DNA from: a virus | Taxonomy: Duplodnaviria > Caudoviricetes | Direction: 5' to 3' (one strand) | IMG/VR virus record: IMGVR_UViG_3300033519_000155 | Location: 22,925-86,924 of that record | Length of the DNA stretch: 64,000 nt | Shown: piece by piece, positions 1 through 64,000 of the stretch | Layout: each line of letters begins with the position of its first letter | How positions within the stretch are numbered: position 1 is the stretch's first letter | The notes under the pieces: generated by a model | What the model was told of the DNA's origin: nothing | Database searches by the model: none | Seen by the model: the letters and a program-made list of their open reading frames with translations, nothing else | Translations under genes and position numbers: made by a program

Positions 1-353
1 AATTCTCTTCCACATTCGCATTTATCATTATAAAAGTCTAAACATCCCCCACAAAAATAACCAGATAATCCACAGGAACATTTCCAAGCGTAATAAACCA
101 CTTTACCCTTATCTTCTCCGCATCTATCACAAATTGTATAACCCGATGCTCTTTCTTTTACTTTTAAATACGCTTGCTCTAATTCAAGATTTATATGGGC
201 AAACGCATCACTTATTTGAGTATCCATATCTTTTAACTGACAGGAAATTTCTATAACCATATCTTGAAATTTCTCCCTAACATTTTTTTCTAAGTCATGA
301 AATTTTGTTTTTAATACATTATATTCTTTATAAAGCTCTCTCTTTTCATTCAT
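1..353 (-). CDS. Hypothetical protein, coiled-coil plus Cys-rich C-terminus (partial, runs off window)
   Basis: Hand-translated MNEKRELYKEY...CDRCGED...CSCG...CGGC...CECG; GGAGG upstream; not in ORF track. Confidence 0.75.
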   Translation of the reverse strand, partial: MNEKRELYKEYNVLKTKFHDLEKNVREKFQDMVIEISCQLKDMDTQISDAFAHINLELEQAYLKVKERASGYTICDRCGEDKGKVVYYAWKCSCGLSGYFCGGCLDFYNDKCECGRE

Positions 354-507
354 TTATTTTTTCCTCCATTTCTTTCCAACAATCTTTACAATATAAAAAA
401 CTATCCATATCACAGTCTGAACATTCGTGAAATATCTTTCCACAACCCCGACAAAGAAACTCCCAAATTTTATCACAGTCCTCTCCGCACCATTCACAAG
501 TTGTCAT
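346..507 (-). CDS. 53-aa Cys-rich Zn-finger microprotein
   Basis: Hand-translated MTTCEWCGEDCDKIWEFLCRGCGKIFHECSDCDMDSFLYCKDCWKEMEEKINE; fills the gap between neighbours and overlaps the next start. Confidence 0.75.
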   Translation of the reverse strand: MTTCEWCGEDCDKIWEFLCRGCGKIFHECSDCDMDSFLYCKDCWKEMEEKINE

Positions 508-511
508 AGCT

Positions 512-1096
512 TCAGGCATTTGAACTCCCCCAAGTCAATTTAGGTTCGTGACTACATAAAGGACATAAGTATTGTTGTCTTGTCTTATTAAATTTAGGGT
601 CTTTCGTATAACAGTATTCACATAACTGAACCTCTGAAAAATCGTAAATAAACTGATTTTTCTTAAAATAATGTTTCAAATACAAACCACTATTAGGATA
701 AACACGAATTCGAGTCATTTTTGGTAGAGGTGCTACATCATTCCAATCCTCTAATTTAGTAATTTCTGCATCTTCCGAGAATACCCACATAGGTTTATTA
801 CGAAGTCCTAATCGAACTTCCATCACCTCAAATGTTCCCGTAGCTTCAAAACAATTATCACAGGCAACCACTCCATCATCTTCATACTCAACCTGATATA
901 ATTTACCAGTTTTAAGTTGCTTTAATCCTATGTATCTTCCAGCAAAATAAATATCTTTTCGTTGATTTATTGGTCTTGTCTGGTCAACGTGATATTTGAT
1001 TATTACTTTCTGCCCATTCCATCTTTCAGGAACTACAAATTTTTGAAAAGTTACATTCATACCTAATTTAGCATCTTCTAATTTACAAATAGACAT
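512..1096 (-). CDS. Hypothetical protein (KP-[FM]-[YW]-V family paralog) with C-terminal CxxC pair
   Basis: ORF track; EVRLGLRNKPMWV motif; CEYC...CPLC. Confidence 0.8.
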   Translation of the reverse strand: MSICKLEDAKLGMNVTFQKFVVPERWNGQKVIIKYHVDQTRPINQRKDIYFAGRYIGLKQLKTGKLYQVEYEDDGVVACDNCFEATGTFEVMEVRLGLRNKPMWVFSEDAEITKLEDWNDVAPLPKMTRIRVYPNSGLYLKHYFKKNQFIYDFSEVQLCEYCYTKDPKFNKTRQQYLCPLCSHEPKLTWGSSNA

Positions 1097-1350
1097 TACT
1101 TATCCTCCTTATACTTTGAATATAATTTTTTAAGTAACTTCCAATCTTTATGATATTTGTTTAATCTTTTCCAGTCCTCTTCAGAAATTCGTGGAAATTT
1201 CTGTTTTAACTCATTAATAGAAGGTTTATCCCAACCTATAATAACTCCATACACCCATACATCTTCACTACATAAAGACATATCTTTACTTGTAGTTGCT
1301 AATAGAGTTTCTAATGACTCAAACATATCTTTAGGTTCATATCTGCCCAT
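1096..1350 (-). CDS. Hypothetical protein
   Basis: ORF track; tightly packed, SD upstream. Confidence 0.75.
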   Translation of the reverse strand: MGRYEPKDMFESLETLLATTSKDMSLCSEDVWVYGVIIGWDKPSINELKQKFPRISEEDWKRLNKYHKDWKLLKKLYSKYKEDK

Positions 1351-1361
1351 AAAATTTCTCC

Positions 1362-1559
1362 TTACTCGTAGTAATTACTTTTTAATTTTTCAATCTTACC
1401 ATCTAGCATTTTTACTATTTTTTCTTTTAAATCTGCCACTACTACTGCTGTTATTTCATCAATTTCCATATCTGTTTTGCATTTCTTTTTTGGTTTTTTA
1501 GGTTTCACATAAGGTATTACAATACCATCAATAGTAGTTTCATAAAATCCTCGTTTCAT
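1362..1559 (-). CDS. Hypothetical protein
   Basis: ORF track; operon context. Confidence 0.7.
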   Translation of the reverse strand: MKRGFYETTIDGIVIPYVKPKKPKKKCKTDMEIDEITAVVVADLKEKIVKMLDGKIEKLKSNYYE

Positions 1560-1562
1560 TGT

Positions 1563-2000
1563 TTATTCCTCCACATAAATAGTCTTGCCTTTTTCAAAAT
1601 TTACTTTATTCTCAAAAGGTTTTGTTTTATACTTTACTATATCATCAGGATAAACTTTCATTTTCAAAAGCATTTTAAAACTTTCATATGTTCGTATATT
1701 TTTTGGGGGGAAATTAAGATAACCTGTTTTACTTAAAATATCCTGCTCTCTCACATAAAAAGGTTTATTCATTATACCAATCCTTATCTCATAACAACCT
1801 AAAGAACCAGTTGCAAAAAAAGCATAACCATAATCACTGTCATAATCTCTATCACCCATTAGCAGATACTTAAATCCAGTTACCTGCCCAACTGGAAAAG
1901 GTTCTTGTAATTTTACAACGTGCAAAATTCTTCCTGCACCATATATTTTTCCTTTTACTACTCTTGAAAATTCAACAAAATTTCCTATATCGTAACGCAT
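1563..2000 (-). CDS. Hypothetical protein (KP-[FM]-[YW]-V family paralog)
   Basis: ORF track; GGAGG SD; EIRIGIMNKPFYVREQD. Confidence 0.8.
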   Translation of the reverse strand: MRYDIGNFVEFSRVVKGKIYGAGRILHVVKLQEPFPVGQVTGFKYLLMGDRDYDSDYGYAFFATGSLGCYEIRIGIMNKPFYVREQDILSKTGYLNFPPKNIRTYESFKMLLKMKVYPDDIVKYKTKPFENKVNFEKGKTIYVEE

Positions 2001-2010
2001 ATAAACCTCC

Positions 2011-2319
2011 CTATGATACTTTTTTAGTATCGTTCATATTTACAACTTTTACTATAGGAATATAAGGTAAATAAATATACCCTTTATTTTTAGATTTAGG
2101 TTCTTTGTATTTTTCATCTAATCTATTAAAACTTTCTTCTGCTTCACATTCCATACTTGGGATTTTTACTTCATCAACTTTATACAATTTTATAAAATAC
2201 CTATTCTTACAAATATGGCAGTAACCCATTAATTGAAGATTTTCTACCACCTCACTCTCTATAGCAAAATCTTCTTCCTCTGAGTCTTTATTAACACAGT
2301 TAGGACAATAAAGTATCAT
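2011..2319 (-). CDS. Zn-ribbon hypothetical protein
   Basis: CPNC...CHIC; ATGA overlap with upstream gene. Confidence 0.75.
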   Translation of the reverse strand: MILYCPNCVNKDSEEEDFAIESEVVENLQLMGYCHICKNRYFIKLYKVDEVKIPSMECEAEESFNRLDEKYKEPKSKNKGYIYLPYIPIVKVVNMNDTKKVS

Positions 2320-2624
2320 TTTATTTCCTCCGGTAACTTATAGGTATTAAAACCTACATAGTCCAGATATTTTACATCCTTAGTTTCAACAATTTCATAA
2401 CAGCGTAACTCATATTTATATTTAGCTTTTAATCTTTTTAAAGCATCTTTCATACTAAGCTCAGACATAGTATTAAAATTACTCTTTTGAAATCCACAAA
2501 AAGACCACCCTTCTCTCTGTGTATTATGCCTGTCTTGGTAAAGATTTCTTTGTGTTACTATACCGAGAAACATTTGTCTGTGGTTTAATACTACCCATTG
2601 TCTCTTTTTATCACTCTCTATCAT
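2316..2624 (-). CDS. Hypothetical protein
   Basis: ORF track 2316..2642; ATG at 2624 preferred because GAGGAGG precedes it. Confidence 0.7.
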   Translation of the reverse strand: MIESDKKRQWVVLNHRQMFLGIVTQRNLYQDRHNTQREGWSFCGFQKSNFNTMSELSMKDALKRLKAKYKYELRCYEIVETKDVKYLDYVGFNTYKLPEEIK

Positions 2625-2769
2625 CTTTAATTCCCTCCTCAAATATTTCTGTTTTTTGTTTTTCCAGAATTAATTTTCCATCTTTAAATACTGGAATGTA
2701 AACATAAGTTCCATCTTCTTCCTCTGTTGCCAATATATCAAAAGTATAACCTTTATATAATATGCACAT
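2611..2769 (-). CDS. 52-aa hypothetical protein
   Basis: Hand-translated MCILYKGYTFDILATEEEDGTYVYIPVFKDGKLILEKQKTEIFEEGIKDDRE; AAGGAG SD; not in ORF track. Confidence 0.7.
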   Translation of the reverse strand: MCILYKGYTFDILATEEEDGTYVYIPVFKDGKLILEKQKTEIFEEGIKDDRE

Positions 2770-2780
2770 ATTAAATCTCC

Positions 2781-2978
2781 TTAAATAAAGAAAGATTTCA
2801 TATATGCTTCGTGTTCTGCTTGAAGTTTTTCTTTTTCAACTAAAAATTTTGCGTCTTTAATTAATTCTTCAGGTTCTATATTTCCGACAGCATTATCTTG
2901 AATAAACTCTACAAGTATTTCTATCACTTTTATTAATACTTTCTCACTCACAAAATTAGACATAATTAAACACCCCAA
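2781..2978 (-). CDS. Hypothetical protein
   Basis: ORF track; operon context. Confidence 0.65.
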   Translation of the reverse strand: MGCLIMSNFVSEKVLIKVIEILVEFIQDNAVGNIEPEELIKDAKFLVEKEKLQAEHEAYMKSFFI

Positions 2979-3289
2979 TCATCTTCTTTTTCAAATTCTT
3001 CTACTCCTGCACCTGCATAAGGTAACTTAATTTTCCCTCTATGCAATTCTGGTAACTCTCCTGTTTCAGCAAAATACTCTAAAATTTGTGCAACTTGTCT
3101 AGCTTGACTTCGGGTCAGGTGCATACGTCTATTAAGATATTCTCCAGTGCTGGCAACAACAGGATTATCACACCCTACCCATATACAATTTTTTGATGCT
3201 AAAGAACTTTTTTGAATTGAGTAGGGTTCTTTATAAAAATCTTTAGCATCAATATAGGAAAATCCTCTAAGTGTTACTTGGTTTTTCAT
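2966..3289 (-). CDS. Hypothetical phage protein
   Basis: ORF track; AGGAGGT SD. Confidence 0.8.
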   Translation of the reverse strand: MKNQVTLRGFSYIDAKDFYKEPYSIQKSSLASKNCIWVGCDNPVVASTGEYLNRRMHLTRSQARQVAQILEYFAETGELPELHRGKIKLPYAGAGVEEFEKEDDWGV

Positions 3290-3301
3290 AATTTTACCTC
3301 C

Positions 3302-3466
3302 TTAATACCATTGTCCACCTTGATATGTTACTTCCTTTACTTGAATTTTGAAATGACTGTTGCACTCTTCACAATGGAGGATTTCTTTTTCAACATCTTC
3401 CATTTCGCACTCTAACTCATTAGCATCTCCATCATACTTTCCACAATAAGGACAATACAGTTTCAT
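3302..3466 (-). CDS. 54-aa Zn-ribbon microprotein
   Basis: Hand-translated MKLYCPYCGKYDGDANELECEMEDVEKEILHCEECNSHFKIQVKEVTYQGGQWY; GGAGG SD. Confidence 0.8.
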   Translation of the reverse strand: MKLYCPYCGKYDGDANELECEMEDVEKEILHCEECNSHFKIQVKEVTYQGGQWY

Positions 3467-3468
3467 AC

Positions 3469-3690
3469 CTAGTCCTCCAATCTCTGTTCTATTTTTGCAA
3501 TTTTTTCAAACAAAACTTCTTCTAATTTACTATTTATTGCAAATAACATTTGAACTTGCCCTGTTAACATATTCAATCGGTCAACCATTTCCCATAAACC
3601 CTTATCTAATTCAGCAATGTAAGGTGCAATTACCTTTTCAACATTCTGTTTAAATGCTTCATCATACAAATTCTGTAAAACTTTATCCAT
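3469..3690 (-). CDS. Hypothetical coiled-coil protein
   Basis: ORF track; TAATG coupling. Confidence 0.75.
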   Translation of the reverse strand: MDKVLQNLYDEAFKQNVEKVIAPYIAELDKGLWEMVDRLNMLTGQVQMLFAINSKLEEVLFEKIAKIEQRLED

Positions 3691-3878
3691 TAACTATTTC
3701 CCCCTAAACTTAAATTATTAAAAGCACATTCTCTTTTCTTTATTAGCGTAACAAGACAATCTTTATTTACATAAATCTCCAACTTTATCATATCTACATC
3801 AGCTAATTTGTAACCTTTAGGTTTTAGCATTTTTAAAATAGTATAATCTATGTTGTTTAAAGTAATCTCTTTCTTCAT
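3690..3878 (-). CDS. Hypothetical protein
   Basis: ORF track. Confidence 0.7.
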   Translation of the reverse strand: MKKEITLNNIDYTILKMLKPKGYKLADVDMIKLEIYVNKDCLVTLIKKRECAFNNLSLGGNS

Positions 3879-3888
3879 TACCTGTTAC

Positions 3889-4842
3889 CTATTTGTTATC
3901 CTTTCTTGAAATATAAACAGTCCCGGAATATTCTTTACGCAAATCTCTAAATAAGTCATTTATCCGAGTGTTCATTCTGTCTTTCTTTCCCTGAGAAGTT
4001 ACAAAATTTGTTAACTTCCTTATTTCAATTTTAACCATATCAACAAAATCATCAAAGGACAGTTCTTTACCCAAAAATTCTACAAAACTTTTCCCGGAAC
4101 AATACGGACATTTAACTATAGGTTTATTATAGGGTTCTATTAAACTTTCTATAAATAAGTCTAAATTACGTAATAAATCTCCATAATCTTTTCCCACTAA
4201 TGGAGGAATATGGTCTCTTTTTATAACATAAATACTATGTTTTTCCTGAGTAAAAGGATTTTTTCTATATAAACGAATTTCCCCTGAATATTCATACATA
4301 TCTACCTCTAAATAATTTTTATTAACCCTTTCAGCTAATTCCTTACAGAGAATAGTCCAAACAACATCTCTATGAAACGTGCAGGGTAAATTTATCCACT
4401 CTTTTTTTGGATAAGTTATTTCATGCAATAAAGAAACATCAATATTACCCAAGTATTTTATATTTGAAACTTCAAGCTCGGTTTGAGAGCTACTTATCTG
4501 AAAAGGCACAAGGGTAAATACATCTGAATATTCTCCTGTGCGTTCGTAATAATCATCAAGTCCTTCTGGAAGATTTTGATATTCTTCCGCAGAAATATCC
4601 GATTTTGCCACATAGGGAGATGTGGAAACATAACGAGGATTTATCATTTCCTGTGATTTTCTTGTTAATTCCACTGGATATTCCTCACATTCCCACCAGT
4701 GAGTTAATTCAGTAGATTTACAAAATTCTAAAAAAGGTTTACCATTTACTAAATAATTTTTTCTATCTCCCGAATAAATATCACCAAAATTTATAAAATA
4801 TCCTCCCTTAGTCTTTTTGATTATCTCTAAATTTATCATCAT
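3889..4842 (-). CDS. Hypothetical protein
   Basis: 317-aa ORF; CPYC motif. Confidence 0.85.
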   Translation of the reverse strand: MMINLEIIKKTKGGYFINFGDIYSGDRKNYLVNGKPFLEFCKSTELTHWWECEEYPVELTRKSQEMINPRYVSTSPYVAKSDISAEEYQNLPEGLDDYYERTGEYSDVFTLVPFQISSSQTELEVSNIKYLGNIDVSLLHEITYPKKEWINLPCTFHRDVVWTILCKELAERVNKNYLEVDMYEYSGEIRLYRKNPFTQEKHSIYVIKRDHIPPLVGKDYGDLLRNLDLFIESLIEPYNKPIVKCPYCSGKSFVEFLGKELSFDDFVDMVKIEIRKLTNFVTSQGKKDRMNTRINDLFRDLRKEYSGTVYISRKDNK

Positions 4843-5113
4843 ATTCTCTCCTTATCTTTTTTATAAATTTTCTACCTTTTTTGATAAACCAGTTATAATT
4901 TGAAATATCCTCACTTATTGACGTAATAAAATCTTCAGCATCTTCTTCATTATCAAACTCTAATTTCATACCTCCATTATCACAATCTACTATCATATTT
5001 AAAGTATCATCAAAAGACTCATAACTATTGCTATCTAAACTTCTCCATTTCCCCTTTGAAAAAGTAAAAATAATACTTTCATTATCCGAATACGTAACAG
5101 TTGCTTTTAACAT
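4808..5113 (-). CDS. Acidic hypothetical protein
   Basis: ORF track; SD GAGAAAGGGG. Confidence 0.75.
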   Translation of the reverse strand: MLKATVTYSDNESIIFTFSKGKWRSLDSNSYESFDDTLNMIVDCDNGGMKLEFDNEEDAEDFITSISEDISNYNWFIKKGRKFIKKIRREYDDKFRDNQKD

Positions 5114-5131
5114 CTTATTTCCCCTTTCTCA

Positions 5132-5302
5132 CTAATGTTTTGCTACTAAAGAAACAAACCAAAATTCCCTATGACAATTAATACAAGAACACCTGTAAAA
5201 ACTTTTTGTTTTTACTAACCCGAAATGTTCGTTCTTATCATCTTTTTCAAGAATTTTTATATTATTACTCTGACAATAAGGACATTCCAATAGGTTTGAC
5301 AA
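5132..5302 (-). CDS. 56-aa Zn-ribbon microprotein (TTG start)
   Basis: Hand-translated MSNLLECPYCQSNNIKILEKDDKNEHFGLVKTKSFYRCSCINCHREFWFVSLVAKH; AGGAGG 9 nt before TTG. Confidence 0.7.
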   Translation of the reverse strand: MSNLLECPYCQSNNIKILEKDDKNEHFGLVKTKSFYRCSCINCHREFWFVSLVAKH

Positions 5303-5597
5303 CTTTTAAGTCCTCCTCTCTTACATAGAAAGGTTTACGAGAAAGATTTACCTTTACTTCAACAAAATTCTCTGCTGCTGTAGGTCTAAACCTACTAACA
5401 TTAACATAAATCCCTTCTCTTAAATTAGTAGTTCCTGTTACAACTCCTCGTATAGGTAAACCAAAATTATACTGAACAAATCTCTTTTTCTTCCTTTCTC
5501 CAACTCGTTCCAATTCCTCAGTAAACCATTCAGATTTCGTGTGTTTACAAAATTCTACAATGTCTCCAAGCTGGATATTGAATTTGTATTTTCCCAT
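5265..5597 (-). CDS. Hypothetical protein (KP-[FM]-[YW]-V family paralog)
   Basis: GDIVEF...GVVTG...EVKVNLSRKPFYVREED. Confidence 0.8.
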   Translation of the reverse strand: MGKYKFNIQLGDIVEFCKHTKSEWFTEELERVGERKKKRFVQYNFGLPIRGVVTGTTNLREGIYVNVSRFRPTAAENFVEVKVNLSRKPFYVREEDLKVVKPIGMSLLSE

Positions 5598-5749
5598 TTT
5601 ATCACCCCCTCATTAATTAAATCTAAAAACTTGTTTCTACTAACAAGATAAATTCCGGTAGGGTCTTGCACAGGAATTAATAAATGGAGTAAGATTAATC
5701 TTCTCATTAATTCTATACTCCATTTATACATTTTTTCTTCAAAAATCAT
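5555..5749 (-). CDS. Hypothetical protein, first gene of an operon
   Basis: AAGGAGG SD; directly downstream of a consensus promoter. Confidence 0.7.
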   Translation of the reverse strand: MIFEEKMYKWSIELMRRLILLHLLIPVQDPTGIYLVSRNKFLDLINEGVIKWENTNSISSLETL

Positions 5750-5776
5750 ATGATACCCTCCTTACTTACAAGTTAC

Positions 5777-5805
5777 ATTATATCATATGATTTTATGATT
5801 GTCAA
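5777..5805 (-). promoter_or_regulatory. sigma70-type promoter
   Basis: TTGACA-17-TATAAT with TGn. Confidence 0.9.
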
Positions 5806-5814
5806 CTTATTTAA

Positions 5815-8802
5815 TTATTTTGCATCAAACCAATTAGTTGCCATATGTCCTTCTACAGGTAACTCAATTCTAAGTTTAACGGCATTTTCCATCAAATCTT
5901 TTGTCATATTAAATAGTTCCTCTGCTTTTTCTTTTTTAATAATTATGTTGATCTCATCATGGATTTGACTTAATAATCTATAATTTACAAATAAATCTCC
6001 AGATTTTCTTAATTTACTTCTTATATTTCGCATTGCTATAGCAACTATATCTGCTGCCCCTCCTTGAATACCTGTTTGACCTGTAATATAGGTCATACCT
6101 TCTCTACGAGCAACAACAGTTCCATGTTTCATAGTTGGACACCACATTAAACATGTGGTCTTATATACTTGTAAATCTTTTTTCTGTAATTGCACTTTGT
6201 CTCTTTTTAATAAAGATATATTATAACACCCAGTCATTTTAGGAACATTTTTTAATTTATCACTTTGTGGAGAATACTTACTCATATCTCTATATTTACC
6301 ATTACTACTTATACCAGACAACACACAAAGCATTTGAAACATATCCATCTTCTTCTTTGTTCCACAACACATAACTTCTTTAATTGTTCCCACACCTGCG
6401 CCATCACCTCTTAACATTTCTCTTAATAAAATATTACATTGCCGTTGAGACAAAGAACATAAAAATTCAGAAGTTAACACACGTTCAGGAAATAACTTAC
6501 GTATTTCCCTACTAAAACTAATGTTTAATTTCCAGCAACAACACTCTGTAAATTTAGCAGTATAACAATTATATCTTATATTTAAATTATTTAATAACTT
6601 GTTTATATCTGCCACTTTTTCAGGATTTGCTCTTTTACTTTGAGAAATACCTATTATACCCCTATGTTTACAATAATAACCATCAGTTAAAATCCAACCA
6701 ACTAAACGAATAAAATCATCAGAATATAAATCATTATCAGGCATCATATTTTCACACGTTCTTAATATTCTATCATCTCCCCATAATGAAATTGTAGAAG
6801 ATGTAACAAATCTATTTCGTTTAGGTTCTTTACTATAAACTAACCATTTATGGTTAGGAGTTGTAAGAGCACTAAAAGCTCGATGTTTAAATTCATAAAC
6901 ATCTCCATGATAATCTGGAAATATAGACAATCCTATAGGATAATCCCACTCCATCTTACCATCTAATGAAACAGTCGCACATTTAACTTCCCCCAGTGCA
7001 TTTTTTATTTCCCAAACATTCATCCATCCCTGTTCAGTTAAAATTTCAGTTTTTTCATCAAAACAGTTAACCGCACGTCTTTCATCGGAAGAAATTTCAC
7101 TATAAATTTTTCGTCTTTCCACAGGGTCTTCTATTCGACCGAGAGTTTTTGCCATTTGCAAAGCTAATAAAGGTCTTTTCCTACCAACTAGAGTTTTTAC
7201 AAAACCAAATTCTCTACCATAGCGTTTCTGTCGGAGAACATATTTTGCTACACCTTCATATTTGTGCATAAACACATCTAAACTATTCCGTGCTTCTTCT
7301 ACAGAAATTTCATCTGCAAAAGTTTCTGCTTCTTTATTTATAATATCTGCCATACCTCTTCCCGAAATTCCATAAACTGTGCCGAAGGAAACTTGCTTGC
7401 CCTTTCTACGCACATCAGGGTATTTGTCTTTTACTTCATGCACTTCACAGGGAAGATTAAAACAGTCTTTTGTAACTTGTGAATGAACATCTCCATTATT
7501 TTGATAAACTTTTAAAAGAATTTTATCCTGAGAAACATGTGTTACTATTCTTAACTCTAATTGGTTATAGTCAAGAGTTCCCCATACCCAATTATCATCA
7601 GGTATTTTAAATACTTTGCGTATTGGAAATTCCTTACTTGTAGGAATATTCTGAAAATTTGGCATAGAGCTTGATAATCTACCTGTCCGAGTTCCTAATT
7701 GCCAAAAATTTGAATAAAGTTTTCTGTCAACTATTTGGTCTAAAAAACCATCAACATATGTGCCCAAAAGCTTTTTTAATTTTCTATAACGTAATAAAGC
7801 AGTAGCAATTTCATACTTCTTGTTTTCAAGTTTTTCTCCAGAAAGATATTCTTTATGCCTTTTTCTAAAATTTAAAAGCACATTAACATCGGTGCAGAAA
7901 TCACCTTTTTTATTCTCTTCTCCGAGAGGTTCTAACTTTAAAGTTGAGAAAAGAATTTTACTAAGTTGCTTTGTGGAATTAATATTAAATTCTTCTCCTG
8001 CTAATTCATAAAGCTGTTTCTTTAATATTTCAAGTTCTGCTCTTATCTTTTCACCCATTTCTATTAAATACTCTGTGTCTATATCTGACCCCTGAGTTTC
8101 CATTTCAGTAACTACTTTTACAAAGGGTAATTCCAAATCATAGTAAACAGTATTATATTCTGCTTCTATTAAAGGTTTAAAGTATTCATATAACTTATAA
8201 GTCTGAATAGCATCGTGCCATGCATATCCCCCTAAATCTTTTATGGGAACTAAATCCACTCGGAGAACTCCAGTTTTAGACTCCTTTGTGGCAAGTTCCG
8301 CTAACTCGGTCATTTCTTCCCCTAATAATTCTTTTGATAAAGTTTTTAATTTATGTTCTCTGTCCATTTGTAGCAACCAACTGGCAATCATAGTATCCCA
8401 AAATTGTGTTTCCGTATTTATATCAGAATACTCAGGAGGTTTACCTACAGGATTTTTTGACCACCTAAAATATCTACTATCATAAAGATAAACGTCTTGC
8501 AAACCATAACTTTTAAAATCTGCTTTTGCATTATGAAGTATCTTTAGTTTAGTTTCATCTTCTAAATATGGTTTAAGTTTATCCATTGTTTCTTTTATGT
8601 CCAACTGAGGTTCTAATGTATTGTGCCCTAATGGAATATAATAACCATGATAATTATTCCCTTCTTTAAAGGCAAAAGAAGTTCCTACGAAATGAACATC
8701 TGGATAACCCCTATCCACATACTCTGAGTCCAATGCAAATGTTTGATATTTGTCTAAATCTTTTAATAAACAATCCAGTTCTTTCTCATTCCTTACTATC
8801 AT
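5815..8802 (-). CDS. polA: Family A DNA polymerase with 3'-5' exonuclease, intein-containing
   Basis: ExoI ALDSEY, ExoII HNAKAD, ExoIII YAWHDA; motif A DYNQLELR, B RRKGKQVSFGTVYG, C QIHDE; TGRLSS. Confidence 0.97.
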   Translation of the reverse strand: MIVRNEKELDCLLKDLDKYQTFALDSEYVDRGYPDVHFVGTSFAFKEGNNYHGYYIPLGHNTLEPQLDIKETMDKLKPYLEDETKLKILHNAKADFKSYGLQDVYLYDSRYFRWSKNPVGKPPEYSDINTETQFWDTMIASWLLQMDREHKLKTLSKELLGEEMTELAELATKESKTGVLRVDLVPIKDLGGYAWHDAIQTYKLYEYFKPLIEAEYNTVYYDLELPFVKVVTEMETQGSDIDTEYLIEMGEKIRAELEILKKQLYELAGEEFNINSTKQLSKILFSTLKLEPLGEENKKGDFCTDVNVLLNFRKRHKEYLSGEKLENKKYEIATALLRYRKLKKLLGTYVDGFLDQIVDRKLYSNFWQLGTRTGRLSSSMPNFQNIPTSKEFPIRKVFKIPDDNWVWGTLDYNQLELRIVTHVSQDKILLKVYQNNGDVHSQVTKDCFNLPCEVHEVKDKYPDVRRKGKQVSFGTVYGISGRGMADIINKEAETFADEISVEEARNSLDVFMHKYEGVAKYVLRQKRYGREFGFVKTLVGRKRPLLALQMAKTLGRIEDPVERRKIYSEISSDERRAVNCFDEKTEILTEQGWMNVWEIKNALGEVKCATVSLDGKMEWDYPIGLSIFPDYHGDVYEFKHRAFSALTTPNHKWLVYSKEPKRNRFVTSSTISLWGDDRILRTCENMMPDNDLYSDDFIRLVGWILTDGYYCKHRGIIGISQSKRANPEKVADINKLLNNLNIRYNCYTAKFTECCCWKLNISFSREIRKLFPERVLTSEFLCSLSQRQCNILLREMLRGDGAGVGTIKEVMCCGTKKKMDMFQMLCVLSGISSNGKYRDMSKYSPQSDKLKNVPKMTGCYNISLLKRDKVQLQKKDLQVYKTTCLMWCPTMKHGTVVARREGMTYITGQTGIQGGAADIVAIAMRNIRSKLRKSGDLFVNYRLLSQIHDEINIIIKKEKAEELFNMTKDLMENAVKLRIELPVEGHMATNWFDAK
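6076..7065 (-). mobile_element. 330-aa intein with LAGLIDADG homing endonuclease in DNA polymerase
   Basis: ERRAVN|CFDEKTEILT...WCPTMKHGTVVARREGMTYITGQ|TGIQGGAAD; LAGLIDADG-like VGWILTDG and LREMLRGDG. Confidence 0.93.
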
Positions 8803-8813
8803 AACTATCCCCC

Positions 8814-9536
8814 TTATTTATTACCTCTTATTTCATTACACAGTTCATATACTTTTTCATTAAATTCCTCCTGTTTTGTTTTGCAGAGCAGATTATAATT
8901 TTTATTTTGTAGTAATTTTATATCTTCTTTTAGTTTTAAAATTTCTGCTAAAAAATTACTTTTTGCTTTTTCCTGTGCTTGAATATCTGCATCTTGAAGC
9001 TGACACTTTTTAATATAATCTTTTATTTGACAAACGTAACCCCTTATAACATCTTGATTTTCTGTGTTAATAGCGTTCCATTTATTTATTTCTTTGTTCT
9101 TTTCTTCTATCAGATATTCAAGATTTTTTATGTCTTTTTCATACATTTCTTTTAAAATAAGTCGCTCTTCATTTATTGCTTTTTCAATAGTTGGTCTTAC
9201 CTGATTGAGTAAGTGATTGTAAATACCATCAAAATCAATAGAGTCTGAAGAACTTTCTGGTTTATTTTCAACTTCAAAAGGTGTAGAACTATATGTAAAA
9301 AATGTTTTAAGTTTTGCAAAAGGGTTCATTAATCTAAATAAAAGTTTCTTTTTACATAAATTAAATAACAAACCTGTGAGTGCACTATAAGTAAATGTTT
9401 GTGGTGATTGCACCGAAGCATAATCATAAATAACATGACTCGTAATATTATTATCTTTATTGTTAATTTCAAGGTCTTTTACAAATTGAATTACTAATAC
9501 CTCTCGGTTAGTTAATGTGTTTTTCTTTACTCTCAT
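8814..9536 (-). CDS. Hypothetical protein (possible winged-helix N-terminus plus coiled coil)
   Basis: 240-aa ORF, heptad-rich C-half. Confidence 0.75.
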   Translation of the reverse strand: MRVKKNTLTNREVLVIQFVKDLEINNKDNNITSHVIYDYASVQSPQTFTYSALTGLLFNLCKKKLLFRLMNPFAKLKTFFTYSSTPFEVENKPESSSDSIDFDGIYNHLLNQVRPTIEKAINEERLILKEMYEKDIKNLEYLIEEKNKEINKWNAINTENQDVIRGYVCQIKDYIKKCQLQDADIQAQEKAKSNFLAEILKLKEDIKLLQNKNYNLLCKTKQEEFNEKVYELCNEIRGNK

Positions 9537-9558
9537 AATTAATACTTCCTTTCTTTTA

Positions 9559-10170
9559 TTACCATTTAGACCAGTCTAAAGGTATATCATTATTTATTAG
9601 TTCATTACCCCAGTAATGCCATCCATCTTCACGTCTTTCTCTTGCAAAAAGTTCTATTCGTGGAATATCTCCTAGAAGAGTTTCAATTCTACGTTTTAAT
9701 TCCTGTGGTTTTTCACTATGTCGAGAACGTGGTTCTATTATTAATTGTTTCACATCTTTTCTTAATCGTTCAAGAGTTTTCCCAACTTTTCCAAGAAGAA
9801 CATCTTGAAATTCTTCTTCCTCTTTTGCCCCCATTATTACATCTTCCTTATTCCCATTAGTGTAACTTCCGAGACCCGAATAAATACCAACACCTAATGG
9901 ATTAAGTTTTACCCAACAAAAAGGAGTTGTAACATACCTAAACCCCCAAGCTTCTAAAACTTCCATACTTTCTTTCTTCTTTGGCATTACCTCCCATAAG
10001 AATAAATAACAATCTTTTGCCATTATTTTATGCACCGGAATATTCTTTAATTCTTCTAACGACAAACAAGGATAAGTTTTTCCTCCGAGCTTCGGATTAT
10101 TACTTTTTGGATTATCATAAGTCCAAGCACAATCAGCAAGAATTACATTATATTTCATCATATCCTCCAA
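9559..10170 (-). CDS. MT-A70 family (N6-adenine) methyltransferase
   Basis: YNVILAD-x-x-W, LFLW, AWGFRY, HSEKP, RIELFAR; catalytic motif reads DCAW. Confidence 0.9.
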   Translation of the reverse strand: MEDMMKYNVILADCAWTYDNPKSNNPKLGGKTYPCLSLEELKNIPVHKIMAKDCYLFLWEVMPKKKESMEVLEAWGFRYVTTPFCWVKLNPLGVGIYSGLGSYTNGNKEDVIMGAKEEEEFQDVLLGKVGKTLERLRKDVKQLIIEPRSRHSEKPQELKRRIETLLGDIPRIELFARERREDGWHYWGNELINNDIPLDWSKW

Positions 10171-10172
10171 TT

Positions 10173-10197
10173 AAAAGAGGGGATTTTACTCCCCTCT
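10173..10197 (-). terminator. Rho-independent terminator after SSB
   Basis: AGAGGGGA/TCCCCTCT stem followed by T-run on minus strand. Confidence 0.8.
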
Positions 10198-10204
10198 GTG
10201 AATT

Positions 10205-10873
10205 TTAGAATTTTATATCTTCTTCATCTTGGTAATCATCAGTATCATCATTACCCATATCTGTTTTTGCAAGAGTTCTCATAACATCTTCTTTTCCCTT
10301 TGGTTTAAGAATTTTTTCATAATCAAATGGTGTAATATCCCCTTTAGTTGCTATAGCTTTAAGTTCCTGCTCGGTGTAACGTTTTACAAACTCAAAATCA
10401 TCACCTACACTGGAAGCATCAGAAGAACTTCTGGAAACATCAAAGCATACATAAACTAAACCATTCTCTTCTTTTTGTTTGTATTTCCTTGATTTCATTT
10501 TTAATTTGTTCCATGTTTTTTGCTTTGCAACAAAAAGCTTCTTTTCATTTGCATGTTTAACACCTTTTTTATCTGTCCATTCAGTCATATCAATTATGGT
10601 GTAAAAAGCAGCACTGTAAGGTCTGTCCCCCGCTTTACAATATCCACATTCATCTTTAGAGTCTATAGAAGCAGGGCAAGTATGCCAATTCTTCCAATCA
10701 CCATTAATCTTTAGTTGATGTTCCCCTATAATTGGAGGGTTATCATCAACAAATATAATCTTCGTAGTATTCCCTGAAGGTATCCAAAATCTATAAGCAG
10801 TATTTGACCTTCTGTCTTCCATCTCTTTGTCCTTTTTTTCTAATTCATCGTAACCTCTTTTTAACCAACTCAT
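10205..10873 (-). CDS. Single-stranded DNA-binding protein (gp32-like)
   Basis: RFWIP...EH...C...CGYC; acidic tail DDYQDEEDIKF; lies between primase and polymerase. Confidence 0.75.
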   Translation of the reverse strand: MSWLKRGYDELEKKDKEMEDRRSNTAYRFWIPSGNTTKIIFVDDNPPIIGEHQLKINGDWKNWHTCPASIDSKDECGYCKAGDRPYSAAFYTIIDMTEWTDKKGVKHANEKKLFVAKQKTWNKLKMKSRKYKQKEENGLVYVCFDVSRSSSDASSVGDDFEFVKRYTEQELKAIATKGDITPFDYEKILKPKGKEDVMRTLAKTDMGNDDTDDYQDEEDIKF

Positions 10874-11916
10874 AATAAAATCTCTCCTTTAATATTTAAT
10901 AATTTTTCTAAATCATAATTTAGACTGTCTTTTCGTTCATTTAATAACTTTAGAAAATCCCCCGATTTTACTACATTATCTAAATCTTTCCCTTCAGGAA
11001 GTTGTATTAAAGAAACAGAGAGAAAATTTTCTAATCTTTCCTTTAACTTATATTGTCCTACTCTACCTGCCATGTCTCCATCTAAACAGGCAACCACCTC
11101 CTCAGAAATTGTTTTTATCTTTTCAATTTGTTTATCACTCGGTTTACTTCCCATAAGACCCACCACTAAATAATCATTTAATCCAGCTTGTTTTAATGCA
11201 ATATTCCCATTTACTACATCAATATGACCCTCTGTAATAATTACTTTTTTAATATCTTTATTAAATAAGTGTTCCCCATAAAGATAATGAGACTTATTTG
11301 CTTCTGCTGGAATATGTTTATATTTAGGTTCATCATACTCCTCCCAATTATTTCCTATCCATCTACCCGAAACCATACATAATTCTTTTCGAGTATCATA
11401 TATAGGAAATATTAGTCTTTCATCAGTAATACCTACATTAAAAACTTTTAAATCCTCAATTGAACCTATAAAACGGTCATAAATTTTCTTACTTTCTTCT
11501 GTGTAATTTCCAAAAATGTCAAAATAACGTTCGGGTATCTCATATTTTTTTATTGAAAATTTTAATCTTTCTCTTTCATTACAATCTACTTCTGCTTCAG
11601 CAATCTGAATAAAATCTAAAATTACTTCTAATTTTTCTTTTGACATTTGTCCTGATTTTACTGCCATGTAACCATAGGTTTTTACGTAACCATAAAAAGT
11701 ATCTCCTCCGCAGGTAAAACAATTAATTGGACTTAACCCACTGGTATTAATCTTTACACCGCAAGAAGGTTTGTGGTCATTACCACCTTCATGAGTCCAT
11801 TGAGCTTGAATACAGGAAAACATAATATTTTCTCTATCAATTTGTCTTACATTTTGGGCATGAAGTTCTCTAAGTATGTATTGAATATCCAAGCTGTTCA
11901 TACATTTATAACCCAA
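10870..11916 (-). CDS. dnaG: DNA primase
   Basis: N-terminal Zn motif (C...H...CFTC); TOPRIM ITEGHID and CLDGDMAG. Confidence 0.92.
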   Translation of the reverse strand: MGYKCMNSLDIQYILRELHAQNVRQIDRENIMFSCIQAQWTHEGGNDHKPSCGVKINTSGLSPINCFTCGGDTFYGYVKTYGYMAVKSGQMSKEKLEVILDFIQIAEAEVDCNERERLKFSIKKYEIPERYFDIFGNYTEESKKIYDRFIGSIEDLKVFNVGITDERLIFPIYDTRKELCMVSGRWIGNNWEEYDEPKYKHIPAEANKSHYLYGEHLFNKDIKKVIITEGHIDVVNGNIALKQAGLNDYLVVGLMGSKPSDKQIEKIKTISEEVVACLDGDMAGRVGQYKLKERLENFLSVSLIQLPEGKDLDNVVKSGDFLKLLNERKDSLNYDLEKLLNIKGEILL

Positions 11917-13121
11917 TCATCTTCTACAAGGTCTTCTTTAACTTCATTAAACTTCATAGTAGTAAAATCAAAGTTAATAAAGAAATTAGGTGTTCCTCCT
12001 TCCCTGTTTTTTAATGTAAGTATCTTTCTTTCGTGCCTGTCAAGGTCTTCTCTTTTAGCATCTACACCTAAAACAACATCACTATCCTGCCCTACAGCAT
12101 CAGTCAAATTGATATTATCAAGTCCGGGAGAGTCCTGCTTTTCCGATGAACGATTAAACTGCCATACGGCAAACACTGGAATATTTAATCTCATAGCAAC
12201 AGAACTCTTTAATGCTCTACTAATATTTGTTGCTCTTTCCCATATGTTTTTTCCTTTTAGCTCGTCAACCATTAAATATGCACCATCAATAAAAACTACA
12301 TCAGGAGAATACTGTTTTATTTTTCCTATTAGAGCAGAAATAGTTCTTGCTGTTGTAATTTTAATTTGATTATCCGCACCTGCTAATTTATCTAGTCCTT
12401 CATAATAACGTGTTTTTTCTGATGGGGTTAACATACCTTTTTTAAAATTTGTATAAGGAAGATTAAACATAAGAGCATCTAAACGCTGTTGAAATAATTT
12501 AACGGGCATTTCCTGTGAAGAAATTAACACGTTTAGTCCATAGGAAAAACAATGTGTAGCAAACTTACAGAGAATAAAGGATTTTCCTATGGAAGGTCGA
12601 GCAACAATTGACCAAACTTCTCCAGCATGAATACCAAGAGTTTCATCTGTTAAAGCTTGATAAGGAGTTGTATATCCAGTGATTGCCCCTGCATTTTCAT
12701 AATTTTCTTTTCTTTTGCGAATATTCGTAAAGTCTAAATCCTCCTCCACTAATTCATCAGTATTAATTGACGTAACCTGACTCTTTAATTGTTCTAAAGT
12801 AGAAAGAGGATTAGAAGTTAAATTCTTCGCTGCTTCTAAAATAGAATTCTTTAAATATACTCTTGTGGAATTCTCTTTAAGCTTGTCCACATAAAACTTT
12901 AAAGGTTCTTTCACTACATCAAGTTTTATTGTAGGAAATGTTGACTCAAAGAGTTCAATGGAAGGAATTTCATCATATCTATAATGATGATTAACAATAA
13001 ATTCATAAGCTTTACGATATTCGGAGGAAAAGAAATCTTTAGAAGAGACCTGTGCTTGTTGACATGGAGATAAATTTGAAGTGAATAGTATTTTGCCGAT
13101 TACACAATTCTCAGTGTTCAT
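11898..13121 (-). CDS. dnaB: DnaB-like replicative helicase
   Basis: Walker A ARPSIGKS, SQEM, VFIDGAY, QFNR, QDSDVV, KNREG. Confidence 0.95.
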   Translation of the reverse strand: MNTENCVIGKILFTSNLSPCQQAQVSSKDFFSSEYRKAYEFIVNHHYRYDEIPSIELFESTFPTIKLDVVKEPLKFYVDKLKENSTRVYLKNSILEAAKNLTSNPLSTLEQLKSQVTSINTDELVEEDLDFTNIRKRKENYENAGAITGYTTPYQALTDETLGIHAGEVWSIVARPSIGKSFILCKFATHCFSYGLNVLISSQEMPVKLFQQRLDALMFNLPYTNFKKGMLTPSEKTRYYEGLDKLAGADNQIKITTARTISALIGKIKQYSPDVVFIDGAYLMVDELKGKNIWERATNISRALKSSVAMRLNIPVFAVWQFNRSSEKQDSPGLDNINLTDAVGQDSDVVLGVDAKREDLDRHERKILTLKNREGGTPNFFINFDFTTMKFNEVKEDLVEDDWVINV

Positions 13122-13162
13122 GATTATCCTCCTTTTGTTAGTCCGTATTAGACTATGGTAAG

Positions 13163-13191
13163 ATTATATAATAACATTTTTAAATTGTCAA
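13163..13191 (-). promoter_or_regulatory. sigma70-type promoter for helicase/primase/SSB
   Basis: TTGACA-17-TATAAT. Confidence 0.88.
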
Positions 13192-13196
13192 GAGGT

Positions 13197-13793
13197 CTAT
13201 ATAAATAATTTTTTCATATTATCACTATTTAAAGTTTTCCAGTGTTCTCCAGTTATTTCCATAGGAAAACAACATTTACTAATCGTATCTGCTACTTCCT
13301 GATTAAAAGCAATCTTAATATCTTTTGGCATTAATTTCGATACAATAATAGTAGGACACAAATGAGCTTTTCTTTTTTCTATAAGGTCTTTTATTTGCCA
13401 CTTTAAATATTCAGAAATCATTCCTTCCCCAAAATTATCTAATACCAAATAATGAGAAGTAAAAATCTTAGTAATAATACTATCCCCATAATCATCTCGT
13501 GTTTTGTCTATTAGATATTTTTGAATGTCTGATGTAAAAGCATAATAAACACTTCTTCTTTTATAAAGAGCATTTTTTAAGACTAAAACACCTAAAGAAC
13601 TTTTCCCCGATAAATTATTTCTACTCCATAAATAAAGTCCATAACCTCCACTTTCTGCTTCTCCATAATTTTTTAAGTATTTTAAAAATTGTTCCTTATA
13701 AGGTTCATCTGCAATACAAGCAAACTCCACAGATTTTAAATTTTGTGGAACACCTGCACTCTCTAAAAGATTAAAAAGAATTTGCTGGTTCAT
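13197..13793 (-). CDS. DnaC/IstB-like AAA+ helicase loader
   Basis: Walker A ...LSGKSS, Walker B LVLDNFG, PTIIVS; adjacent to dnaB. Confidence 0.8.
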   Translation of the reverse strand: MNQQILFNLLESAGVPQNLKSVEFACIADEPYKEQFLKYLKNYGEAESGGYGLYLWSRNNLSGKSSLGVLVLKNALYKRRSVYYAFTSDIQKYLIDKTRDDYGDSIITKIFTSHYLVLDNFGEGMISEYLKWQIKDLIEKRKAHLCPTIIVSKLMPKDIKIAFNQEVADTISKCCFPMEITGEHWKTLNSDNMKKLFI

Positions 13794-14073
13794 CTATATC
13801 TACCCCCTGAATTCTTGAAAATATAGTTGCTTCAAATCCTATGAAAATGTCTAAATTTGGATATTTCGCTGAAATTTTGAGAGAATTCTTCAAAATATCC
13901 CATTTACTAATGAAAAATTCAATTGCTTTTACTACTAAATCATACCCATAATGCTTCTCTAAAAGCTTTAAATTTTTTAAATGTTTCATTTCTGTTCTTG
14001 GAGGAATTATTCCCCAAGTTTTTACATATAATGTAGTAAATGTCCTTCCAAGCATCTTACAATCTTTTCCCAT
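13771..14073 (-). CDS. Small replication-associated protein (possible initiator)
   Basis: Start at 14073 preferred (AAGGAGG SD); first gene of the replication operon, precedes the loader. Confidence 0.6.
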   Translation of the reverse strand: MGKDCKMLGRTFTTLYVKTWGIIPPRTEMKHLKNLKLLEKHYGYDLVVKAIEFFISKWDILKNSLKISAKYPNLDIFIGFEATIFSRIQGVDIDEPANSF

Positions 14074-14102
14074 AAAAACCCTCCTTCTCAAAATGTATTT
14101 AC

Positions 14103-14131
14103 ATAATATCATAGTTAAATTGATATGTCAA
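14103..14131 (-). promoter_or_regulatory. Leftward promoter of the replication operon
   Basis: TTGACA-17-TATTAT with TGn. Confidence 0.85.
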
Positions 14132-14171
14132 ACATCAAAAAACCTTATAATCACAAGGAAATAAATTTATG

Positions 14172-14199
14172 TTGACAAACCATAAATTTTAGGTATAAT
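14172..14199 (+). promoter_or_regulatory. Rightward promoter P1
   Basis: TTGACA-16-TATAAT. Confidence 0.8.
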
Positions 14200-14243
14200 C
14201 TAAGTATTGTTATTTTTTGATTATTTAACAAAGCTACTTTCGC

Positions 14244-14267
14244 AGGGGACTGGCAATCCCTTTTTTT
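14244..14267 (+). terminator. Terminator of P1 mini-transcript
   Basis: GGGA-CTGGCAA-TCCC followed by T7. Confidence 0.6.
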
Positions 14268-14277
14268 ATTTGTGGAC

Positions 14278-14305
14278 TTGACTGTTAAAAAATTCTTGTT
14301 ATACT
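14278..14305 (+). promoter_or_regulatory. Rightward promoter P2
   Basis: TTGACT-16-TATACT with TGn. Confidence 0.7.
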
Positions 14306-14342
14306 GAGTATAGTTTAAAGTATCCTTTTTATTCATTTAATA

Positions 14343-14376
14343 AAATAACCCCTTATTCGAGGGGTTATTTATTTTC
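14343..14376. terminator. Bidirectional terminator of P2 mini-transcript
   Basis: 11-bp stem AAATAACCCCT/AGGGGTTATTT, loop TATTCG. Confidence 0.8.
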
Positions 14377-14384
14377 TATTAAAT

Positions 14385-14413
14385 TTGACAAACCTAAAAT
14401 AATATTATATAAT
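14385..14413 (+). promoter_or_regulatory. Promoter P3 driving the tRNA-like array
   Basis: TTGACA-17-TATAAT, 13 nt before the first tRNA-like element. Confidence 0.9.
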
Positions 14414-14426
14414 GTAACTAGATTAT

Positions 14427-14570
14427 TGAGGGGTAGCTTCAACTGGTAAAGCGACTTAGTAATGTTTTTATAACTCGTAAGAAAAATTTACTTTTTCTTA
14501 CTCTAACAGTAAGAACATACATGCATTGTTAAAGCAGTAGTTGTGGGTTCAACTCCCACCCCCTCAACCA
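14427..14570 (+). ncRNA. tRNA-like RNA A (Asn GTT-like) with ~66-nt insertion in the anticodon arm
   Basis: Acceptor TGAGGGG/CCCCTCA+A+CCA; D stem GCTT/AAGC; T arm GTGGG-TTCAACT-CCCAC; 144 nt. Confidence 0.8.
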
Positions 14571-14617
14571 TTCTCATAGGAGTAAAAAATCTTGCAAGTG
14601 ACTTCTATTGAGAAAGA

Positions 14618-14706
14618 AGTGCTGTTTCTGGAAATTATCTATGACGATAGATAATGAGAGCTTATCGTTTTGGTAAGTTAAGGGTTCAATTCCCTTCAGC
14701 ACGTCA
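14618..14706 (+). ncRNA. tRNA-like RNA B with hairpin inserted in the D loop
   Basis: GTGCTG/CAGCAC acceptor; T arm AAGGG-TTCAATT-CCCTT; TTATCTAT-GACG-ATAGATAA insert; non-canonical anticodon arm. Confidence 0.65.
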
Positions 14707-14730
14707 GACTAAAAGGAGATTTAACAACAC

Positions 14731-14793
14731 ATGAAAACTCCTAATCAATGCCACGTATATGAGCGTATGCGTGGTATTTTAGTCGGAGAATAA
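14731..14793 (+). CDS. 20-aa micro-ORF (MKTPNQCHVYERMRGILVGE) in a three-way-junction RNA
   Basis: AAGGAG SD 12 nt upstream, paired with CTCC in codons 3-4; closing stem GACTAAAA/TTTTAGTC. Confidence 0.4.
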   Translation: MKTPNQCHVYERMRGILVGE

Positions 14794-14826
14794 CACCTTA
14801 TGGTGAAAGAAACTTCGGCAAAATAA

Positions 14827-14892
14827 GTAAGGTTGTTCAGGTGAAACACATCTTCCGGTGATGATTGAGGTTCGAGTCCTCACAACTCTTAC
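14827..14892 (+). ncRNA. Truncated tRNA-like RNA D (CCG anticodon-like loop)
   Basis: T arm TGAGG-TTCGAGT-CCTCA; CATC-TTCCGGT-GATG arm; bulged acceptor; minimal D arm. Confidence 0.6.
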
Positions 14893-14895
14893 AGT

Positions 14896-14993
14896 GGCAG
14901 GGTAGTTTAACTTGCAAAAAACACTAAGGTGTTGGGTCTGTTGACGAATAGATTTCAACCTTACTGAATTAGGTAAAAATCCTAACCCTGTCG
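14896..14993 (+). ncRNA. tRNA-like RNA E, anticodon arm replaced by a long GACG-capped hairpin
   Basis: Acceptor GGCAGGG/CCCTGTC; U8A9; D stem GTTT/AAAC; T arm TTAGG-TAAAAAT-CCTAA. Confidence 0.7.
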
Positions 14994-14999
14994 CAGCAT

Positions 15000-15072
15000 A
15001 GAGGAGTTGCCAAGCGGTTAAGGCACTGGTTTTTGATACCAGTATGCGAGAGTTCAAATCTCTCCTCCTCTT
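15000..15072 (+). tRNA. tRNA-Gln(TTG), CCA not encoded
   Basis: Canonical cloverleaf: AGAGGAG/CTCCTCT; GCC-AAGCGGTTAA-GGC; CTGGT-TTTTGAT-ACCAG; GAGAG-TTCAAAT-CTCTC. Confidence 0.93.
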
Positions 15073-15115
15073 TTATTTCGGTAATTTACGCTCTATATAC
15101 GAAGAATTAAGTTGC

Positions 15116-15146
15116 AATCTCGGACTACCCTCCGAGATTTTTTATT
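15116..15146 (+). terminator. Terminator of the tRNA array
   Basis: AATCTCGGA/TCCGAGATT stem plus T-run. Confidence 0.85.
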
Positions 15147-15157
15147 TTATTTAACTC

Positions 15158-15186
15158 TTGACAAGGCAAAAAACATATGATATTAT
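15158..15186 (+). promoter_or_regulatory. Promoter of the plus-strand small-gene operon
   Basis: TTGACA-17-TATTAT with TGn. Confidence 0.88.
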
Positions 15187-15217
15187 GTAAGAAAATAAGA
15201 TAGAGAGGAAAATAAAA

Positions 15218-15412
15218 ATGACTAAAAAAGAACTCTTAGAAAAAATTGAAAGTTATAACTTTAATCAGGCAATACCTTATCATAAGCTAATAGTATCTGA
15301 AATACCTGATGAAGAACCTATTAAATTTGACTATTACGAAATGCGTGAATATATGGAAAACAAATTATTAGAAGCTCTTATGGAAATAGATGATATTATC
15401 TATGAGAGTTAG
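15218..15412 (+). CDS. Hypothetical protein
   Basis: ORF track; GAGG SD. Confidence 0.8.
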   Translation: MTKKELLEKIESYNFNQAIPYHKLIVSEIPDEEPIKFDYYEMREYMENKLLEALMEIDDIIYES

Positions 15413-15424
15413 TAGGAGGATAAA

Positions 15425-15547
15425 ATGAATTTTTTAACCGTATTAGCAACCATTATAACAAGTCCCCTATTTATTATAGGAATGTCAGGATTAGTCTTTA
15501 CCTGTATTGTAGAATACAAACCAAAAAAGAGGAGGAATATAAAATGA
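15425..15547 (+). CDS. 40-aa single-pass membrane peptide
   Basis: Hand-translated MNFLTVLATIITSPLFIIGMSGLVFTCIVEYKPKKRRNIK; AGGAGG SD; ATGA overlap. Confidence 0.75.
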   Translation: MNFLTVLATIITSPLFIIGMSGLVFTCIVEYKPKKRRNIK

Positions 15548-16062
15548 CCAGTATAAACAATGAACATGGTGAACCCATAGGAAATATTTTAGACAAAGAT
15601 GTATTAAACTGCTTAAATGACATGAGTGAGGAAATGGTAAATTTCACAAGCTATTTTGTCCCGCAAGAAAAACAAGAAGAAGCAATAAGAAACTGGAATA
15701 TCATTTTAGGTAAGAATTTTGACGTGTATTTTCAGTGGAAAAACAGAGCAAAAAGACATAATAAGCAAGAGAAAAAAGAAATACCTATATCTGATAAAGA
15801 CCTAATAACAGATACTATTAGAGACCTCTATGAGTTTCGTGATGAAAAGACAAAAGAGCTGGATAGAATTAACCAGCAAATCAATGAAAAATTCTCTGAA
15901 GCAGTAAGAAACTTTCCAATCGGTATGCAATGTTATGATGCTGACGGTGATATTTTTGAGGCAGTTGGGTATCAAATAAAACCTGAACCCTCAATAATTG
16001 GACTCTACAGAAATTCAGACAAAGCAGTTCCAGTATGTATTCTTGACATACATATAATATAA
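15544..16062 (+). CDS. Hypothetical protein
   Basis: ORF track; GAGGAGG SD. Confidence 0.8.
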   Translation: MTSINNEHGEPIGNILDKDVLNCLNDMSEEMVNFTSYFVPQEKQEEAIRNWNIILGKNFDVYFQWKNRAKRHNKQEKKEIPISDKDLITDTIRDLYEFRDEKTKELDRINQQINEKFSEAVRNFPIGMQCYDADGDIFEAVGYQIKPEPSIIGLYRNSDKAVPVCILDIHII

Positions 16063-16112
16063 AGACCTGAGTTGAATATTAATTAAGATTAAAATTTAAG
16101 GAGGAAAATGAA

Positions 16113-16565
16113 ATGACAAACTGTAGTAAATGCAAAAAAGAAATATTTGAAAACTTAATTGACCCTTTAACAGGTGAATGTATTAACTGTGTGTATGAAG
16201 AAACAGAGTATGAAACAATGGAAGAAGCACTATTAAGCGTAAGGGTGTTTGGAAAAATACAAGATGCCTGTAGTAACTGTAAAAAAGATGCCTTGCAAGT
16301 AATAAAAGAATTCCTTATCCACAGAGATGTAGAAAGAATAGCAGAAGGAAAAGGAACAAAATTAGGTGTAACTTTCCAATGGGAAACTGCTGAAGGAACA
16401 ATGATGGATTATGAAGTAATCATAGGTTATTCTAAAACCGGGTATGGGGTCTGTGGAACATATCTGGATGTCAGAAGAATTAAAGGAGAAACCCGATTTC
16501 ATATGTATGTAGAACCTTTACTTGCTAAAAATATAATAGTAAGGAGGAAAACTAATGAACTGTGA
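16113..16565 (+). CDS. Hypothetical protein with N-terminal double-CxxC finger
   Basis: CSKCKKE...TGECINC; AGGAGG SD. Confidence 0.8.
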   Translation: MTNCSKCKKEIFENLIDPLTGECINCVYEETEYETMEEALLSVRVFGKIQDACSNCKKDALQVIKEFLIHRDVERIAEGKGTKLGVTFQWETAEGTMMDYEVIIGYSKTGYGVCGTYLDVRRIKGETRFHMYVEPLLAKNIIVRRKTNEL

Positions 16566-17172
16566 AGGGTGTAAAAAAGAACTAAGTAAAAAATTAGTTA
16601 AAATATCCACTGGAGAATGTGTTAATTGTAATTGTGAAAAAGAAGAACCTAAAACTAATAAAATTGAATACCCTTCCCCTAGTATTTGCCTAAAATGTCA
16701 GAGTCTATATTTAAGGCATGAAGTAATGATAGATTTTGGAGTTTGCAAAACTTGTATTACTGTTGCTAGTTTAAATGATAAGTATATTTGCCACAACTGC
16801 TATAAGGAAGTAGAAGATGTGGGAGAGGTCACTGGTTGGTGTATGGATTGTAAGTCTAAACCGTATTCAGTTCAAAAACTTGCAGAAGGTCTATACCAAT
16901 GTGCTGAATGTCAACAGATAGTTTTAGAATTAGCATTAAATGGACTAAGTAACTTATGTATTTCTTGTCATAAGAAAAAACTATTTGGTGAAGAAACTAA
17001 AGAGGTATGGAAAGAAATCATTACTATAAGCTATGAAAAAATAACAGAAGTTGCAGCAGATTACGTTCTTGCTAGTCCTCACAGATGTAATGGGACATGG
17101 TTAAAGGGATTTGCAGAAGGTCTGGAGTTTGCAACAAAAGAAGCTCAGAACCAGATAGACAGGAGGAAATAA
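16555..17172 (+). CDS. Multi-zinc-finger protein (four tandem CxxC...CxxC units)
   Basis: CEGC/CVNC, CLKC/CKTC, CHNC/CMDC, CAEC/CISC. Confidence 0.8.
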   Translation: MNCEGCKKELSKKLVKISTGECVNCNCEKEEPKTNKIEYPSPSICLKCQSLYLRHEVMIDFGVCKTCITVASLNDKYICHNCYKEVEDVGEVTGWCMDCKSKPYSVQKLAEGLYQCAECQQIVLELALNGLSNLCISCHKKKLFGEETKEVWKEIITISYEKITEVAADYVLASPHRCNGTWLKGFAEGLEFATKEAQNQIDRRK

Positions 17173-17173
17173 A

Positions 17174-17608
17174 ATGAAAAAACTAGGTAAAGTCCAAAAA
17201 TTAGTGCTAAAAGAGTTTGCAAAACTTGAAAAGAGAATAGAAAAAATATTTGAAAAAGCAGAAAGAGAAGGTCTAGAGAAACTAAAAGCTAATGGAATAG
17301 TAGTAAAACCATCAAAAAGAATAGAAAAACCTATAAAGATAGCAAAAAACCTAAAAAACGCAAAAGTAGGTGATTATGTTACACTTAATACAAAAATACA
17401 AGAAGAACAACCTAAAAGAGTAAGTCGAGGGGGTGTTAAACCTGTTTGTCAGGTATGCCATTGCATAGTAGAAAACGTAGATGAATACGGAATATGCAGA
17501 GCTTGTTCATCTACTATGGATGCAAAAAATCTAAGGGAAAAACTAGACCATGAATTTACTAAAATGGGGGGATTTGCCCTATTTGAACTAGAGGAAGGGA
17601 GATACTAA
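17174..17608 (+). CDS. Basic hypothetical protein with one CxxC...CxxC finger
   Basis: CQVC...GICRAC. Confidence 0.8.
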   Translation: MKKLGKVQKLVLKEFAKLEKRIEKIFEKAEREGLEKLKANGIVVKPSKRIEKPIKIAKNLKNAKVGDYVTLNTKIQEEQPKRVSRGGVKPVCQVCHCIVENVDEYGICRACSSTMDAKNLREKLDHEFTKMGGFALFELEEGRY

Positions 17609-17609
17609 A

Positions 17610-17735
17610 ATGACAGAGTTTGAAAAAGAAGTATTAGGAAAAGTAGATAGAATTTGCAGAGTTGCAACATACATATTCGCTTTACTTCTATTGGACATAA
17701 TAGGAAGTATTATATTTTTCTCAGCACCTAAATAA
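17610..17735 (+). CDS. 41-aa membrane peptide
   Basis: Hand-translated MTEFEKEVLGKVDRICRVATYIFALLLLDIIGSIIFFSAPK; followed by a terminator. Confidence 0.7.
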   Translation: MTEFEKEVLGKVDRICRVATYIFALLLLDIIGSIIFFSAPK

Positions 17736-17740
17736 CATGC

Positions 17741-17775
17741 AAAAAGACTGGAAAGAGCAGTAATCCAGTTTTTTT
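17741..17775 (+). terminator. Terminator of the plus-strand operon
   Basis: ACTGGA/TCCAGT stem plus T-run. Confidence 0.7.
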
Positions 17776-17847
17776 ATTTTTAATTATAATTATATTTCAA
17801 TCACTAATAGTATAGCATAAAAGGTCTAAAAATCAATATGGAAATTT

Positions 17848-17883
17848 AAAAACCTCTCGGTTAATTACTCCGGGAGGTTTTTT
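17848..17883. terminator. Bidirectional terminator
   Basis: AAAAACCTCTCGG/CCGGGAGGTTTTT. Confidence 0.8.
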
Positions 17884-17937
17884 GTGAGAAAGGGGAAAAA
17901 AAGACGAACTGGATAGTGTATATATTTTAGTATCTAT

Positions 17938-17966
17938 ATATTATCACAAGGTTTATTCTTTTTCAA
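17938..17966 (-). promoter_or_regulatory. Putative leftward promoter for an ORF-less ~85-nt RNA
   Basis: TTGAAA-17-TAATAT with TGn; terminator ~85 nt downstream. Confidence 0.5.
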
Positions 17967-18173
17967 GAGGTAATTTTAAATTTCTAAAATACCTATCCCG
18001 AAATAGAAATTTTCCAGAGAGAAACGAAATCTTTTAGGGGTAGGTGCTTCTATAACCTCTTAAAAGGTCAATTATTACCTTCAGATATTCTAATGCAACT
18101 GAGAGCTTCACAGTTCGTTTTACGAGGGGTATGCTAAAAAGCGGTCGCTTCCCATATTTTTTATTAACTCTCT

Positions 18174-18286
18174 TAGTATATATACTATTAATTTTAATGT
18201 TTTTATTCATTTCTTTTAATTATTCCTTATATCTATTATCTTTTTCTTATATTAATTATTTATTTTATTATTAGTATATATACTAA
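18174..18286. repeat. Two copies of the palindrome TAGTATATATACTA in a very AT-rich tract
   Basis: 18174-18187 and 18272-18285 (the latter extends to 16 bp). Confidence 0.85.
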
Positions 18287-18421
18287 GTAATATTATTTTA
18301 TATTAATTATACTATCAATATATCCAGTTCTTGCAACATATAAAAAATAATATACCTATACCTCCGGGATTACACCTTTATTTAAAAATTTACTATAAAT
18401 ATTATAATAATGTGAAATTTA

Positions 18422-19882
18422 TTATAATAATATTTCTTCTGTTATAGGAACTAAATGTAAAGTAGTTAAATCCTCTGAGTATTTAAACATTCTCCCATAA
18501 CCAATAAAATTTTTATAAGGAGAAGCTTTCTTTCTTGCTTTTCTTGTTTTGTAGGGTTTCCGTTTCTTTCGAGGTTTAACTATTATTTCCTCAGATATGA
18601 TATGTGGAGTATAGTGTTTTTGATAAAGTTCTTCTTGTTCTGGTGTCAGGGGTAATGTTTTTTCTACACTGGGAGCTATTGTTTCAATAACTCCAGTTCT
18701 AGCATCTCCACAAGGATAAGTTTCACTCTTTTCCTTGCTTCGTGGAATTTCTTCCTTTACGGTATTACCGCAGGTTGCCGCACACAACATTCGATTTTTA
18801 AGGTTACGTGCAGAATTAACATTACGGTCTTCCTCCATACCACAATTTGAACATTTATAAACACGTTCATTTAACTTTTGTTTTTGCTCTGCTCCACAGC
18901 AGGAACAAATTTGACTTGTCTTATATTCATCAACAAAATAAACAGTTCTTCCTTCACGCTCTGCTAAAGTCTTAAAGGTGCGTAAGAACAAATCTTTTGA
19001 TGGCATAACCATATTTTTATTACCTACAAATATCTGTCCTTCGGGATTATGCTGGAGAAAACTGTGGATTTTTTCTTCATATTTTCTTTTTAGGTATCTC
19101 TTTACTTTACGTTCCAGTTTATCAATTCTTATTGCTAAATCTCTTTTCTTACTGTTAGATAAGTATTTATGATTATTTTTAGTTTTAAGAAGAGTTTTCA
19201 GGTGTTTTATTTTTTTGTTTGACCTGTCTAAATAAGGTATTATTTCAGGGGCAGTTTCCTTATATCCTTTGTCTGTTGTGATTAAGTCTATTCTGCCACA
19301 GTCAACAAATATTTTTTCTATGTTTTCAGATATTTCTATTGAATATGGGATATGAAAGTTTAAAAAGATTTCATTTGTATTTTTATTCTGGTAAACCACT
19401 AAATCTGTTATTTTACACTCAGGGACAGGGTGCTGTAAGTTAACAGTTATATTAGATTGGTTTTTTCCTGTATGCAAGCTAATAGTGTATTTGTCTATTA
19501 GGGTAAATGCTTTACGAGAGTAACGCATCGCAAAAATATATCCGGGTTCTTGCTGTTTTAACTGTTTGGCAGTTACAGCGTTACCCCGAATATCTCTAAA
19601 AATATTACTATAGACATAGCTTGATACTAAAGATGATTGTTCAAACTTACGTATATGTTGTAAGGAATTGCTTTTTAAATGATTGAATATTTTATTATTC
19701 TGTAAATCTGATGGGTTCTTTACACTGTTACAGAAATGGTTATAAACCTCTCTACAATAGAAGGATAGTCTGATTAACGTATTATGTAAATCTTTTGTGT
19801 AATAAGCTTTTATACTCTGAGTTTTAAAACCATCTATTTTCATTAAATAATTTTTACACCTTTTATTAAAATCTGTTGACAT
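18422..19882 (-). CDS. tnpB: Orphan TnpB-like protein, probably nuclease-dead, with long C-terminal extension
   Basis: RuvC-I IFVDCG; canonical RuvC-II E replaced (IFVGN) with alternative E in VDEYKTS; Zn finger CSCC/CSNC; RuvC-III DRNVNSARNL; no tnpA; alternative start 19843. Confidence 0.88.
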   Translation of the reverse strand: MSTDFNKRCKNYLMKIDGFKTQSIKAYYTKDLHNTLIRLSFYCREVYNHFCNSVKNPSDLQNNKIFNHLKSNSLQHIRKFEQSSLVSSYVYSNIFRDIRGNAVTAKQLKQQEPGYIFAMRYSRKAFTLIDKYTISLHTGKNQSNITVNLQHPVPECKITDLVVYQNKNTNEIFLNFHIPYSIEISENIEKIFVDCGRIDLITTDKGYKETAPEIIPYLDRSNKKIKHLKTLLKTKNNHKYLSNSKKRDLAIRIDKLERKVKRYLKRKYEEKIHSFLQHNPEGQIFVGNKNMVMPSKDLFLRTFKTLAEREGRTVYFVDEYKTSQICSCCGAEQKQKLNERVYKCSNCGMEEDRNVNSARNLKNRMLCAATCGNTVKEEIPRSKEKSETYPCGDARTGVIETIAPSVEKTLPLTPEQEELYQKHYTPHIISEEIIVKPRKKRKPYKTRKARKKASPYKNFIGYGRMFKYSEDLTTLHLVPITEEILL

Positions 19883-19904
19883 TTTTAATTGAATAAGGTA
19901 TAAA
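19876..19904 (+). promoter_or_regulatory. Promoter divergent from tnpB pointing into non-coding DNA
   Basis: TTGACA-17-TATAAA. Confidence 0.75.
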
Positions 19905-19910
19905 TGATGT

Positions 19911-20058
19911 ATAACCTTTTTTCAATTTTTGTCGGATATTAGTTGAAAAAGGGTTGCTTGATTTTAACCCCTTATTTTCATCTAGTTTAGTGTAACGAAT
20001 ATTTTTATCCTATCATACATTTTTTAGATTGTAAATAATGTTTTAAAACTTTTTTTAA
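19911..20058 (+). ncRNA. Candidate TnpB-associated RNA (5' hairpin, 24-nt segment matching the portal promoter, U-tract)
   Basis: 15-bp stem 19913-19927/19941-19955 at predicted +1; 24-mer at 20014-20037; T-run near 20051-20057. Confidence 0.4.
20007..20035 (-). promoter_or_regulatory. Probable tnpB promoter
   Basis: TTTACA-17-TAGGAT with TGn; -35 and spacer identical to the portal promoter. Confidence 0.7.
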
Positions 20059-20171
20059 ATTGTCGTTATATTATGTAAAATACAACGAGAAATAAATAAA
20101 AATTCTTTTCTCTGCCTCACGTAAAGAAAAGAATAAAACCGTTAATTTTTTAATGGACTGTCCTAATATAA

Positions 20172-20226
20172 CACAAAAACCCATATGTTACAAGTTCGAC
20201 TTACTTATAACCCTATGGGTTTTGTG
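20172..20226. terminator. Long hairpin downstream of endolysin (late-operon terminator or RNA scaffold)
   Basis: CAC-A-AAAACCCATA/TATGGGTTTT-GTG stem with inner pairing. Confidence 0.6.
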
Positions 20227-20292
20227 GATAATTAAATTTTTCAATTAATTTAGATGTCTGTATCTAAATTATAGCACAGGAAACTGTTAAAA

Positions 20293-21198
20293 TCAACATC
20301 GAGAGAGAATATCCCTTGCATATTTTACACCTACGGAATTCAATCCCTGATTATATGCTATGCTCATGACCATAGCATGTTGTCGGTTAAATTCCGCTAG
20401 TTGAATTCTTGAAAAAATCTGTGTTCTTATCCAATCCAGATAAAAGCAACCACAGTGAATATTTATATCTATATTAAAAGGGTCTGACCCTTCCGGGAGA
20501 TTTAATTTCTTCAAGCACTCTTCAAAAGTTGCAGGAAGAAGTTGCATTAATCCTTTTGCATTAGAGGAGGAAACTGCTCTAGGATTAAAGGAACTCTCTC
20601 TTCTTATTACATTAGAAATATAAGAGTTTTTCTGAGTTCCTAAAGGGTTTAAAAAATATTTTTCGGAATACAGGGAGATTGCTTTATTTATTATTTGCAT
20701 TTCTGTATCTATATGAGGACTAAACACAGGGACAATAGGTTTTAGTGTATGCCTTTGATTGTAATACCATAAAGCTTTATCTCTAATTAGCTCATAAACA
20801 TTCTTTTCTTGTCCTTTAAGATACTTTCTGCAATCCCATCGTTCTGAGGGATAACCGTCTAATTGAGCAAAATGAGCATGGTCGTAAACATCTTCAATAG
20901 GTATGTCGTGTTTACTCATAAGATTAGCAACTAGGGTTGCAGCAAGTTCTATTTGCTCTAATCGAGGAGGGCAATCCCCATCTGTTTTTTCAGTCATATT
21001 AAGTCCAGAGCATATAGTAACACCAATATTATCTGTATTTCTTCTCCAAGTATGAGCTAAAATATCATCGTCAGAGTCACACATCTGAACTACTTTAGCT
21101 TTACCTAATTTTTTATCAAAAGTAATTGAATAATGATAATCAGGAGAGCAATATGTATAGTTCCCGGCACTCCAATGTAATGTTACAATTTTACCCAT
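20293..21198 (-). CDS. Endolysin: amidase-like N-terminus plus SLT lytic transglycosylase
   Basis: LHWSAG...YHY...HTWRRNTDNIGV; RRESSFNPRAVSSSNAKGLMQL, AYNQG. Confidence 0.9.
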   Translation of the reverse strand: MGKIVTLHWSAGNYTYCSPDYHYSITFDKKLGKAKVVQMCDSDDDILAHTWRRNTDNIGVTICSGLNMTEKTDGDCPPRLEQIELAATLVANLMSKHDIPIEDVYDHAHFAQLDGYPSERWDCRKYLKGQEKNVYELIRDKALWYYNQRHTLKPIVPVFSPHIDTEMQIINKAISLYSEKYFLNPLGTQKNSYISNVIRRESSFNPRAVSSSNAKGLMQLLPATFEECLKKLNLPEGSDPFNIDINIHCGCFYLDWIRTQIFSRIQLAEFNRQHAMVMSIAYNQGLNSVGVKYARDILSRC

Positions 21199-21314
21199 AA
21201 TTACATTCCTTTCTTATTTTACTAATTTTAATTTAAGAAGTATTCTAAATATTCCGTAATAAAAGAAAAAAGCAATTTGCATAATTATAAATAGAACACA
21301 TCTTTTTATAAAGG

Positions 21315-21722
21315 TCATTTCTTTATTTTTCCTATAAGAACATTTATCCCATTAACTACATTGGAAACAGACTCAGGGAAATTGAATTTTGTGTGTTCGA
21401 GTTCAGGAAGATTTGCCTGTGCAACTTTTACTGCTTTTTCAAGTTTCTGTTCAGAACTCATTCCGAAAGGCATAGAAATTTCTTCGGCATATCTTATACC
21501 TTTTAAAAGTTCATTAAGAATTTTTGGTTCATGTTCATTTATTTTTGATACTGCATTTTTGAAGGGTTGATAAGGAACTGCATCTGCCACTGTTCCTAAT
21601 ACTTCTCTAATAGCTTCATCTTTGCTATCTACGTAATTAAGGAAATCTTTTACTGTATCTTTTACACCTACGTATTTTTGAATTGTGTCTCTCATTTCAT
21701 TAACTGTTTCTATAAAACCCAT
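21315..21722 (-). CDS. Lysis-associated protein resembling the soluble part of LL-H-type holins
   Basis: GIRYAEE...SEQKLEKAV motif; no clear TM helix; precedes endolysin. Confidence 0.45.
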   Translation of the reverse strand: MGFIETVNEMRDTIQKYVGVKDTVKDFLNYVDSKDEAIREVLGTVADAVPYQPFKNAVSKINEHEPKILNELLKGIRYAEEISMPFGMSSEQKLEKAVKVAQANLPELEHTKFNFPESVSNVVNGINVLIGKIKK

Positions 21723-21736
21723 TAATAAACACTCCT

Positions 21737-23326
21737 TTAATCTAATGTAAAATAAAATGTTGTTCCTCTGTCAGGTTCGCTGTCAAACCAAATATTTCCT
21801 CCATGTTCTAAAATTATTTTCTTTACTAAAGAGAGTCCTATACCTGTGCCGGGATACCTTTTAGAGTGAATTCTAAAGAAAGGTTTACATAGATTTTTTG
21901 CACTCTCCATATTAAAACCAATTCCGTTATCACTAATAAAGTAAATATCTTGGTCTCCTGTATTAGACTTACCGAATTGAATTTTTAATTTTCTGTAAAC
22001 ATCTCTATACTTTAGACTATTACTTATAAAATTTTCAAACACCGAGCGAAATAATGTTTCATCTACTTCTGCATATAAATCTTCTTGGATAATTATTTCA
22101 GGAAATTCCCTTGTGTCGAGTTTTAACAGGGTGTTGTAACACTGTTTAAATAATAAACTCAAATTTACTTTTTGAATATTGAGAGAAGCTTTCCCGATTT
22201 TTAGAAGTCCTATGAGTGAGTGAAGAGTTTCTAATATATGGTGCAGTTCTAAATGAATACTGCCCATAATTTTCATATGTTTTTCGCAGTTTTTTTCTTC
22301 CTCATTTAGCAATAGATGAAAATACTGGTCTATTGTTTGTATGGGTGTTTGAACATCATGAGATAAAGCGGAAACATAATTTTCCAGTTCAAGATTTTTA
22401 TATGTAATTTCTTGGGTTCTTTCGGTAATAGTTTCTTCTAAATTTTCTTTTGCCTGTATAAGAGTATCTTCAAATTGTTTTTTAAGTATATAGAACCCTA
22501 CTAATTCTGCACAAATTTGTAGAATATCAATAATATCCTGTGATATGTTTAGTTCTTCAACGGTATTATCAAATTCTAAAAATCCCCATAGCTTATCTTC
22601 TATTATTATAGGTAATAATACTAAAGTTCTTACTTCTAAACTTTTTAAGAAAGCAAATTCTTCCTCAGAAAGATGCTTTGCATGGGTAATAAGTGGTCGT
22701 TTTTCCTCACATAGTAATTTTAAAGTTTTAAAGGTATCACAGTCTATTTTTTGTAATTTAGGGTCTAACCCAACAAAACGAATTCCTGTTTTACAGGTTT
22801 CAATAATTTTTTGTAAGTATTTTTCTTTTTCAAAATACTGAAATATACAACAAGAGGTAAATGCTGAAACATCAAGCATATGTTTTAATCCTGCTTCTAA
22901 TGCAAGAATAAGTCCACCATTTTTTAAGAGTGCCTTAGAACATTTGTATAAAGCACTCTTATAATTTAATAAAGTTTTTAGCTTTTTTTCTGATAAATTT
23001 TTAGTTGTAACGTCTTTTACAGCTACTAAAAAATAATCTTTGCGTGAATTACTTATATTAGCTACTTTAAACTCTCCGTAAAATTTTTGTCCACCTTTTT
23101 TTATTTGAACTGCTTCAAATTCTGACATTTCTTTAGTTATTTTATTTCGGAAAATAGAAAAATCATATTCTCCTATTAAACATCTTTTGTCTAATCTATA
23201 GAGAACTTCTGCTTTTCTATTTGCATATGTAATCTGCCCTTTTTCAACAACAAATGTTGCTTCAGGATACTCCTCAAAAATTTCATAAAAATTGTCAATC
23301 TTTTTCCTAAATAGAAACCCTAGCAT
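21737..23326 (-). CDS. Cytoplasmic sensor histidine kinase (PAS-GAF-HisKA-HATPase_c)
   Basis: PAS (EEYPEATFVV...ITYANRKAE); GAF (LVLLPIIIEDKLWGFLEFD); H box SHDVQTP; N box NFISNSLKY; G1 DNGIG; F box; G2 GTGIGL; ATG 23326 preferred. Confidence 0.95.
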   Translation of the reverse strand: MLGFLFRKKIDNFYEIFEEYPEATFVVEKGQITYANRKAEVLYRLDKRCLIGEYDFSIFRNKITKEMSEFEAVQIKKGGQKFYGEFKVANISNSRKDYFLVAVKDVTTKNLSEKKLKTLLNYKSALYKCSKALLKNGGLILALEAGLKHMLDVSAFTSCCIFQYFEKEKYLQKIIETCKTGIRFVGLDPKLQKIDCDTFKTLKLLCEEKRPLITHAKHLSEEEFAFLKSLEVRTLVLLPIIIEDKLWGFLEFDNTVEELNISQDIIDILQICAELVGFYILKKQFEDTLIQAKENLEETITERTQEITYKNLELENYVSALSHDVQTPIQTIDQYFHLLLNEEEKNCEKHMKIMGSIHLELHHILETLHSLIGLLKIGKASLNIQKVNLSLLFKQCYNTLLKLDTREFPEIIIQEDLYAEVDETLFRSVFENFISNSLKYRDVYRKLKIQFGKSNTGDQDIYFISDNGIGFNMESAKNLCKPFFRIHSKRYPGTGIGLSLVKKIILEHGGNIWFDSEPDRGTTFYFTLD

Positions 23327-23340
23327 AGAAACACCAACTT

Positions 23341-23754
23341 CTATTTTCCACCCGGAAAGAATTTTTCCCAATTTGTTAAAATATAAATGACTATTGCTCC
23401 AAATCCACCACCAACAGCATATAATACTTTTTGATACCACGCAATATTATTGTCCTGTTGTTTATTTCCGTTCCTTACCATCTCCTGTAATAATTCTATA
23501 TTAGCGTTCTCGGCAGTTCTAACAGCAAGGTCTTGTTTTCGAGCAATTTCAGCTACAACAGCAGTTAGTGTATTTACTGCGACTTTCATTTCAACTATAT
23601 TACCAGAAAAATACTCATACGCTCGAACCATCATAGCAATATCCTGATTGCTAATATTCTTATTTGGGTCTATTTGAGTTATTGGTGTCTGCGTGTTCTG
23701 TAAATTTGTCTGAGAGTCCAAAGCTGTCACCTCTTTTGTATATTGTATTTGCAA
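23341..23754 (-). CDS. Putative holin (XhlA-like: coiled coil plus C-terminal TM helix)
   Basis: WYQKVLYAVGGGFGAIVIYIL hydrophobic segment; lysis context; alternative TTG start behind GAGGTG. Confidence 0.6.
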   Translation of the reverse strand: MQIQYTKEVTALDSQTNLQNTQTPITQIDPNKNISNQDIAMMVRAYEYFSGNIVEMKVAVNTLTAVVAEIARKQDLAVRTAENANIELLQEMVRNGNKQQDNNIAWYQKVLYAVGGGFGAIVIYILTNWEKFFPGGK

Positions 23755-24379
23755 ATCCTAATAGATTATCACGACTGGAATTAATTTCGTCAAGAGATAA
23801 ATCACCATAAAAACATAAAGGTGAAGAATTTCTTTCTTTCTGTTCATTCGCTGCCCAAGTTCCACTCCATTCATCAGGAATATCTAATTTAGTTTTACTT
23901 AATTTTTCTTCTGTTTTTCCAAAATCGCAATAAGAAAGGGCATCAGCAAAAGTTTTTACAGGTTTTGTTACTTTTATACCTTTAAAAACATTATCTAATG
24001 CTTTAAGGTCAAAAGGTTTATGTAAGTAATCTACAATATTTAATTTCTTCATTATAACTTCTGAAATTGGACATTCATCACTAAAACCAGTCATTAAGCA
24101 AATTTTAACATTTGGATTTATTGCATTTAAATATTTAACAACATCTTCACCTGTCATTCCCGGCATACGATAATCTGTGAGAACTAAATCTAATTCTTTA
24201 GAGTGTTCTTCAAAATAATCAATACCCAATTCTGGAGAAAGCATTGTTATTATTTCATAATTATCTTCAAATACTTCTTTCATTACTTGGAGGAAGAAAA
24301 TATCATCATCTATCATTAGTATTCTTTTTCTATTACAGTTAATTGATTTATTAATTTTATTTTTTCCTTTTATTATCAT
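23660..24379 (-). CDS. Response regulator (REC plus unrecognised ~100-aa C-terminal region)
   Basis: ILMIDDD, LTDYRMPGMTG, LMTG, HKPF all intact; AGGAGGT SD before ATG 24379. Confidence 0.93.
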   Translation of the reverse strand: MIIKGKNKINKSINCNRKRILMIDDDIFFLQVMKEVFEDNYEIITMLSPELGIDYFEEHSKELDLVLTDYRMPGMTGEDVVKYLNAINPNVKICLMTGFSDECPISEVIMKKLNIVDYLHKPFDLKALDNVFKGIKVTKPVKTFADALSYCDFGKTEEKLSKTKLDIPDEWSGTWAANEQKERNSSPLCFYGDLSLDEINSSRDNLLGFANTIYKRGDSFGLSDKFTEHADTNNSNRPK

Positions 24380-24395
24380 TATTCTTACCTCCTTT

Positions 24396-24668
24396 TTATG
24401 TAATATCAACGTCTATGTCTAAAACGCCAAGGATAGTTGTCTGAATATTAATTTGTGTTTCAATAATGTTAACTTCAGTTCTTATATTGTTTATATAAGC
24501 AACCATGTCTAAATATTCCTGTTCAATATAACCAAAATCTGACCACTTATGTAAATTTAATTGTTTATACTCAGGATATAGGTTTGTTATTTGTGCATAA
24601 GCTTGGTCTTTGAGAAAGGTAATTCTTATAACTTTCCACTCTTCCAGAGTGTGTTGTGTGTAATACAT
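24396..24668 (-). CDS. Tail-fibre assembly-like protein
   Basis: TLEEWKVIRITFLKDQAY-type helix; follows Gly-rich fibre gene. Confidence 0.55.
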   Translation of the reverse strand: MYYTQHTLEEWKVIRITFLKDQAYAQITNLYPEYKQLNLHKWSDFGYIEQEYLDMVAYINNIRTEVNIIETQINIQTTILGVLDIDVDIT

Positions 24669-24842
24669 TCAGGTAAATGTATCAGTTTCCGGGTCATAAC
24701 ACATACCAACCATTACAGAAGGATTTTCTGTAATGTCATAAAGTGTTAGTCCTTCTTCTAAAATAGGAGGATTTTCTTCCTCCCACTCAAAAATATTTAT
24801 TACACTATTATTTTGTATTACTGCATATACTTTATGATACAT
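24669..24842 (-). CDS. 57-aa tail-fibre chaperone-like protein
   Basis: Hand-translated MYHKVYAVIQNNSVINIFEWEEENPPILEEGLTLYDITENPSVMVGMCYDPETDTFT; GGAGG SD. Confidence 0.75.
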   Translation of the reverse strand: MYHKVYAVIQNNSVINIFEWEEENPPILEEGLTLYDITENPSVMVGMCYDPETDTFT

Positions 24843-25486
24843 AAACCCTTTCCTCCACTACCACCATTTCCATTAGTATGAGCACAATATCCTCCACCAC
24901 CACCTGCACCACTATTTGCAGAAGCGTTTCCTCCAGCAACACCAGAACTATTTCCCCCGTTACCTCCAGTGCCATTGTAACCTCCACCCCCACCACCTCC
25001 GCAATTTCCAGAATTTCCGATAGTTCCACCAGAAAATCTTTGACTACTTCCACCGGGAAATGCTTTAATTCCTCCGTTACAAGCACCATATCCCCATTGA
25101 GGAACAGCTTGTTTTCCACCTAGTCCACCATTCACAGATAAATAAGTTCCTAATGTAGAAATTCCACCATTACCCCCATTTACAACAGTTGCATTTCCTC
25201 CTGTTCCACCTGAACCTAATACTATTGAAATAGATTGACTGGGGGTTACATTTACAGGGAAATTTTCATACCAATAACCAGAACCTCCACCTCCACCTGC
25301 TCTAGCACCTCCACCTCCACCCCCAACAAGTGTTGCGTATAACATATAAACATTTGCTGGAACAATGAAAGTTCCAGAGGAAGTAAAGGTTTGTGTAATT
25401 AAAGAGTCCATGTCAATATCAACAGGAGTTAATATTCTTTCTTCTGGAAAACCCTCTAAATTTACGACTAAAACTTTACTTCCCAT
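24818..25486 (-). CDS. Glycine-rich tail fibre/virion protein
   Basis: TFTSSGTFIVPANVYMLYATLVGGGGGG...GGSGGKGLCIIKY. Confidence 0.8.
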   Translation of the reverse strand: MGSKVLVVNLEGFPEERILTPVDIDMDSLITQTFTSSGTFIVPANVYMLYATLVGGGGGGARAGGGGGSGYWYENFPVNVTPSQSISIVLGSGGTGGNATVVNGGNGGISTLGTYLSVNGGLGGKQAVPQWGYGACNGGIKAFPGGSSQRFSGGTIGNSGNCGGGGGGGYNGTGGNGGNSSGVAGGNASANSGAGGGGGYCAHTNGNGGSGGKGLCIIKYMQ

Positions 25487-25494
25487 ATAAAAAC

Positions 25495-26013
25495 CTATGC
25501 CCTTTTGATTGGTGTTCCGGGTTCAAATTCAAGTTCAGTTGCACTGATAGCTTTTCCAACATACTGAACAACATTTCCTGAACCTGTTGGAACTGTAGTT
25601 GTAATTTTTCCTGCGGAAGAAGGATTGAGGAAATATTTTGCCCCTACAGTAAGACCAGAAAGTTGATTGTTTATTCTTCCGAAGTAAACTAAAGCTGTAT
25701 CTCCTGTGTTAAATGCTGCAAGAACATAACCTTCGGCAATTTTTCCAGAAGCAGAGGCATCAGCTAATCTTGCTTTTGCTGCTCCACCATCGTCAAATAT
25801 GTTAATCATATCTCCTGCTACTACATCTTCAAATGCTGGAAGATTTTTAGCATCTGCCCCGAAACCCGGAGGCATTACTGATGGGTCGAGTGTGCCTGTG
25901 TCGAGTAAAGCTACTAAGTCTCCAGCGTTACCCACTCCACCAGAAGTAGCTGTCCCTGCTTTTTCTTCGGGAAATCCGTCTGTTCCTAATTGCAAATATT
26001 TTTTCGCTGCCAT
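25495..26013 (-). CDS. Virion structural protein (decoration-like)
   Basis: AGDMINIFD...ARLADA...GYVL...LTVGAKYFL...VQYVGKAISAT; N-terminus resembles that of the Gly-rich neighbour. Confidence 0.65.
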   Translation of the reverse strand: MAAKKYLQLGTDGFPEEKAGTATSGGVGNAGDLVALLDTGTLDPSVMPPGFGADAKNLPAFEDVVAGDMINIFDDGGAAKARLADASASGKIAEGYVLAAFNTGDTALVYFGRINNQLSGLTVGAKYFLNPSSAGKITTTVPTGSGNVVQYVGKAISATELEFEPGTPIKRA

Positions 26014-26035
26014 TTGTTATTCCACCTTTCGTTAT

Positions 26036-26626
26036 TTAAACCCTTGTAAAGGGTAATTTTATATCTATAAAAATCTTAGTCGGGGTAATTACATACCCTA
26101 AAACAAAAACTAAACCTACAGAAGGAGGAGTTTGGGTTAACATTCCATTAGTTCCTAAATATATAGGTTTGTTATATTCCCAATTCCAAGAAGGTTCAGT
26201 AAATTCACCTTTTACTGCTATGTTTAACCTACTGCCGATATTTTGAACAGCGTGTTTTGATATACCAATAAAGTATTTTTTATGCTCTAAATTTGAATTG
26301 TCCGCATAATAAGCAGTATTATTATTTACAATAACTGCTCTTTGTCCACCAATAATTTCTCCAGCTAAAACTTCAATGTCAGTAGTATAGTAATTAAAGG
26401 TATATGTTCCACCTTCAACTATATCTAATTTAGTAACTTGCTTTTGAGTTTTTAGTATAACATTTTTAGTTTCTGCTTTTAATTTTGTTGGTGTTTTTCT
26501 TACAATAAGTTTTACGTTTTCACTGTCCAGAACTTTAACTTTTAAAGGTTTCTTTTCTGTTTTTAATAGTGTAGAGGAAACAACAGGTTTTACTATTGTT
26601 ATATCTTTTTCAGTTTTTAAAATCAT
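26036..26626 (-). CDS. Virion structural protein related to its neighbour
   Basis: IGGQRAV...YYAD...WNWEYNKPIYLGTNGMLTQTPP. Confidence 0.6.
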   Translation of the reverse strand: MILKTEKDITIVKPVVSSTLLKTEKKPLKVKVLDSENVKLIVRKTPTKLKAETKNVILKTQKQVTKLDIVEGGTYTFNYYTTDIEVLAGEIIGGQRAVIVNNNTAYYADNSNLEHKKYFIGISKHAVQNIGSRLNIAVKGEFTEPSWNWEYNKPIYLGTNGMLTQTPPSVGLVFVLGYVITPTKIFIDIKLPFTRV

Positions 26627-26637
26627 AAGTTTAATTC

Positions 26638-27000
26638 CTATCTTGTTACTGCTGGAACTATATTAATTGTTCCTTTTATTAGTGTTTCTTTTTCATTAGT
26701 AATAGAAACCATTTCTAAATCATACACATAAGTATTTTCAAAAGTTGCTGTTTCTAAAGCAGAAAGATTTAAAACTATTGTTCCTAAAGCACCACCTAAA
26801 ACAATGTTTCCTGATGTAGTTGAAAGTTCTTTTACAATATTTGTATCTTCTACAAATTTTCGTATTTGCATTTTTGCGGTGTAATCTGTAAGATTTATGG
26901 GTGTTTCAAGAGCATCATCATCACATAGTGTAAAAGTCATATTAAAATTTCTTGCTTGATTTATTTCTAAATTATATTCGATTTCTTTTATTCCTAACAT
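26638..27000 (-). CDS. BppU-N-like adaptor protein
   Basis: INLTDYTAKMQIR...YVYDLEM...LIKGTINIVPAVTR. Confidence 0.7.
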   Translation of the reverse strand: MLGIKEIEYNLEINQARNFNMTFTLCDDDALETPINLTDYTAKMQIRKFVEDTNIVKELSTTSGNIVLGGALGTIVLNLSALETATFENTYVYDLEMVSITNEKETLIKGTINIVPAVTR

Positions 27001-27024
27001 TGACAGTCTCCTTATTTTTTATTT

Positions 27025-27052
27025 ATTATAACAGGTTATTTTTAATAGTAAA
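27025..27052 (-). promoter_or_regulatory. Internal late promoter
   Basis: TTTACT-16-TATAAT with TGn. Confidence 0.6.
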
Positions 27053-27067
27053 ACACTTATTTTAATT

Positions 27068-28033
27068 TTATTGAGAAATTCCAAAAATTCCTAGACAGTA
27101 ATAATATCTATACTTAGAGGTAAGAGGATAAATAATTTCTAAATTTCCAGTTTGTATATCAAATCTATGAATATTATGAGGGTGTGTTAAATCTCCAGAT
27201 AATACAAATAGTTTTCCCTGATATGAAACAACATCTATTGCCTGCCCGGTTGAACTTTCAAAATACATACCTGAACCATCAAAATCCCCAACAGACCCAA
27301 GATAATTTAAAGTGTTAGCATCAAATTTAAAAAGGCATTTAATGTTTTGCGCACCCACTACCTGAGAGGTATCACACCGACCCCAAGCGTATAAATACCC
27401 CTGATAGTAAAATATTTTACTAATTCCATACCACCCTGAGTTATTTACGTTAATCGGAGAAATAGTTTGGTGTTGCAAAATTATATCTGCCGAACCTGAA
27501 ACAATTTCAACCTTTACAAGACCAAGAGAAAGGTCTTTATTATACTTTAAATATAAATATCTTGACTCATTCCCAACGGCAATTTTCACATCTTCTAAAT
27601 GTCCAGAAGGAATTAAATCTGGAAAAGTAGAAAATTTAAAAACATCTGTGGCATAATCAGGATGCCAAAATAATATTACAATTCCTCTGTTTGATAAATC
27701 ACAGGCAACAAAATGACCTTTTTTATTCACGCATATTATGTCTGTTAAATTATAATTATTAAAAAGACCAGACATTTGAGTTAAATCATAAGTTCTTATT
27801 CTTCCCGGAATTATTTCTGAAATTCGAGGATACTCAGGGTCTCCAAAACCAATAGTGGGATAATGTTTTCTATGATAGTAAGTATAGTAAACATCTCTTT
27901 CTCCAGCAGCTTTATGAACATAAGCAAGATTGCTTTTATCTGGAATAGCGTCTGTTATTATATTTTGTTGAGATGTTAAGTTAGAGTCAAGTTTTATTAG
28001 CTCTCTCCAAGACATCGGAATTCCACTACCCAT
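27068..28033 (-). CDS. Putative receptor-binding/tail-tip protein, copy 2
   Basis: Paralog of 28429-29376 (AG[DE]RDVYY, PRI.EI.PGR, C-terminal GxFGISQ). Confidence 0.6.
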   Translation of the reverse strand: MGSGIPMSWRELIKLDSNLTSQQNIITDAIPDKSNLAYVHKAAGERDVYYTYYHRKHYPTIGFGDPEYPRISEIIPGRIRTYDLTQMSGLFNNYNLTDIICVNKKGHFVACDLSNRGIVILFWHPDYATDVFKFSTFPDLIPSGHLEDVKIAVGNESRYLYLKYNKDLSLGLVKVEIVSGSADIILQHQTISPINVNNSGWYGISKIFYYQGYLYAWGRCDTSQVVGAQNIKCLFKFDANTLNYLGSVGDFDGSGMYFESSTGQAIDVVSYQGKLFVLSGDLTHPHNIHRFDIQTGNLEIIYPLTSKYRYYYCLGIFGISQ

Positions 28034-28047
28034 AATTTACACACCCT

Positions 28048-28404
28048 TTAACCGGGTTCTCCTCCTTCAATGTAATGAGAAAACACCTGTATTCCAAAAG
28101 GAATTCCCCCACCATAACCTCTTTCTTTTTCTGGAGATAAAGTCCAGTTTGAAAGAGAAGTTATCTGAGGCATATTTTTATTTCCATTTAAATAGTAAAC
28201 GATTACATCGTCTTTTTCTTTTAAAATTAAATCGGAAGAAACTCTAGGAACTCTTACCAATTCAGCATTTCTTGACATAATTAAAACATTATAGAACCCA
28301 TCAGTATAATCTCTGGTAATCTGCCCTGTTTCATTTTGGACTCCTTCAATTACGGCACGTCTGGCAACATAATTTCCTCTTTCGATATTTGACATTAAAT
28401 CCAT
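28048..28404 (-). CDS. Small tail-tip (OB-fold/spike-like) protein, copy 2
   Basis: 96/118 identical to 29390-29746 by manual alignment. Confidence 0.7.
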   Translation of the reverse strand: MDLMSNIERGNYVARRAVIEGVQNETGQITRDYTDGFYNVLIMSRNAELVRVPRVSSDLILKEKDDVIVYYLNGNKNMPQITSLSNWTLSPEKERGYGGGIPFGIQVFSHYIEGGEPG

Positions 28405-28428
28405 TGTTTATTATCCTTTTATTTTAAA

Positions 28429-29376
28429 TTATTGTGAAATTCCAAAAACTCCTATTGCCCCATTAGACCCATATTTATTTACTATATCTATTGAGTTTTC
28501 TAACACACCTGTTTGAAAATTAAATTTATGTATTTGCAACATTTTACAAACAAAAACTTTATCTTGATAAAATGTAATTTTATCTTTTGTGCTAATAAGT
28601 AATTCTCCATAAGCTGTTTCTATATGACCAAGATATTCAAGAGTATTTGCATCGAACTTATGTATGTATTTATATAAAGGATTAAGACGTTCTCCTGTAT
28701 TAACTTCTCCAATAGCATAAATGTAACCGTTATAGTAATGAAATTTGTGTAATCCAATCCAACCTGTGCTACCAGTTCCATCAAATGTAGGAATAATATT
28801 TTGATTTACTATTATGTCAGTCCCACCATTAACTATTTCAAGTTTCACTAATCCTAATACTCCTGCATTAACATTAGGCATATAACTAACAAAAATATAT
28901 TTTCCATCAGGTGTTCCACAAATATGTAGATATTCTATATTATTAGTGTCTAAATTTGGAAAAAACGAATACCGAATATCACCATCTGCTAATTCTTTAT
29001 ACATATATTGTATTACTATGCCTTTGTAAGTTTTATCACGAAATAAAAATAATCCTCTTTTATTTAGACACACTAAATCATAAAACTCAATTCCATAATA
29101 ATTAATAACTTCTCCACAAGCATCAGCATCCATAATTCGTTTTCTTCCCGGTGTTATTTCTGCTATACGAGGAAGAGTTTCCCAATCAAAAAATTGCCCA
29201 TCCCACTCCCAAAAATACATATAATATACATCTCTATCTCCTGCAACAGCTTTTACATGACCTGTTTTTTTTGTCTCTATAAGAGGCACAGCAGTCGTTA
29301 TAATGTTTTTATTGTTTTCTAAATTTGTATTACAATTTGTAAGTTGTTTGAATTCCGAAAACGTTGACCAAGCCAA
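28429..29376 (-). CDS. Putative receptor-binding/tail-tip protein, copy 1
   Basis: Aromatic beta-rich; paralog of 27068-28033. Confidence 0.6.
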   Translation of the reverse strand: MAWSTFSEFKQLTNCNTNLENNKNIITTAVPLIETKKTGHVKAVAGDRDVYYMYFWEWDGQFFDWETLPRIAEITPGRKRIMDADACGEVINYYGIEFYDLVCLNKRGLFLFRDKTYKGIVIQYMYKELADGDIRYSFFPNLDTNNIEYLHICGTPDGKYIFVSYMPNVNAGVLGLVKLEIVNGGTDIIVNQNIIPTFDGTGSTGWIGLHKFHYYNGYIYAIGEVNTGERLNPLYKYIHKFDANTLEYLGHIETAYGELLISTKDKITFYQDKVFVCKMLQIHKFNFQTGVLENSIDIVNKYGSNGAIGVFGISQ

Positions 29377-29389
29377 AATTTACCACTCC

Positions 29390-29746
29390 TTATTCGGGTT
29401 CTGTCCCTGCCATGTAAGTTACAAACATATTAATTCCAAAAGGAATTCCTCCACCATAACCTTTCTCTTTCTCAGGAGATAAAGTCCAATTAGAAAGAGA
29501 AACTATTTGAGGCATGTTCTTGTTACCATTAATATAATAAACAACTACATCATCTTTATCCTTTAAAACTAAGGAAGATGCAACTCTTGGGACTCTTACC
29601 AGTTCCTCATTTCTTGCAGTAATTAATACATCATAAAACCCATCAGTATAATCTCTGGTAATCTGCCCTGTTTCATTTTGAACACCTTCAATTACTGCTC
29701 TCCGAGCAACGTAATTTCCACGTTCAATATTCGTCATTGAGTCCAT
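29390..29746 (-). CDS. Small tail-tip (OB-fold/spike-like) protein, copy 1
   Basis: DVVVYYINGNKNMPQI motif; follows hub-like genes. Confidence 0.7.
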   Translation of the reverse strand: MDSMTNIERGNYVARRAVIEGVQNETGQITRDYTDGFYDVLITARNEELVRVPRVASSLVLKDKDDVVVYYINGNKNMPQIVSLSNWTLSPEKEKGYGGGIPFGINMFVTYMAGTEPE

Positions 29747-30954
29747 TATGAATTGTCCTTTCCGATGCCTTTTAGGGTAATTCCATAATCACTTTTATCT
29801 GCGGAAATTTCAAATTTCAAGCTATCTATTGGTTCAAATACAGTCATATTTTTTGCTGAAATAGGCATTGATAAATATTTTCCCGGTTCAAGCTGAAACA
29901 TCGGAGGGGCAAGAACATTAATATCAAGATTTCTTTTAGTTTTTTGAATTGCTATTTGTCCAATTCTAAAAGCAGTATCTTCATCTTTAACATTATTATT
30001 TATAATATTTTCTTTTCCTCTAAGTTCACCATTACCCATAGTATCCCTGTGAAAGGTATCTACGACTTTAAGATTTATTCCTGCTTGTAATGCTTTTCTT
30101 TGCTCTAAATATTCAGGTTCAGCATCAACAGTCGGGGGAAATGGGTCTGGAACTGGTGTAACTATAGGTTTCTGTGTTGGTGCAGTATAAGGAGTTAAAG
30201 GTATCCATGTATAAAAATCTAATGCTGCGGTGTCAGGATATTGATTTAAAAATCCTATTTTTCCATCAGAAGAAAAAGCATTATAATTTTGGTTTAAAAA
30301 CCACTGATTGTTGAAATCATCAAGTAAAAAATTTTGTCCATTTCCTGTATAAGCAGCAGTTTTATAATCATCAACAGAATAACCATCCAACCAAGCTTTA
30401 AAAATAGGAGTTGTATTTGCGTAGAAAGCTATACCTGTGCAATTTTTACCGCTAGCGTCAACACCAATGTGTTTTATTCTTATAGTAGGTTTTCCTGATG
30501 TTCCATTAGTAAGAAAATAAAAAAATCCTCTTTTTCTTGGAAAAGGCATCGTAGAAGTTGCCATATTTCCGTTTGCATACACATATTTTTCTGAAACATA
30601 TTGAAGTTTTGTTGGGTCAACATATAGATAAGGATAATATTGATACAATCCACCATCCTGTATCCAAATCTGACCTATATTTACACTACTAATAGTCCGA
30701 TATTCCGGTGTAGGGTCGTTTCCTTCTGTTCTAAAATAAGAAGGATTTAATTTAATTGTTCCAGTTGTTCCGGGTTCATTTTTTAAAGCACTAAAATAAA
30801 GAACTTTTCCACCGGGAGGGGTTTCTGTTGACGATGGATTATTATGAATAAGATTAATCATTTGAGGAAGTAAAGATTTCATTTCCAAAAGGTTTAATCT
30901 TATTCTGACATTTTTAGTTAATGTATTTGCGGAACTTCCCTCCATTACAGGCAT
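29746..30954 (-). CDS. Tail-tip protein
   Basis: C-terminal FQLEPGKYLS...IDSLKFEIS pattern typical of hub/Tal proteins; position. Confidence 0.55.
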   Translation of the reverse strand: MPVMEGSSANTLTKNVRIRLNLLEMKSLLPQMINLIHNNPSSTETPPGGKVLYFSALKNEPGTTGTIKLNPSYFRTEGNDPTPEYRTISSVNIGQIWIQDGGLYQYYPYLYVDPTKLQYVSEKYVYANGNMATSTMPFPRKRGFFYFLTNGTSGKPTIRIKHIGVDASGKNCTGIAFYANTTPIFKAWLDGYSVDDYKTAAYTGNGQNFLLDDFNNQWFLNQNYNAFSSDGKIGFLNQYPDTAALDFYTWIPLTPYTAPTQKPIVTPVPDPFPPTVDAEPEYLEQRKALQAGINLKVVDTFHRDTMGNGELRGKENIINNNVKDEDTAFRIGQIAIQKTKRNLDINVLAPPMFQLEPGKYLSMPISAKNMTVFEPIDSLKFEISADKSDYGITLKGIGKDNS

Positions 30955-32390
30955 TACACAACCTCCTCATAATATGTGGCAACCTTAATTAGTTTCACAA
31001 CATTCACAGTATTTATCCTATCAACATCATTATCTGATACATCAATATCCCCTCTGGTTAATGACTCAGGTAAAAAGAAATCAGCATTTTCAGGATATTC
31101 TTCTTCCAGAAGCATAGGTCTAATTTCAAGACTTAACCTATCCGCATCTAAAGGAATAATTACCCAATATGCAGGAACAGCTTGACAGATTTCTTCAATA
31201 GTTTTTATTGGTTCAGCATCTTGAAAATTAAATTCAGTATATAAATTAAAGTCTGTAAACTTACATTTTATTGGAAAATAATCTCTTGCAACTTTAGTAT
31301 TTTGACTATCTATTACTTTTTTAGCAATGTCATTAATTAACCATTGTGCTGTGTAAGGATTTTGAATAAGAACAGGGAATTTATCACTTACCCCCTGTGA
31401 CCATTTAGTATCTGTAAGTTCTAATATTTTTGTATTCTTATCCAATTTATAGTTATTTTCTTGGTCTAGGGCATTTACAAATACTTTAGTTATGCCATAT
31501 CTTGCCTCTGTTATAGTAAGAGAATTTGCTATAAAATGCCTTCCTGTGTTTAATGGGGCAGTTGCTACTCTTGCAAGACATTCTTCTGCACAATAAGATT
31601 TAAAGTTAACATTTCTGAATAAATATTCACTAATTTCATCAACACCAGAATAAGTTACTTCTGTTGTTCCCTCAATTTGTTTAATTACGAGTCTTGGAAA
31701 TATTCTGTAATAAATTTCTGAACCGCATTTTGCCATAAATACTATTTTTAGAAAATGCCGTTGTCCAAGTTCCGCAGAATAAATTCCTTTTTTTAATTTT
31801 TGAGAAATTGAATTTGCAGGATTGGTATAATATCTGGAAAAATTACATAAGGTAACAGAAAAAGAAATAGGTTTATTCTTACCCCAATCTACAGAAACCG
31901 CAATAACATCTTGATAATTTATTAATGTTTCTTTTGTGGTTTTATTATCAGGAGTTTGCACGTAAACACAAACATAAAATTCTGCTAAATATTCATCAAG
32001 AATAGGTTCATCTAAAGAACCTTTCTGCATTGAGGGAAAGTATAATTCCTTTCCATAGGTCGCTGTAATTGGAATAGCTTTTGACCAATTTCTAGGAATA
32101 AATCCAATATCATTTTGAACTCTTGGTAAATCTTCATAAACTGCCCCTATTAATTTTGTGTCAAAGTAAAATTTATGATATTCTCCTATAACTTTATTAA
32201 TGTTATCTTTATTCCATTCTAAATGATTGTTTGTGTATTTAGAAGTTATTTTTTGTCCTTCTGTTCCACCATAAAAACTTGAAAACTCATATTCACTTTC
32301 AATGTAAGGACTTTCATCTAACTCGGAAGCTAAATGATTACTTGTTAATTTACTCTGTGTAATTGGAGAATTATCTGAATTCCAGTCCAT
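30954..32390 (-). CDS. Baseplate hub-like tail protein
   Basis: 478 aa, downstream of TMP; IKTIEEICQAVPAYW. Confidence 0.55.
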   Translation of the reverse strand: MDWNSDNSPITQSKLTSNHLASELDESPYIESEYEFSSFYGGTEGQKITSKYTNNHLEWNKDNINKVIGEYHKFYFDTKLIGAVYEDLPRVQNDIGFIPRNWSKAIPITATYGKELYFPSMQKGSLDEPILDEYLAEFYVCVYVQTPDNKTTKETLINYQDVIAVSVDWGKNKPISFSVTLCNFSRYYTNPANSISQKLKKGIYSAELGQRHFLKIVFMAKCGSEIYYRIFPRLVIKQIEGTTEVTYSGVDEISEYLFRNVNFKSYCAEECLARVATAPLNTGRHFIANSLTITEARYGITKVFVNALDQENNYKLDKNTKILELTDTKWSQGVSDKFPVLIQNPYTAQWLINDIAKKVIDSQNTKVARDYFPIKCKFTDFNLYTEFNFQDAEPIKTIEEICQAVPAYWVIIPLDADRLSLEIRPMLLEEEYPENADFFLPESLTRGDIDVSDNDVDRINTVNVVKLIKVATYYEEVV

Positions 32391-32401
32391 AAAATTACTC
32401 C

Positions 32402-33697
32402 TTAATCATTTCCATAGAAAAAGAATGTGGTTTGTCTGGTGTTACCATTTGCGTCTTTTGTTCTGGAGGGTCTTAACATTGCCCAAAAAGGTAATGTTGC
32501 ATCAGTATCTAAATCACCAAGTAACAAATCTGAATTTGTTAAAGTGTTTCCATCATAATTATTTTCGTCTGCTTCTTTTGCTAAGTATAAATCTTCTATT
32601 TCATCAGAAATTACAACAGTTGAAGTATTTCCATCAGCAGTAAGAGCAGAAAATCTAATATTCATTCCGAATATTTCATTATTAGTTGTGCCATCACAAA
32701 CTATTGTAAATTCTTGCGTTTCATTTTCAGGAGTGGTGACATTTACGGTTGTGGAACTGGTAAAAGCAAAAGAGTATGTTCCTATAAGAGGTAATTTATA
32801 AGCACCTTCAAATAATATATCAAAATCGTCAGGACTTTCACCCTCGTAAGGGTCATCATTAAATGCCACGAATCCAGCATTAGGGTATTCACATTCTGTA
32901 ATATCTGTTTTCTCAATATATTCAACATCTTTGTTCCACCTGTAGTATTTTGCAATATGATTGGGGTCAAAATTATTCCACCCTGTTTTAGCATAAGCAC
33001 CAAGAATAGCTTTAGGTGTAGTATAAAGATGTTCTACATAAATATTATTTAATATTGCTCTTGTAGTGCAACCAACACATTTAAATCTTATCCATAGCAT
33101 CATTTTATTATTTATTTTGTTTCGTAACCATTCATCTCTATTAATATCTAAAAATAATCTTCCGTTCTGAGTCATTCCTAAAGTTGCGTCATCTAAAAAT
33201 GAAGTAAACCAGTCTGTTCCATTAAATATCTCAATTCCAAGAGTATCGTATTCTCCGACTGTAGCAAAATCGAAATAAATTCTTCTGTAAAATTGATTTA
33301 ACCCTACGTAAAAGAAATCATCTGCTCCACTTAGAAAAGGAATTTCCCCTGTAGGTAATTCTGCGTAATTTCCAGAGGTATATAAAAGACAGGTAAGTCT
33401 TGAAGTATTTTTTGTAACTATTTTATGACTTTCTTTTGCTTTATACACCTGTTTGATATTATCCATAGCATCGGCACGAATAATATCAACTCCAGTAAGG
33501 GCATTTCCCGAAGTGTTTGTATATGTGCCATTTTTTAGTCCGGGAAATAATGAAACTTTAAAAGCACCAATAGGACTTCCTATATTATTTTTTACTCCCA
33601 ATCTTTTTGCTTTTTCATTTCCGGGAATAACTATTCCGAAATCGTGCGATTGAATAATTTCTAATTGGTCGCTGTTTAATAAATCAATAAAACTCAT
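32402..33697 (-). CDS. Minor tail structural protein
   Basis: 431 aa; tail-module position. Confidence 0.55.
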   Translation of the reverse strand: MSFIDLLNSDQLEIIQSHDFGIVIPGNEKAKRLGVKNNIGSPIGAFKVSLFPGLKNGTYTNTSGNALTGVDIIRADAMDNIKQVYKAKESHKIVTKNTSRLTCLLYTSGNYAELPTGEIPFLSGADDFFYVGLNQFYRRIYFDFATVGEYDTLGIEIFNGTDWFTSFLDDATLGMTQNGRLFLDINRDEWLRNKINNKMMLWIRFKCVGCTTRAILNNIYVEHLYTTPKAILGAYAKTGWNNFDPNHIAKYYRWNKDVEYIEKTDITECEYPNAGFVAFNDDPYEGESPDDFDILFEGAYKLPLIGTYSFAFTSSTTVNVTTPENETQEFTIVCDGTTNNEIFGMNIRFSALTADGNTSTVVISDEIEDLYLAKEADENNYDGNTLTNSDLLLGDLDTDATLPFWAMLRPSRTKDANGNTRQTTFFFYGND

Positions 33698-33709
33698 GTC
33701 GATACTCCT

Positions 33710-34141
33710 TTATAATATTTGTATTACTAACAAACTTAATGTAAATGAATAAATTTCTATATTATCTATAGCACCACCAGAAGGTGTTCCATCAAAATCT
33801 TCAATTATTACTCTATACTCTCTGTAAGAGTCATTAGTGTAATATCTACGCAAAATCTTGTGTGTTGCAGGTTTTTCCTTATACCAAGCATCAAATTCTT
33901 CAAATAAAGTTCTACTCATCCAATCCCCTTCGACAACTATTTTACTTCCTCGTTCACTAACACCTCTGTCAAGGAAAGTATCTACAGAAGGAAGAGGATT
34001 TCCTGAACCGTCATAACTTGGTGCAGAAGAGCAGGATATAATTCTTTTAGATGCTCTTGGAACAGGACTAAAATAAGGTTCGTAATCAAAATACTTAATT
34101 GTTGTTCTGGTTAAATTTGCTAAAAAAGACTGACTTGCCAT
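33710..34141 (-). CDS. Distal tail protein-like
   Basis: 143 aa immediately after TMP; YSFTLSLLVI C-terminus. Confidence 0.55.
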   Translation of the reverse strand: MASQSFLANLTRTTIKYFDYEPYFSPVPRASKRIISCSSAPSYDGSGNPLPSVDTFLDRGVSERGSKIVVEGDWMSRTLFEEFDAWYKEKPATHKILRRYYTNDSYREYRVIIEDFDGTPSGGAIDNIEIYSFTLSLLVIQIL

Positions 34142-37100
34142 TTATAAAATACTCCTTCCGTAATACTTAGAAGCTATTACAGAATTTACTAATCCTCTTG
34201 TGTTCTGTTTAATATCTCCATTCGGTTTCACTGACTTATTATCAATATACGCATTATAAGAATTACCTTGTGCAGTTGCTAAAGATTTCTTTATGTCTCC
34301 CAAAAGTCCTGCTACTCCATCTTTTAATTCTGAGAAAAATTGTTTTGTTTCTCCAGAAGGCATTGTTACAGTTTGTTTGCTCTGTAAGTTTGCCATATTG
34401 TATCCTTCTTTCTGGACAAGTATATTTTGCGTTTGCACACCACTTACCATACCAGTTCTGAAGTAATTTGTAAAGTCCTCAACTGATTTTGCTACAAGTT
34501 TTGTTCCAAATCTTTCTCCTGCTTCTTGTGCCATTCTATCATTAGAAGGATTATCAAATCCATACAAAGGTTTAAATGTGTAAATTACTCCAGAACTTTG
34601 TTGACCTGAAGGACCAGAAATTGCACCGGGCATTTGTGGAGCTTGCCCTAATCCTGAAGAAACTGTTGCAGAATTTACTCCTATACCACTTACTGTAACA
34701 CCAATACCACTTAATCCTCCTGTTGCCTGTGTGGGTCTTCCCATATTTGCTTCATTTTGTGCTTGAATTAAAGGATTAAGTGTTTCTACTTGTGATTGAA
34801 TTGCCGCAGTTTGTTTGCTTAATATATCTGTTTGTTCTTTTAATACTTCATCATCTAATGTTCCTTGAATATTAGTATCAACAGTTTGATTTGGTTGACT
34901 AAACCTACTCCCAGTATCATTAAGCTGCTGTAATTTACCTTTATTTTTTTCTATTTCCGCATAATTAGCTTTGACCTGTGCTGCGTTATCATTAGCAATT
35001 TTAGTTGATATTTGAACATTATCAATTTGACTCTGTAAATCTGTTACAGATTTACCCAATGATTGATAAGTTGATAAAATACTTTTTCCTGTATCAGATA
35101 AATACTGACCCTGTTTTGCGTTTTCTTGAAGAACCAAACCAATTTTTCTGTATTCTTCTAACATTGCTTTAGTAGAGGACATTCTTTTAGCAAAATATAT
35201 TTCTTCAGAAATAATTTCTGCATCTACGAGCATACGTAAAAGTTCATCTTCTAAATCATATCTATCCTTTATTCTATTTAATTTTGCTTCATCTTCTTTA
35301 GACCAGAAAGTTGCTTCTTTGTCTAATTGCTCTTGCATTTTAGCTTCTTTATCAGTAATTCTTTTTGTTTCTGCTGCGTCTTTGTCTGCTATATATTTTT
35401 CTTCCAGAGCTTTTTTCTGAATTTGATACCATTCATCTACTTGATACCTGCTTAAACCCATAGCTTCATAAGCTTTTTTCTGTTTATCTAAAGACTCTAA
35501 AGCATTTTTATAGTCTATTTCATAAGCTCTATAATTTGCTTCTGCTATAGCATATTCTAATGCTTTTGCTGCTTCTGCTTTTTCTGCATCTTTAGCTTTC
35601 TGAGCTTCAACCATCTCAGTATAACGAGCTAAACTTGATTGATAAACCTCAGAATATTTACCTTTCATAGCTTCAGCGTAATCTTTATCTATTTCTGCCC
35701 TGCGTTTAGTGAACCATTCTTCTACTTTTACTCTTTCTATTCCACCCTGAAGATATTTTTGTGCTTGTTCTTTTGCAGAATAAATTGACTGTTCTCTGGA
35801 AAGTTCTTCATTACCTTTTTCCATTCGAGTCTTTTCCCAATAGAAATCTAAAGCGGTTTCTTTTCTTGTTCCTGCACTAATAATAGCATTTGTATTAACA
35901 CTATCAAGGAAACCATAAGGTTTTTTAGGGTCTTCAAAAGTTAAGAGTAAATCGGAAGAAATATCAGCAGATTTTTCAGTGTTTATGGTTGTTAACTTTG
36001 CCTGTGCTAAGATTGCATCAAGAGTCTTTGCTGCTTCTGATAATCCTGTTTCTATGATTGTGTAAGGAGAATAAGATTGAGTTTCCATACCAGAAGAAAC
36101 ATATCCACTCTCTCCAGTTTTTAAAGAAGAACCGTATTGTGCTACTGCTTCAACTGTCCCTGCTTTGAAATAATTTGCTAAATCCTGTGAACTTTTATTA
36201 ATAGTTTGTAAAGCCGTATCATATCCTGCCTTTATTGCCATAGCATCATTTACAGGGTCATCAAATCCTAAAATTTGAGCATTTGACAGAGTTTTGGTCG
36301 ATGCTTTTTGCCTACCACTAACTCCGGGAGGGGCATTTACTTTTATAGTGGTAGTTAAATCAACTTTAGTGGGTTCTTTTTGTGCTTCTATTAATTTCCC
36401 AAACATGTTATTTACATCAGGGTTATTCCACATGTTTTTTACTATATCTTCACGCTCGGAATATGATTTATTGGTAGAATATTGACTCCCACCTGAAATA
36501 GATGTGCTTTTATTAGATGTTCCTTTATTTTTTCCAAAAGCAGATAAGTCTAAAGTATTTAATGCTTCTGACATATCCATGAAGTTACCAAGACCACTTA
36601 CCTGCGGTGCAGTAATTGTATTTATAGTTCTGAGTGAATTTGCAAGTTCATTAGCGGATTTAACAGACCCATCAAGACCTGTTTTCATTGAATTAATATT
36701 TCCTGCTACACCTGTGGAAGCATCAGCAACAATACCTAATTCTTCTCCCATTTTTTGAATTGCTGTGTTTATGTCATTTGTTGAAGCAACACCATTTACC
36801 ATTGTAAAACCAAATTTTTGAAGTTCTGCCACATTCTTTTTTAAACTTTGATAATATGCTTCTTGTTCACCTGATAATTTATTTCCTGAATTTATAAAAT
36901 CTTGTGCTTTTTTTAACCATTCCAGAGCAGCAGGATTTACAGACTCTTTTAAATATCTTATAGCATTATTAGTAACTGTCTGAGCATTAATAGAAGTATC
37001 TCCCATAGCAACCCTTAATTTTTGAGAGTCTATATAATTAGCATAAGCTAAATCTGCTCGTTCACGTTCTTTTATAAGAATTTCTTTTAATTTATCATCA

Positions 37101-40100
37101 ACAGCATCTAAAGCTTGCTCTTCACTGGTATAACTTTTAATTAAGCTTTTAGCGTAACCATCAAGTTCTTGTCCTGCTTCAAGTTGAGCAATTAAGGGTT
37201 CAACCATATCTTTTTGTAGGTCTAAGGAAGCTTCTAAAATATCACGCTGTTTTAAAAGTAATTCAGTTTCTTGTTCTATAGTATAAGTTTTTGTAACATC
37301 TTGTTTTTTTGCTTCTTCAGTAGCTAAAAGAGCTAATTTTAAATCTTGCTCTTCTTTTACTAATCGTATTCTTTCATCTAATTCTTTTCTTGCAAAATCA
37401 CGTTCTAAAAGAAATCTTCTGCTTGCATAGTCCGAAGCAAGTTTAGTTTTATCAGTTTCATATTTAGCATATTCTTTAAATTCTTCCTGAAGAGCAAATA
37501 TAGCTTTTTTCTTTTCAATATCTATAGACTGGAAGTTATTAGTTCCACCGGAAGCAATTTTACTTGCCATTTCTAATCTTATCTTATAAGTATCAATAGC
37601 AAGTTTTTTCATTCCATCTGCTATAGATTTTTCTATTGCTAATCTTCTTTCAGCATCATCTTTAAATTCTCCTGCGTATTTATGCATGTAACCTTCGATA
37701 GCTTTATAGTAGTCTGCTTGTGTTATTTTACCATCTGCAAGTTTTTCAGTTTGGAATTTTGTAAAATCTTGGAAAGAAGTTTGGGAAAGCTGATTTAATT
37801 TTGTTTCTGCTTTTGCTAAATCTTCAGGAACTTTTTCTAATTCTTTTCTATGAGTATCAATATAGGTTTTTTGGGCATCATAGAATTGTCTTGAATTAAT
37901 TATTCCTTGTTTATATGCCCCCTCATGAGTTTTTGTAAAAAAGTTTAGACCATCAGAGATAGATTGAATATACTCTTTATTTGCTTTTTCAGATAAAGCT
38001 GTGGAAGTATTTGTAGCATCTCCACCTTTAATAGCTAAATCTAAAGTTTTAGCAAAAAGTCTATTTTTTTCTTCTCTAGTTTTATTACTTTCATTATCAA
38101 GCACTTTTTGTTCATGCAGGAGTGCTATATGTTTAGGAGTATCTTTTAGTCCAGCTTTTTCTAATTTTTCTAAATCTGTTTTTATAATTTTTGCTTTGGC
38201 ATCTTGGGCAATAATAGTTTGGTCAACAAATAGTAATTTATTTTTAGACTCTTTATATTCTATAGTAATATTATTTAGATTTTCAAATGTCTTTGCATGA
38301 TGTTCTGCCTGTTTTGTGTAATTTTCATAATCTGCCTGAGTAACAAGAGCAGTTTTTTGACCTTTAAAATCACTTAATACTTTAGCTAAAGCAACATCTA
38401 ATTTTTTCTTTTCTTTTTCAAAAAGTTTATCAAATTCTACTTCAACACCTGCATCCATCTTATAATTTCTAGAAAAAGTCGCTGCTTTAGAAGTATCTTT
38501 TGTATCAGATTGGTAAGTTTTCATATTTCGGAGCATTGCAAGTCTGTTAAAAGCTATGCCTGTTTCATTTGCACCTTGATTTTTTGAGTATATGTCAGCT
38601 TCTTTTAAAGCATCTTTAACAAAAGTTTGCATTTTTCCTGCATTATCTAGGGTTTTTACTTGTGGTGTTATACCTTTCCCTACTACAGAAGATTTACCTT
38701 TGTCTAGCATATCAAATGCTTTAGTTTTCCAGTCTTGAAATATGTTTGTAGTTACAGTTATGTCTTTTAAAATACCTTCAATTTGAGAAAGTAATTTTTT
38801 TCTACCTGTGTTAGAGTCGAATTGTTCTGAAGGAGCTTTTTTTATTTGCGTGTGTGCTTTTTCTAAAAGTTCAACCCCTATTTTATATTTTTCATTTAAT
38901 TCTGTCCACGTTTCTAAATCTTTTTTACTTAATTCTACACCATCAGTTTTTAATTTATTTAATCTTGTATAATTAGCAAATTGTTCTTTATTTTCACCTA
39001 AGTCAGTTAAAATATTTTTTGTGCCCTCAAGTAAAGTTGTGCGTTTAAAAGGGTCTTTTTTGTCAGGAGAAAAATAAATAGGTGTATTATTAAATTTCAT
39101 ACCACTTTTTTTCATTAGGGGGTTTTCATCTGACGTGAACGGAGTAATATCTAAAGGTGTTTGTGCATACTCTTCTCGTTCAAATTCTTTTAAATATGTG
39201 GGGTTTAATCCAGAAAAATCAGGTTTTTTAGTTAATTTAAAACCTTGATTATCCATTTTTTCTTTAAAATAATTACGTTGTGCTGCTTTATCTAAATCTA
39301 CAAAAGCACCATATATAGCTTCACCAGTATCATAAAGAATTTTATTAAACACTGAAGATTTTTCAAAAGTATTTTTTATATTAGACAAAGCTGTAGGTCT
39401 TGAATTTGTTCCTAAAGTATCAATAACATTTTTAGTATTAGCAACATTATCAGATAGGGATTGAGGTATTGTTGACCCCTCAGTTTTTATTTGTAAAGGG
39501 GTTTTATTTACTTCTAAAATAGAGTCTTTAAGGTCTCTTACACTTTTATCTAAATTTTTAACTTCATCAGTTACGTGTAGTTTTTTTGCCCCTAAATAAA
39601 TTAATGCCTGTGTAGCTTCTTCTGTTTTAATTTTTGTTTCCAAAGCAGCTAAAGAAATACCTCCTAATACTGTTGCTATGGCAGCAGCACCTAATGTAAA
39701 AGGTAAAACTCTTGAAATTGTTGTATATAAACTAATTAATGTAGATTGAACACCTATTAATTTCATGCCTGATGATGCTGCTAATGCTTGGGCATGAGCA
39801 ATTGCAGTATAAGCTTGTATTAATGTTCCACCTGCGGCAGCAGCAGCAAATAATTTTTGCCCTATCTGTGACATGGCATAACCAGAATATAAAATTCCAC
39901 CTGCAAGATTTTTATATGCTAAAGGTGCTTTATTTAATTCCATTACTAAATCAGTTAATGATAAAGTTATACTTCTAAATTGGGGTAATACTACCTGTGC
40001 CATCGAGTCTGCTAAAGCTTCTTGGGCATCTTGTAAATTTGATACTGCTATTTTATAGGTATTAGACATTCTCTGCATAGCACCTTTAGAACTATCTTCA

Positions 40101-41179
40101 ATGTATGCCATTAAAGCAGTATTCATTGCTTGCATGTCAGTAATTTGTCCACGAGCGTTTATAACAGTTTCACCAGTCATTTCTTTAGCTTTTGCAGCAA
40201 TCATTTGTTTTGTTATACCAAAACCATTTTTCAAACGAACATACATACCATTCATGGCATCTGCTACTGCTTGTGTTGCTCTTGGGAGGGGTTGAGAGAA
40301 CGCAGTTGCTAAATCACCAACAACAGTAACCATATCTTTTGTATCTTTTTTAAATGACCCAGCAAACATTTTTAATCTTGCATAAGAACCCATAATTTCT
40401 GTAACTTGGAAAGGAGTTCTGATTGCTTCTGCTTTTATCCAAGCAATAGTTTCTTCAGTTTTTTGCACATCTCCACCATAAGATGTGAGTAATCTTGTTC
40501 TTAAAGATTGGAATAAATTACCAACTCTAACAACCTCATTTGTTACTCTTGCAAAACCGTTTGCAACACCATCCATTACAACACGAGCTTGTTGCAAAGC
40601 GTGAACATTAGCTTGTTCTGCTATTCCTTTTAATTCTTCTTTACTTTTTGCTAACGCTTTATTTTGGTTTTCAACTGCCTTTGTAGCTTTATCTTCAGCT
40701 TTAGCAAATTCATTAGCGGATTTTGTTCTTTCAGAAGCAGTTTGTTTTGCTGTTTTCATTTGGTTATTTAATATTTGTGTTTGTGCATTTAATTGTGTAA
40801 TTTTTAACTGTTCATCTTTTAAAATTTGTTTTGAGTCCAATAATTCTTTGTTTACGAGAGCTAATTTTGCTGCTGTTAATTTTACTGACCCGTCTAGATG
40901 ATTTTGTATTTGTTTTTCTAATGTTCTTATATTTGTTTTTTCTAGAGAAATATTATGATTTACTCCAGCAATGGTTCTTTCTTGTGTTAATTTTAATTCT
41001 TCAATTCTAGCAACTTCTTTTGCTGCTCGACCTAATTTATTTTGTGCTAATACATTATTTATATTCGCAGTTCTTTGTTGTGCATTTAGAGCCTCTAGTT
41101 TTACACCTGCATCTTTAATTGAGTCAATTAAACTGTTTGCTCTTGCTGTAAAGCGTAAAATAATATCTACTTGGTTCAT
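34142..41179 (-). CDS. Tape measure protein
   Basis: 2345 aa, Ala-rich coiled coil; tape-measure domain AIRTPFQVTEIMGSYARLK; hydrophobic segments. Confidence 0.93.
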   Translation of the reverse strand: MNQVDIILRFTARANSLIDSIKDAGVKLEALNAQQRTANINNVLAQNKLGRAAKEVARIEELKLTQERTIAGVNHNISLEKTNIRTLEKQIQNHLDGSVKLTAAKLALVNKELLDSKQILKDEQLKITQLNAQTQILNNQMKTAKQTASERTKSANEFAKAEDKATKAVENQNKALAKSKEELKGIAEQANVHALQQARVVMDGVANGFARVTNEVVRVGNLFQSLRTRLLTSYGGDVQKTEETIAWIKAEAIRTPFQVTEIMGSYARLKMFAGSFKKDTKDMVTVVGDLATAFSQPLPRATQAVADAMNGMYVRLKNGFGITKQMIAAKAKEMTGETVINARGQITDMQAMNTALMAYIEDSSKGAMQRMSNTYKIAVSNLQDAQEALADSMAQVVLPQFRSITLSLTDLVMELNKAPLAYKNLAGGILYSGYAMSQIGQKLFAAAAAGGTLIQAYTAIAHAQALAASSGMKLIGVQSTLISLYTTISRVLPFTLGAAAIATVLGGISLAALETKIKTEEATQALIYLGAKKLHVTDEVKNLDKSVRDLKDSILEVNKTPLQIKTEGSTIPQSLSDNVANTKNVIDTLGTNSRPTALSNIKNTFEKSSVFNKILYDTGEAIYGAFVDLDKAAQRNYFKEKMDNQGFKLTKKPDFSGLNPTYLKEFEREEYAQTPLDITPFTSDENPLMKKSGMKFNNTPIYFSPDKKDPFKRTTLLEGTKNILTDLGENKEQFANYTRLNKLKTDGVELSKKDLETWTELNEKYKIGVELLEKAHTQIKKAPSEQFDSNTGRKKLLSQIEGILKDITVTTNIFQDWKTKAFDMLDKGKSSVVGKGITPQVKTLDNAGKMQTFVKDALKEADIYSKNQGANETGIAFNRLAMLRNMKTYQSDTKDTSKAATFSRNYKMDAGVEVEFDKLFEKEKKKLDVALAKVLSDFKGQKTALVTQADYENYTKQAEHHAKTFENLNNITIEYKESKNKLLFVDQTIIAQDAKAKIIKTDLEKLEKAGLKDTPKHIALLHEQKVLDNESNKTREEKNRLFAKTLDLAIKGGDATNTSTALSEKANKEYIQSISDGLNFFTKTHEGAYKQGIINSRQFYDAQKTYIDTHRKELEKVPEDLAKAETKLNQLSQTSFQDFTKFQTEKLADGKITQADYYKAIEGYMHKYAGEFKDDAERRLAIEKSIADGMKKLAIDTYKIRLEMASKIASGGTNNFQSIDIEKKKAIFALQEEFKEYAKYETDKTKLASDYASRRFLLERDFARKELDERIRLVKEEQDLKLALLATEEAKKQDVTKTYTIEQETELLLKQRDILEASLDLQKDMVEPLIAQLEAGQELDGYAKSLIKSYTSEEQALDAVDDKLKEILIKERERADLAYANYIDSQKLRVAMGDTSINAQTVTNNAIRYLKESVNPAALEWLKKAQDFINSGNKLSGEQEAYYQSLKKNVAELQKFGFTMVNGVASTNDINTAIQKMGEELGIVADASTGVAGNINSMKTGLDGSVKSANELANSLRTINTITAPQVSGLGNFMDMSEALNTLDLSAFGKNKGTSNKSTSISGGSQYSTNKSYSEREDIVKNMWNNPDVNNMFGKLIEAQKEPTKVDLTTTIKVNAPPGVSGRQKASTKTLSNAQILGFDDPVNDAMAIKAGYDTALQTINKSSQDLANYFKAGTVEAVAQYGSSLKTGESGYVSSGMETQSYSPYTIIETGLSEAAKTLDAILAQAKLTTINTEKSADISSDLLLTFEDPKKPYGFLDSVNTNAIISAGTRKETALDFYWEKTRMEKGNEELSREQSIYSAKEQAQKYLQGGIERVKVEEWFTKRRAEIDKDYAEAMKGKYSEVYQSSLARYTEMVEAQKAKDAEKAEAAKALEYAIAEANYRAYEIDYKNALESLDKQKKAYEAMGLSRYQVDEWYQIQKKALEEKYIADKDAAETKRITDKEAKMQEQLDKEATFWSKEDEAKLNRIKDRYDLEDELLRMLVDAEIISEEIYFAKRMSSTKAMLEEYRKIGLVLQENAKQGQYLSDTGKSILSTYQSLGKSVTDLQSQIDNVQISTKIANDNAAQVKANYAEIEKNKGKLQQLNDTGSRFSQPNQTVDTNIQGTLDDEVLKEQTDILSKQTAAIQSQVETLNPLIQAQNEANMGRPTQATGGLSGIGVTVSGIGVNSATVSSGLGQAPQMPGAISGPSGQQSSGVIYTFKPLYGFDNPSNDRMAQEAGERFGTKLVAKSVEDFTNYFRTGMVSGVQTQNILVQKEGYNMANLQSKQTVTMPSGETKQFFSELKDGVAGLLGDIKKSLATAQGNSYNAYIDNKSVKPNGDIKQNTRGLVNSVIASKYYGRSIL

Positions 41180-41194
41180 TTATCAAAACTCCTT

Positions 41195-41773
41195 CTAATT
41201 AGAGTGTGGGGCAGTTCTATACTTATCAACTGGTGTATTGATAAGGTTCTTATGCGTATCTGAGTTTTTATATTTACTAATTAAACTCTGAAATTCAGAC
41301 TCAGTATTTTTAGATTTTTTTGTTTCCTTATTAGGAGAATTTTCTTCATCTTTATGTAATACTTTGTCAACTTTTTGGTCTTTTGCACTAATTAAGTTTG
41401 ACCACCAGAGAATTTGATTTAAAGAAAATTTTTCTGCTAATTCCACAGGGTCTTTTTTCCATCTATCACATAGACTTTCTAAACATTCGTCTAATGTAAC
41501 AGAATAAGAATTTTCGCTCTCTTCTAATGGTTGAAGTTCTACAGGTGCATTAACTGTATCTTTTGCAACTAAAATAAGAGCTAATTCTTCTGTGTCTAAT
41601 GTTAAGAGTTCTTCCGTTGTAAGTTCAGGGCAAAGAAATTGGGTCTGAGCTATTGGATTATCTTCTACATCACAAAGGTAAGTAAATTTTAAAGATTGCA
41701 AATAGGAAAACTCAGTTACAAGAACCTTTTTTCCAGACTTTAATTCTACTTCTATTGCTCGTAAAAAATACAT
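41195..41773 (-). CDS. Tail assembly chaperone
   Basis: Lies between tube genes and TMP. Confidence 0.7.
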   Translation of the reverse strand: MYFLRAIEVELKSGKKVLVTEFSYLQSLKFTYLCDVEDNPIAQTQFLCPELTTEELLTLDTEELALILVAKDTVNAPVELQPLEESENSYSVTLDECLESLCDRWKKDPVELAEKFSLNQILWWSNLISAKDQKVDKVLHKDEENSPNKETKKSKNTESEFQSLISKYKNSDTHKNLINTPVDKYRTAPHSN

Positions 41774-41801
41774 AGTTCAGACCCATTTCTTTATTCCTTA
41801 A

Positions 41802-42641
41802 TTAGAGATTTTCTTTCTCTATATCAAACTTTGCATATCCCATTGGATAATCAGCATTTGCAGGATTTTCGTCAAATACTGCTTCGATTGTTGCATCGAG
41901 TATCCATATATCATCCTGATTAACAGTTAAGTTACCTGCTGTGGACTCTGCTTTTGGTATCCAGATAATAACTTTCTTATTTGATTTTGCATCAACAGCT
42001 TCAAATAAAAGTTCATTCTGTCCGGGAAGCAGACCTTTAGGATTAAGAGCAATTTCTTTTCCTGCATCAGGAATACATTTGTATTTGCATCTGACTAAGG
42101 AATTTTCTGTTAATGCTCCACCTGCTATAGCAAGAATTTCACCAAGTTTCGGGTCAAGTATATAATCTGTTCCAGAAACTAAGAGTGTTCCTGTTGTTGC
42201 TGTTCTGCTTGCAACCTTTGTGAATACTGGAACATCAACTGCTGTTACTAAATTCTTATGGTCGAGCTTCAATGATACGAAATCTCCACCACCACGTCTT
42301 GTAGCAGTTAAAAGCTGTTGGTCAACGAGGTCTGTTTTCCACCATGCATCATATTCATTAAGACCTGTCCATATTTTTATGTTAGACTGTGCAACACCGA
42401 TTGCTTCACAGTAATTTTCGGGAGAAATTTGCATCATTTTAGGTTTTAATCTGAAATATGCAGAAGTCGGGATTGAACCTACCTGAACCTGCGGTGTGTT
42501 TGACTCAACAACTTTAGCTTCAAGACCAACTTCAACTCCAACATCACCTTGCAGATAACCAACATGTCTGTTGTTTAAATACAAAGCTCCCCCACCTAAT
42601 TTCATATTATCGAAAGTTTTATAATTTGCAAAGGGTTTCAT
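41802..42641 (-). CDS. Major tail (tube) protein, paralog 1
   Basis: KLGGGALYLNNRHVGY...VIIWIPKA...LDATIEAV; inserted domain. Confidence 0.8.
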   Translation of the reverse strand: MKPFANYKTFDNMKLGGGALYLNNRHVGYLQGDVGVEVGLEAKVVESNTPQVQVGSIPTSAYFRLKPKMMQISPENYCEAIGVAQSNIKIWTGLNEYDAWWKTDLVDQQLLTATRRGGGDFVSLKLDHKNLVTAVDVPVFTKVASRTATTGTLLVSGTDYILDPKLGEILAIAGGALTENSLVRCKYKCIPDAGKEIALNPKGLLPGQNELLFEAVDAKSNKKVIIWIPKAESTAGNLTVNQDDIWILDATIEAVFDENPANADYPMGYAKFDIEKENL

Positions 42642-42658
42642 TTAGATTGACTCCTTTC

Positions 42659-43606
42659 TTAGTCTAACCAAGTAATTCTACCGTAAGAGTAATTACCTCT
42701 GTCAGGGTCATAAAAACCATTGAGTTTGAGGTCTAATGCGGTATAATCGACTGGATTAAAGCTCATAGTTGTTGCGTTTGCTTGCATTTTGAAGCTTTCA
42801 AAACGAATTTTTCTACCATCAGTAGGTTTTCTGTGTTCCATGAAGATGTCTGCATATGCAAGAACAAAAGCATCGGGATTAAAGTCAAAACGCTGTTGTG
42901 AAAGTTCTGTATATTGATACATTACATTCACTACTACACCATTTGGTATTCCTCCAGATGGTTTAACTTTAAAGAGTCCAGCTTTTTTGTCGAGCAAAGT
43001 ATCAGATAAAAGATATTTTGCTGTGTGGTCAGCATTATAAAGAACTGGAGAATTACCTGCTGCAATATTACAATGGTCTGTCTGGAATTCAATTAAATCT
43101 CCACCAGAAAGTTTGCTTGTTGTGTGTGCTTCTGTTGGATAGAGTCCACAAGTCCATGTTATATCACCATCAACAACTGTTGCACCAACTACTGTTGGGA
43201 ACGTGGGTTCTGTTGCACCTGTATCTCCACTACCACCTGCGGTATAACAGAAACCATTTAATACTGTTGGTTCTATTACATCACCTGCTGTTATTGCTGC
43301 TACTGCTGACCATTCTGTAATAACTTTCCAGAAAGTTGCAATGGTTGAACCAACTAAGTCCTTTAATGCACTGTCTTTTAATCCCATAGCTAATAAAAGA
43401 TTTAGTGGTTTTATTTCTTTTAATGATGTTCCTGCGTTTACGGTAATTTTGGTTTTTACTTTTCCAATTCTTCTTTTAGGTGTTAAAGCATCATAAGGTT
43501 TGTATTCTATAGCTGCTTGAATACTTGAACCATCGGAATAACCAACAGACCTACCATTAGCTTTCATGTCTAACTCACCTAAAGTTACTTCCATAAAGTC
43601 TTCCAT
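42659..43606 (-). CDS. Major tail (tube) protein, paralog 2, with CBM-like insert
   Basis: LGELDMKANGRSVGY; insert WSAVAAITAGDVIEPTVLNG...EPTFPT...DGDITW. Confidence 0.75.
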   Translation of the reverse strand: MEDFMEVTLGELDMKANGRSVGYSDGSSIQAAIEYKPYDALTPKRRIGKVKTKITVNAGTSLKEIKPLNLLLAMGLKDSALKDLVGSTIATFWKVITEWSAVAAITAGDVIEPTVLNGFCYTAGGSGDTGATEPTFPTVVGATVVDGDITWTCGLYPTEAHTTSKLSGGDLIEFQTDHCNIAAGNSPVLYNADHTAKYLLSDTLLDKKAGLFKVKPSGGIPNGVVVNVMYQYTELSQQRFDFNPDAFVLAYADIFMEHRKPTDGRKIRFESFKMQANATTMSFNPVDYTALDLKLNGFYDPDRGNYSYGRITWLD

Positions 43607-43627
43607 TTGATTTCCTCCTTTTATTAA

Positions 43628-44101
43628 TTAATCGTAAAATTCTATTTCCACTGGTATAAACATACCAAGATAGAGAATTTCCTGTAAATTTTGGTTTAAT
43701 ACTCCTTGTTGTGAAGGACTTAACTTAATTATAATATTTTTTCCATTTACACTAGGAGAAGGAATTTCTAATAATTTTTTATAAACAGATTTATAAACTA
43801 AATCTCTTAATGCTCTTAATGTAGTTCTTAAATTTACATTTCGGGTTATTATATGAATATCCCCAACAAAATTATATCTAAATGAAGGAGTGGGTAACAT
43901 ACCTTTTAAATTCTCTTCTCCCTCAGTAAAATTCAACATTATTAAAGGAAATTGGGCATCTTTAAAATACAAACTTAAATAATCTGTTTTTGAAATCATA
44001 GCAATATAATGTTCTGTTCCAACAACTGTTACATTAGGTATAGTTTGTAATCTAGTTATTAACGCATCTTCTACTTCATTTAGCATTAATCTTGCCCCCA
44101 T
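43628..44101 (-). CDS. Tail terminator-like protein
   Basis: EVEDALITRLQ...FPLIMLNF; position. Confidence 0.6.
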   Translation of the reverse strand: MGARLMLNEVEDALITRLQTIPNVTVVGTEHYIAMISKTDYLSLYFKDAQFPLIMLNFTEGEENLKGMLPTPSFRYNFVGDIHIITRNVNLRTTLRALRDLVYKSVYKKLLEIPSPSVNGKNIIIKLSPSQQGVLNQNLQEILYLGMFIPVEIEFYD

Positions 44102-44652
44102 TTTCCAATTTTTTCAAATCCTATTTTTGCACCTGTTCCAATTTCCCAATTATTAGTAGTTTTTCTTTTTCTTGTAGAAAGAATATTATCTACGTGCTGT
44201 TGAACTTTTTCATTCACTATTCTATCTACATCTGCTTCAGGATAACCTATGTAAGGTCTTTCTGGTATTGGTGCATGGTGCTTGTTAAAAAGTAAATTTT
44301 TTCTATTTCCAAATTGCTGAATTCCCATATAAAATAATCTTGCTCTAAATGTTAAAGAAGAAGCTCTAACGTCCCAAGAACCTACTGCTCGTATTTCGCT
44401 TAATAATCTTCCAGAGTCATTTAATAATGCTGTGCTATTAGTAGGATTATTTTTTCTTTTCTTTCTTATATAGAGAGTAGAGTCCTGTATTCCCGGAAAA
44501 GGTTTACCATCAATATCTACTTCGTTTGCAATGTTTTGTTCTGCTTTATAGATAAGGTCATTCTTTAAAGTTTTAAAGAAATCTGCCATTCGGAGATTTC
44601 CTAATTCTTTTAATCCTGATGTATCAGCACTAATAATAAAACCAAACATCAT
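44086..44652 (-). CDS. Phage virion morphogenesis (tail completion) protein
   Basis: LLNDSGRL...YMGIQQFG...IPERPYIG. Confidence 0.85.
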   Translation of the reverse strand: MMFGFIISADTSGLKELGNLRMADFFKTLKNDLIYKAEQNIANEVDIDGKPFPGIQDSTLYIRKKRKNNPTNSTALLNDSGRLLSEIRAVGSWDVRASSLTFRARLFYMGIQQFGNRKNLLFNKHHAPIPERPYIGYPEADVDRIVNEKVQQHVDNILSTRKRKTTNNWEIGTGAKIGFEKIGKWGQD

Positions 44653-44661
44653 TAAACCCCT

Positions 44662-45057
44662 TTACAGTAAAAGTTCCTGTGCGTGAATATATAATCCAAG
44701 AAAGTCCTTTTCCAGAACACTGGAAGCATTTTTAATATTAAATTCAGCATCTTTTACAATATTCCTTATTTTATAAGTTTTTGTATTTCCTAAAGGAGTA
44801 ATTATTTGTAATTTATCTTGGTCAGTAATTGTTAGTCCTTCATCGACAAGATATTTTTTAGGAAAATAAAACAACATTAAGTCAGTGGACATTTGTAAAC
44901 CTGTGTCCATTGTGTCGTTATAAAGACCTACTATATCATAATTTTTATCTGCTTTAGCATCACAAATATAAACTAAAGGTTTTGCTAAAGGCATATGTCT
45001 TTCGTAGGTGCTCAATTGTAATTGAGTAAATTCTTGCCGAGTAAAAGCATATAACAT
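44662..45057 (-). CDS. Head-closure/stopper protein
   Basis: Size and position; GLTITDQDKL...YKIRNI. Confidence 0.55.
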   Translation of the reverse strand: MLYAFTRQEFTQLQLSTYERHMPLAKPLVYICDAKADKNYDIVGLYNDTMDTGLQMSTDLMLFYFPKKYLVDEGLTITDQDKLQIITPLGNTKTYKIRNIVKDAEFNIKNASSVLEKDFLGLYIHAQELLL

Positions 45058-45062
45058 TTAAT

Positions 45063-45800
45063 TTATCCTATCGCAAATTGAATAGCGGTTTCTCCAGAAG
45101 CAAGGTTTTTATAAAAATCAGTTTTTAATCTTTTACCTTCTTCCATTAAAGATTTACCATTATCCATTTTTATCTCCCCTGTGGGAGAAGGAACTTGGGT
45201 AAATTTAGTATTTCTATTTACCCCTACGTAGTAATAACAAGAACCTAAAACGTAATTCACAAGGAGAACTTTATCCCTATCAGGTGTATCAGTTACAGTT
45301 TGAGCAATACTACCAACATAAACAAAATTACTATTTATAGAAGGAACTGGTGTTATTCTTATTCCTGCTTGCAGGATTTCATAACTATAAGAAAAAAACT
45401 TTGAGAATTCTTTTCTTTTCATTTCTTCTATAGTAACTATTGAAGGATTTTGATAAATGCTAATATCTCGAAAATCAGGTAAGGAGTTATTAGCAGGAAC
45501 TATTGTTCCCCCCATCAAGTTAAAATTACCAGTATCAACAGGTAAAAATGCTTGACTTGTTAATGCTTCAGGTAGTATCACTTCAGTCACCTTAATAACA
45601 GAAGGGTCTAGAGGATATACGTCTTGCCCGGCAACTATAGGAACAACAAAACGTTGTGATTTTGGTCGAAGCTTGCTGTATTCCTCTAGAGCTTCTTTTA
45701 AAAACAAGGAGACTAAAGGTTGAGTAACCTCTTCATTTGAATAGAGATTGCCTAATCTTAAATAAAGTTCAGCTAAAAGTTCTCCTTGTGATACGTTCAT
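45063..45800 (-). CDS. Head-tail adaptor/neck protein
   Basis: ALEEYSK...YPLDPSVIKV...IRITPVP...MDNGKSLMEEG. Confidence 0.7.
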   Translation of the reverse strand: MNVSQGELLAELYLRLGNLYSNEEVTQPLVSLFLKEALEEYSKLRPKSQRFVVPIVAGQDVYPLDPSVIKVTEVILPEALTSQAFLPVDTGNFNLMGGTIVPANNSLPDFRDISIYQNPSIVTIEEMKRKEFSKFFSYSYEILQAGIRITPVPSINSNFVYVGSIAQTVTDTPDRDKVLLVNYVLGSCYYYVGVNRNTKFTQVPSPTGEIKMDNGKSLMEEGKRLKTDFYKNLASGETAIQFAIG

Positions 45801-45804
45801 AAGT

Positions 45805-46020
45805 TTATACCTTCTTATTTACTTTCTTTGGTATAGTCTGTATAATACCATCTACAACTTCCACATCATTCAATGTAGCATCTTCAAAAGTATCATACAT
45901 TTTTTCCATTTGGGAAGGTTCTCCTTCAACAGTTCCACCGGGAACTACTTTACGAGAATTCCCATCTATATAAATTATCTGGACTATTCTGCTTTTGTTA
46001 CGATAAAGTTTCTTTGCCAT
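45805..46020 (-). CDS. Small hypothetical protein after MCP
   Basis: Start MAKKLY preferred (GGAAG SD). Confidence 0.65.
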   Translation of the reverse strand: MAKKLYRNKSRIVQIIYIDGNSRKVVPGGTVEGEPSQMEKMYDTFEDATLNDVEVVDGIIQTIPKKVNKKV

Positions 46021-46048
46021 TCTATTTCTACTTCCTTTCAATTCTTAA

Positions 46049-47371
46049 TTAAGCTATTAAAGATACGGTTGCATAGAAGTCGGAACTTACAAGCTTTTTG
46101 CCATATCTTGTCATAACTGCTTTTCTTGGTTTGAAATTTGTGTCCATAAAGGTCTGAGTCATTGTTAAAGGAATATATGGAGCATATACATAACCAGTCT
46201 CCATAAAGTTGCTACCCTTATAACCCATAAGAATTTTTCCTGTGGTGAAGAGTGGGTCAACAAATATGTCGTATTTGTTCTGTATTGTTCCGAATATGTT
46301 TATACCTTTTACAACTGAACCATTACCTGTTATGTCACCTAAGAATTTGAAAGAGTTAAGTTTTTCCATTCTGGAAGCTGTATCAGGGTCAGTTACTATC
46401 CAGTTAGGATAAACCTGTCTCTTTTTGTATATTTCTGTTGCAGCATCGCACATTGCACCAAATAAAGTATTATCATACTCATTTTTGCTGTAACCAGAAG
46501 CAGTTCCGGGATAGGTTGTGTGCCAGTTTACATTTGCTCCTGCACTACCAAGAAGGTCAAGAACTACGGAACGGTCGATTTCTCTTCCGATTTCGTCTCC
46601 GAGAATTCCAACAAGTTCAGACTCAACATCAATGCTATGATATGCCATCATATCTTGTTGTGCTTCGAGTGTCCACTGTGCTTTAAGTCTTCTTTCAGTA
46701 ACCTCTACACTATCCTGAGTTACACCGAGTTCAACTTCTGGATATGTGTCAACACCTTCAAAACTGAAATCATAATCTACTGTTACTGTTGCACCTGTAG
46801 CAGGGGCAGCAGAAGCAGTTATAGCACCAGTAGCAGATACGAAAGATGCTATAGATACGGCAACGGCATTAACATAAAGAATTGGGTTCTTTATTGGTGC
46901 TTGGAGAGTTGTAAATACTGTATTTGAGCTATTAACTAAACCAGTTGGAACTTCTCCTCTTCCACCGATGGAATAATAAGGATTGAATTTTCCTCTGTTG
47001 GATATAGCAGTATTACCATAGTTCTGAATATCCATTCTATCACCGGAAGCTGTGGGAGCAAGAGTTTTTGAGTATTTATAATCTACGTAAAAAATCATTC
47101 CAGTGGGCATTGGCATAGCTTGAACGCTAACCAGTCTATTAGCAATGAGTTTCGGGAATATTCTACGAATTAATGGAAATGCGTATGTGGTGAAAGGATT
47201 AACAACAGAAGTTGTAGTTTCTTCTTCTATATACCTTTTTGTGTTATCAAGTAACTGTTCTAAGGTCATTCTATTGTAATCATTAGAAATGCCCTCAGTA
47301 AGATGTGCCCATCTTTCATTTCTTTCTTTACATTCTTGTATCATTTGTATTTGTGACAAAACTTTAAGCAT
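46049..47371 (-). CDS. Major capsid protein, T4 gp23-like
   Basis: LIRRIFPKLIANRLVSVQAMPMPTGMIFY; RRLKAQWTLEAQQD; GYVYAPYIPL; TRYG. Confidence 0.95.
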   Translation of the reverse strand: MLKVLSQIQMIQECKERNERWAHLTEGISNDYNRMTLEQLLDNTKRYIEEETTTSVVNPFTTYAFPLIRRIFPKLIANRLVSVQAMPMPTGMIFYVDYKYSKTLAPTASGDRMDIQNYGNTAISNRGKFNPYYSIGGRGEVPTGLVNSSNTVFTTLQAPIKNPILYVNAVAVSIASFVSATGAITASAAPATGATVTVDYDFSFEGVDTYPEVELGVTQDSVEVTERRLKAQWTLEAQQDMMAYHSIDVESELVGILGDEIGREIDRSVVLDLLGSAGANVNWHTTYPGTASGYSKNEYDNTLFGAMCDAATEIYKKRQVYPNWIVTDPDTASRMEKLNSFKFLGDITGNGSVVKGINIFGTIQNKYDIFVDPLFTTGKILMGYKGSNFMETGYVYAPYIPLTMTQTFMDTNFKPRKAVMTRYGKKLVSSDFYATVSLIA

Positions 47372-47389
47372 TAATTTGTGCCTCCTTCA

Positions 47390-48673
47390 TTAACTTAATC
47401 CTGCAAGTTTTCTCATTCTTGCAGCATCAAAATTTATAACTGGTGTTTCTTCTTTAGGTGCATCAATGTTAACTACACCATTTCCAGTATTAACTTTAGA
47501 CTCTGTTACTTCTGTTTTTGTTGCCTGTGCAAATACTTCGTCAATAAAAGATTTTTCTCTGTCGAGATTTACTTTTATTTCTTCAGATTTTGCATAAGCT
47601 CTCAGTCTTTTTTCAAGTAAGTCTTTATGTTTGTAACCCTGTAAGGACTCCATAATTAAGACTTCTTTAGCTTCTTTGTCGAGTTTTTCCTGAAGAATTC
47701 CTGTTACTCTTGCAAGTTCTGTTTCAAGGTTTCTCAGTTTGGACTCTTCAACAAGTTCTTTGGTTTCTTCTTTAGGAACAATCATGTCTTTTACAGAATT
47801 TATTACAGAAAGACCAAGTTTTATTTCCTTGTCTTCCATAATTTCCTGTCTAAATTTCTCTTTGTTCTCCTGCAAAAGTTTAGAAACCCTTACATTAATA
47901 GACTCTTCAACGTTTTCTTTACTTGTGTTAGTAAATTCTTCGTGAAGTTGTGTTATGAGTTCTGGAAAGTTTTCTTTAAGCATAGCAAGTGAAAATTCTT
48001 CTGCTAAGAATGATTTACCCTTCATTTTCATCTTTTTATCCATAGCGTTTGAACCATCACATTCCGCAGTTTTGTTCTTGCTGCTTTCTTCTACTTTCTC
48101 TGTCTTTGTTTGTTCATTCATAGGTGAACCTCCTTCATCATTATTTTTACTTTCATAATATTCTATCCCGGCAAATTCGTTTGACTCATCAACTACGAAA
48201 TCTATGCCAGTTAAATCAAAATCTTTAACCCAATTTCCATATTTTCCTGTTTTTGGGTCAACTTTACGGTCTAAAAGGGCAAAACCTCTTGTTGAATTTC
48301 CTACTCCGACTTTAGAACGAATTAATTTAGATAGTAAATCTCCAGCAGGTGTAGGTAATACATCACCTTCATATCGGACTAAATCATTATCCATATAAAT
48401 TTTAGTATAAAGAAAAGCGGAATTAGCTAATCTAGCTTTTCCTTTTTCTGGGTGGTCAACTTCACCAAGAATTTTACCTGTCATTACTTTAGGTTGTGCA
48501 CGTTCAACGAATTTATTACATTCTTCTAAAGTATAATACCTATCATTATCATTAAGAACATCAGCTTTTGTTGCTATACCTTTTATGATTTTAATAGGTA
48601 ATCCTTCACGTTGAACTTCTTCCATTATAAGTTCTCGACTAAAGTATTTAGTTTCTATTGGTATTTTTCCCAT
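47390..48673 (-). CDS. Prohead protease (T4 gp21-like) fused to scaffold
   Basis: NDNDRYY, GEVDHP, GNSTRG, DFVVDES; coiled-coil C-half. Confidence 0.9.
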   Translation of the reverse strand: MGKIPIETKYFSRELIMEEVQREGLPIKIIKGIATKADVLNDNDRYYTLEECNKFVERAQPKVMTGKILGEVDHPEKGKARLANSAFLYTKIYMDNDLVRYEGDVLPTPAGDLLSKLIRSKVGVGNSTRGFALLDRKVDPKTGKYGNWVKDFDLTGIDFVVDESNEFAGIEYYESKNNDEGGSPMNEQTKTEKVEESSKNKTAECDGSNAMDKKMKMKGKSFLAEEFSLAMLKENFPELITQLHEEFTNTSKENVEESINVRVSKLLQENKEKFRQEIMEDKEIKLGLSVINSVKDMIVPKEETKELVEESKLRNLETELARVTGILQEKLDKEAKEVLIMESLQGYKHKDLLEKRLRAYAKSEEIKVNLDREKSFIDEVFAQATKTEVTESKVNTGNGVVNIDAPKEETPVINFDAARMRKLAGLS

Positions 48674-49654
48674 TTAAACTATCTCCTTTCTCAATTGTTG
48701 TGCTCTTTTGCTCATAGCGAAAAGGTCAAAACAAGAGAAATCGACAATGTTTTGTGTAAAAAATTGTCTATCCATATTTATTTTATGCTCTAAAAGTAAA
48801 ACTCTTTGGGTTTCTCCCACAAAAGATTTTTTGTAATTGTATTCATAAAGATTAGAAAGCATTTCATCTGCTCTATTACAATAGTCAAGACTTTCTAAAT
48901 AAGGTTTTTTATTATTAAATTTAGTTCTGTCAATTTGCAAATTCTCAGGTTGAGCATATTCAATCTTTAATGTGCATTTGCAATTACTTAAACATCTACT
49001 TGACCCTGCTCCCGGAGTTGTAGGTAAAGTTTCAGGATTATAAGGACTATTAGCAGCATAACCAACACAGTCAGGGCAATTATCGCAAGCTTCATCTAAA
49101 ATCCAATGTATAGTTGTTCCGTTTGTGGGCATAGCTTCTACTTTTCCAGCATCATAAATTGAGTCAACAAAATCTATATACATTCTTAATCTATCAAAGT
49201 AATCCATCTTACCTTTACCGTTTGTTACATCAGAAAGAAAGTTTTCTAAGTATTTATATTCTTCTTTTCTTATTTTAGTTAACCATTTTTTATCTTCTTT
49301 TGGCATAGATACTAATTTTAAATTAAGTCCTGATGCTTTAGAACCTGTCATAAATGCCTGTTCATAAGCAACTTTAAATTCTTTCCGAGCAGAATTTTTA
49401 AATTGATTAGCACTTATTTCTCCATTTATATATTTTTGGAGTAAAGAAGAAAGACTATTATACATTGTGTTTTTCAGGTCTTTTAATTCAGCTTTTTCTA
49501 TCTGGTCTTGATTAGGGTCTTGATTAGGATTAAAAACTTTACTATAAACAGCACTAAGTTCTTTTTCCATAGAACTTGTAAGTTTATTTCCGTAAGATTT
49601 TTTATTATCTTGGGGAGCATACTCTAATATGTATTCTTTAGTTGCTATACACAT
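48674..49654 (-). CDS. Minor head (Mu gpF-like) protein
   Basis: WILDEACDNCPDC...PGAGSSRCLSNCKC; between portal and protease. Confidence 0.7.
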   Translation of the reverse strand: MCIATKEYILEYAPQDNKKSYGNKLTSSMEKELSAVYSKVFNPNQDPNQDQIEKAELKDLKNTMYNSLSSLLQKYINGEISANQFKNSARKEFKVAYEQAFMTGSKASGLNLKLVSMPKEDKKWLTKIRKEEYKYLENFLSDVTNGKGKMDYFDRLRMYIDFVDSIYDAGKVEAMPTNGTTIHWILDEACDNCPDCVGYAANSPYNPETLPTTPGAGSSRCLSNCKCTLKIEYAQPENLQIDRTKFNNKKPYLESLDYCNRADEMLSNLYEYNYKKSFVGETQRVLLLEHKINMDRQFFTQNIVDFSCFDLFAMSKRAQQLRKEIV

Positions 49655-51267
49655 AGTGTTTCCTCCTGAATTTCTTTTCCTAATTTCCAATCTAAAAGCA
49701 TTTTAGTTTCTTGCAAAAGTTTCTTATTTCTCTGCTTAAACGTGTTTATCATACTTTCTGTAATTGCTGGAGCAGGTTCTACAGGAGGATATTGCTGCTG
49801 TAATTCATACCCTAATGCTGTGTCATTTCTTATATTTTCTTCATTATCAACTTTTATTTTAGCAATTTCTTCATCGGAAAGACTAAAGAATTTTTGTAAT
49901 AACCATTCATCAGGTAATTGTAATGAAGCTTTTAAAGTTTGGACTACCTGTGCTTTGACTTGTTCCATATTCCATTTACGAAGTTCATCAATAGCACTAA
50001 TGATGGGAAGAGATATTTTGTATTCAGTATTTTCATAATCTATATCATTAAGGACAAGAACAGTATTAAATAACTGTTTTACTCCTTCTTGCACAGCATA
50101 TTGAATTCTTCTTACGCTTCTTGCAAACTGAACATCTTGCTCTGTTACAGTTGCTTTAGCATTAACATCTCTTTCTAATGCTAAGTATGCTTTAGGAACT
50201 TTTATTCCTGCGAATTTTTTATTCTGTAAATATTCAAGGTCTAAAAGACTTGATGGACTATAACCCTGAAGAACTTTTACGTCTGCTTTAGACTTCTCTT
50301 TTGTTCCAACGAAAATATCTTCTTCTTGTGCAAGAGGATTATAGTTCATATTCATTTGCCCGGAGATTGGGTCAATTGTTGGTCTTCTTTTTAGTTTTTG
50401 TTTTGTCTTATCAATATGCTGTTCGGCATCATCAGGACTCATTCCATCAGTGTCTATATAAAACACATATCTGAGAACTGCACGAGTTAAACGTGTCAAT
50501 ACAAGAGCATCTTCCATCATTGACAGTTGTTTAAAGGTTTTTCTTATAGGATAAAAAACACTTGACCCATATTTAGAACTTCTATTTCTTCTTAGTCTAA
50601 AATGAATAACCTGCCAGTTATTAAAAGTTGCTTCTATTTTGTCAGTAGTTTCAACTTTTTGTAAGTATGCAGGAGTCATTAATCTACCATATTTATCTTC
50701 TAATCTCCAAATATATTTACCATCAAGATTTTTTAATCTTACTACTTCAGGAGTATCATCAAATACTATTTCTTCAAAATCTTCACCATATTTTGCAATT
50801 GTCCGAGCAATTGACCAGAGTTCTAAGTCTAAATTAAGTTGCTTTTTCATACTATTAAAAAGGTCTTTTATCTTACCATCTTTTGTAATAATAGTAGCAA
50901 CTGTATCAGAGTCAGAGTCCCCCTGAGTAGCATTATCAGCATAAACATCTAAAGCAGATGCTAAAATAGGGTCTTCACAGTCCATTAAGTCGTATTCTTC
51001 ATAGACTTTTTTACGAAAAACCTCAATTTTAAGTTCTTTAGCATACCAATCATAAGTATTTTGTCCTCCTGTGCTCATTAAGGAATGAACAGTTGGGAGT
51101 TTTTGTTCATCTTGTGTGGACTTTCCTTTTTTATTTTGTGCAAATGCTAAACGAACTTCTTCCTCAGATGTGTTAACTTGTGGTTGAAAAACGTTCTTAT
51201 TACTGAATAAGGAGGTTATTTTTTCTATAATGTTTTCTTGTAGATATTTTCGCATTTGAGTAATCAT
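49645..51267 (-). CDS. Portal protein, T4 gp20-like
   Basis: LASALDVYADNAT; YGSSVFYPIRK..KQL.MMEDA; RYVFYID; EDIFV. Confidence 0.93.
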   Translation of the reverse strand: MITQMRKYLQENIIEKITSLFSNKNVFQPQVNTSEEEVRLAFAQNKKGKSTQDEQKLPTVHSLMSTGGQNTYDWYAKELKIEVFRKKVYEEYDLMDCEDPILASALDVYADNATQGDSDSDTVATIITKDGKIKDLFNSMKKQLNLDLELWSIARTIAKYGEDFEEIVFDDTPEVVRLKNLDGKYIWRLEDKYGRLMTPAYLQKVETTDKIEATFNNWQVIHFRLRRNRSSKYGSSVFYPIRKTFKQLSMMEDALVLTRLTRAVLRYVFYIDTDGMSPDDAEQHIDKTKQKLKRRPTIDPISGQMNMNYNPLAQEEDIFVGTKEKSKADVKVLQGYSPSSLLDLEYLQNKKFAGIKVPKAYLALERDVNAKATVTEQDVQFARSVRRIQYAVQEGVKQLFNTVLVLNDIDYENTEYKISLPIISAIDELRKWNMEQVKAQVVQTLKASLQLPDEWLLQKFFSLSDEEIAKIKVDNEENIRNDTALGYELQQQYPPVEPAPAITESMINTFKQRNKKLLQETKMLLDWKLGKEIQEETLCV

Positions 51268-51273
51268 GTGCTA

Positions 51274-51302
51274 ATACTAACATACATTTTTTAGATTGTA
51301 AA
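51274..51302 (-). promoter_or_regulatory. Portal-operon promoter, probably giving a leaderless mRNA
   Basis: TTTACA-17-TAGTAT with TGn; ATG 7 nt after the -10; no SD. Confidence 0.7.
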
Positions 51303-51346
51303 TACTACACTAATAAAAAACGAAAAAAAGTGAAAAAAAGTTTATT

Positions 51347-54300
51347 TTAGAGGTAAAATCTATCAGGATTATGATAATAATTAGGAGAATTTGAGAAGGG
51401 ATACATTTCTAACATCTTATCAAGATTGAATAACTCATTTTCTTTAGGATATTTATTTTGTAAAGGTTGAATTTTTTCAACTAATCCATAACTCGGAGGA
51501 GTATGAATACATGGTTTTTGAGAAGAACAATGGAAACAAACACCTGCTACCGCATCAGCTAAATCCTTACTTCCAGTAGGGGGATGGTCAACTTTATTTC
51601 TGCGTTCATCAAATTCTAAACATTTTAGTTCTTTAAAAAGAATTTCACTATAATAAAATTCAATTCTATCTTCTTGTGCTGCATTTTTAAAACAATCATA
51701 GGCATCAGTATTTCTATCTACAGAAAGAAGTCCAGTGTTTATTCCTTTTCTTTGCAAAATTTGTCGGGAGTCAGCAGATTGAAATTGGTCAAAAGACACA
51801 TATTGAAAATAAAAACCTTTTAATTGTAACTCATAAATAATACTTCTTATATCTGCAATTTCTATTTCACTTCTTCTTTTTGCTTTTACCTGAAGCATTA
51901 AATCTATAGTAATATAAGGGGCATCTTCAATACTATAAATACCATCGGAGTTTTTCTTTTTTACTTTCACATATTCTTTTACATGTCCTACGGCAAATCC
52001 ACAGCAATCTTTCTTTAATGATAAATCTATATGGCAGAAATGTGGATTTTTGTTCTGACATTTGAACCCTTCAGTAAAGAATAAGGGGTCTCCAGACATA
52101 AAAGTCGTTACAGAGATTGGGTGTTTTAAGTGTTCTCCACGTTTAGCAGCTTCTAACATCTTAGCAAAATTAGTAATGTAAGGTCTAATAGACTGAGTAG
52201 AATACCCTGCTATATCCCTAATAGAACCATGTAGGTCATTTTCAAAATCTAATTTATGCTCAATTGGAACGGAAACAACTTTAACTCCTTTGGAAACAAG
52301 GTGTTGTATTCTATCAGAAAAATTTTCTTCTTCCTTATATAGTATTTCAGGGGGAATATCTGAATTATTTCCTAATGATAAATAGAATTTTTCTCCTAAA
52401 TAGAAGCTTTTAGGTTTTGTTGACCACTGAGAATAGCGTCTATAAAATATTCGGGGGTCAGTTCTTGCTCGTCTTTCTAATTCATGTGTAAAATCATCAT
52501 TATATTTAGCGGAAGAAAGAGTAAGTAAGATACCGGGAAGTTTTCCCCTTTCCATAAAACGAGACTCCATACGTCTGATAAAAGCGTCATGCAATTCTTT
52601 AGCTTGGTTATAAGAACCTCCACGAGCTTTAGCGGAACTAATAAGAACTTCCATAAAATTAGCTTCATCAATAATTCCTCCAAAAACATTAAGGGAAATA
52701 GGGTCAGTGGTTGGAAAAATTTCAATATTTTTTGGGAAACGTATTTCAATTTTTGTTCTTTTTTGCATTGGAAATTTTGTTCTAAAATAAGGACTTTTAC
52801 TAAATAAGTTTGCCATTCCATCAAATACCGTTTTTATAGCTTTGTCCATTGTAACAGATACATTAGCAAAAACAATTTTACTCCCATCAGCAAGACCGTA
52901 TGCTTTTTGTGGATTTTTTAAACAAGAACATTCATAAACCATTCTTGCCATAGCAATTTCACTGAATGTTGAATTATGAGTTATAATATTATTAGCAATA
53001 AAATTACTTGTTTCTGGAACATTTAAATCGTAAGTTTCTTCTTGCCCTAAGTATTCTGTGGATTTTACTCTATCCCAAAAAATATCAGAATTTACTAAGT
53101 TTTTATATTTTTGAGGACAATTAGGAAATAAGTTTACTACATATTTTAATTTTTTTCTGGAAATATATTGACCATTAGGGCATCTAAAGGTATTCCAAAG
53201 TTTTTTACTTATTCCCCCAACTTCTTTTCTTAATTCTACTAATTCTCTATATCCTATAGGAGTAATATCTACATTAGGGTTATTTTTTCCCTTTTGTTTA
53301 AAAGGTTTTTTTATTAATCTACACCATTTTCTGTAATCCCTCCCGGATAATTGTAATCTATAATAAGTATTGTCCGGGTAAGGAGAAACTTTTTTTTCAT
53401 AAAGTCTTGCGTGTATTCCTAAACGTAGAAATAAAGTAACTACCCCATAAGCTAAATCTTTAGATGCTGACATATATTCACAGGTGTTATTTTTATTATA
53501 ACTACCATCACAACGAAATAACCTATCTAAAAAGATAATAAGTGAATTTATTGGTAGAGTAAAAATTTCAGGGGGTATTACTTTTTCTTTAGATAATTTA
53601 CCAGAAAGACCATATTGTTCTAATATAGTTCTAGCACGTATGTTGCAACTAATAGATGTAACAGAGTATTTACCTTCTTTATTATACCGAACATATTCAG
53701 AAAAAGTTGTATGAAATAAAGATTTTGTTATATCTCTAAATTCTTGTAATGTAAATGGGTCGTTATCTGTAAAATTCATGTGCTTTCTACAACAACCATC
53801 TGCTATCATATAAGCAAGGAATTTTACTTCGTTTATATCTATATCCTTAGTGACAGGGATTTTTAATTTTCTTGGCGTAGCAATAAACATTCCTTCTTTT
53901 AAATCCCCTGCATATACGTAACCTTTATCTGTTAATATAGGGTGATTATATGTGCAATCTATAAACTTTCCACTTGTTAATTTTACTCGGCAAATGTCTT
54001 TTACCCCGTTATTTAAAATATGTTTAATTTCCACAGGTTTTATTTTTAGTTCAGGTGTTACTCCAAATGCTTGAAATTGAATTTTCTTACTTATTGACAT
54101 ATCATACAACTCCTTTATTGTTTTAAATGATATATCAATATTACCATACTCAATACCCCTTGTCAAGACAAACATAGATGTAGAACCACAAAAGCACTTT
54201 CCATATCCAATTCCTCCTGTTAAAACTGCTTCATGATAGTTATTTTGAGGATTAAAAAGCTCACATAAATCTTCTTCAATAATTGTATAAACTTGCCCTT

Positions 54301-54523
54301 TTAAATTTAAATAATAAGGGTCGTTTATAAAGGTGTGCATATCTACAGGGTATTCCGAGTAGGTTGTTTGTGCTAAATGTTTGAGAGCAATTAATTGAGA
54401 GTCCTGATTATCAAAACTTGTAAGATATTTTAAGAGTAAATCATCAAGTTCTGTATTCTCAGATTGGAATTCTTGTTTTGTTTTATTAACTGGAATTTCT
54501 AAAACTGAATTATTCTCCTCCAC
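51347..54523 (-). CDS. terL: Terminase large subunit, intein-containing
   Basis: Walker A GGIGYGK|S, Walker B IIDEAN, nuclease CHIDLS, FDQFQS, KDLADA. Confidence 0.96.
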   Translation of the reverse strand: MEENNSVLEIPVNKTKQEFQSENTELDDLLLKYLTSFDNQDSQLIALKHLAQTTYSEYPVDMHTFINDPYYLNLKGQVYTIIEEDLCELFNPQNNYHEAVLTGGIGYGKCFCGSTSMFVLTRGIEYGNIDISFKTIKELYDMSISKKIQFQAFGVTPELKIKPVEIKHILNNGVKDICRVKLTSGKFIDCTYNHPILTDKGYVYAGDLKEGMFIATPRKLKIPVTKDIDINEVKFLAYMIADGCCRKHMNFTDNDPFTLQEFRDITKSLFHTTFSEYVRYNKEGKYSVTSISCNIRARTILEQYGLSGKLSKEKVIPPEIFTLPINSLIIFLDRLFRCDGSYNKNNTCEYMSASKDLAYGVVTLFLRLGIHARLYEKKVSPYPDNTYYRLQLSGRDYRKWCRLIKKPFKQKGKNNPNVDITPIGYRELVELRKEVGGISKKLWNTFRCPNGQYISRKKLKYVVNLFPNCPQKYKNLVNSDIFWDRVKSTEYLGQEETYDLNVPETSNFIANNIITHNSTFSEIAMARMVYECSCLKNPQKAYGLADGSKIVFANVSVTMDKAIKTVFDGMANLFSKSPYFRTKFPMQKRTKIEIRFPKNIEIFPTTDPISLNVFGGIIDEANFMEVLISSAKARGGSYNQAKELHDAFIRRMESRFMERGKLPGILLTLSSAKYNDDFTHELERRARTDPRIFYRRYSQWSTKPKSFYLGEKFYLSLGNNSDIPPEILYKEEENFSDRIQHLVSKGVKVVSVPIEHKLDFENDLHGSIRDIAGYSTQSIRPYITNFAKMLEAAKRGEHLKHPISVTTFMSGDPLFFTEGFKCQNKNPHFCHIDLSLKKDCCGFAVGHVKEYVKVKKKNSDGIYSIEDAPYITIDLMLQVKAKRRSEIEIADIRSIIYELQLKGFYFQYVSFDQFQSADSRQILQRKGINTGLLSVDRNTDAYDCFKNAAQEDRIEFYYSEILFKELKCLEFDERRNKVDHPPTGSKDLADAVAGVCFHCSSQKPCIHTPPSYGLVEKIQPLQNKYPKENELFNLDKMLEMYPFSNSPNYYHNPDRFYL
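52973..54196 (-). mobile_element. 408-aa intein with LAGLIDADG endonuclease in TerL Walker A
   Basis: GK|CFCGST...TYDLNVPETSNFIANNIITHN|STF; LAYMIADG, LFRCDGS. Confidence 0.95.
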
Positions 54524-55196
54524 GAGGTTTCTCCTTCAGGGTAATTACCCCATCGGGAGTTTCTATAATATCTACATCAGGAGTAGATGTTATAATTGTC
54601 CCTGAAGAAGCTAAATTCTCTGATAATTGTTTTGGTTTTGAAGTAGCAGAATTTATAGTTTCATAAGCTTTTATTCCGAGTTTTATTTTTTCTCTATCAG
54701 CAAGAACTCCGAGAGTTTGAAGAGCTAATTCTTCAAATCTTCCGTCATTATCAAATGCAATACCTAAACCTGAACCATCTTCCGCAGTTATTACAGGTTT
54801 AAATAATCCATAGCGTTCTAATAGAGTAATGGCATAACTCATACCTTTCATAGCTTCAACAGTATTAGTAATTTGTGCATCAGCAATTAAGTATTTTACA
54901 GATTTATAAAATAAACTTTTTGCTGCTAAAAGTAAGTCTTTTATTTTTGGTAAATTTGCTTCTATATCTTGATGGGTAAGAGTGATTTTCTGGTCAACTG
55001 CTAAAGATGCAAGTTCTTGTATTTTTTGTGTCCACCTTTCTTCTTTTTGCCAAGCATAAATTGTAGGGGTAGATACACCAACTTTTTTTGCGATTTCTGA
55101 AGCATTATTTCCTGCCATAAATAAATCAAATGCTAAAGATTTTTGCTGAATTTTTTCTTGCTCTTTAAGTGTTACCTGATAATCTTTTAGTGCCAT
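54510..55196 (-). CDS. terS: Terminase small subunit (N-terminal HTH)
   Basis: AFDLFMAGNNASEIAKKVGVSTPTIYAWQKEERW; overlaps terL start. Confidence 0.8.
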   Translation of the reverse strand: MALKDYQVTLKEQEKIQQKSLAFDLFMAGNNASEIAKKVGVSTPTIYAWQKEERWTQKIQELASLAVDQKITLTHQDIEANLPKIKDLLLAAKSLFYKSVKYLIADAQITNTVEAMKGMSYAITLLERYGLFKPVITAEDGSGLGIAFDNDGRFEELALQTLGVLADREKIKLGIKAYETINSATSKPKQLSENLASSGTIITSTPDVDIIETPDGVITLKEKPRGGE

Positions 55197-55225
55197 ATAA
55201 TAAATACCTCAAAGTAAGGATAACA

Positions 55226-55258
55226 AAAAGAGAGTCTTTTGTCAAGACTCTCTCTTTT
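55226..55258. terminator. Terminator hairpin containing the -35 of a putative terS promoter
   Basis: GAGAGTCTT/AAGACTCTC stem; minus strand TTGACA(55240-55245)-17-TATCCT. Confidence 0.65.
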
Positions 55259-55272
55259 ATTTTAGGGTTTAA

Positions 55273-56223
55273 TTATGCTTGATTAATTAAAGCTAATTGC
55301 TTTTTGTAATCATCATATTTAGTTTGTTCTTTTGGTGTTAATATTTTATTAGCTTTCTTAGTATCTAATTTTGCAATACGGTCAGTTAACTCTTTAGCAG
55401 AAATTTTATAATTACCCTTCAAAGCTTGTCTTTCAGATGGGGCAGTTGATGTTGCGGGATTTTTTACTAAAGTGCTTTTACCTTTACCTTTACCTTTACC
55501 TTTACCTTTACCTCCACTGTTAGTTGTTGGGGTATTTGCTTTTGCTCCTTTATTTGCAGTTAAAAGTGGGGGTGCTTTTGTAAATCCAGATTGCACAGTT
55601 AAAGGACTTTTACTGTTACTTGCTTTGTTCGTAAGATTTTTTAATTGTCGAGTTTGTGTTTCTATACTATTATTTAAAATACGAATTCTTTCATTTTTTA
55701 TACCTTTTTTAATGGTATCATCCTTTGTTAGAGCATCTCTTTTTGTTATTAAGTCTTTTAGACTTTTATCTTTTTCTTGAATTTTTTTAATTAAACTTTC
55801 TCGACTTTTTGGAGTTGTAGGTGTTAATTGTTTACCTAATGGTGCATTACGGACAGTTCTTGTTGCCGGGAGTTTAGTAGATAATTTTTCATTTTTACCC
55901 AAACTTACTTTACTACCTTTTTCAATAGTTCTGTAAGTTCCATCTTTTGATATGGCATATAAAATACGAGTAGCTTTATTATCAACCACAATATCCTTAA
56001 ATGTTTTAGTCATTACAGGATTACCCTTTTTATCAAAAACTAATGCCCCACCTTGTTTTTTGGGTTCTTGTATATATGCTTGAGCATGTTTAACATCTGT
56101 CCCTCCTGCGGTTGTTGTTGCCTGTTTAATTGTGGTGTTATCTTTTTTGCCTTTTATTGGTCGGTCTTTACGTTCTCCTTTACCTATAACAACACCTGCT
56201 GCATTTTTTATTGAATAACCCAT
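55273..56223 (-). CDS. Highly basic Lys/Thr-rich protein with (GK)6 tract
   Basis: 316 aa, no Cys or Trp, low complexity. Confidence 0.75.
   Translation of the reverse strand: MGYSIKNAAGVVIGKGERKDRPIKGKKDNTTIKQATTTAGGTDVKHAQAYIQEPKKQGGALVFDKKGNPVMTKTFKDIVVDNKATRILYAISKDGTYRTIEKGSKVSLGKNEKLSTKLPATRTVRNAPLGKQLTPTTPKSRESLIKKIQEKDKSLKDLITKRDALTKDDTIKKGIKNERIRILNNSIETQTRQLKNLTNKASNSKSPLTVQSGFTKAPPLLTANKGAKANTPTTNSGGKGKGKGKGKGKSTLVKNPATSTAPSERQALKGNYKISAKELTDRIAKLDTKKANKILTPKEQTKYDDYKKQLALINQA
55477..55512. repeat. (TTTACC)6 tandem repeat encoding (GK)6
   Basis: Six exact units. Confidence 0.95.
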
Positions 56224-56257
56224 AGTATATATTCTCCTCTCAGTTTATGTTAATTTT

Positions 56258-56286
56258 ACACTATCAAGTTTTATTAAAAAAGTCAA
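56258..56286 (-). promoter_or_regulatory. Putative promoter of the basic-protein gene
   Basis: TTGACT-17-TAGTGT with TGn. Confidence 0.55.
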
Positions 56287-56336
56287 TGAAAATTTTTACT
56301 AAAAATTAAAAAAGTCTCTAACAAAACTTGAAAATT

Positions 56337-56576
56337 TTAAGATAAAACTAAAAATCTTATATCTCTTACTAACATTTTGTCCTTCATAATACATTCTTCA
56401 AAAGAAACTTCGTAATTAGCAAGTTCTAATAGCTTTATTATTATGTCGGTAGTGAAATTATTCTGTTGTTTTAAAGAATAAAACCTTTGTTTAGAAATAC
56501 CAAGAGCTTTTTTAATCATTTTTGGTGTTATATTATTCTCTTTATAATATTTAAACAAAGGTTTTAGTGTAATCAT
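56337..56576 (-). CDS. Cro/C1-type HTH protein
   Basis: ITPKMIKKALGISKQRFYSLK; TAATG-coupled start at 56576. Confidence 0.65.
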   Translation of the reverse strand: MITLKPLFKYYKENNITPKMIKKALGISKQRFYSLKQQNNFTTDIIIKLLELANYEVSFEECIMKDKMLVRDIRFLVLS

Positions 56577-57220
56577 TACTCTTTCCTCGATGCTCCACCT
56601 AAATAATCTGCACATACGTATTCTATACAAACTGATACTGGAAGCATGTCATTCTGGTTTTCTTCTTTTACTCTTCCTACTGCTTGAAGAACAACATTAT
56701 ATTGTTCTGCTGTAAAATCTATTTTAAACTTCCGTTCTTTGATTTCTTCCTCTTCATCAGGCATATTTTCTAATTCGGATTTCACTTCTTCCATAGTAAA
56801 ATCTAAAATTTCAAGATAACTATTTAATTCTTCTTCCGAAAAAGGCATAGTGTCCTGTAAATCCCCTAAGTTATAAGACTTTGCAAGTTCCTGTAATAAG
56901 TCTGATAACTTCTCAGTGTCAGAGTCAAATCTTGTTTCATTAAGTTCTATTGCCATTCTTTTTGCTTCAACATCTTCAACTTTTCCAAGATTAATACATA
57001 AAACTTCTTTAAGTTCAAGGTCATTAAAGACATCTAAACGATGATTTCCATTAACTACCTCATACCCATCACCTAATTCCCGAACTAAAATAGTTTCAAG
57101 CTGTCCATTTCTCTTCATATTATTACGAAGTTTTTCCCGGAGAAAATCACTGTTCTCCTTATAGTTCCATGAACATTTAAACAATTTTTCTACAGGTAAA
57201 GTTTCAATTTTAATACCCAT
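56576..57220 (-). CDS. ParB/Srx-like domain protein, paralog 1
   Basis: WNYKE...ILVRE...YEVVNGNHR...IELNETR. Confidence 0.88.
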   Translation of the reverse strand: MGIKIETLPVEKLFKCSWNYKENSDFLREKLRNNMKRNGQLETILVRELGDGYEVVNGNHRLDVFNDLELKEVLCINLGKVEDVEAKRMAIELNETRFDSDTEKLSDLLQELAKSYNLGDLQDTMPFSEEELNSYLEILDFTMEEVKSELENMPDEEEEIKERKFKIDFTAEQYNVVLQAVGRVKEENQNDMLPVSVCIEYVCADYLGGASRKE

Positions 57221-57224
57221 TTTA

Positions 57225-57917
57225 TCAAATCCTTTCTAATAATTCTTTCATATCTTCAGTTTCTTGCCCTCTTCTTTTTAAAACTGACATATTAAACGCA
57301 TCTTCTACAAAAGGTCGAGGGTCATAAGCAAACCAACTCTCACAATCTATTCCATTGAGCTTTAGTGCTGCGTATTTTCTAACACAACTTCTACATTTTC
57401 CACATTCTTTTTCTAAAACAGAATAACAACTCCGAGAAAGGGAAAGATTATGGGGATTTTCCCCTGTTTCAAGATAAAGTTTAATAAGTTCTCGTTTAGT
57501 AAAATCCTTATAAGGGATAGATGCAAAAAATTCTCTATTAACTAAATGTCTAGGTGCTTTACTTTTGTTTTCAAACAAATATTCTAAAAGATTATTAGTA
57601 AGAGAAATAAATTTTAAGGTTTTATCCGCAGTTGTATCTCCAGCAGTTGCCCCTAAAGTAACTTCATCACCATAATAAGCACCTATCATAATAAAGAATA
57701 AATTTCTCATAGGAATAATTTCATTATCAAGTTTTTCATCAGCAAGTCTTAATCTTCTATCAATAAGTAAAGGCATTTTCATAGGTAAACTTGAAATACA
57801 GTTTAATTCTTTATTATTTTCGGGAAGTCCTATATGACAGAAGAGAGCTATATCAAATTGTTGTAATCTACTGATAATAAAACTATCAAGTCCTCCGCTA
57901 AACAGTAATACTTTCAT
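57225..57917 (-). CDS. queC: 7-cyano-7-deazaguanine synthase
   Basis: LLFSGGLDS, IPMRN, TK, SRSCY...CGKCRSC. Confidence 0.9.
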   Translation of the reverse strand: MKVLLFSGGLDSFIISRLQQFDIALFCHIGLPENNKELNCISSLPMKMPLLIDRRLRLADEKLDNEIIPMRNLFFIMIGAYYGDEVTLGATAGDTTADKTLKFISLTNNLLEYLFENKSKAPRHLVNREFFASIPYKDFTKRELIKLYLETGENPHNLSLSRSCYSVLEKECGKCRSCVRKYAALKLNGIDCESWFAYDPRPFVEDAFNMSVLKRRGQETEDMKELLERI

Positions 57918-58723
57918 AATATACTCCTTAAAAAAGCTAAAACATCATTAGAAAAGTCATAATACATAGGACTCTCTAATGTTATTTGATGATTAATATA
58001 TTTAGTAAGTTCTAATTCAAAAGGACAATCTTCCGCTATAAAATCTTCATACATATTCATCATAGTATTCATTATTGAATACATTGTTAGTCCTTCTAAT
58101 CTTTCAGGTCTATCTTTATATGAGTAAGAATAATCATATCCGAAGTAATTTGTCATAATTCTAAAAGTATCAAACTCTTTTAGGCAATTTATGACAGAAT
58201 AGACCTGACCATCTATATCTTTATCAGAATTTAATTCATTGAAACATAAGTCAGTCTGGTCAACACTACTTACCATCATACTATGATAAATTGTCCGATA
58301 TTCTCCACCAGTCCAGAGAATTGAACCGGGAAATTTCTCTAATACCATCAGGTAATAAGCATAAAGAAGAGGAATGTTTTTACTATGATGTGTTGGGGAA
58401 GAATACTCTTCACATAGTTTACTTTTTAATCTTATATCTGCTTTTATTTTTTTAAAAGATTTTCCTTTCTCCTTTATGAACAAAGTTTTATAAGGAATTT
58501 CGTGAAAATCTAATATCTGACAGGTAAGCAAAGAGTCTTTTCCTCCGGTGAATAAAACTATATTCTCTTTATTTTTAAAGTTTTTAAGTTTCATTTCTAT
58601 AGGAGGGGGAAGAGTAAAAAAAGACAAATTACATTTTGCTACTGATGCAAAAGTCTGTAAAGATACCTGATGAAGTTTTTCAAACTCAGTCTGCCCTTCA
58701 AGATTTCCTCCAGTGCTTAACAC
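57914..58723 (-). CDS. Second PP-loop (ANH superfamily) protein, not canonical QueC
   Basis: IVLFTGGKDS; lacks QueC Zn cysteines; GTG start at 58723 preferred over ATG 58756. Confidence 0.7.
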   Translation of the reverse strand: MLSTGGNLEGQTEFEKLHQVSLQTFASVAKCNLSFFTLPPPIEMKLKNFKNKENIVLFTGGKDSLLTCQILDFHEIPYKTLFIKEKGKSFKKIKADIRLKSKLCEEYSSPTHHSKNIPLLYAYYLMVLEKFPGSILWTGGEYRTIYHSMMVSSVDQTDLCFNELNSDKDIDGQVYSVINCLKEFDTFRIMTNYFGYDYSYSYKDRPERLEGLTMYSIMNTMMNMYEDFIAEDCPFELELTKYINHQITLESPMYYDFSNDVLAFLRSIL

Positions 58724-59471
58724 CTTTACCCTCTGAAGTCTTTTCTTTATCTGCAAGTTTCTTCTCCCCCTTTAGTTTATTTATTAATTCTTTACAAGCT
58801 TCAACTATACATTGCACTTCAGTTAAGTATTCACCAAATTTTCTTGTAGAATTCATATCATTAGTTAACTGAGTAACCCAATAATAATCATCTGCTCTAA
58901 AATTCATTGTGAATTCTATTAAATCTTCTTCTCCTTCCTCTTCTGCTAAAGCTTCTTCCTCTTCTATAACCTTTTTTGCTGCATTTATGTCATAATCGAG
59001 ATAACTAATAAAAGCTTCAAGCTCATGTTCGTCATAAGGCATTGTGTTAAGTAGGTCTTCCCGACCAAATTCATTACTAATATCTTGCAGAAGTTCTGAA
59101 AGTTTCATTGTATCAGAGGCAAACCGAGTTTCATTTAATTCTATAGCAATTCTTTTTGCAAGATTATCAGAAATTTCTCCTAAATTATAGCAATAAGCTT
59201 CAGGAAATTCTAATTCTAAAAGAGCAGTTAGTCTGTGATTTCCATTAACTACTTCGTAGGAATTTTCAAAATCATTAGTAGAAGAGATTTCTCTTACTAC
59301 TAAATTTTCTATTTGCCCATTCTTAACTAAATTATTCTTTAGTTTTTCGTTGAGCACATCGTCATTTTCTTTATAATTCCACCCTGCGTGAACTAAGTTC
59401 ACTAATGGAATACTCATAAATTTACCGGGCAATTGCTTTAGTCTGTCCACGTTATCCCTCTCCTTTTCCAA
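58698..59471 (-). CDS. ParB/Srx-like domain protein, paralog 2
   Basis: WNYKEND...YEVVNGNHR...IELNETRF; acidic tail. Confidence 0.88.
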   Translation of the reverse strand: MEKERDNVDRLKQLPGKFMSIPLVNLVHAGWNYKENDDVLNEKLKNNLVKNGQIENLVVREISSTNDFENSYEVVNGNHRLTALLELEFPEAYCYNLGEISDNLAKRIAIELNETRFASDTMKLSELLQDISNEFGREDLLNTMPYDEHELEAFISYLDYDINAAKKVIEEEEALAEEEGEEDLIEFTMNFRADDYYWVTQLTNDMNSTRKFGEYLTEVQCIVEACKELINKLKGEKKLADKEKTSEGKGVKHWRKS

Positions 59472-60205
59472 AGTTTGGTATATTTAATACCAAGATTTCT
59501 AAAATAATTAGCTTCTTCTAATAGCTTTTGTTCGGAATTTGTTGTTCTCATATAAACATAAGAGAAATCATTTCCGTATTTTAACTTACTGAGTCCATGA
59601 TTAAATCTTCTAGGTGCAACCCATGTGGAACTATCCACCGAGTAAAAAGGAAATTTCTCTAAAAAAGTTTCTGCTGTAATACCTAAACCATGTAATTTTA
59701 TTTTATGGTCAGTCGCAGCAAAACAATAAGAAAGAAATTTGCAATATAAGTCAGGGTGAACTCCCATTCCTGCAAGTCCTCCTAAAAAGATGTAATCTGA
59801 ACCTTCAGAAACAAATGTTTTTAGTAGATGTTTATTATGTGTAGTAACATAATCAGAAAAATGGTAAACAGGTAAGATTTTAGTTTTCGGACACTTATTC
59901 CTGAGATATTCAAAGTTCTTTAGTGTATCTTCTACATTAACTACGTCTAAATTTACAGCAAATGGAAATTCATATGTATTAAGGTAACTTGCATAATCTT
60001 TAATATTGATAGTTCTTCCGGTTTTTCTTGCAGAATATCCACCAGAGTCAACTAAAATCATTTCAAATCCTTCATAGGGAAATTTTTCAAAAAATCTAAC
60101 AACATTATCCTTAGTGACATAGAAGAAACTAAGTAATATATTTGGATATTTCCATAGATTAAATCTTTTAACCTCTGTTTCCGCACTTGATAAAAAGACC
60201 CTCAT
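59438..60205 (-). CDS. dpdA: DpdA-like DNA guanine transglycosylase (TGT fold)
   Basis: VDSGGYS, NLDV, PVYH, GGLAG, LHGLG, SVDSSTW; in que gene cluster. Confidence 0.85.
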   Translation of the reverse strand: MRVFLSSAETEVKRFNLWKYPNILLSFFYVTKDNVVRFFEKFPYEGFEMILVDSGGYSARKTGRTINIKDYASYLNTYEFPFAVNLDVVNVEDTLKNFEYLRNKCPKTKILPVYHFSDYVTTHNKHLLKTFVSEGSDYIFLGGLAGMGVHPDLYCKFLSYCFAATDHKIKLHGLGITAETFLEKFPFYSVDSSTWVAPRRFNHGLSKLKYGNDFSYVYMRTTNSEQKLLEEANYFRNLGIKYTKLWKRRGITWTD

Positions 60206-60465
60206 TATAAGTCCTCCCAATTTTTGTTTCTATCGTCTATATAACAGTCTGCTCTCATTTTTTCCATAACTAAAGCGTGATGCTTTATTCCTCTTCGCAA
60301 AAGTTCTGCTCTTGTCTGAGGAAATATCTGATAAGACCGAGCAGTATAAATTACTATAAAGTTATTAGGGTCTTCAAATAATGTATTAAGTTTTGCAATT
60401 TCCTCAGATGTATTTAGTGTTCCGTCATAATCTACTGCTATAATTTTCATACCAATAATTTTCAT
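60205..60465 (-). CDS. Minimal HAD-family phosphatase
   Basis: AVDYDGT, YTAR, EK, YIDD. Confidence 0.82.
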   Translation of the reverse strand: MKIIGMKIIAVDYDGTLNTSEEIAKLNTLFEDPNNFIVIYTARSYQIFPQTRAELLRRGIKHHALVMEKMRADCYIDDRNKNWEDL

Positions 60466-61277
60466 ACTTTCTTTAAAATTAATATATACTGATGGTGAAT
60501 ATTTTCTACATAAGCAAAGGGATAACCGTAAGGATATAGTTTTTTACTATTCTGTGCTAAAACTTTAATACCTTGTAATTTAAAAATATTAGATAAAGAA
60601 GAAACTAAATCTGAGTGAAAAGGTATAAAATTACTTTGATGTCTAAAATCACTTACAACTATTGCTATGTATTTATTTAATTTAAGAACTCTATTACACA
60701 TAAAAAATATTTTAACTAACTCATCTAGAAATTCTTTATATGAAGGTAAATTACCAATATCTAAAACATTATCACTATATTTTGTAGCTAAATTATTAGC
60801 TAATCTCTCTTGTTTTACCTTATGGTCTGCCTTTTTTGATAAAATATTCCAATATGGAGGACTGGTAACAATAAAATCAAAATGATTATCAGGAAAGGTT
60901 TGTAAAATTTCACGACAATCTCCTAATAAAATATCTTGGGTTTGTAAACTTTCTTCATTAACTTCAATTTTTAATCTTTCTAATCCTAAATTTCTCCATT
61001 TTTCTGATAATTCAATACCTATACCTTTTCTTTCTAACAGGGCACACGCTTTTAAAGTAGATGCTACTCCAACAAAAGGGTCTAAAACAAGTTGGTCAGG
61101 TTTAGTGAAAAAATTTATTAATCTACTAATATCTTGAAATGAAAAGGGAGCAGGGTGTTGTTTTTCTATCTGTGCATGAGGGTGAGAACTCCCTAAACCT
61201 TTTTGATACCATATGCTTTTTGTTTCCTGTATCCATTCTTTTCCCTCTAAACAATTTAATTTATTTCTTTTGTCCAT
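60462..61277 (-). CDS. Amino (N4-C/N6-A) DNA methyltransferase
   Basis: HPAPF, VLDPFVGVAST (motif I), IVTSPPY (motif IV). Confidence 0.92.
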   Translation of the reverse strand: MDKRNKLNCLEGKEWIQETKSIWYQKGLGSSHPHAQIEKQHPAPFSFQDISRLINFFTKPDQLVLDPFVGVASTLKACALLERKGIGIELSEKWRNLGLERLKIEVNEESLQTQDILLGDCREILQTFPDNHFDFIVTSPPYWNILSKKADHKVKQERLANNLATKYSDNVLDIGNLPSYKEFLDELVKIFFMCNRVLKLNKYIAIVVSDFRHQSNFIPFHSDLVSSLSNIFKLQGIKVLAQNSKKLYPYGYPFAYVENIHHQYILILKKV

Positions 61278-61837
61278 TAAACGCTTCTAAGAGCAATCAA
61301 ACTAAGAAATTCCTGTCGAGTTTGATAACTATTTCTCAGGACTCCTTTCATACTTGATGTAATCATTACACTATTTTGTTTTTGAACTCCTCTTGCTTTC
61401 ATACATAGATGCTGACATTCTAATACCACACCTACACCAAGAGGATTAAGTTTTTGTTCTAAATAATCTGATACCTGTTGAGTAATTCTTTCCTGATTTT
61501 GCAATCTCCGGGAGTAAAGGTCTAATACTCTTGCAAGTTTAGATATACCAATAATTTCCTCACTGGGAATATATCCAATATGAGCTTTTCCGAAGAAAGG
61601 TAACATATGATGTTCGCAGGAAGAGTATAGTTCAATATCTCTAAGGATTATTAACTGGTCGTAACCTTCAGAGGAGAATGTGCTAATTTTTATTTCATTA
61701 TCATATCCACTAAATAATTCATCATAAGATTTTGCAACTCTTAGAGGAGTATCTTTTAATCCTTCCCTTCGGGGGTATTCTAAAGCATTAAGAATTCTAT
61801 GAATATTATTTTTTATTATACCAGTTATATTTTTCAT
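61277..61837 (-). CDS. folE: GTP cyclohydrolase I
   Basis: TPLRVAK, CEHHMLPF, GISKLAR, QERIT, HLCMKARG. Confidence 0.97.
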   Translation of the reverse strand: MKNITGIIKNNIHRILNALEYPRREGLKDTPLRVAKSYDELFSGYDNEIKISTFSSEGYDQLIILRDIELYSSCEHHMLPFFGKAHIGYIPSEEIIGISKLARVLDLYSRRLQNQERITQQVSDYLEQKLNPLGVGVVLECQHLCMKARGVQKQNSVMITSSMKGVLRNSYQTRQEFLSLIALRSV

Positions 61838-62631
61838 CAGGGTAAATCCTTCAAATTTTTATATTCTATTTTCTTTTTTGCAATCCATTGACTTTCATTG
61901 TCATTAAACAAATAAATTTGTAATCTCGGAGAGAAGTTCAGTCCATTTTCTAAACACTTTTCTAAAACAAATAAAGATTTTTTGCGGAGAGAATGTCTTC
62001 TATTATGTAGAGGTTGTAAATATACTAATCCTTTAGGAATAGATAATCTATTAATAAGAGATAAGACTATAGATACATCTTCATCGTCTTTTACAACAAA
62101 TTTAAAAATCGGATGAAGAAGATTAGAATATACTAAACAATTTTTTATATTCTCTTCTACTTCAGGAGTAATGTTATCTAACTTAGGAGAAACATTTAAA
62201 TAAATTTCGGAACTAAATTCTCTTCCTCTAATATGATTTCGCATCATTCTACCTCTACAAAATTCTAAGAAATAATGTTTTTCAATATTAATAGTTCCAT
62301 TAGTTTCAATCTCTATAGAGCAATCTTCAAATACATTTTGCTGATATGAGGAGAACCCACTAAACATAGATACAAGTTCTTCCATCTGAAGTAGTGGTTC
62401 ACCACCAGTAATTAAAATTTTGCGAAGAGAAATAAGAAGGGGAATATCTATAAGAGAAAGTAATCTACTACGGGAAGAAGTATTCCATGTATAAGAACTA
62501 TCACACCATGCACAACGAAGGTTACAACCCTCCAACCGAACAAGGCAACAAATCTGACCTATCCGTTGTCCTTCCCCCTGTATCGTTATAAAGGGTTCTT
62601 CCGCAATCATCGGGAACTTAATTTTATTCAC
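61837..62631 (-). CDS. queE: 7-carboxy-7-deazaguanine synthase (radical SAM)
   Basis: TIQGEG...RLEGCNLRCAWCDS; ITGGEP; IETNGT; SPK; KFV. Confidence 0.95.
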   Translation of the reverse strand: MNKIKFPMIAEEPFITIQGEGQRIGQICCLVRLEGCNLRCAWCDSSYTWNTSSRSRLLSLIDIPLLISLRKILITGGEPLLQMEELVSMFSGFSSYQQNVFEDCSIEIETNGTINIEKHYFLEFCRGRMMRNHIRGREFSSEIYLNVSPKLDNITPEVEENIKNCLVYSNLLHPIFKFVVKDDEDVSIVLSLINRLSIPKGLVYLQPLHNRRHSLRKKSLFVLEKCLENGLNFSPRLQIYLFNDNESQWIAKKKIEYKNLKDLP

Positions 62632-62841
62632 TCCATCTACCTCCGATTAATTATATTAATTTGAAAATGCAAAATTCTTAGGCGGAAAATTTGAAAAATT
62701 ATTTAAAACCCAAAAAATTTTATAATTTAGCCAGAATACCAAAAACCTCTTCGGCGATAGCACACACCACGCACACCCATAACCTTTTTTTTGAAAAAGT
62801 TTTTTTGGATTTTTTTTGCATTGCACAATGAACTAACCCTT

Positions 62842-62871
62842 ATTATATCACATTCTTTTATCTTTAGTCAA
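62842..62871 (-). promoter_or_regulatory. Promoter of the modification operon
   Basis: TTGACT-18-TATAAT with TGn. Confidence 0.7.
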
Positions 62872-62987
62872 CAATTTCATTGACTAATTTAATATTATTT
62901 AAATAAATTTGCCGGTAAAACCTTATGAATAATCACTTTGTTGCAGTTAACTATTATATTGCATATGCTAAATGAATAGTATATATG

Positions 62988-63574
62988 AATAGGATAGTAA
63001 TTATCATATAGACAATATTTATTCGTAAAAGAGAATAGGATAAATAGATAACATAGGATATTAATAATAGAATTGTTGAATAGATATAAAACATATGATA
63101 TATAGTAAGTATAATAAATATAGTAATTCTATATTTACTATCCTATTATTTATAATAAAAATTTGCGAAATAAAATAAAAGGATTATAGGATAGAAGGAT
63201 AGAGAATACTATACACTATAACCTTCTGTAATGCTTTACAATGAAAAAGAATAGGATAATTGAAGGATAGTATAATTAAACTTTAATTCACTATAAACCT
63301 TGTCTAATAACGTTATAAAGGATTATATAGTAAGGATTTCCTTATCCTTTGACTAGTCAATTTAGTTATGATATAAAAAATGGTATGGTTATTAGGTTTT
63401 TTAAACCTTATGCTAGAATGTGCCTTAGAATTCGTTTTTAGACTATATAAAATCCAATGTCAATTATTATCTAAAAAAAATTCTAGGACATCCTAGATGT
63501 GTTTTATTAGGTTTTAAGTATGGTTTTTTTGAATAGTCAAGAAGAATATCAGAATAGGATAATAGAATAGGATA
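62988..63574. repeat. Dispersed AATAGGATA repeats in non-coding DNA
   Basis: Exact direct copies at 62988, 63034, 63250, 63553, 63566; inverted at 63139; variants at 63052, 63185, 63194, 63262. Confidence 0.8.
63349..63377 (+). promoter_or_regulatory. Rightward promoter with a 12-bp palindrome over the -35
   Basis: TTGACT-17-TATAAA with TGn; TTGACTAGTCAA. Confidence 0.7.
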
Positions 63575-63969
63575 TAGTATTTACTATATAGACTATATTT
63601 ATAATGTTTATAGTATATATAATAAATATAGTGTAAAAATACTGATTAGTATATATGAATTTAAGAGAAGTTTATAAAGAGTAAAAAAAATTCCTTAAAT
63701 TTTTGTATGACACTGGGTTTTTTAACCATTCATCACATTTACAATAAATTTTTGTTTTGTATTAATGAATATATTAGAAGGTTATTATACAGGATTTTGC
63801 TTAGTATTTATAAATCCTTAAATTTTTTTTCCGATTTTTTAAGGATTTTTTCCGTTATATTTTTTTGGATACAACGAAGAGAATATTCATTTTATTGGAT
63901 TTTTACACTTTTTATGAAGTAAAAATCCGATTTTTTAATAACCTTGTTTTCATAGAACATGAGGAGAAT

Positions 63970-64000
63970 ATGAGGAAAAAGAAAAAGAAAATCCTGATAT
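63970..64000 (+). CDS. Start of a rightward gene (partial)
   Basis: GAGGAG SD then ATG, MRKKKKKILI, runs off window. Confidence 0.55.
   Translation, partial: MRKKKKKILI

Follow-up and report, generated by a model that had tools for sequence, protein, structure and literature searches.

What does a phage do with a tnpB gene that has lost an acidic residue of its active site and that has no transposase beside it? TldR, Cas12k/m and dCas12f-sigmaE are known cases in which a TnpB was co-opted as an RNA-guided DNA binder, and the phage cases described so far are, to our knowledge, temperate phages that remodel host flagella. The question is raised here by a gene in the analysed window, the terminal 64 kb of a viral contig in IMG/VR (86.9 kb):

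18422..19882, minus strand: tnpB-derived gene, an open frame of 486 aa when counted from Met1

The start of its one close relative, P0002, aligns with Met14 (19843) and gene callers return a product of 473 aa; the true start is probably this Met14. CheckV puts the 87-kb contig at ~54% of a complete genome. It encodes a DNA polymerase, an Amidase_2+SLT endolysin and one tRNA, as well as a weak terminase-like match. The Amidase_2+SLT lysin, together with sigma-70-type promoters and SD sites, identifies the predicted host as a bacterium, and the phage itself is large and probably virulent. It recurs across several microbial-mat metagenomes: contigs from four mat runs contained the same phage again and one variant piece in the tail-coding region.

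The original prediction, made from the letters and their translations, had taken the frame for a real gene encoding a TnpB, and on this point Pfam, NCBIfam, PHROG and Foldseek agree. The Pfam family Cas12f1-like_TNB (PF07282) matches the product at 1.2e-16, phrog_506 ("transposase") covers residues 20-385 at 8e-27, and the NCBIfam family guided_TnpB aligns end to end over residues 25-364; with a score of 60 bits against a cutoff of 100, the product is a divergent member of the last of these. In an AlphaFold2 (AF2) model built from 75 homologs, residues 1-357 (Met14 numbering) are confident, with a core pLDDT mostly >85, and residues 360-473 have a pLDDT <50. The best PDB match retrieved by Foldseek is the ISFba1 TnpB (8iaz, E 2e-16), followed by Cas12f and the ISDra2 TnpB (8h1j, 1.8e-14), with Fanzor2 (9b0l) at rank 10. 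According to the model the whole TnpB fold is retained, including WED/REC, RuvC and the zinc finger, and the product is a divergent yet structurally complete TnpB.

The catalytic columns were read from an alignment of 87 full-length sequences, which places the following residues:

19301..19303, minus strand: RuvC-I Asp194 (GAC), intact, in the GIDxG Asp column
19022..19024, minus strand: Gly287 (IFVGN) in the canonical RuvC-II Glu column, from the alignment
18926..18928, minus strand: relocated Glu319 (VDEYKTS), in a column that holds Pro or Arg in canonical TnpBs
18842..18907, minus strand: CxxC...CxxC zinc finger (C326, C329, C344, C347), intact, from Pfam and the alignment
18821..18823, minus strand: Asn354 (AAT) at the RuvC-III catalytic Asp (EDRNVN), from the alignment

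The active site is thus as it had been predicted, with the RuvC-I Asp present, the RuvC-II Glu replaced by Gly and an alternative Glu in VDEYKTS, and DRN in place of DRD in RuvC-III. Glu is found at the relocated position in 6/6 other aligned sequences that have no RuvC-II Glu (P0019, P0084, P0093, P0112, P0118 and P0139). Such co-variation of a lost and a relocated Glu is the expected signature of the published RuvC-II rearrangement, in which an alternative Glu makes up for Glu->Gly (PMC10691335). The RuvC-III assignment was also obtained with phmmer against 8bf8/8h1j, which sets EDRN-VNSARNL opposite HDRD-ENAALNI of ISDra2 TnpB and Asn354 on D361, a residue named as catalytic in that protein (PMC10097598). 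The complete acidic D-E-D triad is absent: D194 and the relocated E319 are kept, and Asn354 takes the place of the last Asp. P0002 uses the same Asn codon, AAT, while the two codons before it carry synonymous differences (GAC/GAT and CGT/AGA). Contigs of two further samples span the Asn codon with the same allele.

How far this single change disables the enzyme is a matter of degree. Mutating any DED residue abolishes cleavage by TnpB (PMC10705468), whereas conserved altered RuvC-III sites, for example D->H in large branches, are proposed to be still active (PMC10691335). Of the expectation that the protein is probably nuclease-dead, a probable impairment of cleavage is supported; full inactivation depends on one substitution and on the first of these reports, and an altered RuvC-III is thought to be active in some branches. 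The gene product is best described as a domesticated, probably cleavage-impaired TnpB.

The history of the substitution can be traced in the relatives, which are few. Two libraries (~15 billion proteins) yielded P0002 alone as a close relative (73% identical). It is encoded on L002, a 6.2-kb Logan contig of a related phage, and has the same Gly, Glu, Asn and C-terminal tail. Three scans of viral contigs gave no further relatives except one weak TnpB fragment (L003), and a scan of genome contigs gave none. A further hit, P0020, was discarded as a relative, since its 672-bp contig is probably chimeric. The next relative, P0019 (32% identity, E 1e-23), combines the Gly and the relocated Glu with an unchanged DRD, and it groups with the phage pair in a quick tree (SH-aLRT 96). 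All other rearranged relatives besides the phage pair keep the RuvC-III Asp in the alignment. As the nearest outgroup retains DRD, D->N arose within the phage lineage after the split from P0019 and, as the other rearranged relatives also retain Asp, Asn is derived, its origin coinciding with fixation at the phage locus.

The same quick tree, built without Fanzor sequences, places the rearranged TnpBs in at least three positions, and the Glu relocation requires three changes on it. The description "Fanzor-like" therefore holds for the Glu relocation and fails for kinship: the rearranged TnpBs are polyphyletic in this tree, and Fanzor2 reaches only the tenth rank in Foldseek. The phage protein is not a Fanzor; it represents a new and tiny lineage (two close members) of a known kind, namely TldR-like or inactivated TnpB.

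If the gene has been domesticated, it should behave as a resident of the phage genome and not as a transposon. It is single-copy in the 87-kb contig, and searches of this contig (~54% of the genome) for a Y1 transposase, a resolvase and a tyrosine integrase were negative, while the positive controls worked. L002 is syntenic with the window on both sides: upstream, the two share the promoter region and the last part of the lysin gene, and downstream the convergent genes; in both phages the tnpB locus lies between the lysin and the convergent operon. This synteny contradicts recent mobility of tnpB. Similarity between the two tnpB loci sets in at the start codon, and hence there is no conserved left end. 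In L002 the promoter is separated from tnpB by three additional small genes. One of them, the 168-aa gene, was considered as a TnpA and rejected, as its product is an HTH protein that has no catalytic domain of a resolvase. A lysin-based search of IMG/VR for empty sites returned nothing; distant large phages (184-234 kb) with lysins 39% identical, and an 11.7-kb contig with a lysin 42% identical, carry no tnpB behind the lysin, and phages at this distance (39-42%) are too remote for the boundaries of the insertion to be mapped.

Selection was assessed by comparing the phage gene with that of P0002 using the Nei-Gojobori method. More than half of the synonymous sites have changed between the two genes, and dN/dS is 0.19 overall, 0.16 in the core and 0.32 in the tail. 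The overall value of 0.19 places tnpB under purifying selection and rules out decay. Synonymous divergence is lower nearer the 3' end of the gene, a point that is taken up below. On this comparative evidence, tnpB was acquired in this particular lineage and has been passed on vertically from then on. The original prediction had inferred domestication and noted the lack of a tnpA or recombinase; the latter holds for the 87-kb contig, itself ~54% complete, and the former is upheld by the single copy, the same locus in two diverged phages, the dN/dS of 0.19 and the lack of a recognisable IS. The contrary pattern that it had named, homologs in intact IS elements and a decaying copy in the phage, was not seen, as indicated by dN/dS (0.19), synteny and the lack of a TnpA.

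Beyond the TnpB core, the protein continues into a tail for which two features were delineated:

18425..18787, minus strand: C-terminal extension, aa 366-486, ~120 aa, from the alignment with P0002 and an AF2 pLDDT <50
18527-18577, minus strand: basic patch K436-K452 within the tail, conserved in P0002

The unusual basic extension of ~120 aa noticed in the translation is indeed present and is conserved in P0002. It is made up of a Cys-containing proximal part, a variable linker, the basic patch and a conserved C-terminal segment of ~35 aa. Over its first ~35 residues it can be loosely aligned with the Cys-containing C-terminal end of P0019, and only the two phages share the basic patch and the final ~35 residues; searches of Pfam, PHROG and Atlas gave no relatives of the tail beyond P0002. 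AF2 models the tail as disordered, with a short C-terminal beta-hairpin. Constraint on the tail, as estimated from dN/dS (0.32), is weaker than on the core, yet real. The simplest guess is that the tail is a nucleic-acid-binding or partner-binding peptide, and nothing favours an enzymatic effector.

An RNA-guided protein requires a guide, and the DNA downstream of tnpB was compared with that of L002 with the following outcome:

18182..18421, minus strand: conserved non-coding block 1, candidate guide-RNA scaffold, directly 3' of the stop codon, 88-98% identical to L002
18272..18285, no strand assigned: 14-nt perfect palindrome TAGTATATATACTA, copy 1
18174..18187, no strand assigned: palindrome TAGTATATATACTA, copy 2, 98 nt from copy 1
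17985..18181, minus strand: diverged stretch of 46-68% identity with a 51-nt indel, containing a conserved 22-nt island at about 18091-18112
17739-17984, tnpB strand: conserved block 2, comprising two promoter-terminator mini-genes, from the comparison with L002
17845..17966, minus strand: mini-gene 1, with promoter TTGAAA-17-TAATAT (17938-17966), a ~85-nt transcript and a bidirectional terminator (17850-17886)
17884-17898, minus strand: UUUCCCCUUUCUCAC in mini-gene 1, a 15-nt match to 5118-5132
17738..17836, minus strand: mini-gene 2, with promoter TTGATT-16-TATACT (17809-17836), a ~60-nt transcript and a bidirectional terminator (17740-17775)

Block 1 (240 nt) is 88-98% identical between the phages, against ~77% for coding DNA, and it is more conserved than the adjacent tail codons, where 28-58% of synonymous sites are changed. 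This suggests that block 1 is a functional RNA or DNA element. In TnpB loci, omega-RNAs occupy the same position, abutting the stop codon (PMC10097598), and a falling dS at the 3' end of tnpB is what would be expected if an RNA overlaps the end of the gene. RNAalifold folds block 1 into 95 pairs, 5 of them compensatory, using two sequences from which the structure itself was derived, and 12/500 shuffles were as good. Folding of the single sequence is unremarkable (z -1.1), and Rfam identified a tRNA-Gln only, the sub-threshold matches being noise. Since block 1 is AT-rich and contains promoter-like sites and the two palindromes, it could also be regulatory DNA; the palindrome TAGTATATATACTA is unique to these two sites in the 87-kb contig, and in other metagenomic sequences the 14-mer occurs as an operator-like element. 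In the mini-genes the -35/-10 hexamers are conserved and the spacers variable, and one terminator shows a compensatory change. No small conserved ORFs were found in the tnpB 3' region. An antisense 38-codon frame in this region was rejected as a gene, as it is conserved because the underlying DNA is conserved.

The search for a guide-scaffold boundary, a TAM and a target gave no convincing match within the 87-kb contig. The candidate guide that follows the end of block 1 (...AUGGGAAG) has no match >12 nt in the contig, and the conserved 22-nt island has no match in 185,579 genomes (GTDB). The segment UUUCCCCUUUCUCAC of mini-gene 1 is a perfect 15-nt antisense match to the ribosome-binding region of gene 4808..5113 (5118-5132). 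This match is only marginal, since 79/117 control windows have matches of >=15 nt in this AT-rich genome; few of those are as GC-rich as 17884-17898 / 5118-5132. A split guide could be assembled from these parts, in which GAACUGGAUA (18322-18331) of a tracr-like scaffold (the tnpB end and block 1) would base-pair with UAUCCAGUUC (17905-17914), a segment of the separately transcribed mini-gene 1 RNA, and UUUCCCCUUUCUCAC would target gene 4808..5113. We regard this as a long shot, and the spacing of UUUCCCCUUUCUCAC from the possible pseudoknot partner misfits the pseudoknot-then-guide build of ISDra2 (PMC10097598). If it were true, a cleavage-impaired TnpB would regulate, under RNA guidance, the expression of the phage's own genes.

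A further candidate guide arose upstream of the gene, where one feature was mapped:

20007..20035, minus strand: tnpB promoter TTTACA-17-TAGGAT with TG, near-identical to 51274-51302 and conserved in L002

This promoter belongs to a broader phage promoter family. The 24-nt identity between 20014-20037 and 51281-51304 was considered as a guide and rejected: the promoters at 20007-20035 and 51274-51302 are nearly identical, which explains the identity without a guide, and the shared promoter is conserved in L002, where it lies three genes from tnpB.

With these data in hand, the possible roles of the protein can be weighed. The reading that we favour, and to which we give about an even chance, is that of an immobilised TnpB, vertically inherited by mat phages, in which D->N cuts cleavage and which serves as an RNA-guided DNA binder. 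The substitution would abolish or strongly weaken DNA cleavage, and, like TldR or Cas12m, the derivative would bind DNA under RNA guidance. The RNA that it loads would be transcribed from the end of the tnpB gene and the conserved 3' block, and the bound protein would stop transcription or replication at its target, which could belong to the host, to a rival element or to the phage itself. The basic disordered tail may add non-specific nucleic-acid affinity or a partner-binding peptide. Counting against a binder are that a true alteration affects a single catalytic position out of three and that the family has two close members. A second proposal is that the protein is still an RNA-guided nuclease or nickase, in which Asn354 or a nearby acidic residue (E350, E351, D352) would support metal binding and which would cut host or rival-phage DNA or act in homing. 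Two of the three catalytic positions and the zinc finger are intact, as this proposal would have it, and the D->H branches discussed above are proposed to be active (PMC10691335); yet point mutants of the DED residues of TnpB lose cleavage (PMC10705468), the closest outgroup and the other rearranged relatives keep the Asp, and neither mobility nor extra copies were seen. We consider it unlikely, albeit a serious contender.

It is doubtful, in our estimation, that the protein performs no cis-guided DNA targeting at all and is instead engaged in RNA binding or processing, or is a structural or packaged protein, with the downstream DNA forming an independent regulatory and small-RNA region of promoters, operators and two sRNA genes that happens to lie next to tnpB. 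The two promoter-terminator units of block 2, with their conserved hexamers and varying spacers, fit such a region, as do the two identical palindromes in block 1 and the operator-like occurrence of the 14-mer elsewhere in metagenomes. The promoter at 51274-51302 and that of tnpB fall into one subclass, and the guide and target searches were negative (87-kb contig; 22-nt island in 185,579 genomes). However, all nucleic-acid-binding domains are kept in the fold with high confidence (AF2), block 1 abuts the stop codon at the omega-RNA position of TnpB loci (PMC10097598), and synonymous sites become more conserved across the 3' end of tnpB. A decaying, functionless transposon remnant is very improbable: one catalytic residue is lost and there is neither a TnpA nor recognisable transposon ends, but the reading frame is uninterrupted in both phages, between which more than half of the synonymous sites have changed (dN/dS 0.19), the fold is confident, the promoter is conserved, and the tail is constrained (dN/dS 0.32).

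Under the favoured reading of an RNA-guided binder, the nearest known parallels are the TldRs, TnpB-like nuclease-dead repressors with fliC_P-, oppF- and csrA-associated clades (PMC10705468, PMC13622181). The original TldR screen required >=2 altered residues, and one-residue TldRs have been described (PMC10705468). The phage gene resembles them in its TnpB fold with a deteriorated RuvC triad, in the loss of transposon context at a fixed, phage-carried locus, and in the long conserved 3' non-coding region at the guide-RNA position. Two hallmarks of TldRs, a conserved inactivating RuvC substitution and a conserved non-transposon neighbourhood, are both found, the former as D->N in both members, at one residue only, and the latter as the same locus in two phages; a third, a guide that matches a TAM-flanked promoter target, did not emerge from the contig and genome searches above. 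In contrast to many TldRs, which are truncated, only one residue is changed here, and the zinc finger and the RuvC C-terminus are kept. Furthermore, the gene derives from the lineage with Gly and a relocated Glu, it has the extra basic tail of ~120 aa, and it has no associated fliC or opp gene, in a phage without a detected integrase. If the binder reading is true, this would be an independent origin from a lineage with an already rearranged active site, operating in a large phage that shows no sign of lysogeny, and caught at the earliest stage, that of a single Asp->Asn with the zinc finger and RuvC C-terminus intact. The pair of phages would offer a natural test of whether one RuvC-III substitution suffices to turn a TnpB nuclease into a binder. 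The 473-aa protein is a compact candidate scaffold for programmable binding, and the tail and the adjacent small-RNA genes may show how such proteins become wired into phage regulation.

Cas12m, Cas12k and dCas12f-sigmaE also bind under RNA guidance without cleaving the target, following partial or total RuvC degeneration (PMC13472631). Cleavage-free RNA-guided binding through RuvC degeneration is what we infer for the phage protein; unlike these systems, it has no CRISPR array, sigma partner or transposition genes, and it descends directly from TnpB. Among other TnpBs, the RIIr branches, e.g. RIIr-5 (Glu->Gly) and the virus-enriched RIIr-4, are predicted to be active and are mostly mobile (PMC10691335). 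The phage gene shares with them the Gly in the Glu column and the compensating Glu just before the zinc finger (xxE-x-x-TS), and differs in its additional RuvC-III Asn and its immobility. Fanzor1 and Fanzor2, the TnpB relatives of eukaryotes and giant viruses, likewise have a relocated RuvC-II Glu, a trait common to many prokaryotic TnpBs (PMC10691335), and the Lys/Arg-rich stretch of the phage protein resembles an NLS. The phage gene nevertheless comes from a bacterial virus, Foldseek places Fanzor2 behind bacterial TnpB and Cas12f, and the basic stretch lies in the disordered C-terminal tail.

Downstream of block 1, the conserved non-coding stretch directly 3' of the tnpB stop codon, the tnpB strand carries two short units:

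17845-17966 (-), mini-gene 1: conserved promoter, predicted transcript of ~85 nt and bidirectional terminator
17738-17836 (-), mini-gene 2: promoter-terminator unit of ~60 nt, kept in L002, a 6.2-kb Logan contig of a sister phage

Mini-gene 1 contains UUUCCCCUUUCUCAC, a perfect antisense match to the SD region (5118-5132) of the gene at 4808..5113, the significance of which is only marginal against genome-wide controls. The L002 counterpart of the mini-gene 1 RNA is antisense to an SD together with an ATG. The mini-gene 1 RNA is a candidate trans-acting antisense sRNA, with a putative origin in a duplicated 5'UTR. The terminator stem of mini-gene 2 harbors AACUGGAU, which is found again in block 1, and the complement of which is present in mini-gene 1.

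The promoter that precedes tnpB is one of a near-identical pair, TTTACAATCTAAAAAATGTATGnTAGnAT, and both fall within a broader family of phage promoters, TTGACAAT..AAAAA..TATGATATnAT:

20007-20035 (-): TTTACAATCTAAAAAATGTATGnTAGnAT promoter preceding tnpB
51274-51302 (-): TTTACAATCTAAAAAATGTATGnTAGnAT promoter preceding another gene
5777-5805; 13163-13191; 15158 (+); three sites upstream of the window: other family sites

Between the shared promoter and tnpB, the sister phage possesses three additional genes (L002:503-1339). One encodes a double-HTH protein of 168 aa that is UPF0122 / sigma-70 region 4-like; the other two are ORFs of 41 and 62 aa, of which the 62-aa ORF overlaps the start of tnpB. 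This HTH protein is a possible regulatory partner, one that the window's phage either lost or did not acquire.

Metagenome contigs were searched for the phage 14-nt palindrome, TAGTATATATACTA, as a pair spaced 70-100 nt, and 85 contigs (L006-L090), with GC contents ranging from 0.19 to 0.65, were matched. Example loci are as follows:

L083:1654-1901: palindrome copies
L050:4225-4467: palindrome copies
L064:6060-6172: palindrome copies

In these contigs, TAGTATATATACTA is the invariant core of longer perfect palindromes, present in 2-4 copies per locus at a spacing of 87-128 nt, with 8-21-nt arms that vary between copies; the phage copies, unlike these, are without arms. A conserved ORF of ~295 aa, for which Pfam returned no match, lies downstream of the palindromes in all ten long contigs examined, and is followed in at least six by a convergent ORF of ~290 aa, identified as an AbiEii toxin (PF08843) in the three scanned. 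The metagenome palindromes may serve as operators for an AbiEi-like regulator.

Elsewhere in the window, a 44-nt exact direct repeat (28295-28338 and 29637-29680) is common to the neighbouring genes 28048..28404 and 29390..29746, each of 118 aa, which suggests a recent tandem gene duplication.

Follow-up and report, generated by a model that had tools for sequence, protein, structure and literature searches.

A 24-nt sequence that occurs twice in this phage, once upstream of a TnpB-like gene and once upstream of the portal gene, very probably contributes the upstream elements (-35 TTTACA, spacer, -16 TRTG) of a sigma-A/sigma-70-type extended -10 promoter present in two paralogous copies. A two-copy promoter of this sort is an ordinary kind of phage regulatory repeat. 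This reading removes an attractive but unsupported claim, that phage head assembly is under RNA-guided control, and illustrates how a promoter-borne repeat can mimic a guide–target pair.

The window analyzed here is a stretch of 64,000 nt, corresponding to bases 22925-86924 of an 86,924-bp IMG/VR record (CheckV, 54% complete), and the runs with phage sequence are DNA contigs from microbial-mat or lake metagenomes. GC content is about 31% and nearly all genes lie on the minus strand, most of them with a strong GGAGG-type Shine-Dalgarno sequence. The record encodes a T4-like portal, prohead protease, major head protein and endolysin, together with a histidine kinase, a SpoVS homologue and an Hjc-type resolvase. 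The probable host is a low-GC Firmicute, and the strong Shine-Dalgarno usage and the SpoVS homologue support a Gram-positive-type reading. Against phage GenBank records the portal gave only a 137-nt match, to Flavobacterium phages, which is misleading as a host clue given the strong Shine-Dalgarno usage.

The repeat, CATACATTTTTTAGATTGTAAATA, lies at 20014-20037 (+) and 51281-51304 (+) of the window. No third copy was found in a window search allowing up to 3 mismatches, the whole 86,924-bp record contains exactly two exact copies, and the 24-mer is the fourth-longest exact repeat of that record. Read on the minus strand, both sites consist of TATTTACAATCTAAAAAATGTATG followed by ATAGGAT (tnpB side) or TTAGTAT (portal side), giving 29/31 identical positions when the -10 is included (continuation [A/T]TAG[G/T]AT), and the flanks outside this 31-nt match are unrelated between the two sites. 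The initial annotation had reported the exact 24-bp identity without a third copy, the 29-of-31 match through the -10 with diverging flanks, and a 24-mer spanning the -35 and spacer of a minus-strand promoter, all of which we could confirm; the two layouts read TTTACA-17-TAGGAT and TTTACA-17-TAGTAT, both with TG. AT-rich DNA does favor random matches of short words, but sequence shuffles give an expectation of 0 matches for the 24-mer, the tnpB-side copy recurs in independent assemblies, and both sites are retained in a relative; an origin of the repeat by coincidence or through faulty assembly has next to no probability and is already refuted. In particular, the tnpB-side copy was recovered in an independent ENA assembly (L004) and, with 0 differences, in a 1,899-nt contig of another run, which shows that it is not an artefact of assembly; the run comparison covered four runs over 17600-21300, all of the same strain, with the 1,899-nt contig (X2) covering 20014-20037 and nothing reported at that position for the other three. 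Among other partial copies, a 12-mer at 45894-45905 falls inside a coding ORF and was rejected as a further site, being a chance match.

Both sites are intergenic and upstream of a co-oriented gene. The features around them are as follows, in window coordinates:

18422..19882, minus strand: TnpB-like gene, 486 aa from the first ATG (PF07282; NCBIfam guided_TnpB NF040570 below cut-off)
19883..20006, minus strand: 5' leader from promoter copy 1 to the tnpB-like ORF; a 16-bp hairpin occupies 19913-19955
20007..20035, minus strand: predicted promoter copy 1, with -35 TTTACA at 20035-20030, a 17-nt spacer, -16 TATG at 20017-20014 and -10 TAGGAT at 20012-20007
20063..20088, minus strand: 9-bp inverted repeat TCGTTGTAT-N8-ATATAACGA, about 30 nt upstream of the copy 1 -35
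20103..20225, minus strand: two predicted intrinsic terminators after the endolysin gene, with hairpins at 20173-20225 and 20103-20133, each followed by a U-run
49645..51267, minus strand: portal gene, T4 gp20-like (Pfam PF07230, E 1.7e-51)
51274..51302, minus strand: predicted promoter copy 2, with -35 TTTACA at 51302-51297, a 17-nt spacer, -16 TATG at 51284-51281 and -10 TAGTAT at 51279-51274
51347..54523, minus strand: intein-containing ORF of 1,058 aa that precedes the portal gene and probably encodes the large terminase

At both copies the 24-mer takes in the -35, the spacer and the -16, the 17-nt spacer ends in TATG, and one base separates TATG from the -10. The match to consensus is 5/6 for the -35 (TTTACA) and 4/6 for the -10 (TAGGAT or TAGTAT), or 9/12 in total with the TG; a -10 at only 4/6 counts against a promoter. 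In Gram-positive bacteria, a TRTG separated from the -10 by one base marks the extended -10 (-16 region), and transcription is expected to start 6-8 nt downstream of the -10 (PMC5036317). Likeness to Gram-positive sigma-A extended -10 (TRTGn) promoters extends to the TTTACA, the 17-nt spacer, the TRTG plus one base, the TAnnAT -10 and the non-coding position before co-oriented genes. The two copies, here predicted from sequence, differ from those promoters in the G at -10 position 3 (TAGnAT) and in that copy 2 abuts a start codon without a Shine-Dalgarno sequence. They also resemble the near-identical promoter families found within one phage genome, in which long identical stretches are common to several promoters. 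We infer that RNA polymerase initiates at both predicted promoters. Each would be a host sigma-A/sigma-70-type promoter in a low-GC phage of a probable Firmicute, and the two would be paralogues that arose by duplication or gene conversion. Copy 1, following two terminators behind the endolysin gene, would transcribe the TnpB-like gene, and its counterpart in the relative an HTH gene and then the TnpB-like gene; copy 2, located in the 79 nt that separate the portal gene from the intein-bearing gene, would probably yield a leaderless portal mRNA.

A protein search with the TnpB-like protein identified one close relative, 72% identical, on a 6.2-kb Logan contig (L003) that is syntenic with window 15168-20381, and a portal 94% identical to that of this phage was found on a 13-kb contig (L005) from the same run. 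Both sites are kept there: GATTTACAATATAAAAATTGTGTGGTAGAAT on the tnpB side in L003 (TTTACA-N17-TAGAAT with TGTG) and TATTTACAATCTAAAGAATGTATGTTAGTAT on the portal side in L005, the latter differing from copy 2 at 1/31 positions. When L003 and L005, which share a sample, are treated by assumption as the genome of a single relative, its two copies differ from each other at 5/24 positions of the 24-mer, including positions 1 and 11, and at 7/31 positions overall, with a longest common run of 9 nt. The four sequences (alignment A3) all retain TTTACAAT, the 17-nt spacing and TG-n-TAG-n-AT unchanged, and the substitutions are located in the spacer and at the two variable -10 positions; the change from TATG to TGTG stays within TRTG. 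The initial annotation had proposed co-variation of the two copies in relatives as a check. Because the relative's copies have come to differ while keeping the -35, the spacing, the TRTG and the -10, there is no guide–target co-variation, and the pattern of conservation is that of a promoter and not of a guide–target pair. The tnpB-side copy is nevertheless 20/24 identical between the two phages while the dS of the TnpB-like gene is about 1 (near saturation), which suggests that the spacer may be more constrained than a plain promoter requires.

We also searched for promoters of the same kind elsewhere. A position matrix built from the four sites identified a third, weaker site at position 4849-4880 of the whole record (G000:4849-4880 = L006:4849-4880, minus strand), which scored 14.9 against a shuffle maximum of 9.0 and reads TTTAAT-17-TATTAT, its spacer containing CTAAAAATTGTATGT. 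The ATG of the Hjc-type Holliday-junction resolvase gene follows 9 nt later, and the SpoVS homologue comes next. A loose pattern, TTTACA N3 TAAA N3 TGTRTG N TANNAT, matched nine IMG/VR phage loci, and a stricter pattern matched one JGI contig (site L008); the strict promoter pattern had no match in IMG/VR. All nine of the IMG/VR matches (9/9) and L008 are non-coding and lie 23-198 nt before a same-strand ORF of at least 40 codons, although the loose pattern includes the promoter consensus, making this supportive and not independent. TATG-n is present in both copies, L005, L008 and the third site, and TGTG-n in L003. Within this genome, the second-longest dispersed repeat (31 nt) and a 20-nt repeat make up another promoter family, ACTCTTGACAA..CAAAAAACATATGATATTATGTAAGAAAATA, which is near-consensus (TTGACA/TATTAT), has exact common runs of 31 and 20 nt and precedes different early-region genes:

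15153-15197 of the window, plus strand: TTGACA/TATTAT family member
G000:11977-12020, minus strand: TTGACA/TATTAT family member, before a different gene
G000:8836-8855, minus strand: -35 part of a TTGACA/TATTAT family member, before a different gene again

The L008 site itself (L008:250-560, minus strand, on a 166-kb JGI contig) has TTTACAATTTAAATTATGTATGTTAGTAT before a gene whose product starts MAKEKKSIPFSTRLTE, with a long inverted repeat ahead of the site. Possibly the contig is the complete genome of a related phage.

The TnpB-like gene, which has a second possible start at 19843, had initially been called a "dead TnpB", and this holds in part. RuvC-III reads DRN, as against DRD in ISDra2, with N at the D361 position, and does so in both phages (PDB alignment, alignment A4). 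D194 of RuvC-I is retained. RuvC-II (IFVGN) has Gly at the canonical Glu position, for which a Glu in VDEYKTS may substitute, as it does in RIIr-type TnpBs; a rearranged site of this kind, with Gly in place of the Glu and another Glu taking over, is known and remains active (PMC10691335). Because only the RuvC-III change argues for inactivity, "probably dead" is fair and "dead" too strong, and we regard the protein as probably nuclease-dead. TldRs, for comparison, are defined by the loss of two or more RuvC D-E-D residues (bioRxiv 10.1101/2023.11.30.569447). Against L003, the gene has a dN/dS of 0.19, and the C-terminal extension that follows RuvC-III (about 120 aa; 18422-18790, minus strand), which includes a basic run KPRKKRKPYKTRKARKK and is conserved at its C-terminal end, has a dN/dS of 0.31. 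No tnpA was found near the gene, and it occupies the same locus in both phages, which together point to a gene that is immobile and maintained, under purifying selection. It looks domesticated on the grounds of that selection and the common locus. An IS200/IS605 mobile element was rejected because of the missing tnpA, the same locus in two phages and the lack of flank continuity between the 24-mer sites; insertion of a tnpB element into a portal-like site was likewise rejected, as there is no flank similarity outside the 24-mer. No relatives of the protein were found in IMG/VR, and phage GenBank records contain nothing similar to the locus.

According to one reading in the initial annotation, the tnpB-side 24-mer is the guide of this TnpB-like protein, probably nuclease-dead, and the portal copy its target. 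If true, this would mean RNA-guided repression or activation of the portal promoter, possibly with autoregulation. We consider it highly unlikely, even though an exact 24-nt match overlapping a promoter is what TldR targets look like, RuvC-III is altered in both phages, the gene is under purifying selection at a fixed locus, all four copies have a 9-nt core (ATTTACAAT) in common and the 255 nt upstream of the 24-mer are strongly structured on the minus strand (fold z-score -5.4 over the terminator region). In TnpB and TldR systems a conserved scaffold is encoded at the 3' end of the gene or beyond it, and the guide follows immediately on the 3' side of that scaffold (bioRxiv 10.1101/2023.11.30.569447), but the 24-mer lies 132-155 nt 5' of the ORF, at the opposite end. 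The structured upstream DNA corresponds to two U-tailed terminators, which would stop a precursor, and on the minus strand it has 55- and 39-nt indels in L003, where the 25 nt adjoining the 24-mer are only about 60% conserved. On the plus strand, a scaffold at 19905-20013 would be without a counterpart in L003, which has the HTH gene block there. A cognate scaffold is expected to be conserved alongside a conserved TnpB-like protein; because the adjoining DNA is unconserved on either strand while the protein is 72% identical under a low dN/dS, no scaffold adjoins the 24-mer. An Rfam search of window 14000-22000 (E<=1) returned a tRNA region as the only credible match. The 5/24 differences between the relative's copies are hard to reconcile with a guide and its target, and the tnpB-side copy retains a correctly spaced -10 that a guide would not need. 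The flanks that had been quoted as a candidate TAM, TGTAG (minus) and ACTAA (plus), are as claimed, the minus-strand one reading GTGTAG at the portal copy. GTGTAG is retained at the L005 portal site, but the portal-upstream stretch is nearly identical throughout in alignment A3. Any RNA partner of the protein would be expected 3' of the gene and not at the 24-mer, and a search for a guide downstream of the tnpB-like gene that matches elsewhere in the genome returned only AT-rich chance 13-mers.

TldRs accept mismatches outside a seed of about 6 nt, and guides of 9-11 nt are possible (bioRxiv 10.1101/2023.11.30.569447), a guide or seed of about 9-11 nt being a feature of the Enterococcus TldR. 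That the TnpB-like protein acts as an RNA-guided regulator, occupying its own and the portal promoter through a guide or seed of about 9-11 nt matching ATTTACAAT, is nonetheless a very long shot. Such a guide would come from an unconventional upstream RNA or from an ultra-conserved block located 3' of the gene. The data are compatible with a match of up to 9 nt, and nothing requires one. TldRs (bioRxiv 10.1101/2023.11.30.569447; PMC13622181) resemble the present case in being TnpB-family proteins with an altered RuvC at a fixed phage locus under purifying selection, with a sequence match overlapping promoter elements. They differ in that their guides follow a conserved scaffold downstream, whereas here the match is upstream, with neither scaffold nor co-variation, and in that the present protein shows a clear change in RuvC-III alone and retains its zinc finger and C-terminus, with an extension in place of a truncation. 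Inactivated TnpBs that associate with a sigma or HTH protein have been described (PMC10691335), and the relative's gene for a 168-aa protein with a weak sigma-70 region-4/HTH match recalls both these and RNA-guided transcription by dCas12f-sigmaE (PMC13472631). However, that gene is absent from the 86.9 kb of this phage, those systems need no target promoter motifs whereas full motifs are conserved here, and they belong to another phylum and another protein clade.

The other reading in the initial annotation was a duplicated promoter/operator that co-regulates tnpB and portal, and its promoter half stands: the -35, spacing, -16 TRTG and -10 are kept at both sites in the relative. The operator and co-regulation half has little in its favor. 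In its strong form, an operator in the spacer, common to both promoters, would switch the TnpB-like gene and the portal together through, for example, a phage response regulator or a late activator, which we judge improbable. Consistent with an operator, spacer identity is 12/17 between the relative's paralogues and 13/17 between the tnpB-side orthologues at a dS of about 1, the third site before the resolvase gene has CTAAAAA-TGTATGTTA in common, and a histidine kinase and a receiver protein are encoded nearby. However, the only dyad, TACA-N12-TGTA, is 4 bp and becomes TGTG in L003, and the relative's spacers have drifted apart at 4 positions. The A-run and TGTRTG of the spacer also recur in unrelated low-GC phage promoters, so these features appear to reflect promoter architecture in general. 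It does not follow that either reading ties TnpB to late gene control.

Returning to the two predicted promoters, copy 2 raises a modest, testable point about the portal gene. The portal ATG, at 51267, lies 6 nt beyond the end of the -10, the N-terminus predicted from it aligns with homologues, and no GGAGG was found in the upstream 25 nt, in a phage where most genes have one. The position of the ATG and the missing Shine-Dalgarno sequence suggest that the portal mRNA is probably leaderless, in a genome otherwise reliant on strong Shine-Dalgarno sequences. Leaderless mRNAs include that of lambda cI from PRM, and many occur in Firmicutes and Actinobacteria. The portal resembles them in a -10 that ends 6 nt before the ATG without a Shine-Dalgarno sequence in a GGAGG-rich genome; it differs in that its start site is here a prediction, and read-through from the upstream gene may also supply portal translation. 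No terminator was seen in the 79-nt gap that contains promoter copy 2. In the upstream gene, the intein is of the LAGLIDADG type (51347-54523, minus strand) in an ORF of 1,058 aa, versus an HNH-type insert in an ORF of 903 aa in the relative (L005:7209-9920).

On the tnpB side, copy 1 is placed 124 nt before the first ATG of the TnpB-like ORF. The intervening leader (19883..20006) is not conserved in L003, where the promoter is instead separated from the TnpB-like gene by a block of about 850 bp (L003:503-1339) that encodes a 168-aa HTH protein and contains two small ORFs. The HTH protein has weak matches to UPF0122 and sigma-70 region 4, and no homologue of it is encoded in this phage's 86.9 kb. 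Upstream, the terminators at 20103..20225 would insulate promoter copy 1 from upstream transcription, and one of them has a compensatory change in L003 (CCCATA/TATGGG to CCCTTA/TAAGGG). The inverted repeat at 20063..20088 is present in L003 and missing at the portal copy. A separate, strong extended -10 promoter (TTGATT-17-TATAAT with TG) is predicted within 20165-20296 (minus strand), overlapping the end of the endolysin gene, and its -10 region is identical in L003. The predicted RNA would be about 95 nt long, ending at the first terminator, with a 3' half that is conserved and a 5' half that is variable between the two phages.

Just after the tnpB-like stop, a non-coding block at 18170-18430 (minus strand) is 90-100% identical to L003 even though the gene's synonymous sites are close to saturation, with identity collapsing at about 18172. 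It carries the palindrome TAGTATATATACTA twice, 100 bp apart, and its predicted RNA fold is not significant (z -0.76). Contigs from other runs agree over the block but run on into dissimilar sequence, and loose ends occur at 18187-18269. The block could be a guide-RNA scaffold, an operator pair or an origin. A candidate small RNA lies nearby at window 17848-17966 (minus strand), with a putative promoter at 17938-17966 (TTGAAA-17-TAATAT with TG) and, at 17848-17883, a terminator for which L003 shows a compensatory change. Between them, the 15 nt at 17884-17898 form a perfect complement to the Shine-Dalgarno region of the ORF at 4808-5113 (site 5113-5135, minus strand).

Follow-up and report, generated by a model that had tools for sequence, protein, structure and literature searches.

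A two-component regulatory pair interleaved with two small phage genes ahead of an endolysin gene in a tailed phage from microbial mats

We analysed a group of five genes at the end of the late structural operon of a large tailed phage from microbial mats, whose record comprises 86.9 kb (completeness about 54%) and of which the window is the whole stretch of 64,000 nucleotides studied here. All five are on the minus strand and, in the order of transcription, they encode a response regulator (RR, 24379..23660), a small membrane protein of 97 aa (sTM, 23634..23341), a soluble sensor histidine kinase of 529 aa (HK, 23326..21737), an all-helical soluble protein of 135 aa (s135, 21722..21315) and an endolysin (21198..20293). 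The first-pass annotation had described this arrangement as a tightly coupled series of genes separated by overlaps or 14-nt gaps. That is correct for the gaps between sTM and HK and between HK and s135, both of 14 nt, and RR and sTM are 25 nt apart; nevertheless, s135 is separated from the endolysin by a spacer of 116 nt (21314..21199). Regarding terminators, of which none had been noticed, we found none between the genes either, although a single weak terminator-like hairpin lies within the HK gene. The 65 nt at the 3'-side of the spacer are around 91% conserved in L005, a relative that is 86% identical, and this conserved leader motif does not recur within the window. Consequently to its position behind this spacer, the endolysin may be a separate unit. 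A promoter-like TTTATA-17-TATAAT in the 5' part of the spacer was set aside because its hexamers are not conserved in L005.

The start codon of RR, an ATG, is preceded by AAGGAGG, a strong Shine-Dalgarno sequence, and strong sites of this kind argue against Bacteroidota as the host. Identical pieces of the sequence recur in four microbial-mat runs of 2020-2023, and no RNA run was listed among the sequencing runs. Contig joints in these runs had short sides (21-24 nt) and were unreliable, being uninformative on variants without the pair. Compared with L005, the dN/dS was 0.20 for RR, 0.05 for sTM, 0.10 for HK and 0.16 for s135, with all five genes between 0.05 and 0.20, and all of them are, judged by these ratios, under purifying selection.

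The receiver domain of RR was matched by Response_reg (E 4e-17, residues 30-140 of the longer ORF), and its acidic pocket D24-D26, the phospho-acceptor D69, T97 and K121 are invariant among the four homologues aligned. RR has therefore the fold, acidic pocket, aspartate and conserved threonine and lysine of a receiver. In its C-terminal tail of about 100 aa the domain searches found no known domain and no DNA-binding domain. HK matched HATPase_c (2e-20), PAS_9 (1e-4), GAF (1e-4) and, weakly, HisKA (0.01). The H-box motif LSHD[VL]Q.P with His323 and the ATP-binding boxes N432/N436, D466xG468xG470 and G493xG495xG497 are invariant among five HK homologues, so that the H-box histidine in a DHp helix and the N, G1 and G2 boxes of histidine kinases are all present. 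Thus the earlier view of a complete pair was borne out: both partners are there with all their phosphorelay residues intact and under purifying selection. The hydropathy analysis found no membrane helix in HK, and its one hydrophobic stretch (224-242) belongs to a charged strand of the GAF domain, in agreement with the soluble kinase that had been described.

Regarding the origin of HK, it is conserved over its full length at 87% identity in L005 and at 32-34% in L002, L004 and L098. Searches of 185,579 species genomes, of IMG/VR and of the JGI metagenomes gave no relative over the full length, the matches in the JGI metagenomes being generic GAF kinases with an identity of at most 30%. The matches in the GenBank phage collection were partial, covered only the kinase core and were mostly in host-like records, and the sensor region has no full-length cellular relative that we could find. 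In a tree of the six phage kinases and the 115 nearest cellular kinase cores, the phage kinases grouped in a single clade with SH-aLRT 99 and a long branch, and the phage kinase was shown to have, on this comparison, a single origin. The first-pass annotation had suggested sensing of redox state, a metabolite or light, and nothing in HK pinpoints any of these signals. There are no phytochrome or PHY matches, no LOV-type motif in the alignment and no bilin-type cysteine motif; the one invariant cysteine, C129, is outside the known chromophore motifs.

The two small genes had been labelled holin-like (sTM) and LL-H-like (s135). sTM is hydrophilic in its N-terminal part and has just one hydrophobic helix, at the C-terminal side (residues 70-88), preceded by a motif W[YF]QKVLY that it shares with L002, L004 and L098. 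A longer form is possible from the TTG at 23721, whose frame is open and conserved in L005; AAGAGGTGA stands upstream of this TTG. No holin model of Pfam, PHROGs or NCBIfam matched sTM, and hmmscan with XhlA (PF10779) gave no match even at E 10, the sole match of a one-genome XhlA search being in the tape-measure gene. Its language-model neighbours include XhlA, DUF2951 and DUF7201 clusters, and its Atlas feature score for XhlA was 0.89, which we take as a lead only. Therefore, the holin-like label rests on architecture and position and not on any holin or XhlA model. sTM as a unimolecular spanin was rejected, since there is no N-terminal lipoprotein signal. No other small membrane protein is encoded near the lysin, which sTM precedes by 2.1 kb here; in L097 only an s135 homologue lies between them, whereas they are far apart in L002, L004 and L098. 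No multi-helix holin candidate was found in the 86.9-kb record (around 54% of the genome), and a canonical holin may be located elsewhere in the genome.

s135 had no family match above the cut-offs of Pfam, PHROG or NCBIfam, and no membrane helix, its highest 19-residue hydropathy being 0.79. A profile search placed it in a small phage family of 21 clusters, and the homologues of the L002 type were aligned with it at an hhalign E of 4.5e-5. The Atlas leads for s135 point to clusters of PF09682 (Holin_LLH), which are also among its language-model neighbours, and 2 of 19 family members had sub-threshold matches to PF09682 (best E 0.0094). Nevertheless, s135 itself did not match this model even when the search was restricted to one genome at E 10, and without the N-terminal membrane helix the LL-H-like label is left with these weak leads. 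The family has no conserved histidine, for which reason we rejected an Hpt-like phosphotransfer role of s135, and its predicted structure (pLDDT 52 with 4 sequences, 46 with 19) was too poor for a fold search. With sTM and s135 as queries, word-based protein searches yielded nothing beyond the protein of the window itself and L005. The endolysin combines Amidase_2 (1.5e-7) and SLT (1.2e-17) domains and also matched PHROG endolysin families; neither a signal peptide nor a membrane helix was found in it.

Five further contigs (L005, L002/L003, L004 and L098) have the genes in the same order, RR-sTM-HK-s135, and a sixth fragment, L090, keeps the kinase and an s135-type gene (HK-s113). The gene order is retained even in the distant carriers, whose kinases are 32-34% identical and whose structural proteins can barely be aligned, and in the L002 type the genes, including RR, sTM and HK, are 2-3 nt apart or overlapping. 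The four-gene unit is a real signalling module, because the same unit recurs in other uncultured phages. The interleaving of the two signalling genes with two small phage genes, as first noted in the window, is genuine, and its conservation across diverged phages argues for a functional link.

The neighbourhood of the unit is less constant. In L002, L004 and L098 it sits between the tail fibre and the tail-terminator/sheath genes, and in L098 no lysin was found within about 10 kb on either side; in L090 it precedes baseplate genes and no endolysin is nearby. Homologues of the endolysin come after s135-family genes in L005, L097 and L181. L097 is a kinase-free case in which a tail-anchored sTM-type protein, an s135 homologue and an endolysin homologue are contiguous, with a 2-nt gap. 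In L181, a 183-kb phage that came from one IMG/VR scan, an s135 homologue adjoins an Amidase_2-SLT lysin with 39% identity to the one described here, and the whole record is devoid of HATPase_c. Otherwise, single-protein and profile scans of IMG/VR gave relatives neither of HK nor of the endolysin, and none for most subgroups of s135. The sTM and s135 types also occur together without a kinase in L089, where sTM is preceded by a 37-aa fragment that terminates in a KPF-like receiver motif and is too short to be assigned. Finally, s135 relatives are placed at the start of head and tail gene blocks, and s135-family genes precede the head maturation protease in L095 and L091. The synteny that the first-pass annotation wanted to see searched is thus present as RR-sTM-HK-s135, whereas the adjacency to the endolysin is lineage-specific. 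Relatives without the pair (L092-94, L097 and L181) or with the pair elsewhere (L002, L004, L098 and L090), which had been named beforehand as evidence against the lysis reading, do exist.

Our best single guess is still that the unit is a lysis timer, as had been proposed, and we give it a probability of around 40%. It would be a phage-specific phosphorelay in which a response regulator lacking a DNA-binding domain acts on sTM, s135 or both and so tunes lysis. Late in infection, the soluble kinase would use its PAS and GAF domains to detect a cue in the cytoplasm, autophosphorylate at His323 and pass the phosphate to Asp69 of RR. Since RR has no DNA-binding domain, it would act through protein contact, the likeliest partners being the tail-anchored sTM and the helical s135. 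The membrane event would then be advanced or delayed, and with it the moment when the Amidase_2-SLT endolysin, which carries no signal, reaches the wall. We infer in this way the phosphotransfer from HK to RR, the partners of RR, any action of sTM or s135 as a holin and the influence on the timing of lysis. The co-inheritance of HK and RR in six contigs supports the phosphotransfer only indirectly. In favour of the lysis timer, the pair is complete, under selection and interleaved, and in this lineage the two small genes occupy the position usual for holin genes; sTM, s135 and endolysin are contiguous in L097, as are s135 and endolysin in L181. Against it, three of the lineages with the kinase have the unit away from any endolysin, the spacer separates the endolysin here and the holin models do not match. 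A more specific form of this proposal, a lysis clock in which a phage-private PAS-GAF kinase and a REC-only regulator that binds the tail-anchored holin-type protein decide when the cell is opened, seems doubtful to us; its cue would be a metabolite of the cytoplasm, the redox state, or a nucleotide that serves the host in immunity or as a second messenger.

Part of the same evidence would fit a four-component signalling unit whose output is other than lysis, a possibility that we consider rather unlikely but serious. Here sTM would be a membrane tether or co-sensor of the soluble HK and s135 an accessory regulator (anti-kinase, phosphatase or adaptor), and the unit would respond, late in infection, to the state of the membrane or of metabolism and steer a different process, such as superinfection exclusion, host metabolism or virion maturation. 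Bacterial kinases are often modulated by small membrane proteins whose genes lie next to theirs, and the close packing or overlap of RR, sTM and HK in the L002 type agrees with such a role, as do the location of the unit within tail or baseplate modules in L002, L004, L098 and L090, the s135 relatives that head the head and tail gene blocks and the failure of the holin models. However, the sTM and s135 types are found together without a kinase in L089 and L097, and s135 without any kinase in the record of L181, and therefore they have a function of their own. Besides, s135 directly precedes the same endolysin type in three lineages.

Less probable than either is that the pair was captured once from a cell as a moron or auxiliary pair and carried along where two modules meet. 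Its target would be host signalling, either through cross-phosphorylation of host regulators or through the draining of host kinases, and the small genes would be bystanders kept with the pair by tight packing alone. Kinases and regulators borne by phages have been reported as auxiliary genes (PMC9599517; bioRxiv 10.64898/2026.05.02.722434; PHROG families), the unit always comes after tail-fibre genes, which is a usual moron site, and neither RR nor HK is present in a phage closely related to the L002 type (60% identity of the sheath). Nevertheless, this explanation needs two separate insertions flanking sTM and an order that was kept down to 32% identity and across changes of context. It also fits poorly with a sensor region that has no full-length cellular relative, with the long private branch of the phage kinases and with a regulator that has no output domain to reprogram host transcription. 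As for chance adjacency or decaying genes without function, only the rarity of the unit speaks for it, and it is already contradicted by the conservation data (the dN/dS values, the invariant catalytic residues, the identical sequence in the four mat runs and the gene order in six contigs), so that we regard it as extremely improbable.

We found no published description of such a unit in the literature, and the known systems resemble it only in part. The LytSR system of Staphylococcus and Bacillus is a bacterial two-component system that controls the holin-like and antiholin-like LrgAB/CidAB, and it likewise ties a His-Asp phosphorelay to small membrane proteins that govern the access of murein hydrolases. 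However, LytS is a multi-helix membrane sensor whereas the phage HK is soluble with PAS and GAF domains, and LytR acts on transcription through a LytTR DNA-binding domain whereas the phage RR has none; neither a LytTR output nor a membrane-embedded LytS sensor was found in the phage proteins. Moreover, the system described here is encoded by a phage and its small genes alternate with those for signalling. Antiholin control, as in the dual start S107/S105 of lambda or the lysis inhibition by RI of T4, shares the concept of a signal-dependent delay in holin triggering, and sTM may also have two starts, but the lambda and T4 systems are not known to use a phosphorelay and have no sequence relation to the unit described here.

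Closer in architecture is the xhlA-xhlB-xlyA cassette of PBSX. XhlA is a membrane protein required for lysis along with the holin XhlB and the lysin XlyA, and, as in sTM, XhlA of PBSX and other Firmicutes phages is a small protein with a hydrophilic N-terminus and a C-terminal helix, encoded upstream of an amidase endolysin and after the tail-fibre genes (PMC5589764, PMC10630273). The differences are that the XhlA model misses sTM and that no XhlB-type multi-helix holin was found in the phage record. To our knowledge, XhlA-type cassettes have no kinase or regulator. The LL-H holins (PF09682, Phage_holin_6_1) are like s135 in being small, helical and directly upstream of the endolysin, but s135 lacks their N-terminal membrane helix and stays below every model cut-off, and its relatives also precede head and tail genes. 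Histidine kinases are carried by other phages as well, such as the AgrC kinase among the agr genes of a Clostridioides difficile myovirus (PMC4124054) and the kinases adjoining curli genes in pelagiphages (PMC9599517). These auxiliary cases are single kinases or host-like modules, whereas the pair described here is complete and phage-specific, has a private sensor region and has been conserved along with two small phage genes.

Lysis timing determines the burst size and fitness of a phage, and the lysis control known to us consists of holin-intrinsic clocks and antiholins and not of a sensory phosphorelay. Thus, if the lysis clock is true, it would be the first known case of phage lysis being decided by a two-component system, and phages could link lysis, or a different decision late in infection, to a signal sensed inside the cell by means of a compact four-gene system that is testable in a laboratory host. 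Even if the output is not lysis, a phage-specific clade of two-component systems with a conserved small membrane partner would be new material on how soluble kinases are wired.

The five genes of interest lie on the minus strand, in the order REC-only response regulator (RR, 24379-23660), 97-aa protein with one C-terminal membrane helix (sTM, 23634-23341), soluble PAS-GAF histidine kinase (HK, 23326-21737), 135-aa helical protein (s135, 21722-21315) and Amidase_2 + SLT endolysin (21198-20293). Their domain matches and catalytic residues agree with the first-pass annotation, as does the lack of a membrane helix in HK; no chromophore or nucleotide-binding motif that would point to its signal was recognised. 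The tight coupling by overlaps or 14-nt gaps that had been described is found at the sTM/HK and HK/s135 junctions (14 nt each), but not before the endolysin, where the gap is 116 nt; RR and sTM are separated by 25 nt. The gene starts have strong, AAGGAGG-type ribosome-binding sites. Furthermore, the sTM frame stays open for 40 codons further upstream, into the end of RR (23635-23754), and is open and similar in L005, an 86%-identical relative. This long frame has a TTG at 23721 with AAGAGGTGA before it, and in the public gene call the protein has 126 aa. Two starts may thus be available to sTM, a situation known from dual-start holins.

All five genes are present in L005 in unchanged order, and dN/dS, computed for this one pair, was 0.20, 0.05, 0.10, 0.16 and 0.08 for RR, sTM, HK, s135 and endolysin respectively. 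The 65 nt preceding the endolysin start (21199-21263) are around 91% identical to L005, even though synonymous sites have diverged far more; this conserved stretch, which has no second copy within the window, is a candidate regulatory leader. Four sequencing runs of microbial mats, dated 2020-2023, contain pieces identical to the region.

The window belongs to an 86.9-kb IMG/VR virus record with an estimated completeness of 54%. Structural genes form a long late operon on its minus strand; among them are a tape-measure-like ORF of 2345 aa and genes for tail-fibre-type proteins, one of which is glycine-rich (24818-25486). After the structural genes come a 57-aa and a 90-aa gene, then the five genes, a hairpin and a TnpB gene, with the replication genes further along. 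The 57-aa and 90-aa genes (24396-24842) each correspond to one half of a gene that is undivided in L005 (154 aa, 461-925), which is a split or a fusion. The TnpB/Cas12f-like protein (486 aa, 18422-19882), directly 3' of the endolysin terminator, has a TNB domain and a transposase PHROG, and no transposase partner was seen there. The block of small plus-strand genes ends with an ORF of 41 aa (17610-17735) whose product has a membrane helix at its C-terminus. Just outside the start of the window, the same record encodes a 131-aa protein (G000:C1:22191-22586) whose N-terminal helix is a signal or an anchor and which, by eye, has a 3D/RlpA-type wall-hydrolase-looking domain, making it a candidate second lytic enzyme.

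Full-length relatives of HK were found in a few metagenomic contigs only. Three of these, L002, L004 and L098, keep the order RR, 71-78-aa protein, HK, 112-118-aa protein, and L003 has the protein of L002. Over the full length, sensor region included, the kinases of these contigs share 32-34% identity with the window HK; their small membrane proteins share with sTM the motif W[YF]QKVLY directly before the C-terminal helix, and their 112-118-aa proteins match s135 in profile comparison (E 4.5e-5). In L090, a 2.2-kb fragment, an s135 homologue starts 14 nt beyond a kinase end that is 50% identical to that of HK. In a quick tree with the 115 nearest cellular kinase cores, the six phage kinases formed a single clade (SH-aLRT 99) subtended by a long branch, and a sensor region like that of HK was absent from 185,579 species genomes, IMG/VR and JGI metagenomes. 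The shared order, the single kinase clade and a sensor region lacking relatives elsewhere mean that the four genes were inherited, or moved, as a single unit within phages. A CK[EDQ]C cysteine pair stands directly before the membrane helix in the sTM-type proteins of L002 (9761-9997), L098 (8092-8307), L089 (107-448) and L097 (2-244); the window sTM does not have it.

The first-pass annotation had described the pair as interleaved with the lysis genes, but not all carriers have the unit beside an endolysin. It is carried elsewhere in L002, L004 and L098, flanked on one side by a large F5/F8-type tail fibre and on the other by a gene for a 214-219-aa protein, beyond which come sheath and tube, and in L090 baseplate genes lie downstream of HK-s135. 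No lysin was found within around 10 kb on either side of the unit in L098; the tail-fibre genes of that phage are followed by a gene for a Peptidase_C1 protein of 411 aa (L179, 18577-19812), which bears a lipoprotein signal and resembles a cysteine protease that is secreted or anchored more than it does an endolysin.

Other relatives lack the kinase. L092-94, whose sheath is 60% identical to that of L004, retain s112-p230-sheath with neither RR nor HK; s112 is instead preceded there by two other genes, one for a protein of 131 aa with a helix at the N-terminus and one for a Cys-rich protein of 66 aa. In L097 an sTM-type protein, tail-anchored and carrying a CKQC motif, is followed by an s135 homologue and, 2 nt later, by a clear homologue of the window endolysin, with no kinase between them. 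The same sTM-type/s135-type pair in L089 precedes a basic 101-aa protein. In the 183-kb virus record G001, which has no histidine kinase and no HATPase_c match anywhere, an s135 homologue adjoins an Amidase_2-SLT lysin 39% identical to the window endolysin (L181). This record also encodes, within L182 1047-3340, a 173-aa REC-only regulator two genes from a 159-aa tail-anchored protein that resembles the sTM type in its CKTC motif before the helix, the profile comparison of the two not being significant. In L095 and L091 an s135 homologue precedes a head maturation protease.

The labels "holin-like" for sTM and "LL-H-like" for s135 were not confirmed: all holin models fail on both proteins. The s135 family comprises around 21 clusters at 50% identity, with helical members of 100-175 aa lacking a membrane helix, and no family model matched s135 above threshold. 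There are weak leads to the LL-H "holins": PF09682 occurs in 10-23% of the members of the nearest Atlas clusters, the top structural row belongs to an LL-H cluster, and PF09682 is the only family matched by more than one member (2/19, best E 0.0094). LL-H proteins have an N-terminal helix, which the s135 family does not, and the PF09682 model did not match the s135 gene in a one-genome search. Model matches assigned no family to sTM; its nearest named Atlas clusters, as neighbours only, are DUF2951, DUF7201 and XhlA, and the XhlA model did not match it, also in the one-genome search. XhlA is described as a membrane protein whose partners are XhlB, a holin, and XlyA, a lysin (PMC5589764, PMC10630273). 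sTM is the sole small membrane protein near the lysin, and no multi-helix holin candidate was found in the 86.9-kb record, which lacks nearly half of the genome.

In the window lineage and in two others, the gene immediately before this type of endolysin is s135, which together with sTM fills the holin position; therefore, we favour control of lysis over any other single reading of the unit, with a probability of around 40%. The signal-gated lysis timer proposed at first reading survives to this extent, although the tail-module site in three carrier lineages and the lack of any holin model match speak against it. These same two observations keep two alternatives alive: a four-component sensor with an output other than lysis, which is possible but somewhat unlikely, and RR and HK as a moron acting on host signalling, which we consider improbable.

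The phage-borne kinases and regulators that full-text literature searches returned are all scattered auxiliary genes, and in no natural lysis cassette of a phage did these searches show a two-component system. That the phosphorelay would work together with sTM and/or s135 is argued by the tight packing of the genes, their conserved interleaving and the single kinase origin. RR has no output domain and therefore needs a protein target, and its co-inherited neighbours sTM and s135 are the obvious candidates.

Follow-up and report, generated by a model that had tools for sequence, protein, structure and literature searches.

A gene of an uncultured phage, here termed X, encodes an orphan PP-loop protein that is a credible candidate to carry out a new tailoring reaction on 7-deazaguanine. 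It is located in a DNA stretch of 64,000 nucleotides (referred to as the window), and the gene content predicts that the source is a phage that replaces the guanine of its DNA with a 7-deazaguanine base. The 7-deazaguanine bases known from phage DNA number eight, and with every new tailoring enzyme came another base and another route past restriction; Escherichia coli itself makes 7-carboxy-7-deazaguanine (CDG) and preQ0. X represents a previously undescribed and very rare family of the known PP-loop superfamily. The gene is real and selected, its product has a PP-loop fold nearest to those of QueC and Cap9 with a rebuilt pocket, and the residence of the family in dpdA clusters is exclusive and conserved. 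In the reading that we favor, with a probability of about 45%, X is an active PP-loop ATP pyrophosphatase of an undescribed family that is accessory to 7-deazaguanine DNA modification; its ATP use, substrate, nucleophile, and product are those that we infer below.

The features discussed are compiled in Table 1. Gene X had been described in a preliminary description as spanning positions 57914 to 58723, and the start of this span corresponds to the GTG codon chosen by the gene caller, which results in a 269-amino-acid protein (P0002). The gene itself was borne out, as an open frame of 280 codons, but its start was not. The real start is placed, on sequence comparison, at the TTG codon at position 58756 rather than at the GTG codon, since (i) residues 1 to 38 of X align with the N termini of its homologues, and both the 11 codons 5' of the GTG and the entire first 55 residues match these N termini (consensus, MxIxxRxxR...FEK...S), and (ii) the sister phage L029 keeps the TTG codon and the GGGGGAG Shine-Dalgarno sequence, and the GTG codon is an Ala codon there. 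In addition, tblastn alignments with three paralog classes start at residue 1 of X. A start at the ATG codon at position 58594 (226 amino acids) was rejected, as the homologues and the sister phage favor the TTG codon. As a consequence of this start, the last 59 nucleotides of the ParB-like gene upstream also belong to X; at the other end, the stop codon of X shares an ATGA with the start codon of the queC-type gene downstream. X and its copy in L029 share 85.6% identity with a dN/dS of 0.137, a value close to those of FolE, the HAD gene, and ParB.

Table 1. Features of the window, of the record from which it is taken, and of related loci
Feature	Coordinates	Strand	Basis or remark
Gene X, orphan PP-loop protein, 280 amino acids, QueC-like fold	57914..58756	minus	TTG start at 58756, stop at 57914-57916
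PP-loop motif TGGKDS of X, residues 70-75	58532..58549	minus	Translation; directly after strand beta1 (residues 65-68)
HSKNIP segment of X, residues 124-129	58370..58387	minus	Translation; positional counterpart of QueC VPxRN
GGEY segment of X, residues 150-153	58298..58309	minus	After strand beta4
ParB-like gene 1, downstream of queC	56576..57220	minus	phrog_723, E 9e-25
Divergent QueC-type gene	57225..57917	minus	PF06508, E 4e-13
ParB-like gene 2	58698..59471	minus	phrog_723, E 1e-19
DpdA (DNA guanine transglycosylase)	59438..60220	minus	phrog_887, E 3e-35
Capless mini-HAD phosphatase-like protein, 86 amino acids	60205..60465	minus	phrog_1238, E 2e-12; weak HAD NCBIfam matches
N6/N4 DNA methyltransferase, inside operon	60462..61277	minus	PF01555, E 5e-24; absent from L029
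FolE (GTP cyclohydrolase I)	61277..61837	minus	PF01227, E 1e-65
QueE (radical-SAM CDG synthase)	61837..62631	minus	phrog_2076, E 2.5e-45; PF04055
Near-consensus extended -10 promoter, TTGACT-18-TATAAT	62842-62871	minus	Pattern match; upstream of queE
Terminator with 14-bp stem	55225-55257		Pattern match; after 316-amino-acid Lys-rich gene
Probable large terminase	51347-54523		LAGLIDADG intein
Probable large terminase, sister copy	L029:7582-10293		HNH_3 intein
queD (PTPS)	G000:C1:18920-19276		E 2e-33; locus L007, about 4 kb before window start
X1 to X4 array, first lineage	L003:10001-13536
X1 to X4 array, second lineage	L005:4091-7586
X1 to X4 array, third lineage	L002:1005-4348
folE split by LAGLIDADG intein (L003/L004)	L003:8091-9698
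DXD glycosyltransferase-like gene (L003/L004)	L003:6729-7448		PF04488, E 1e-6; between queD and queE

The preliminary description had pointed to an extra PP-loop enzyme beside queC, with a PP-loop and HSKNIP and GGEY segments, which lacked the QueC RN motif, zinc cysteines, and a glutaminase domain. All three segments were located by translation, the extra enzyme proved real by its invariant PP-loop and its modeled fold, and the absences hold as well. The alignment of X with 14 homologues (alignment A2), which span five paralog/ortholog groups, revealed the following. (i) Residues G71, G72, K73, S75, and T78 of the PP-loop are invariant, and the sequence [ST]GGK[ED]S is common to all 14 homologues. 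(ii) G150 of the GGEY segment is invariant and P129 of HSKNIP nearly so, whereas the R-N of the QueC motif that would follow P129 is lost from X. (iii) The invariant positions of the family are [ST]GGK[ED]S..T, E96, S112, Y134, G150, D169, S187, E194, D196, Y207, S212, P263, D267, and F268; the PP-loop and about 15 further residues are unchanged across very divergent paralogs. (iv) From the QueC substrate motifs YxQxHxxE, VPxRN, and YPDC, only E96 is found in X; IPLLY replaces VPxRN, and there is no YPDC. (v) The zinc site C(x)8CxxCxxC is not present in the family, nor does the alignment contain any conserved Cys column, which argues against a sulfur transfer of the LarE or thiolase type; neither the catalytic Cys nor the three-Cys [4Fe-4S] site that is the signature of LarE and the tRNA thiolases was found in X. 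(vi) X is a single domain of 280 amino acids, with no second domain and no glutaminase. The proteins of the family are acidic, with pI values from 4.6 to 6.5.

Searches of Pfam, PHROG, NCBIfam, and PADLOC gave no credible match for X or its homologues. The QueC model PF06508 did not match X even at an E value of 0.1, PF06508 and TIGR00364 returned nothing for X and its 14 homologues at E values up to 10, and a six-frame PF06508 search of the whole record retrieved only the neighboring gene. Two weak signals recurred in the homologues, namely, DUF7411 (E value, 0.096) and PRK14561 (E value, 0.024), neither of which matches the X of the window. An hhalign comparison of X with the QueC profile aligned only the 18-residue PP-loop, at a probability of 31%. 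Sequence searches of the PDB, using either the single sequence or a profile, retrieved Sex-lethal and the Pet protease, which were dismissed as chance matches.

We then compared structures, using an AlphaFold2 model of X that is based on the 14-sequence alignment (pLDDT, 85.6; pTM, 0.87). All leading Foldseek matches in the PDB were PP-loop ATP pyrophosphatases, and the model contains the core of this superfamily, a five-strand parallel Rossmann-like alpha/beta fold (Z scores of 8 to 11.8 over 130 to 179 residues). As the model has a PP-loop fold, the assignment of X to the PP-loop proteins is, at the level of the model, far beyond chance. The highest VIA-align scores were obtained for QueC (2pg3; Z, 11.8; 179 residues; rmsd, 3.4), with 11.3 for the QueC structure 3bl5 and 10.7 for Cap9, the second-best fold match. 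The next shelf, at Z scores of 9.4 and below, comprised LarE, 3k32, YcfA, the GMP and NAD synthetases, and TilS, with 9.0 to 9.4 for folds of the LarE/tRNA thiolase type and 7 to 8 for GMP synthetase, NAD synthetase, and TilS. The margin in Z score over the other PP-loop families is modest, at about 2. QatC scored 8.9, with residues 1 to 262 aligned, including the N-terminal helices, and AsnB-type structures scored 4.8 to 5.4. The best viral structure models that match X are phage QueCs.

A QueC-like ancestor is the most probable origin of the family. X resembles QueC (PF06508 cluster 1/TIGR00364; 2pg3 and 3bl5) in its fold, for which QueC is the best match over 164 to 179 residues, in its N-terminal PP-loop after beta1, and in its neighborhood of folE, queD, queE, and dpdA, and the first half-reaction, an adenylation with release of PPi, is presumably the same. 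In contrast to QueC, X has an additional two-helix N-terminal extension of about 55 amino acids and is about 50 amino acids longer, it lacks the zinc and substrate motifs, and a separate QueC-type gene adjoins it.

The X family is extremely rare. A phmmer search of 1.84 billion cluster representatives resulted in nine matches, of which P0009 and P0010 were discarded as compositionally biased repeat/coiled-coil proteins; the family numbers eight real cluster representatives. No relative was found by tblastn in 50,697 isolate phage records, none was confirmed in an IMG/VR scan and a pattern scan of JGI metagenomes, matches in 400 Bacteroidota genomes were at chance level only, and among the GTDB species representatives the family occurs on only two short MAG contigs. 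Longer or fused forms were also searched for, and none was found. The phage of the window was found identical in two other samples (L030 and L031).

In five lineages, i.e., on every contig with enough flanking DNA, the family is found among folE, queD, queE, and the divergent queC, and dpdA is also beside it wherever the contig reaches far enough. Homologues apart from dpdA, the occurrence of which the preliminary description had named as evidence against its proposal, were not seen, and every informative relative is linked to a deazaguanine cluster. Two gene orders were observed. The window phage and its sister L029 have the order queE-folE-(MTase)-HAD-dpdA-parB-X-queC-parB; the genes for a small-terminase-like protein, a probable large terminase with an intein, and the portal come next. 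In L003/L004, L005/L006, and L002, the order is queD-queE-folE-(HU)-HAD-X1-X2-X3-X4, followed by small open reading frames and, where reached, queC-dpdA. These three metagenomic phage lineages thus carry four tandem, slightly overlapping paralogs of 281 to 305 amino acids, which share 30 to 38% identity; none of them has lost the PP-loop or any other invariant residue. Each of the X1 to X4 clades is supported at 99 to 100% and is orthologous across lineages, whereas the X of the window forms its own long branch. The X2 copy of L002 contains an in-frame TAA near its 5' end and may be N-terminally shortened.

The dN/dS values for X1 to X4 are about 0.08 to 0.31, with dS saturated, and X and all of its paralogs are, by this sequence measure, under purifying selection. 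This selection, the synteny kept in five lineages, and the invariance of the PP-loop and the further residues across such divergent paralogs make it hardly probable that X is passenger cargo or a catalytically dead scaffold with an incidental position in the operon, even if such a role would agree with the tiny size of the family and with the missing substrate-binding motifs of its known relatives.

The gene next to X is itself unusual. It scores 37.6 bits, against a TIGR00364 cutoff of 150, though it is above the Pfam QueC threshold. Experiments have defined YxQxHxxE, VPxRN, YPDC, and C(x)8CxxCxxC as the canonical QueC signatures and Y35, R99, and Y131 as essential in E. coli QueC (PMC13329287). 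The QueC of the window keeps SGGLDS, IPMRN, K165, Y189, and the zinc cysteines and is devoid of Y35, Q37, H39, Y131, and C134. The same divergent type is present together with FolE, QueE, and DpdA in phage NCTB and Bacteroides phage BS162P1, and no second PP-loop gene was found near the divergent queC of either phage. Since these clusters lack such a gene, the divergent QueC seems, from gene content, to take the usual place of QueC, and X seems to be an add-on outside the core.

This bears on the alternative that X serves the divergent QueC as a partner or subunit in ordinary preQ0/ADG synthesis, with no new base involved. X would then carry out or assist the conversion of CDG to ADG or of ADG to preQ0, a step that may be weak in a QueC without Tyr35 and Tyr131. 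The QueC-like fold of X, the co-expression implied by its ATGA coupling to queC, and the loss from the neighbor of residues essential in the E. coli enzyme (PMC13329287) all speak for such a helper. We nevertheless consider it unlikely, as the NCTB and BS162P1 clusters carry a divergent QueC without X, three small genes separate X4 from queC in L005, and four paralogs are hard to fit as helpers of a single enzyme.

Cap9 and QatC, which belong to type IV CBASS and QatABCD, attach CDG to a protein N terminus; in both, the QueC fold is used with another amine in place of ammonia. X could accordingly be an enzyme of this kind that joins CDG to an amino group of a phage or host protein, for example, in counter-defense, and each of the four paralogs would have its own target. 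The structural matches to Cap9 and QatC, the acidic and non-DNA-like charge of X, and the fast divergence of the tandem paralogs are consistent with this idea. However, Cap9 retains the catalytic core and the zinc site of QueC, and X keeps neither; no conserved candidate partner protein adjoins X; and none of the PADLOC defense models matches it. X also differs from Cap9 and QatC in that it is encoded by a phage within a DNA modification operon and has neither a CD-NTase nor QatB nor a TGT-like Cap10 as a partner. A protein target is therefore judged very unlikely.

The record encodes queD in addition to folE and queE, and its route to CDG is therefore complete; queD is distant from the other pathway genes and adjoins a second DNA methyltransferase. 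No QueF-type gene was detected in the 87-kb record, about 54% complete according to CheckV, the only signal being a cross-match to the T-fold of FolE, and other tailoring genes may lie outside the record. A tblastn search with the DpdA of the window retrieved 189 phage DpdA records, including those of CAjan, Seurat, and phiSM. The DpdA proteins of the window and L029 share 98.8% amino acid identity (dS, 0.63; dN/dS, 0.016), which is far tighter than for any neighbor. ParB-like genes lie on both sides of X and queC; the two are paralogs with 45% identity. Bacterial DpdA requires the ParB-like ATPase DpdB. The four-paralog loci contain no ParB-like genes and have an HU-like gene in their place.

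A mini-HAD protein (DxDGT ... DD) is present at every locus of the X family, and that of the window is 60 to 67% identical to the gene directly upstream of X1 in L002, L003, and L005. It is the best-conserved companion of X, since the same lineages share only about 30% in X, and it has almost no relatives in isolate phages (one weak match). The DXD glycosyltransferase-like gene of L003/L004 is missing from the window and from L005. The preliminary description had also noted a loose resemblance of X to MurL-like proteins. In the ESM Atlas, 12 of the 30 nearest feature neighbors of X were MurL-family clusters (structural TM scores of 0.54/0.50). The chemistry proposed for MurL is also the adenylation of a carboxylate, in a peptidoglycan context as opposed to the phage DNA modification context of X (PMC8788868). 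The NCBIfam search gave no match, and the relation, which has no sequence-level match, is a lead only at the level of the models.

These observations are relevant to a further alternative, according to which X activates another group, either a ring carbonyl of a purine or deazapurine or, as proposed for MurL, the carboxylate of a peptide or sugar, and the conserved mini-HAD phosphatase would handle a phosphorylated intermediate. GMP synthetase, TilS, and argininosuccinate synthetase act on carbonyl groups and are the precedents for ring carbonyls. Consistent with this alternative are the scores of GMP synthetase, NAD synthetase, and TilS, the MurL neighbors, the mini-HAD gene at every X locus, and the glycosyltransferase of the L003 cluster. 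The ranking of QueC and Cap9 above the other PP-loop folds argues against it, as does the fact that neither a phosphoribosyltransferase nor a nucleotide kinase is conserved in the clusters; sulfur transfer is unlikely given the lack of a conserved Cys, and the single tRNA of the window (Gln) gives no pointer to a TilS-like role. On balance, we regard the activation of another group as rather unlikely.

The favored reading, that of an ATP pyrophosphatase accessory to 7-deazaguanine DNA modification, implies the following sequence of steps. FolE, QueD, and QueE would make CDG. X would bind ATP at its TGGKDS loop and adenylate a carboxyl group, for which the 7-carboxyl of CDG is the most plausible candidate, either of the free base or after insertion into DNA by DpdA. 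A nucleophile that differs from the ammonia of the QueC nitrile route would attack the resulting acyl-AMP, and the product would be an amide-type 7-deazaguanine derivative that may help the phage to evade restriction. The preliminary description had proposed that X activates CDG or preQ0, free or in DNA, to attach an amine or another group. This proposal is supported in part, as regards the PP-loop protein and its link to the deazaguanine/dpdA cluster, while the substrate, the attached amine, and a new nucleoside are predictions; the longer N terminus, the four-paralog arrays, and the non-canonical nature of the neighboring queC were not part of that description. Among the points that speak for the favored reading are the following. 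(i) QueC and Cap9, the nearest folds of X, both adenylate the carboxyl of CDG. (ii) CDG can be inserted by a DpdA, and its deoxynucleoside, dCDG, occurs in natural DNA (PMC10516641). (iii) The phage enzyme CmoY, an asparagine-synthetase-like AMP-forming ligase, joins glycine to 5-carboxymethylcytosine in DNA, and ParB-domain genes are frequent near the CmoX/CmoY system (PMC12783734). CmoY serves as an analogy for the logic of a carboxyl handle, its adenylation, and an amide, and not as a tested homology: it belongs to a different branch of the superfamily (asparagine-synthetase-type structures have Z scores of about 5), and base, handle chemistry, and size differ. X does not show the AsnB-type synthetase domain of the amide ligases AsnB, CmoY, and beta-lactam synthetase and has no N-terminal Ntn glutaminase domain, which is usual in that group.

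Several points count against this reading. The sequence similarity to QueC is limited to the 18-residue PP-loop, the Z margin over other PP-loop folds is modest, and the residues that hold the deazaguanine (the R of VPxRN and the Y and D of YPDC) are not recognizably kept. An acidic pI, as calculated from the sequence, is not expected for a DNA-binding enzyme. Little CDG would remain if the neighboring QueC converts all of it to preQ0, and no amine-supplying enzyme is encoded near X. The purpose of four paralogs in the related phages is also unexplained by this reading. A more tentative extension, which we hold to be possible, is that the X-family ligases make amide-linked CDG derivatives, free or in DNA, and that X1 to X4 add different or successive units, in likeness to the building of side chains by MurC-F. 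If true, phage DNA would contain hypermodified guanines of a new class.

What makes X a strong lead is a rebuilt active site within a fold like that of QueC, its exclusivity to dpdA clusters, and the expansion to four paralogs in sister phages. For the making of a DNA base that has not yet been described, X is a good candidate, with a substrate and a product that we infer; the chemistry to which it points, on a carboxyl handle of deazaguanine, would parallel that of the 5-carboxymethylcytosine/CmoY system. Even without a new base, X extends the repurposing of the QueC scaffold, as in QatC, Cap9, and LarE, to a phage-encoded branch.

Finally, the promoter and terminator found by pattern matching would bound one long operon that extends from queE to the 316-amino-acid Lys-rich gene. 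Inteins were noted at two sites: the probable large terminases of the window and of L029 carry different inteins, and folE is interrupted by an intein in L003/L004.
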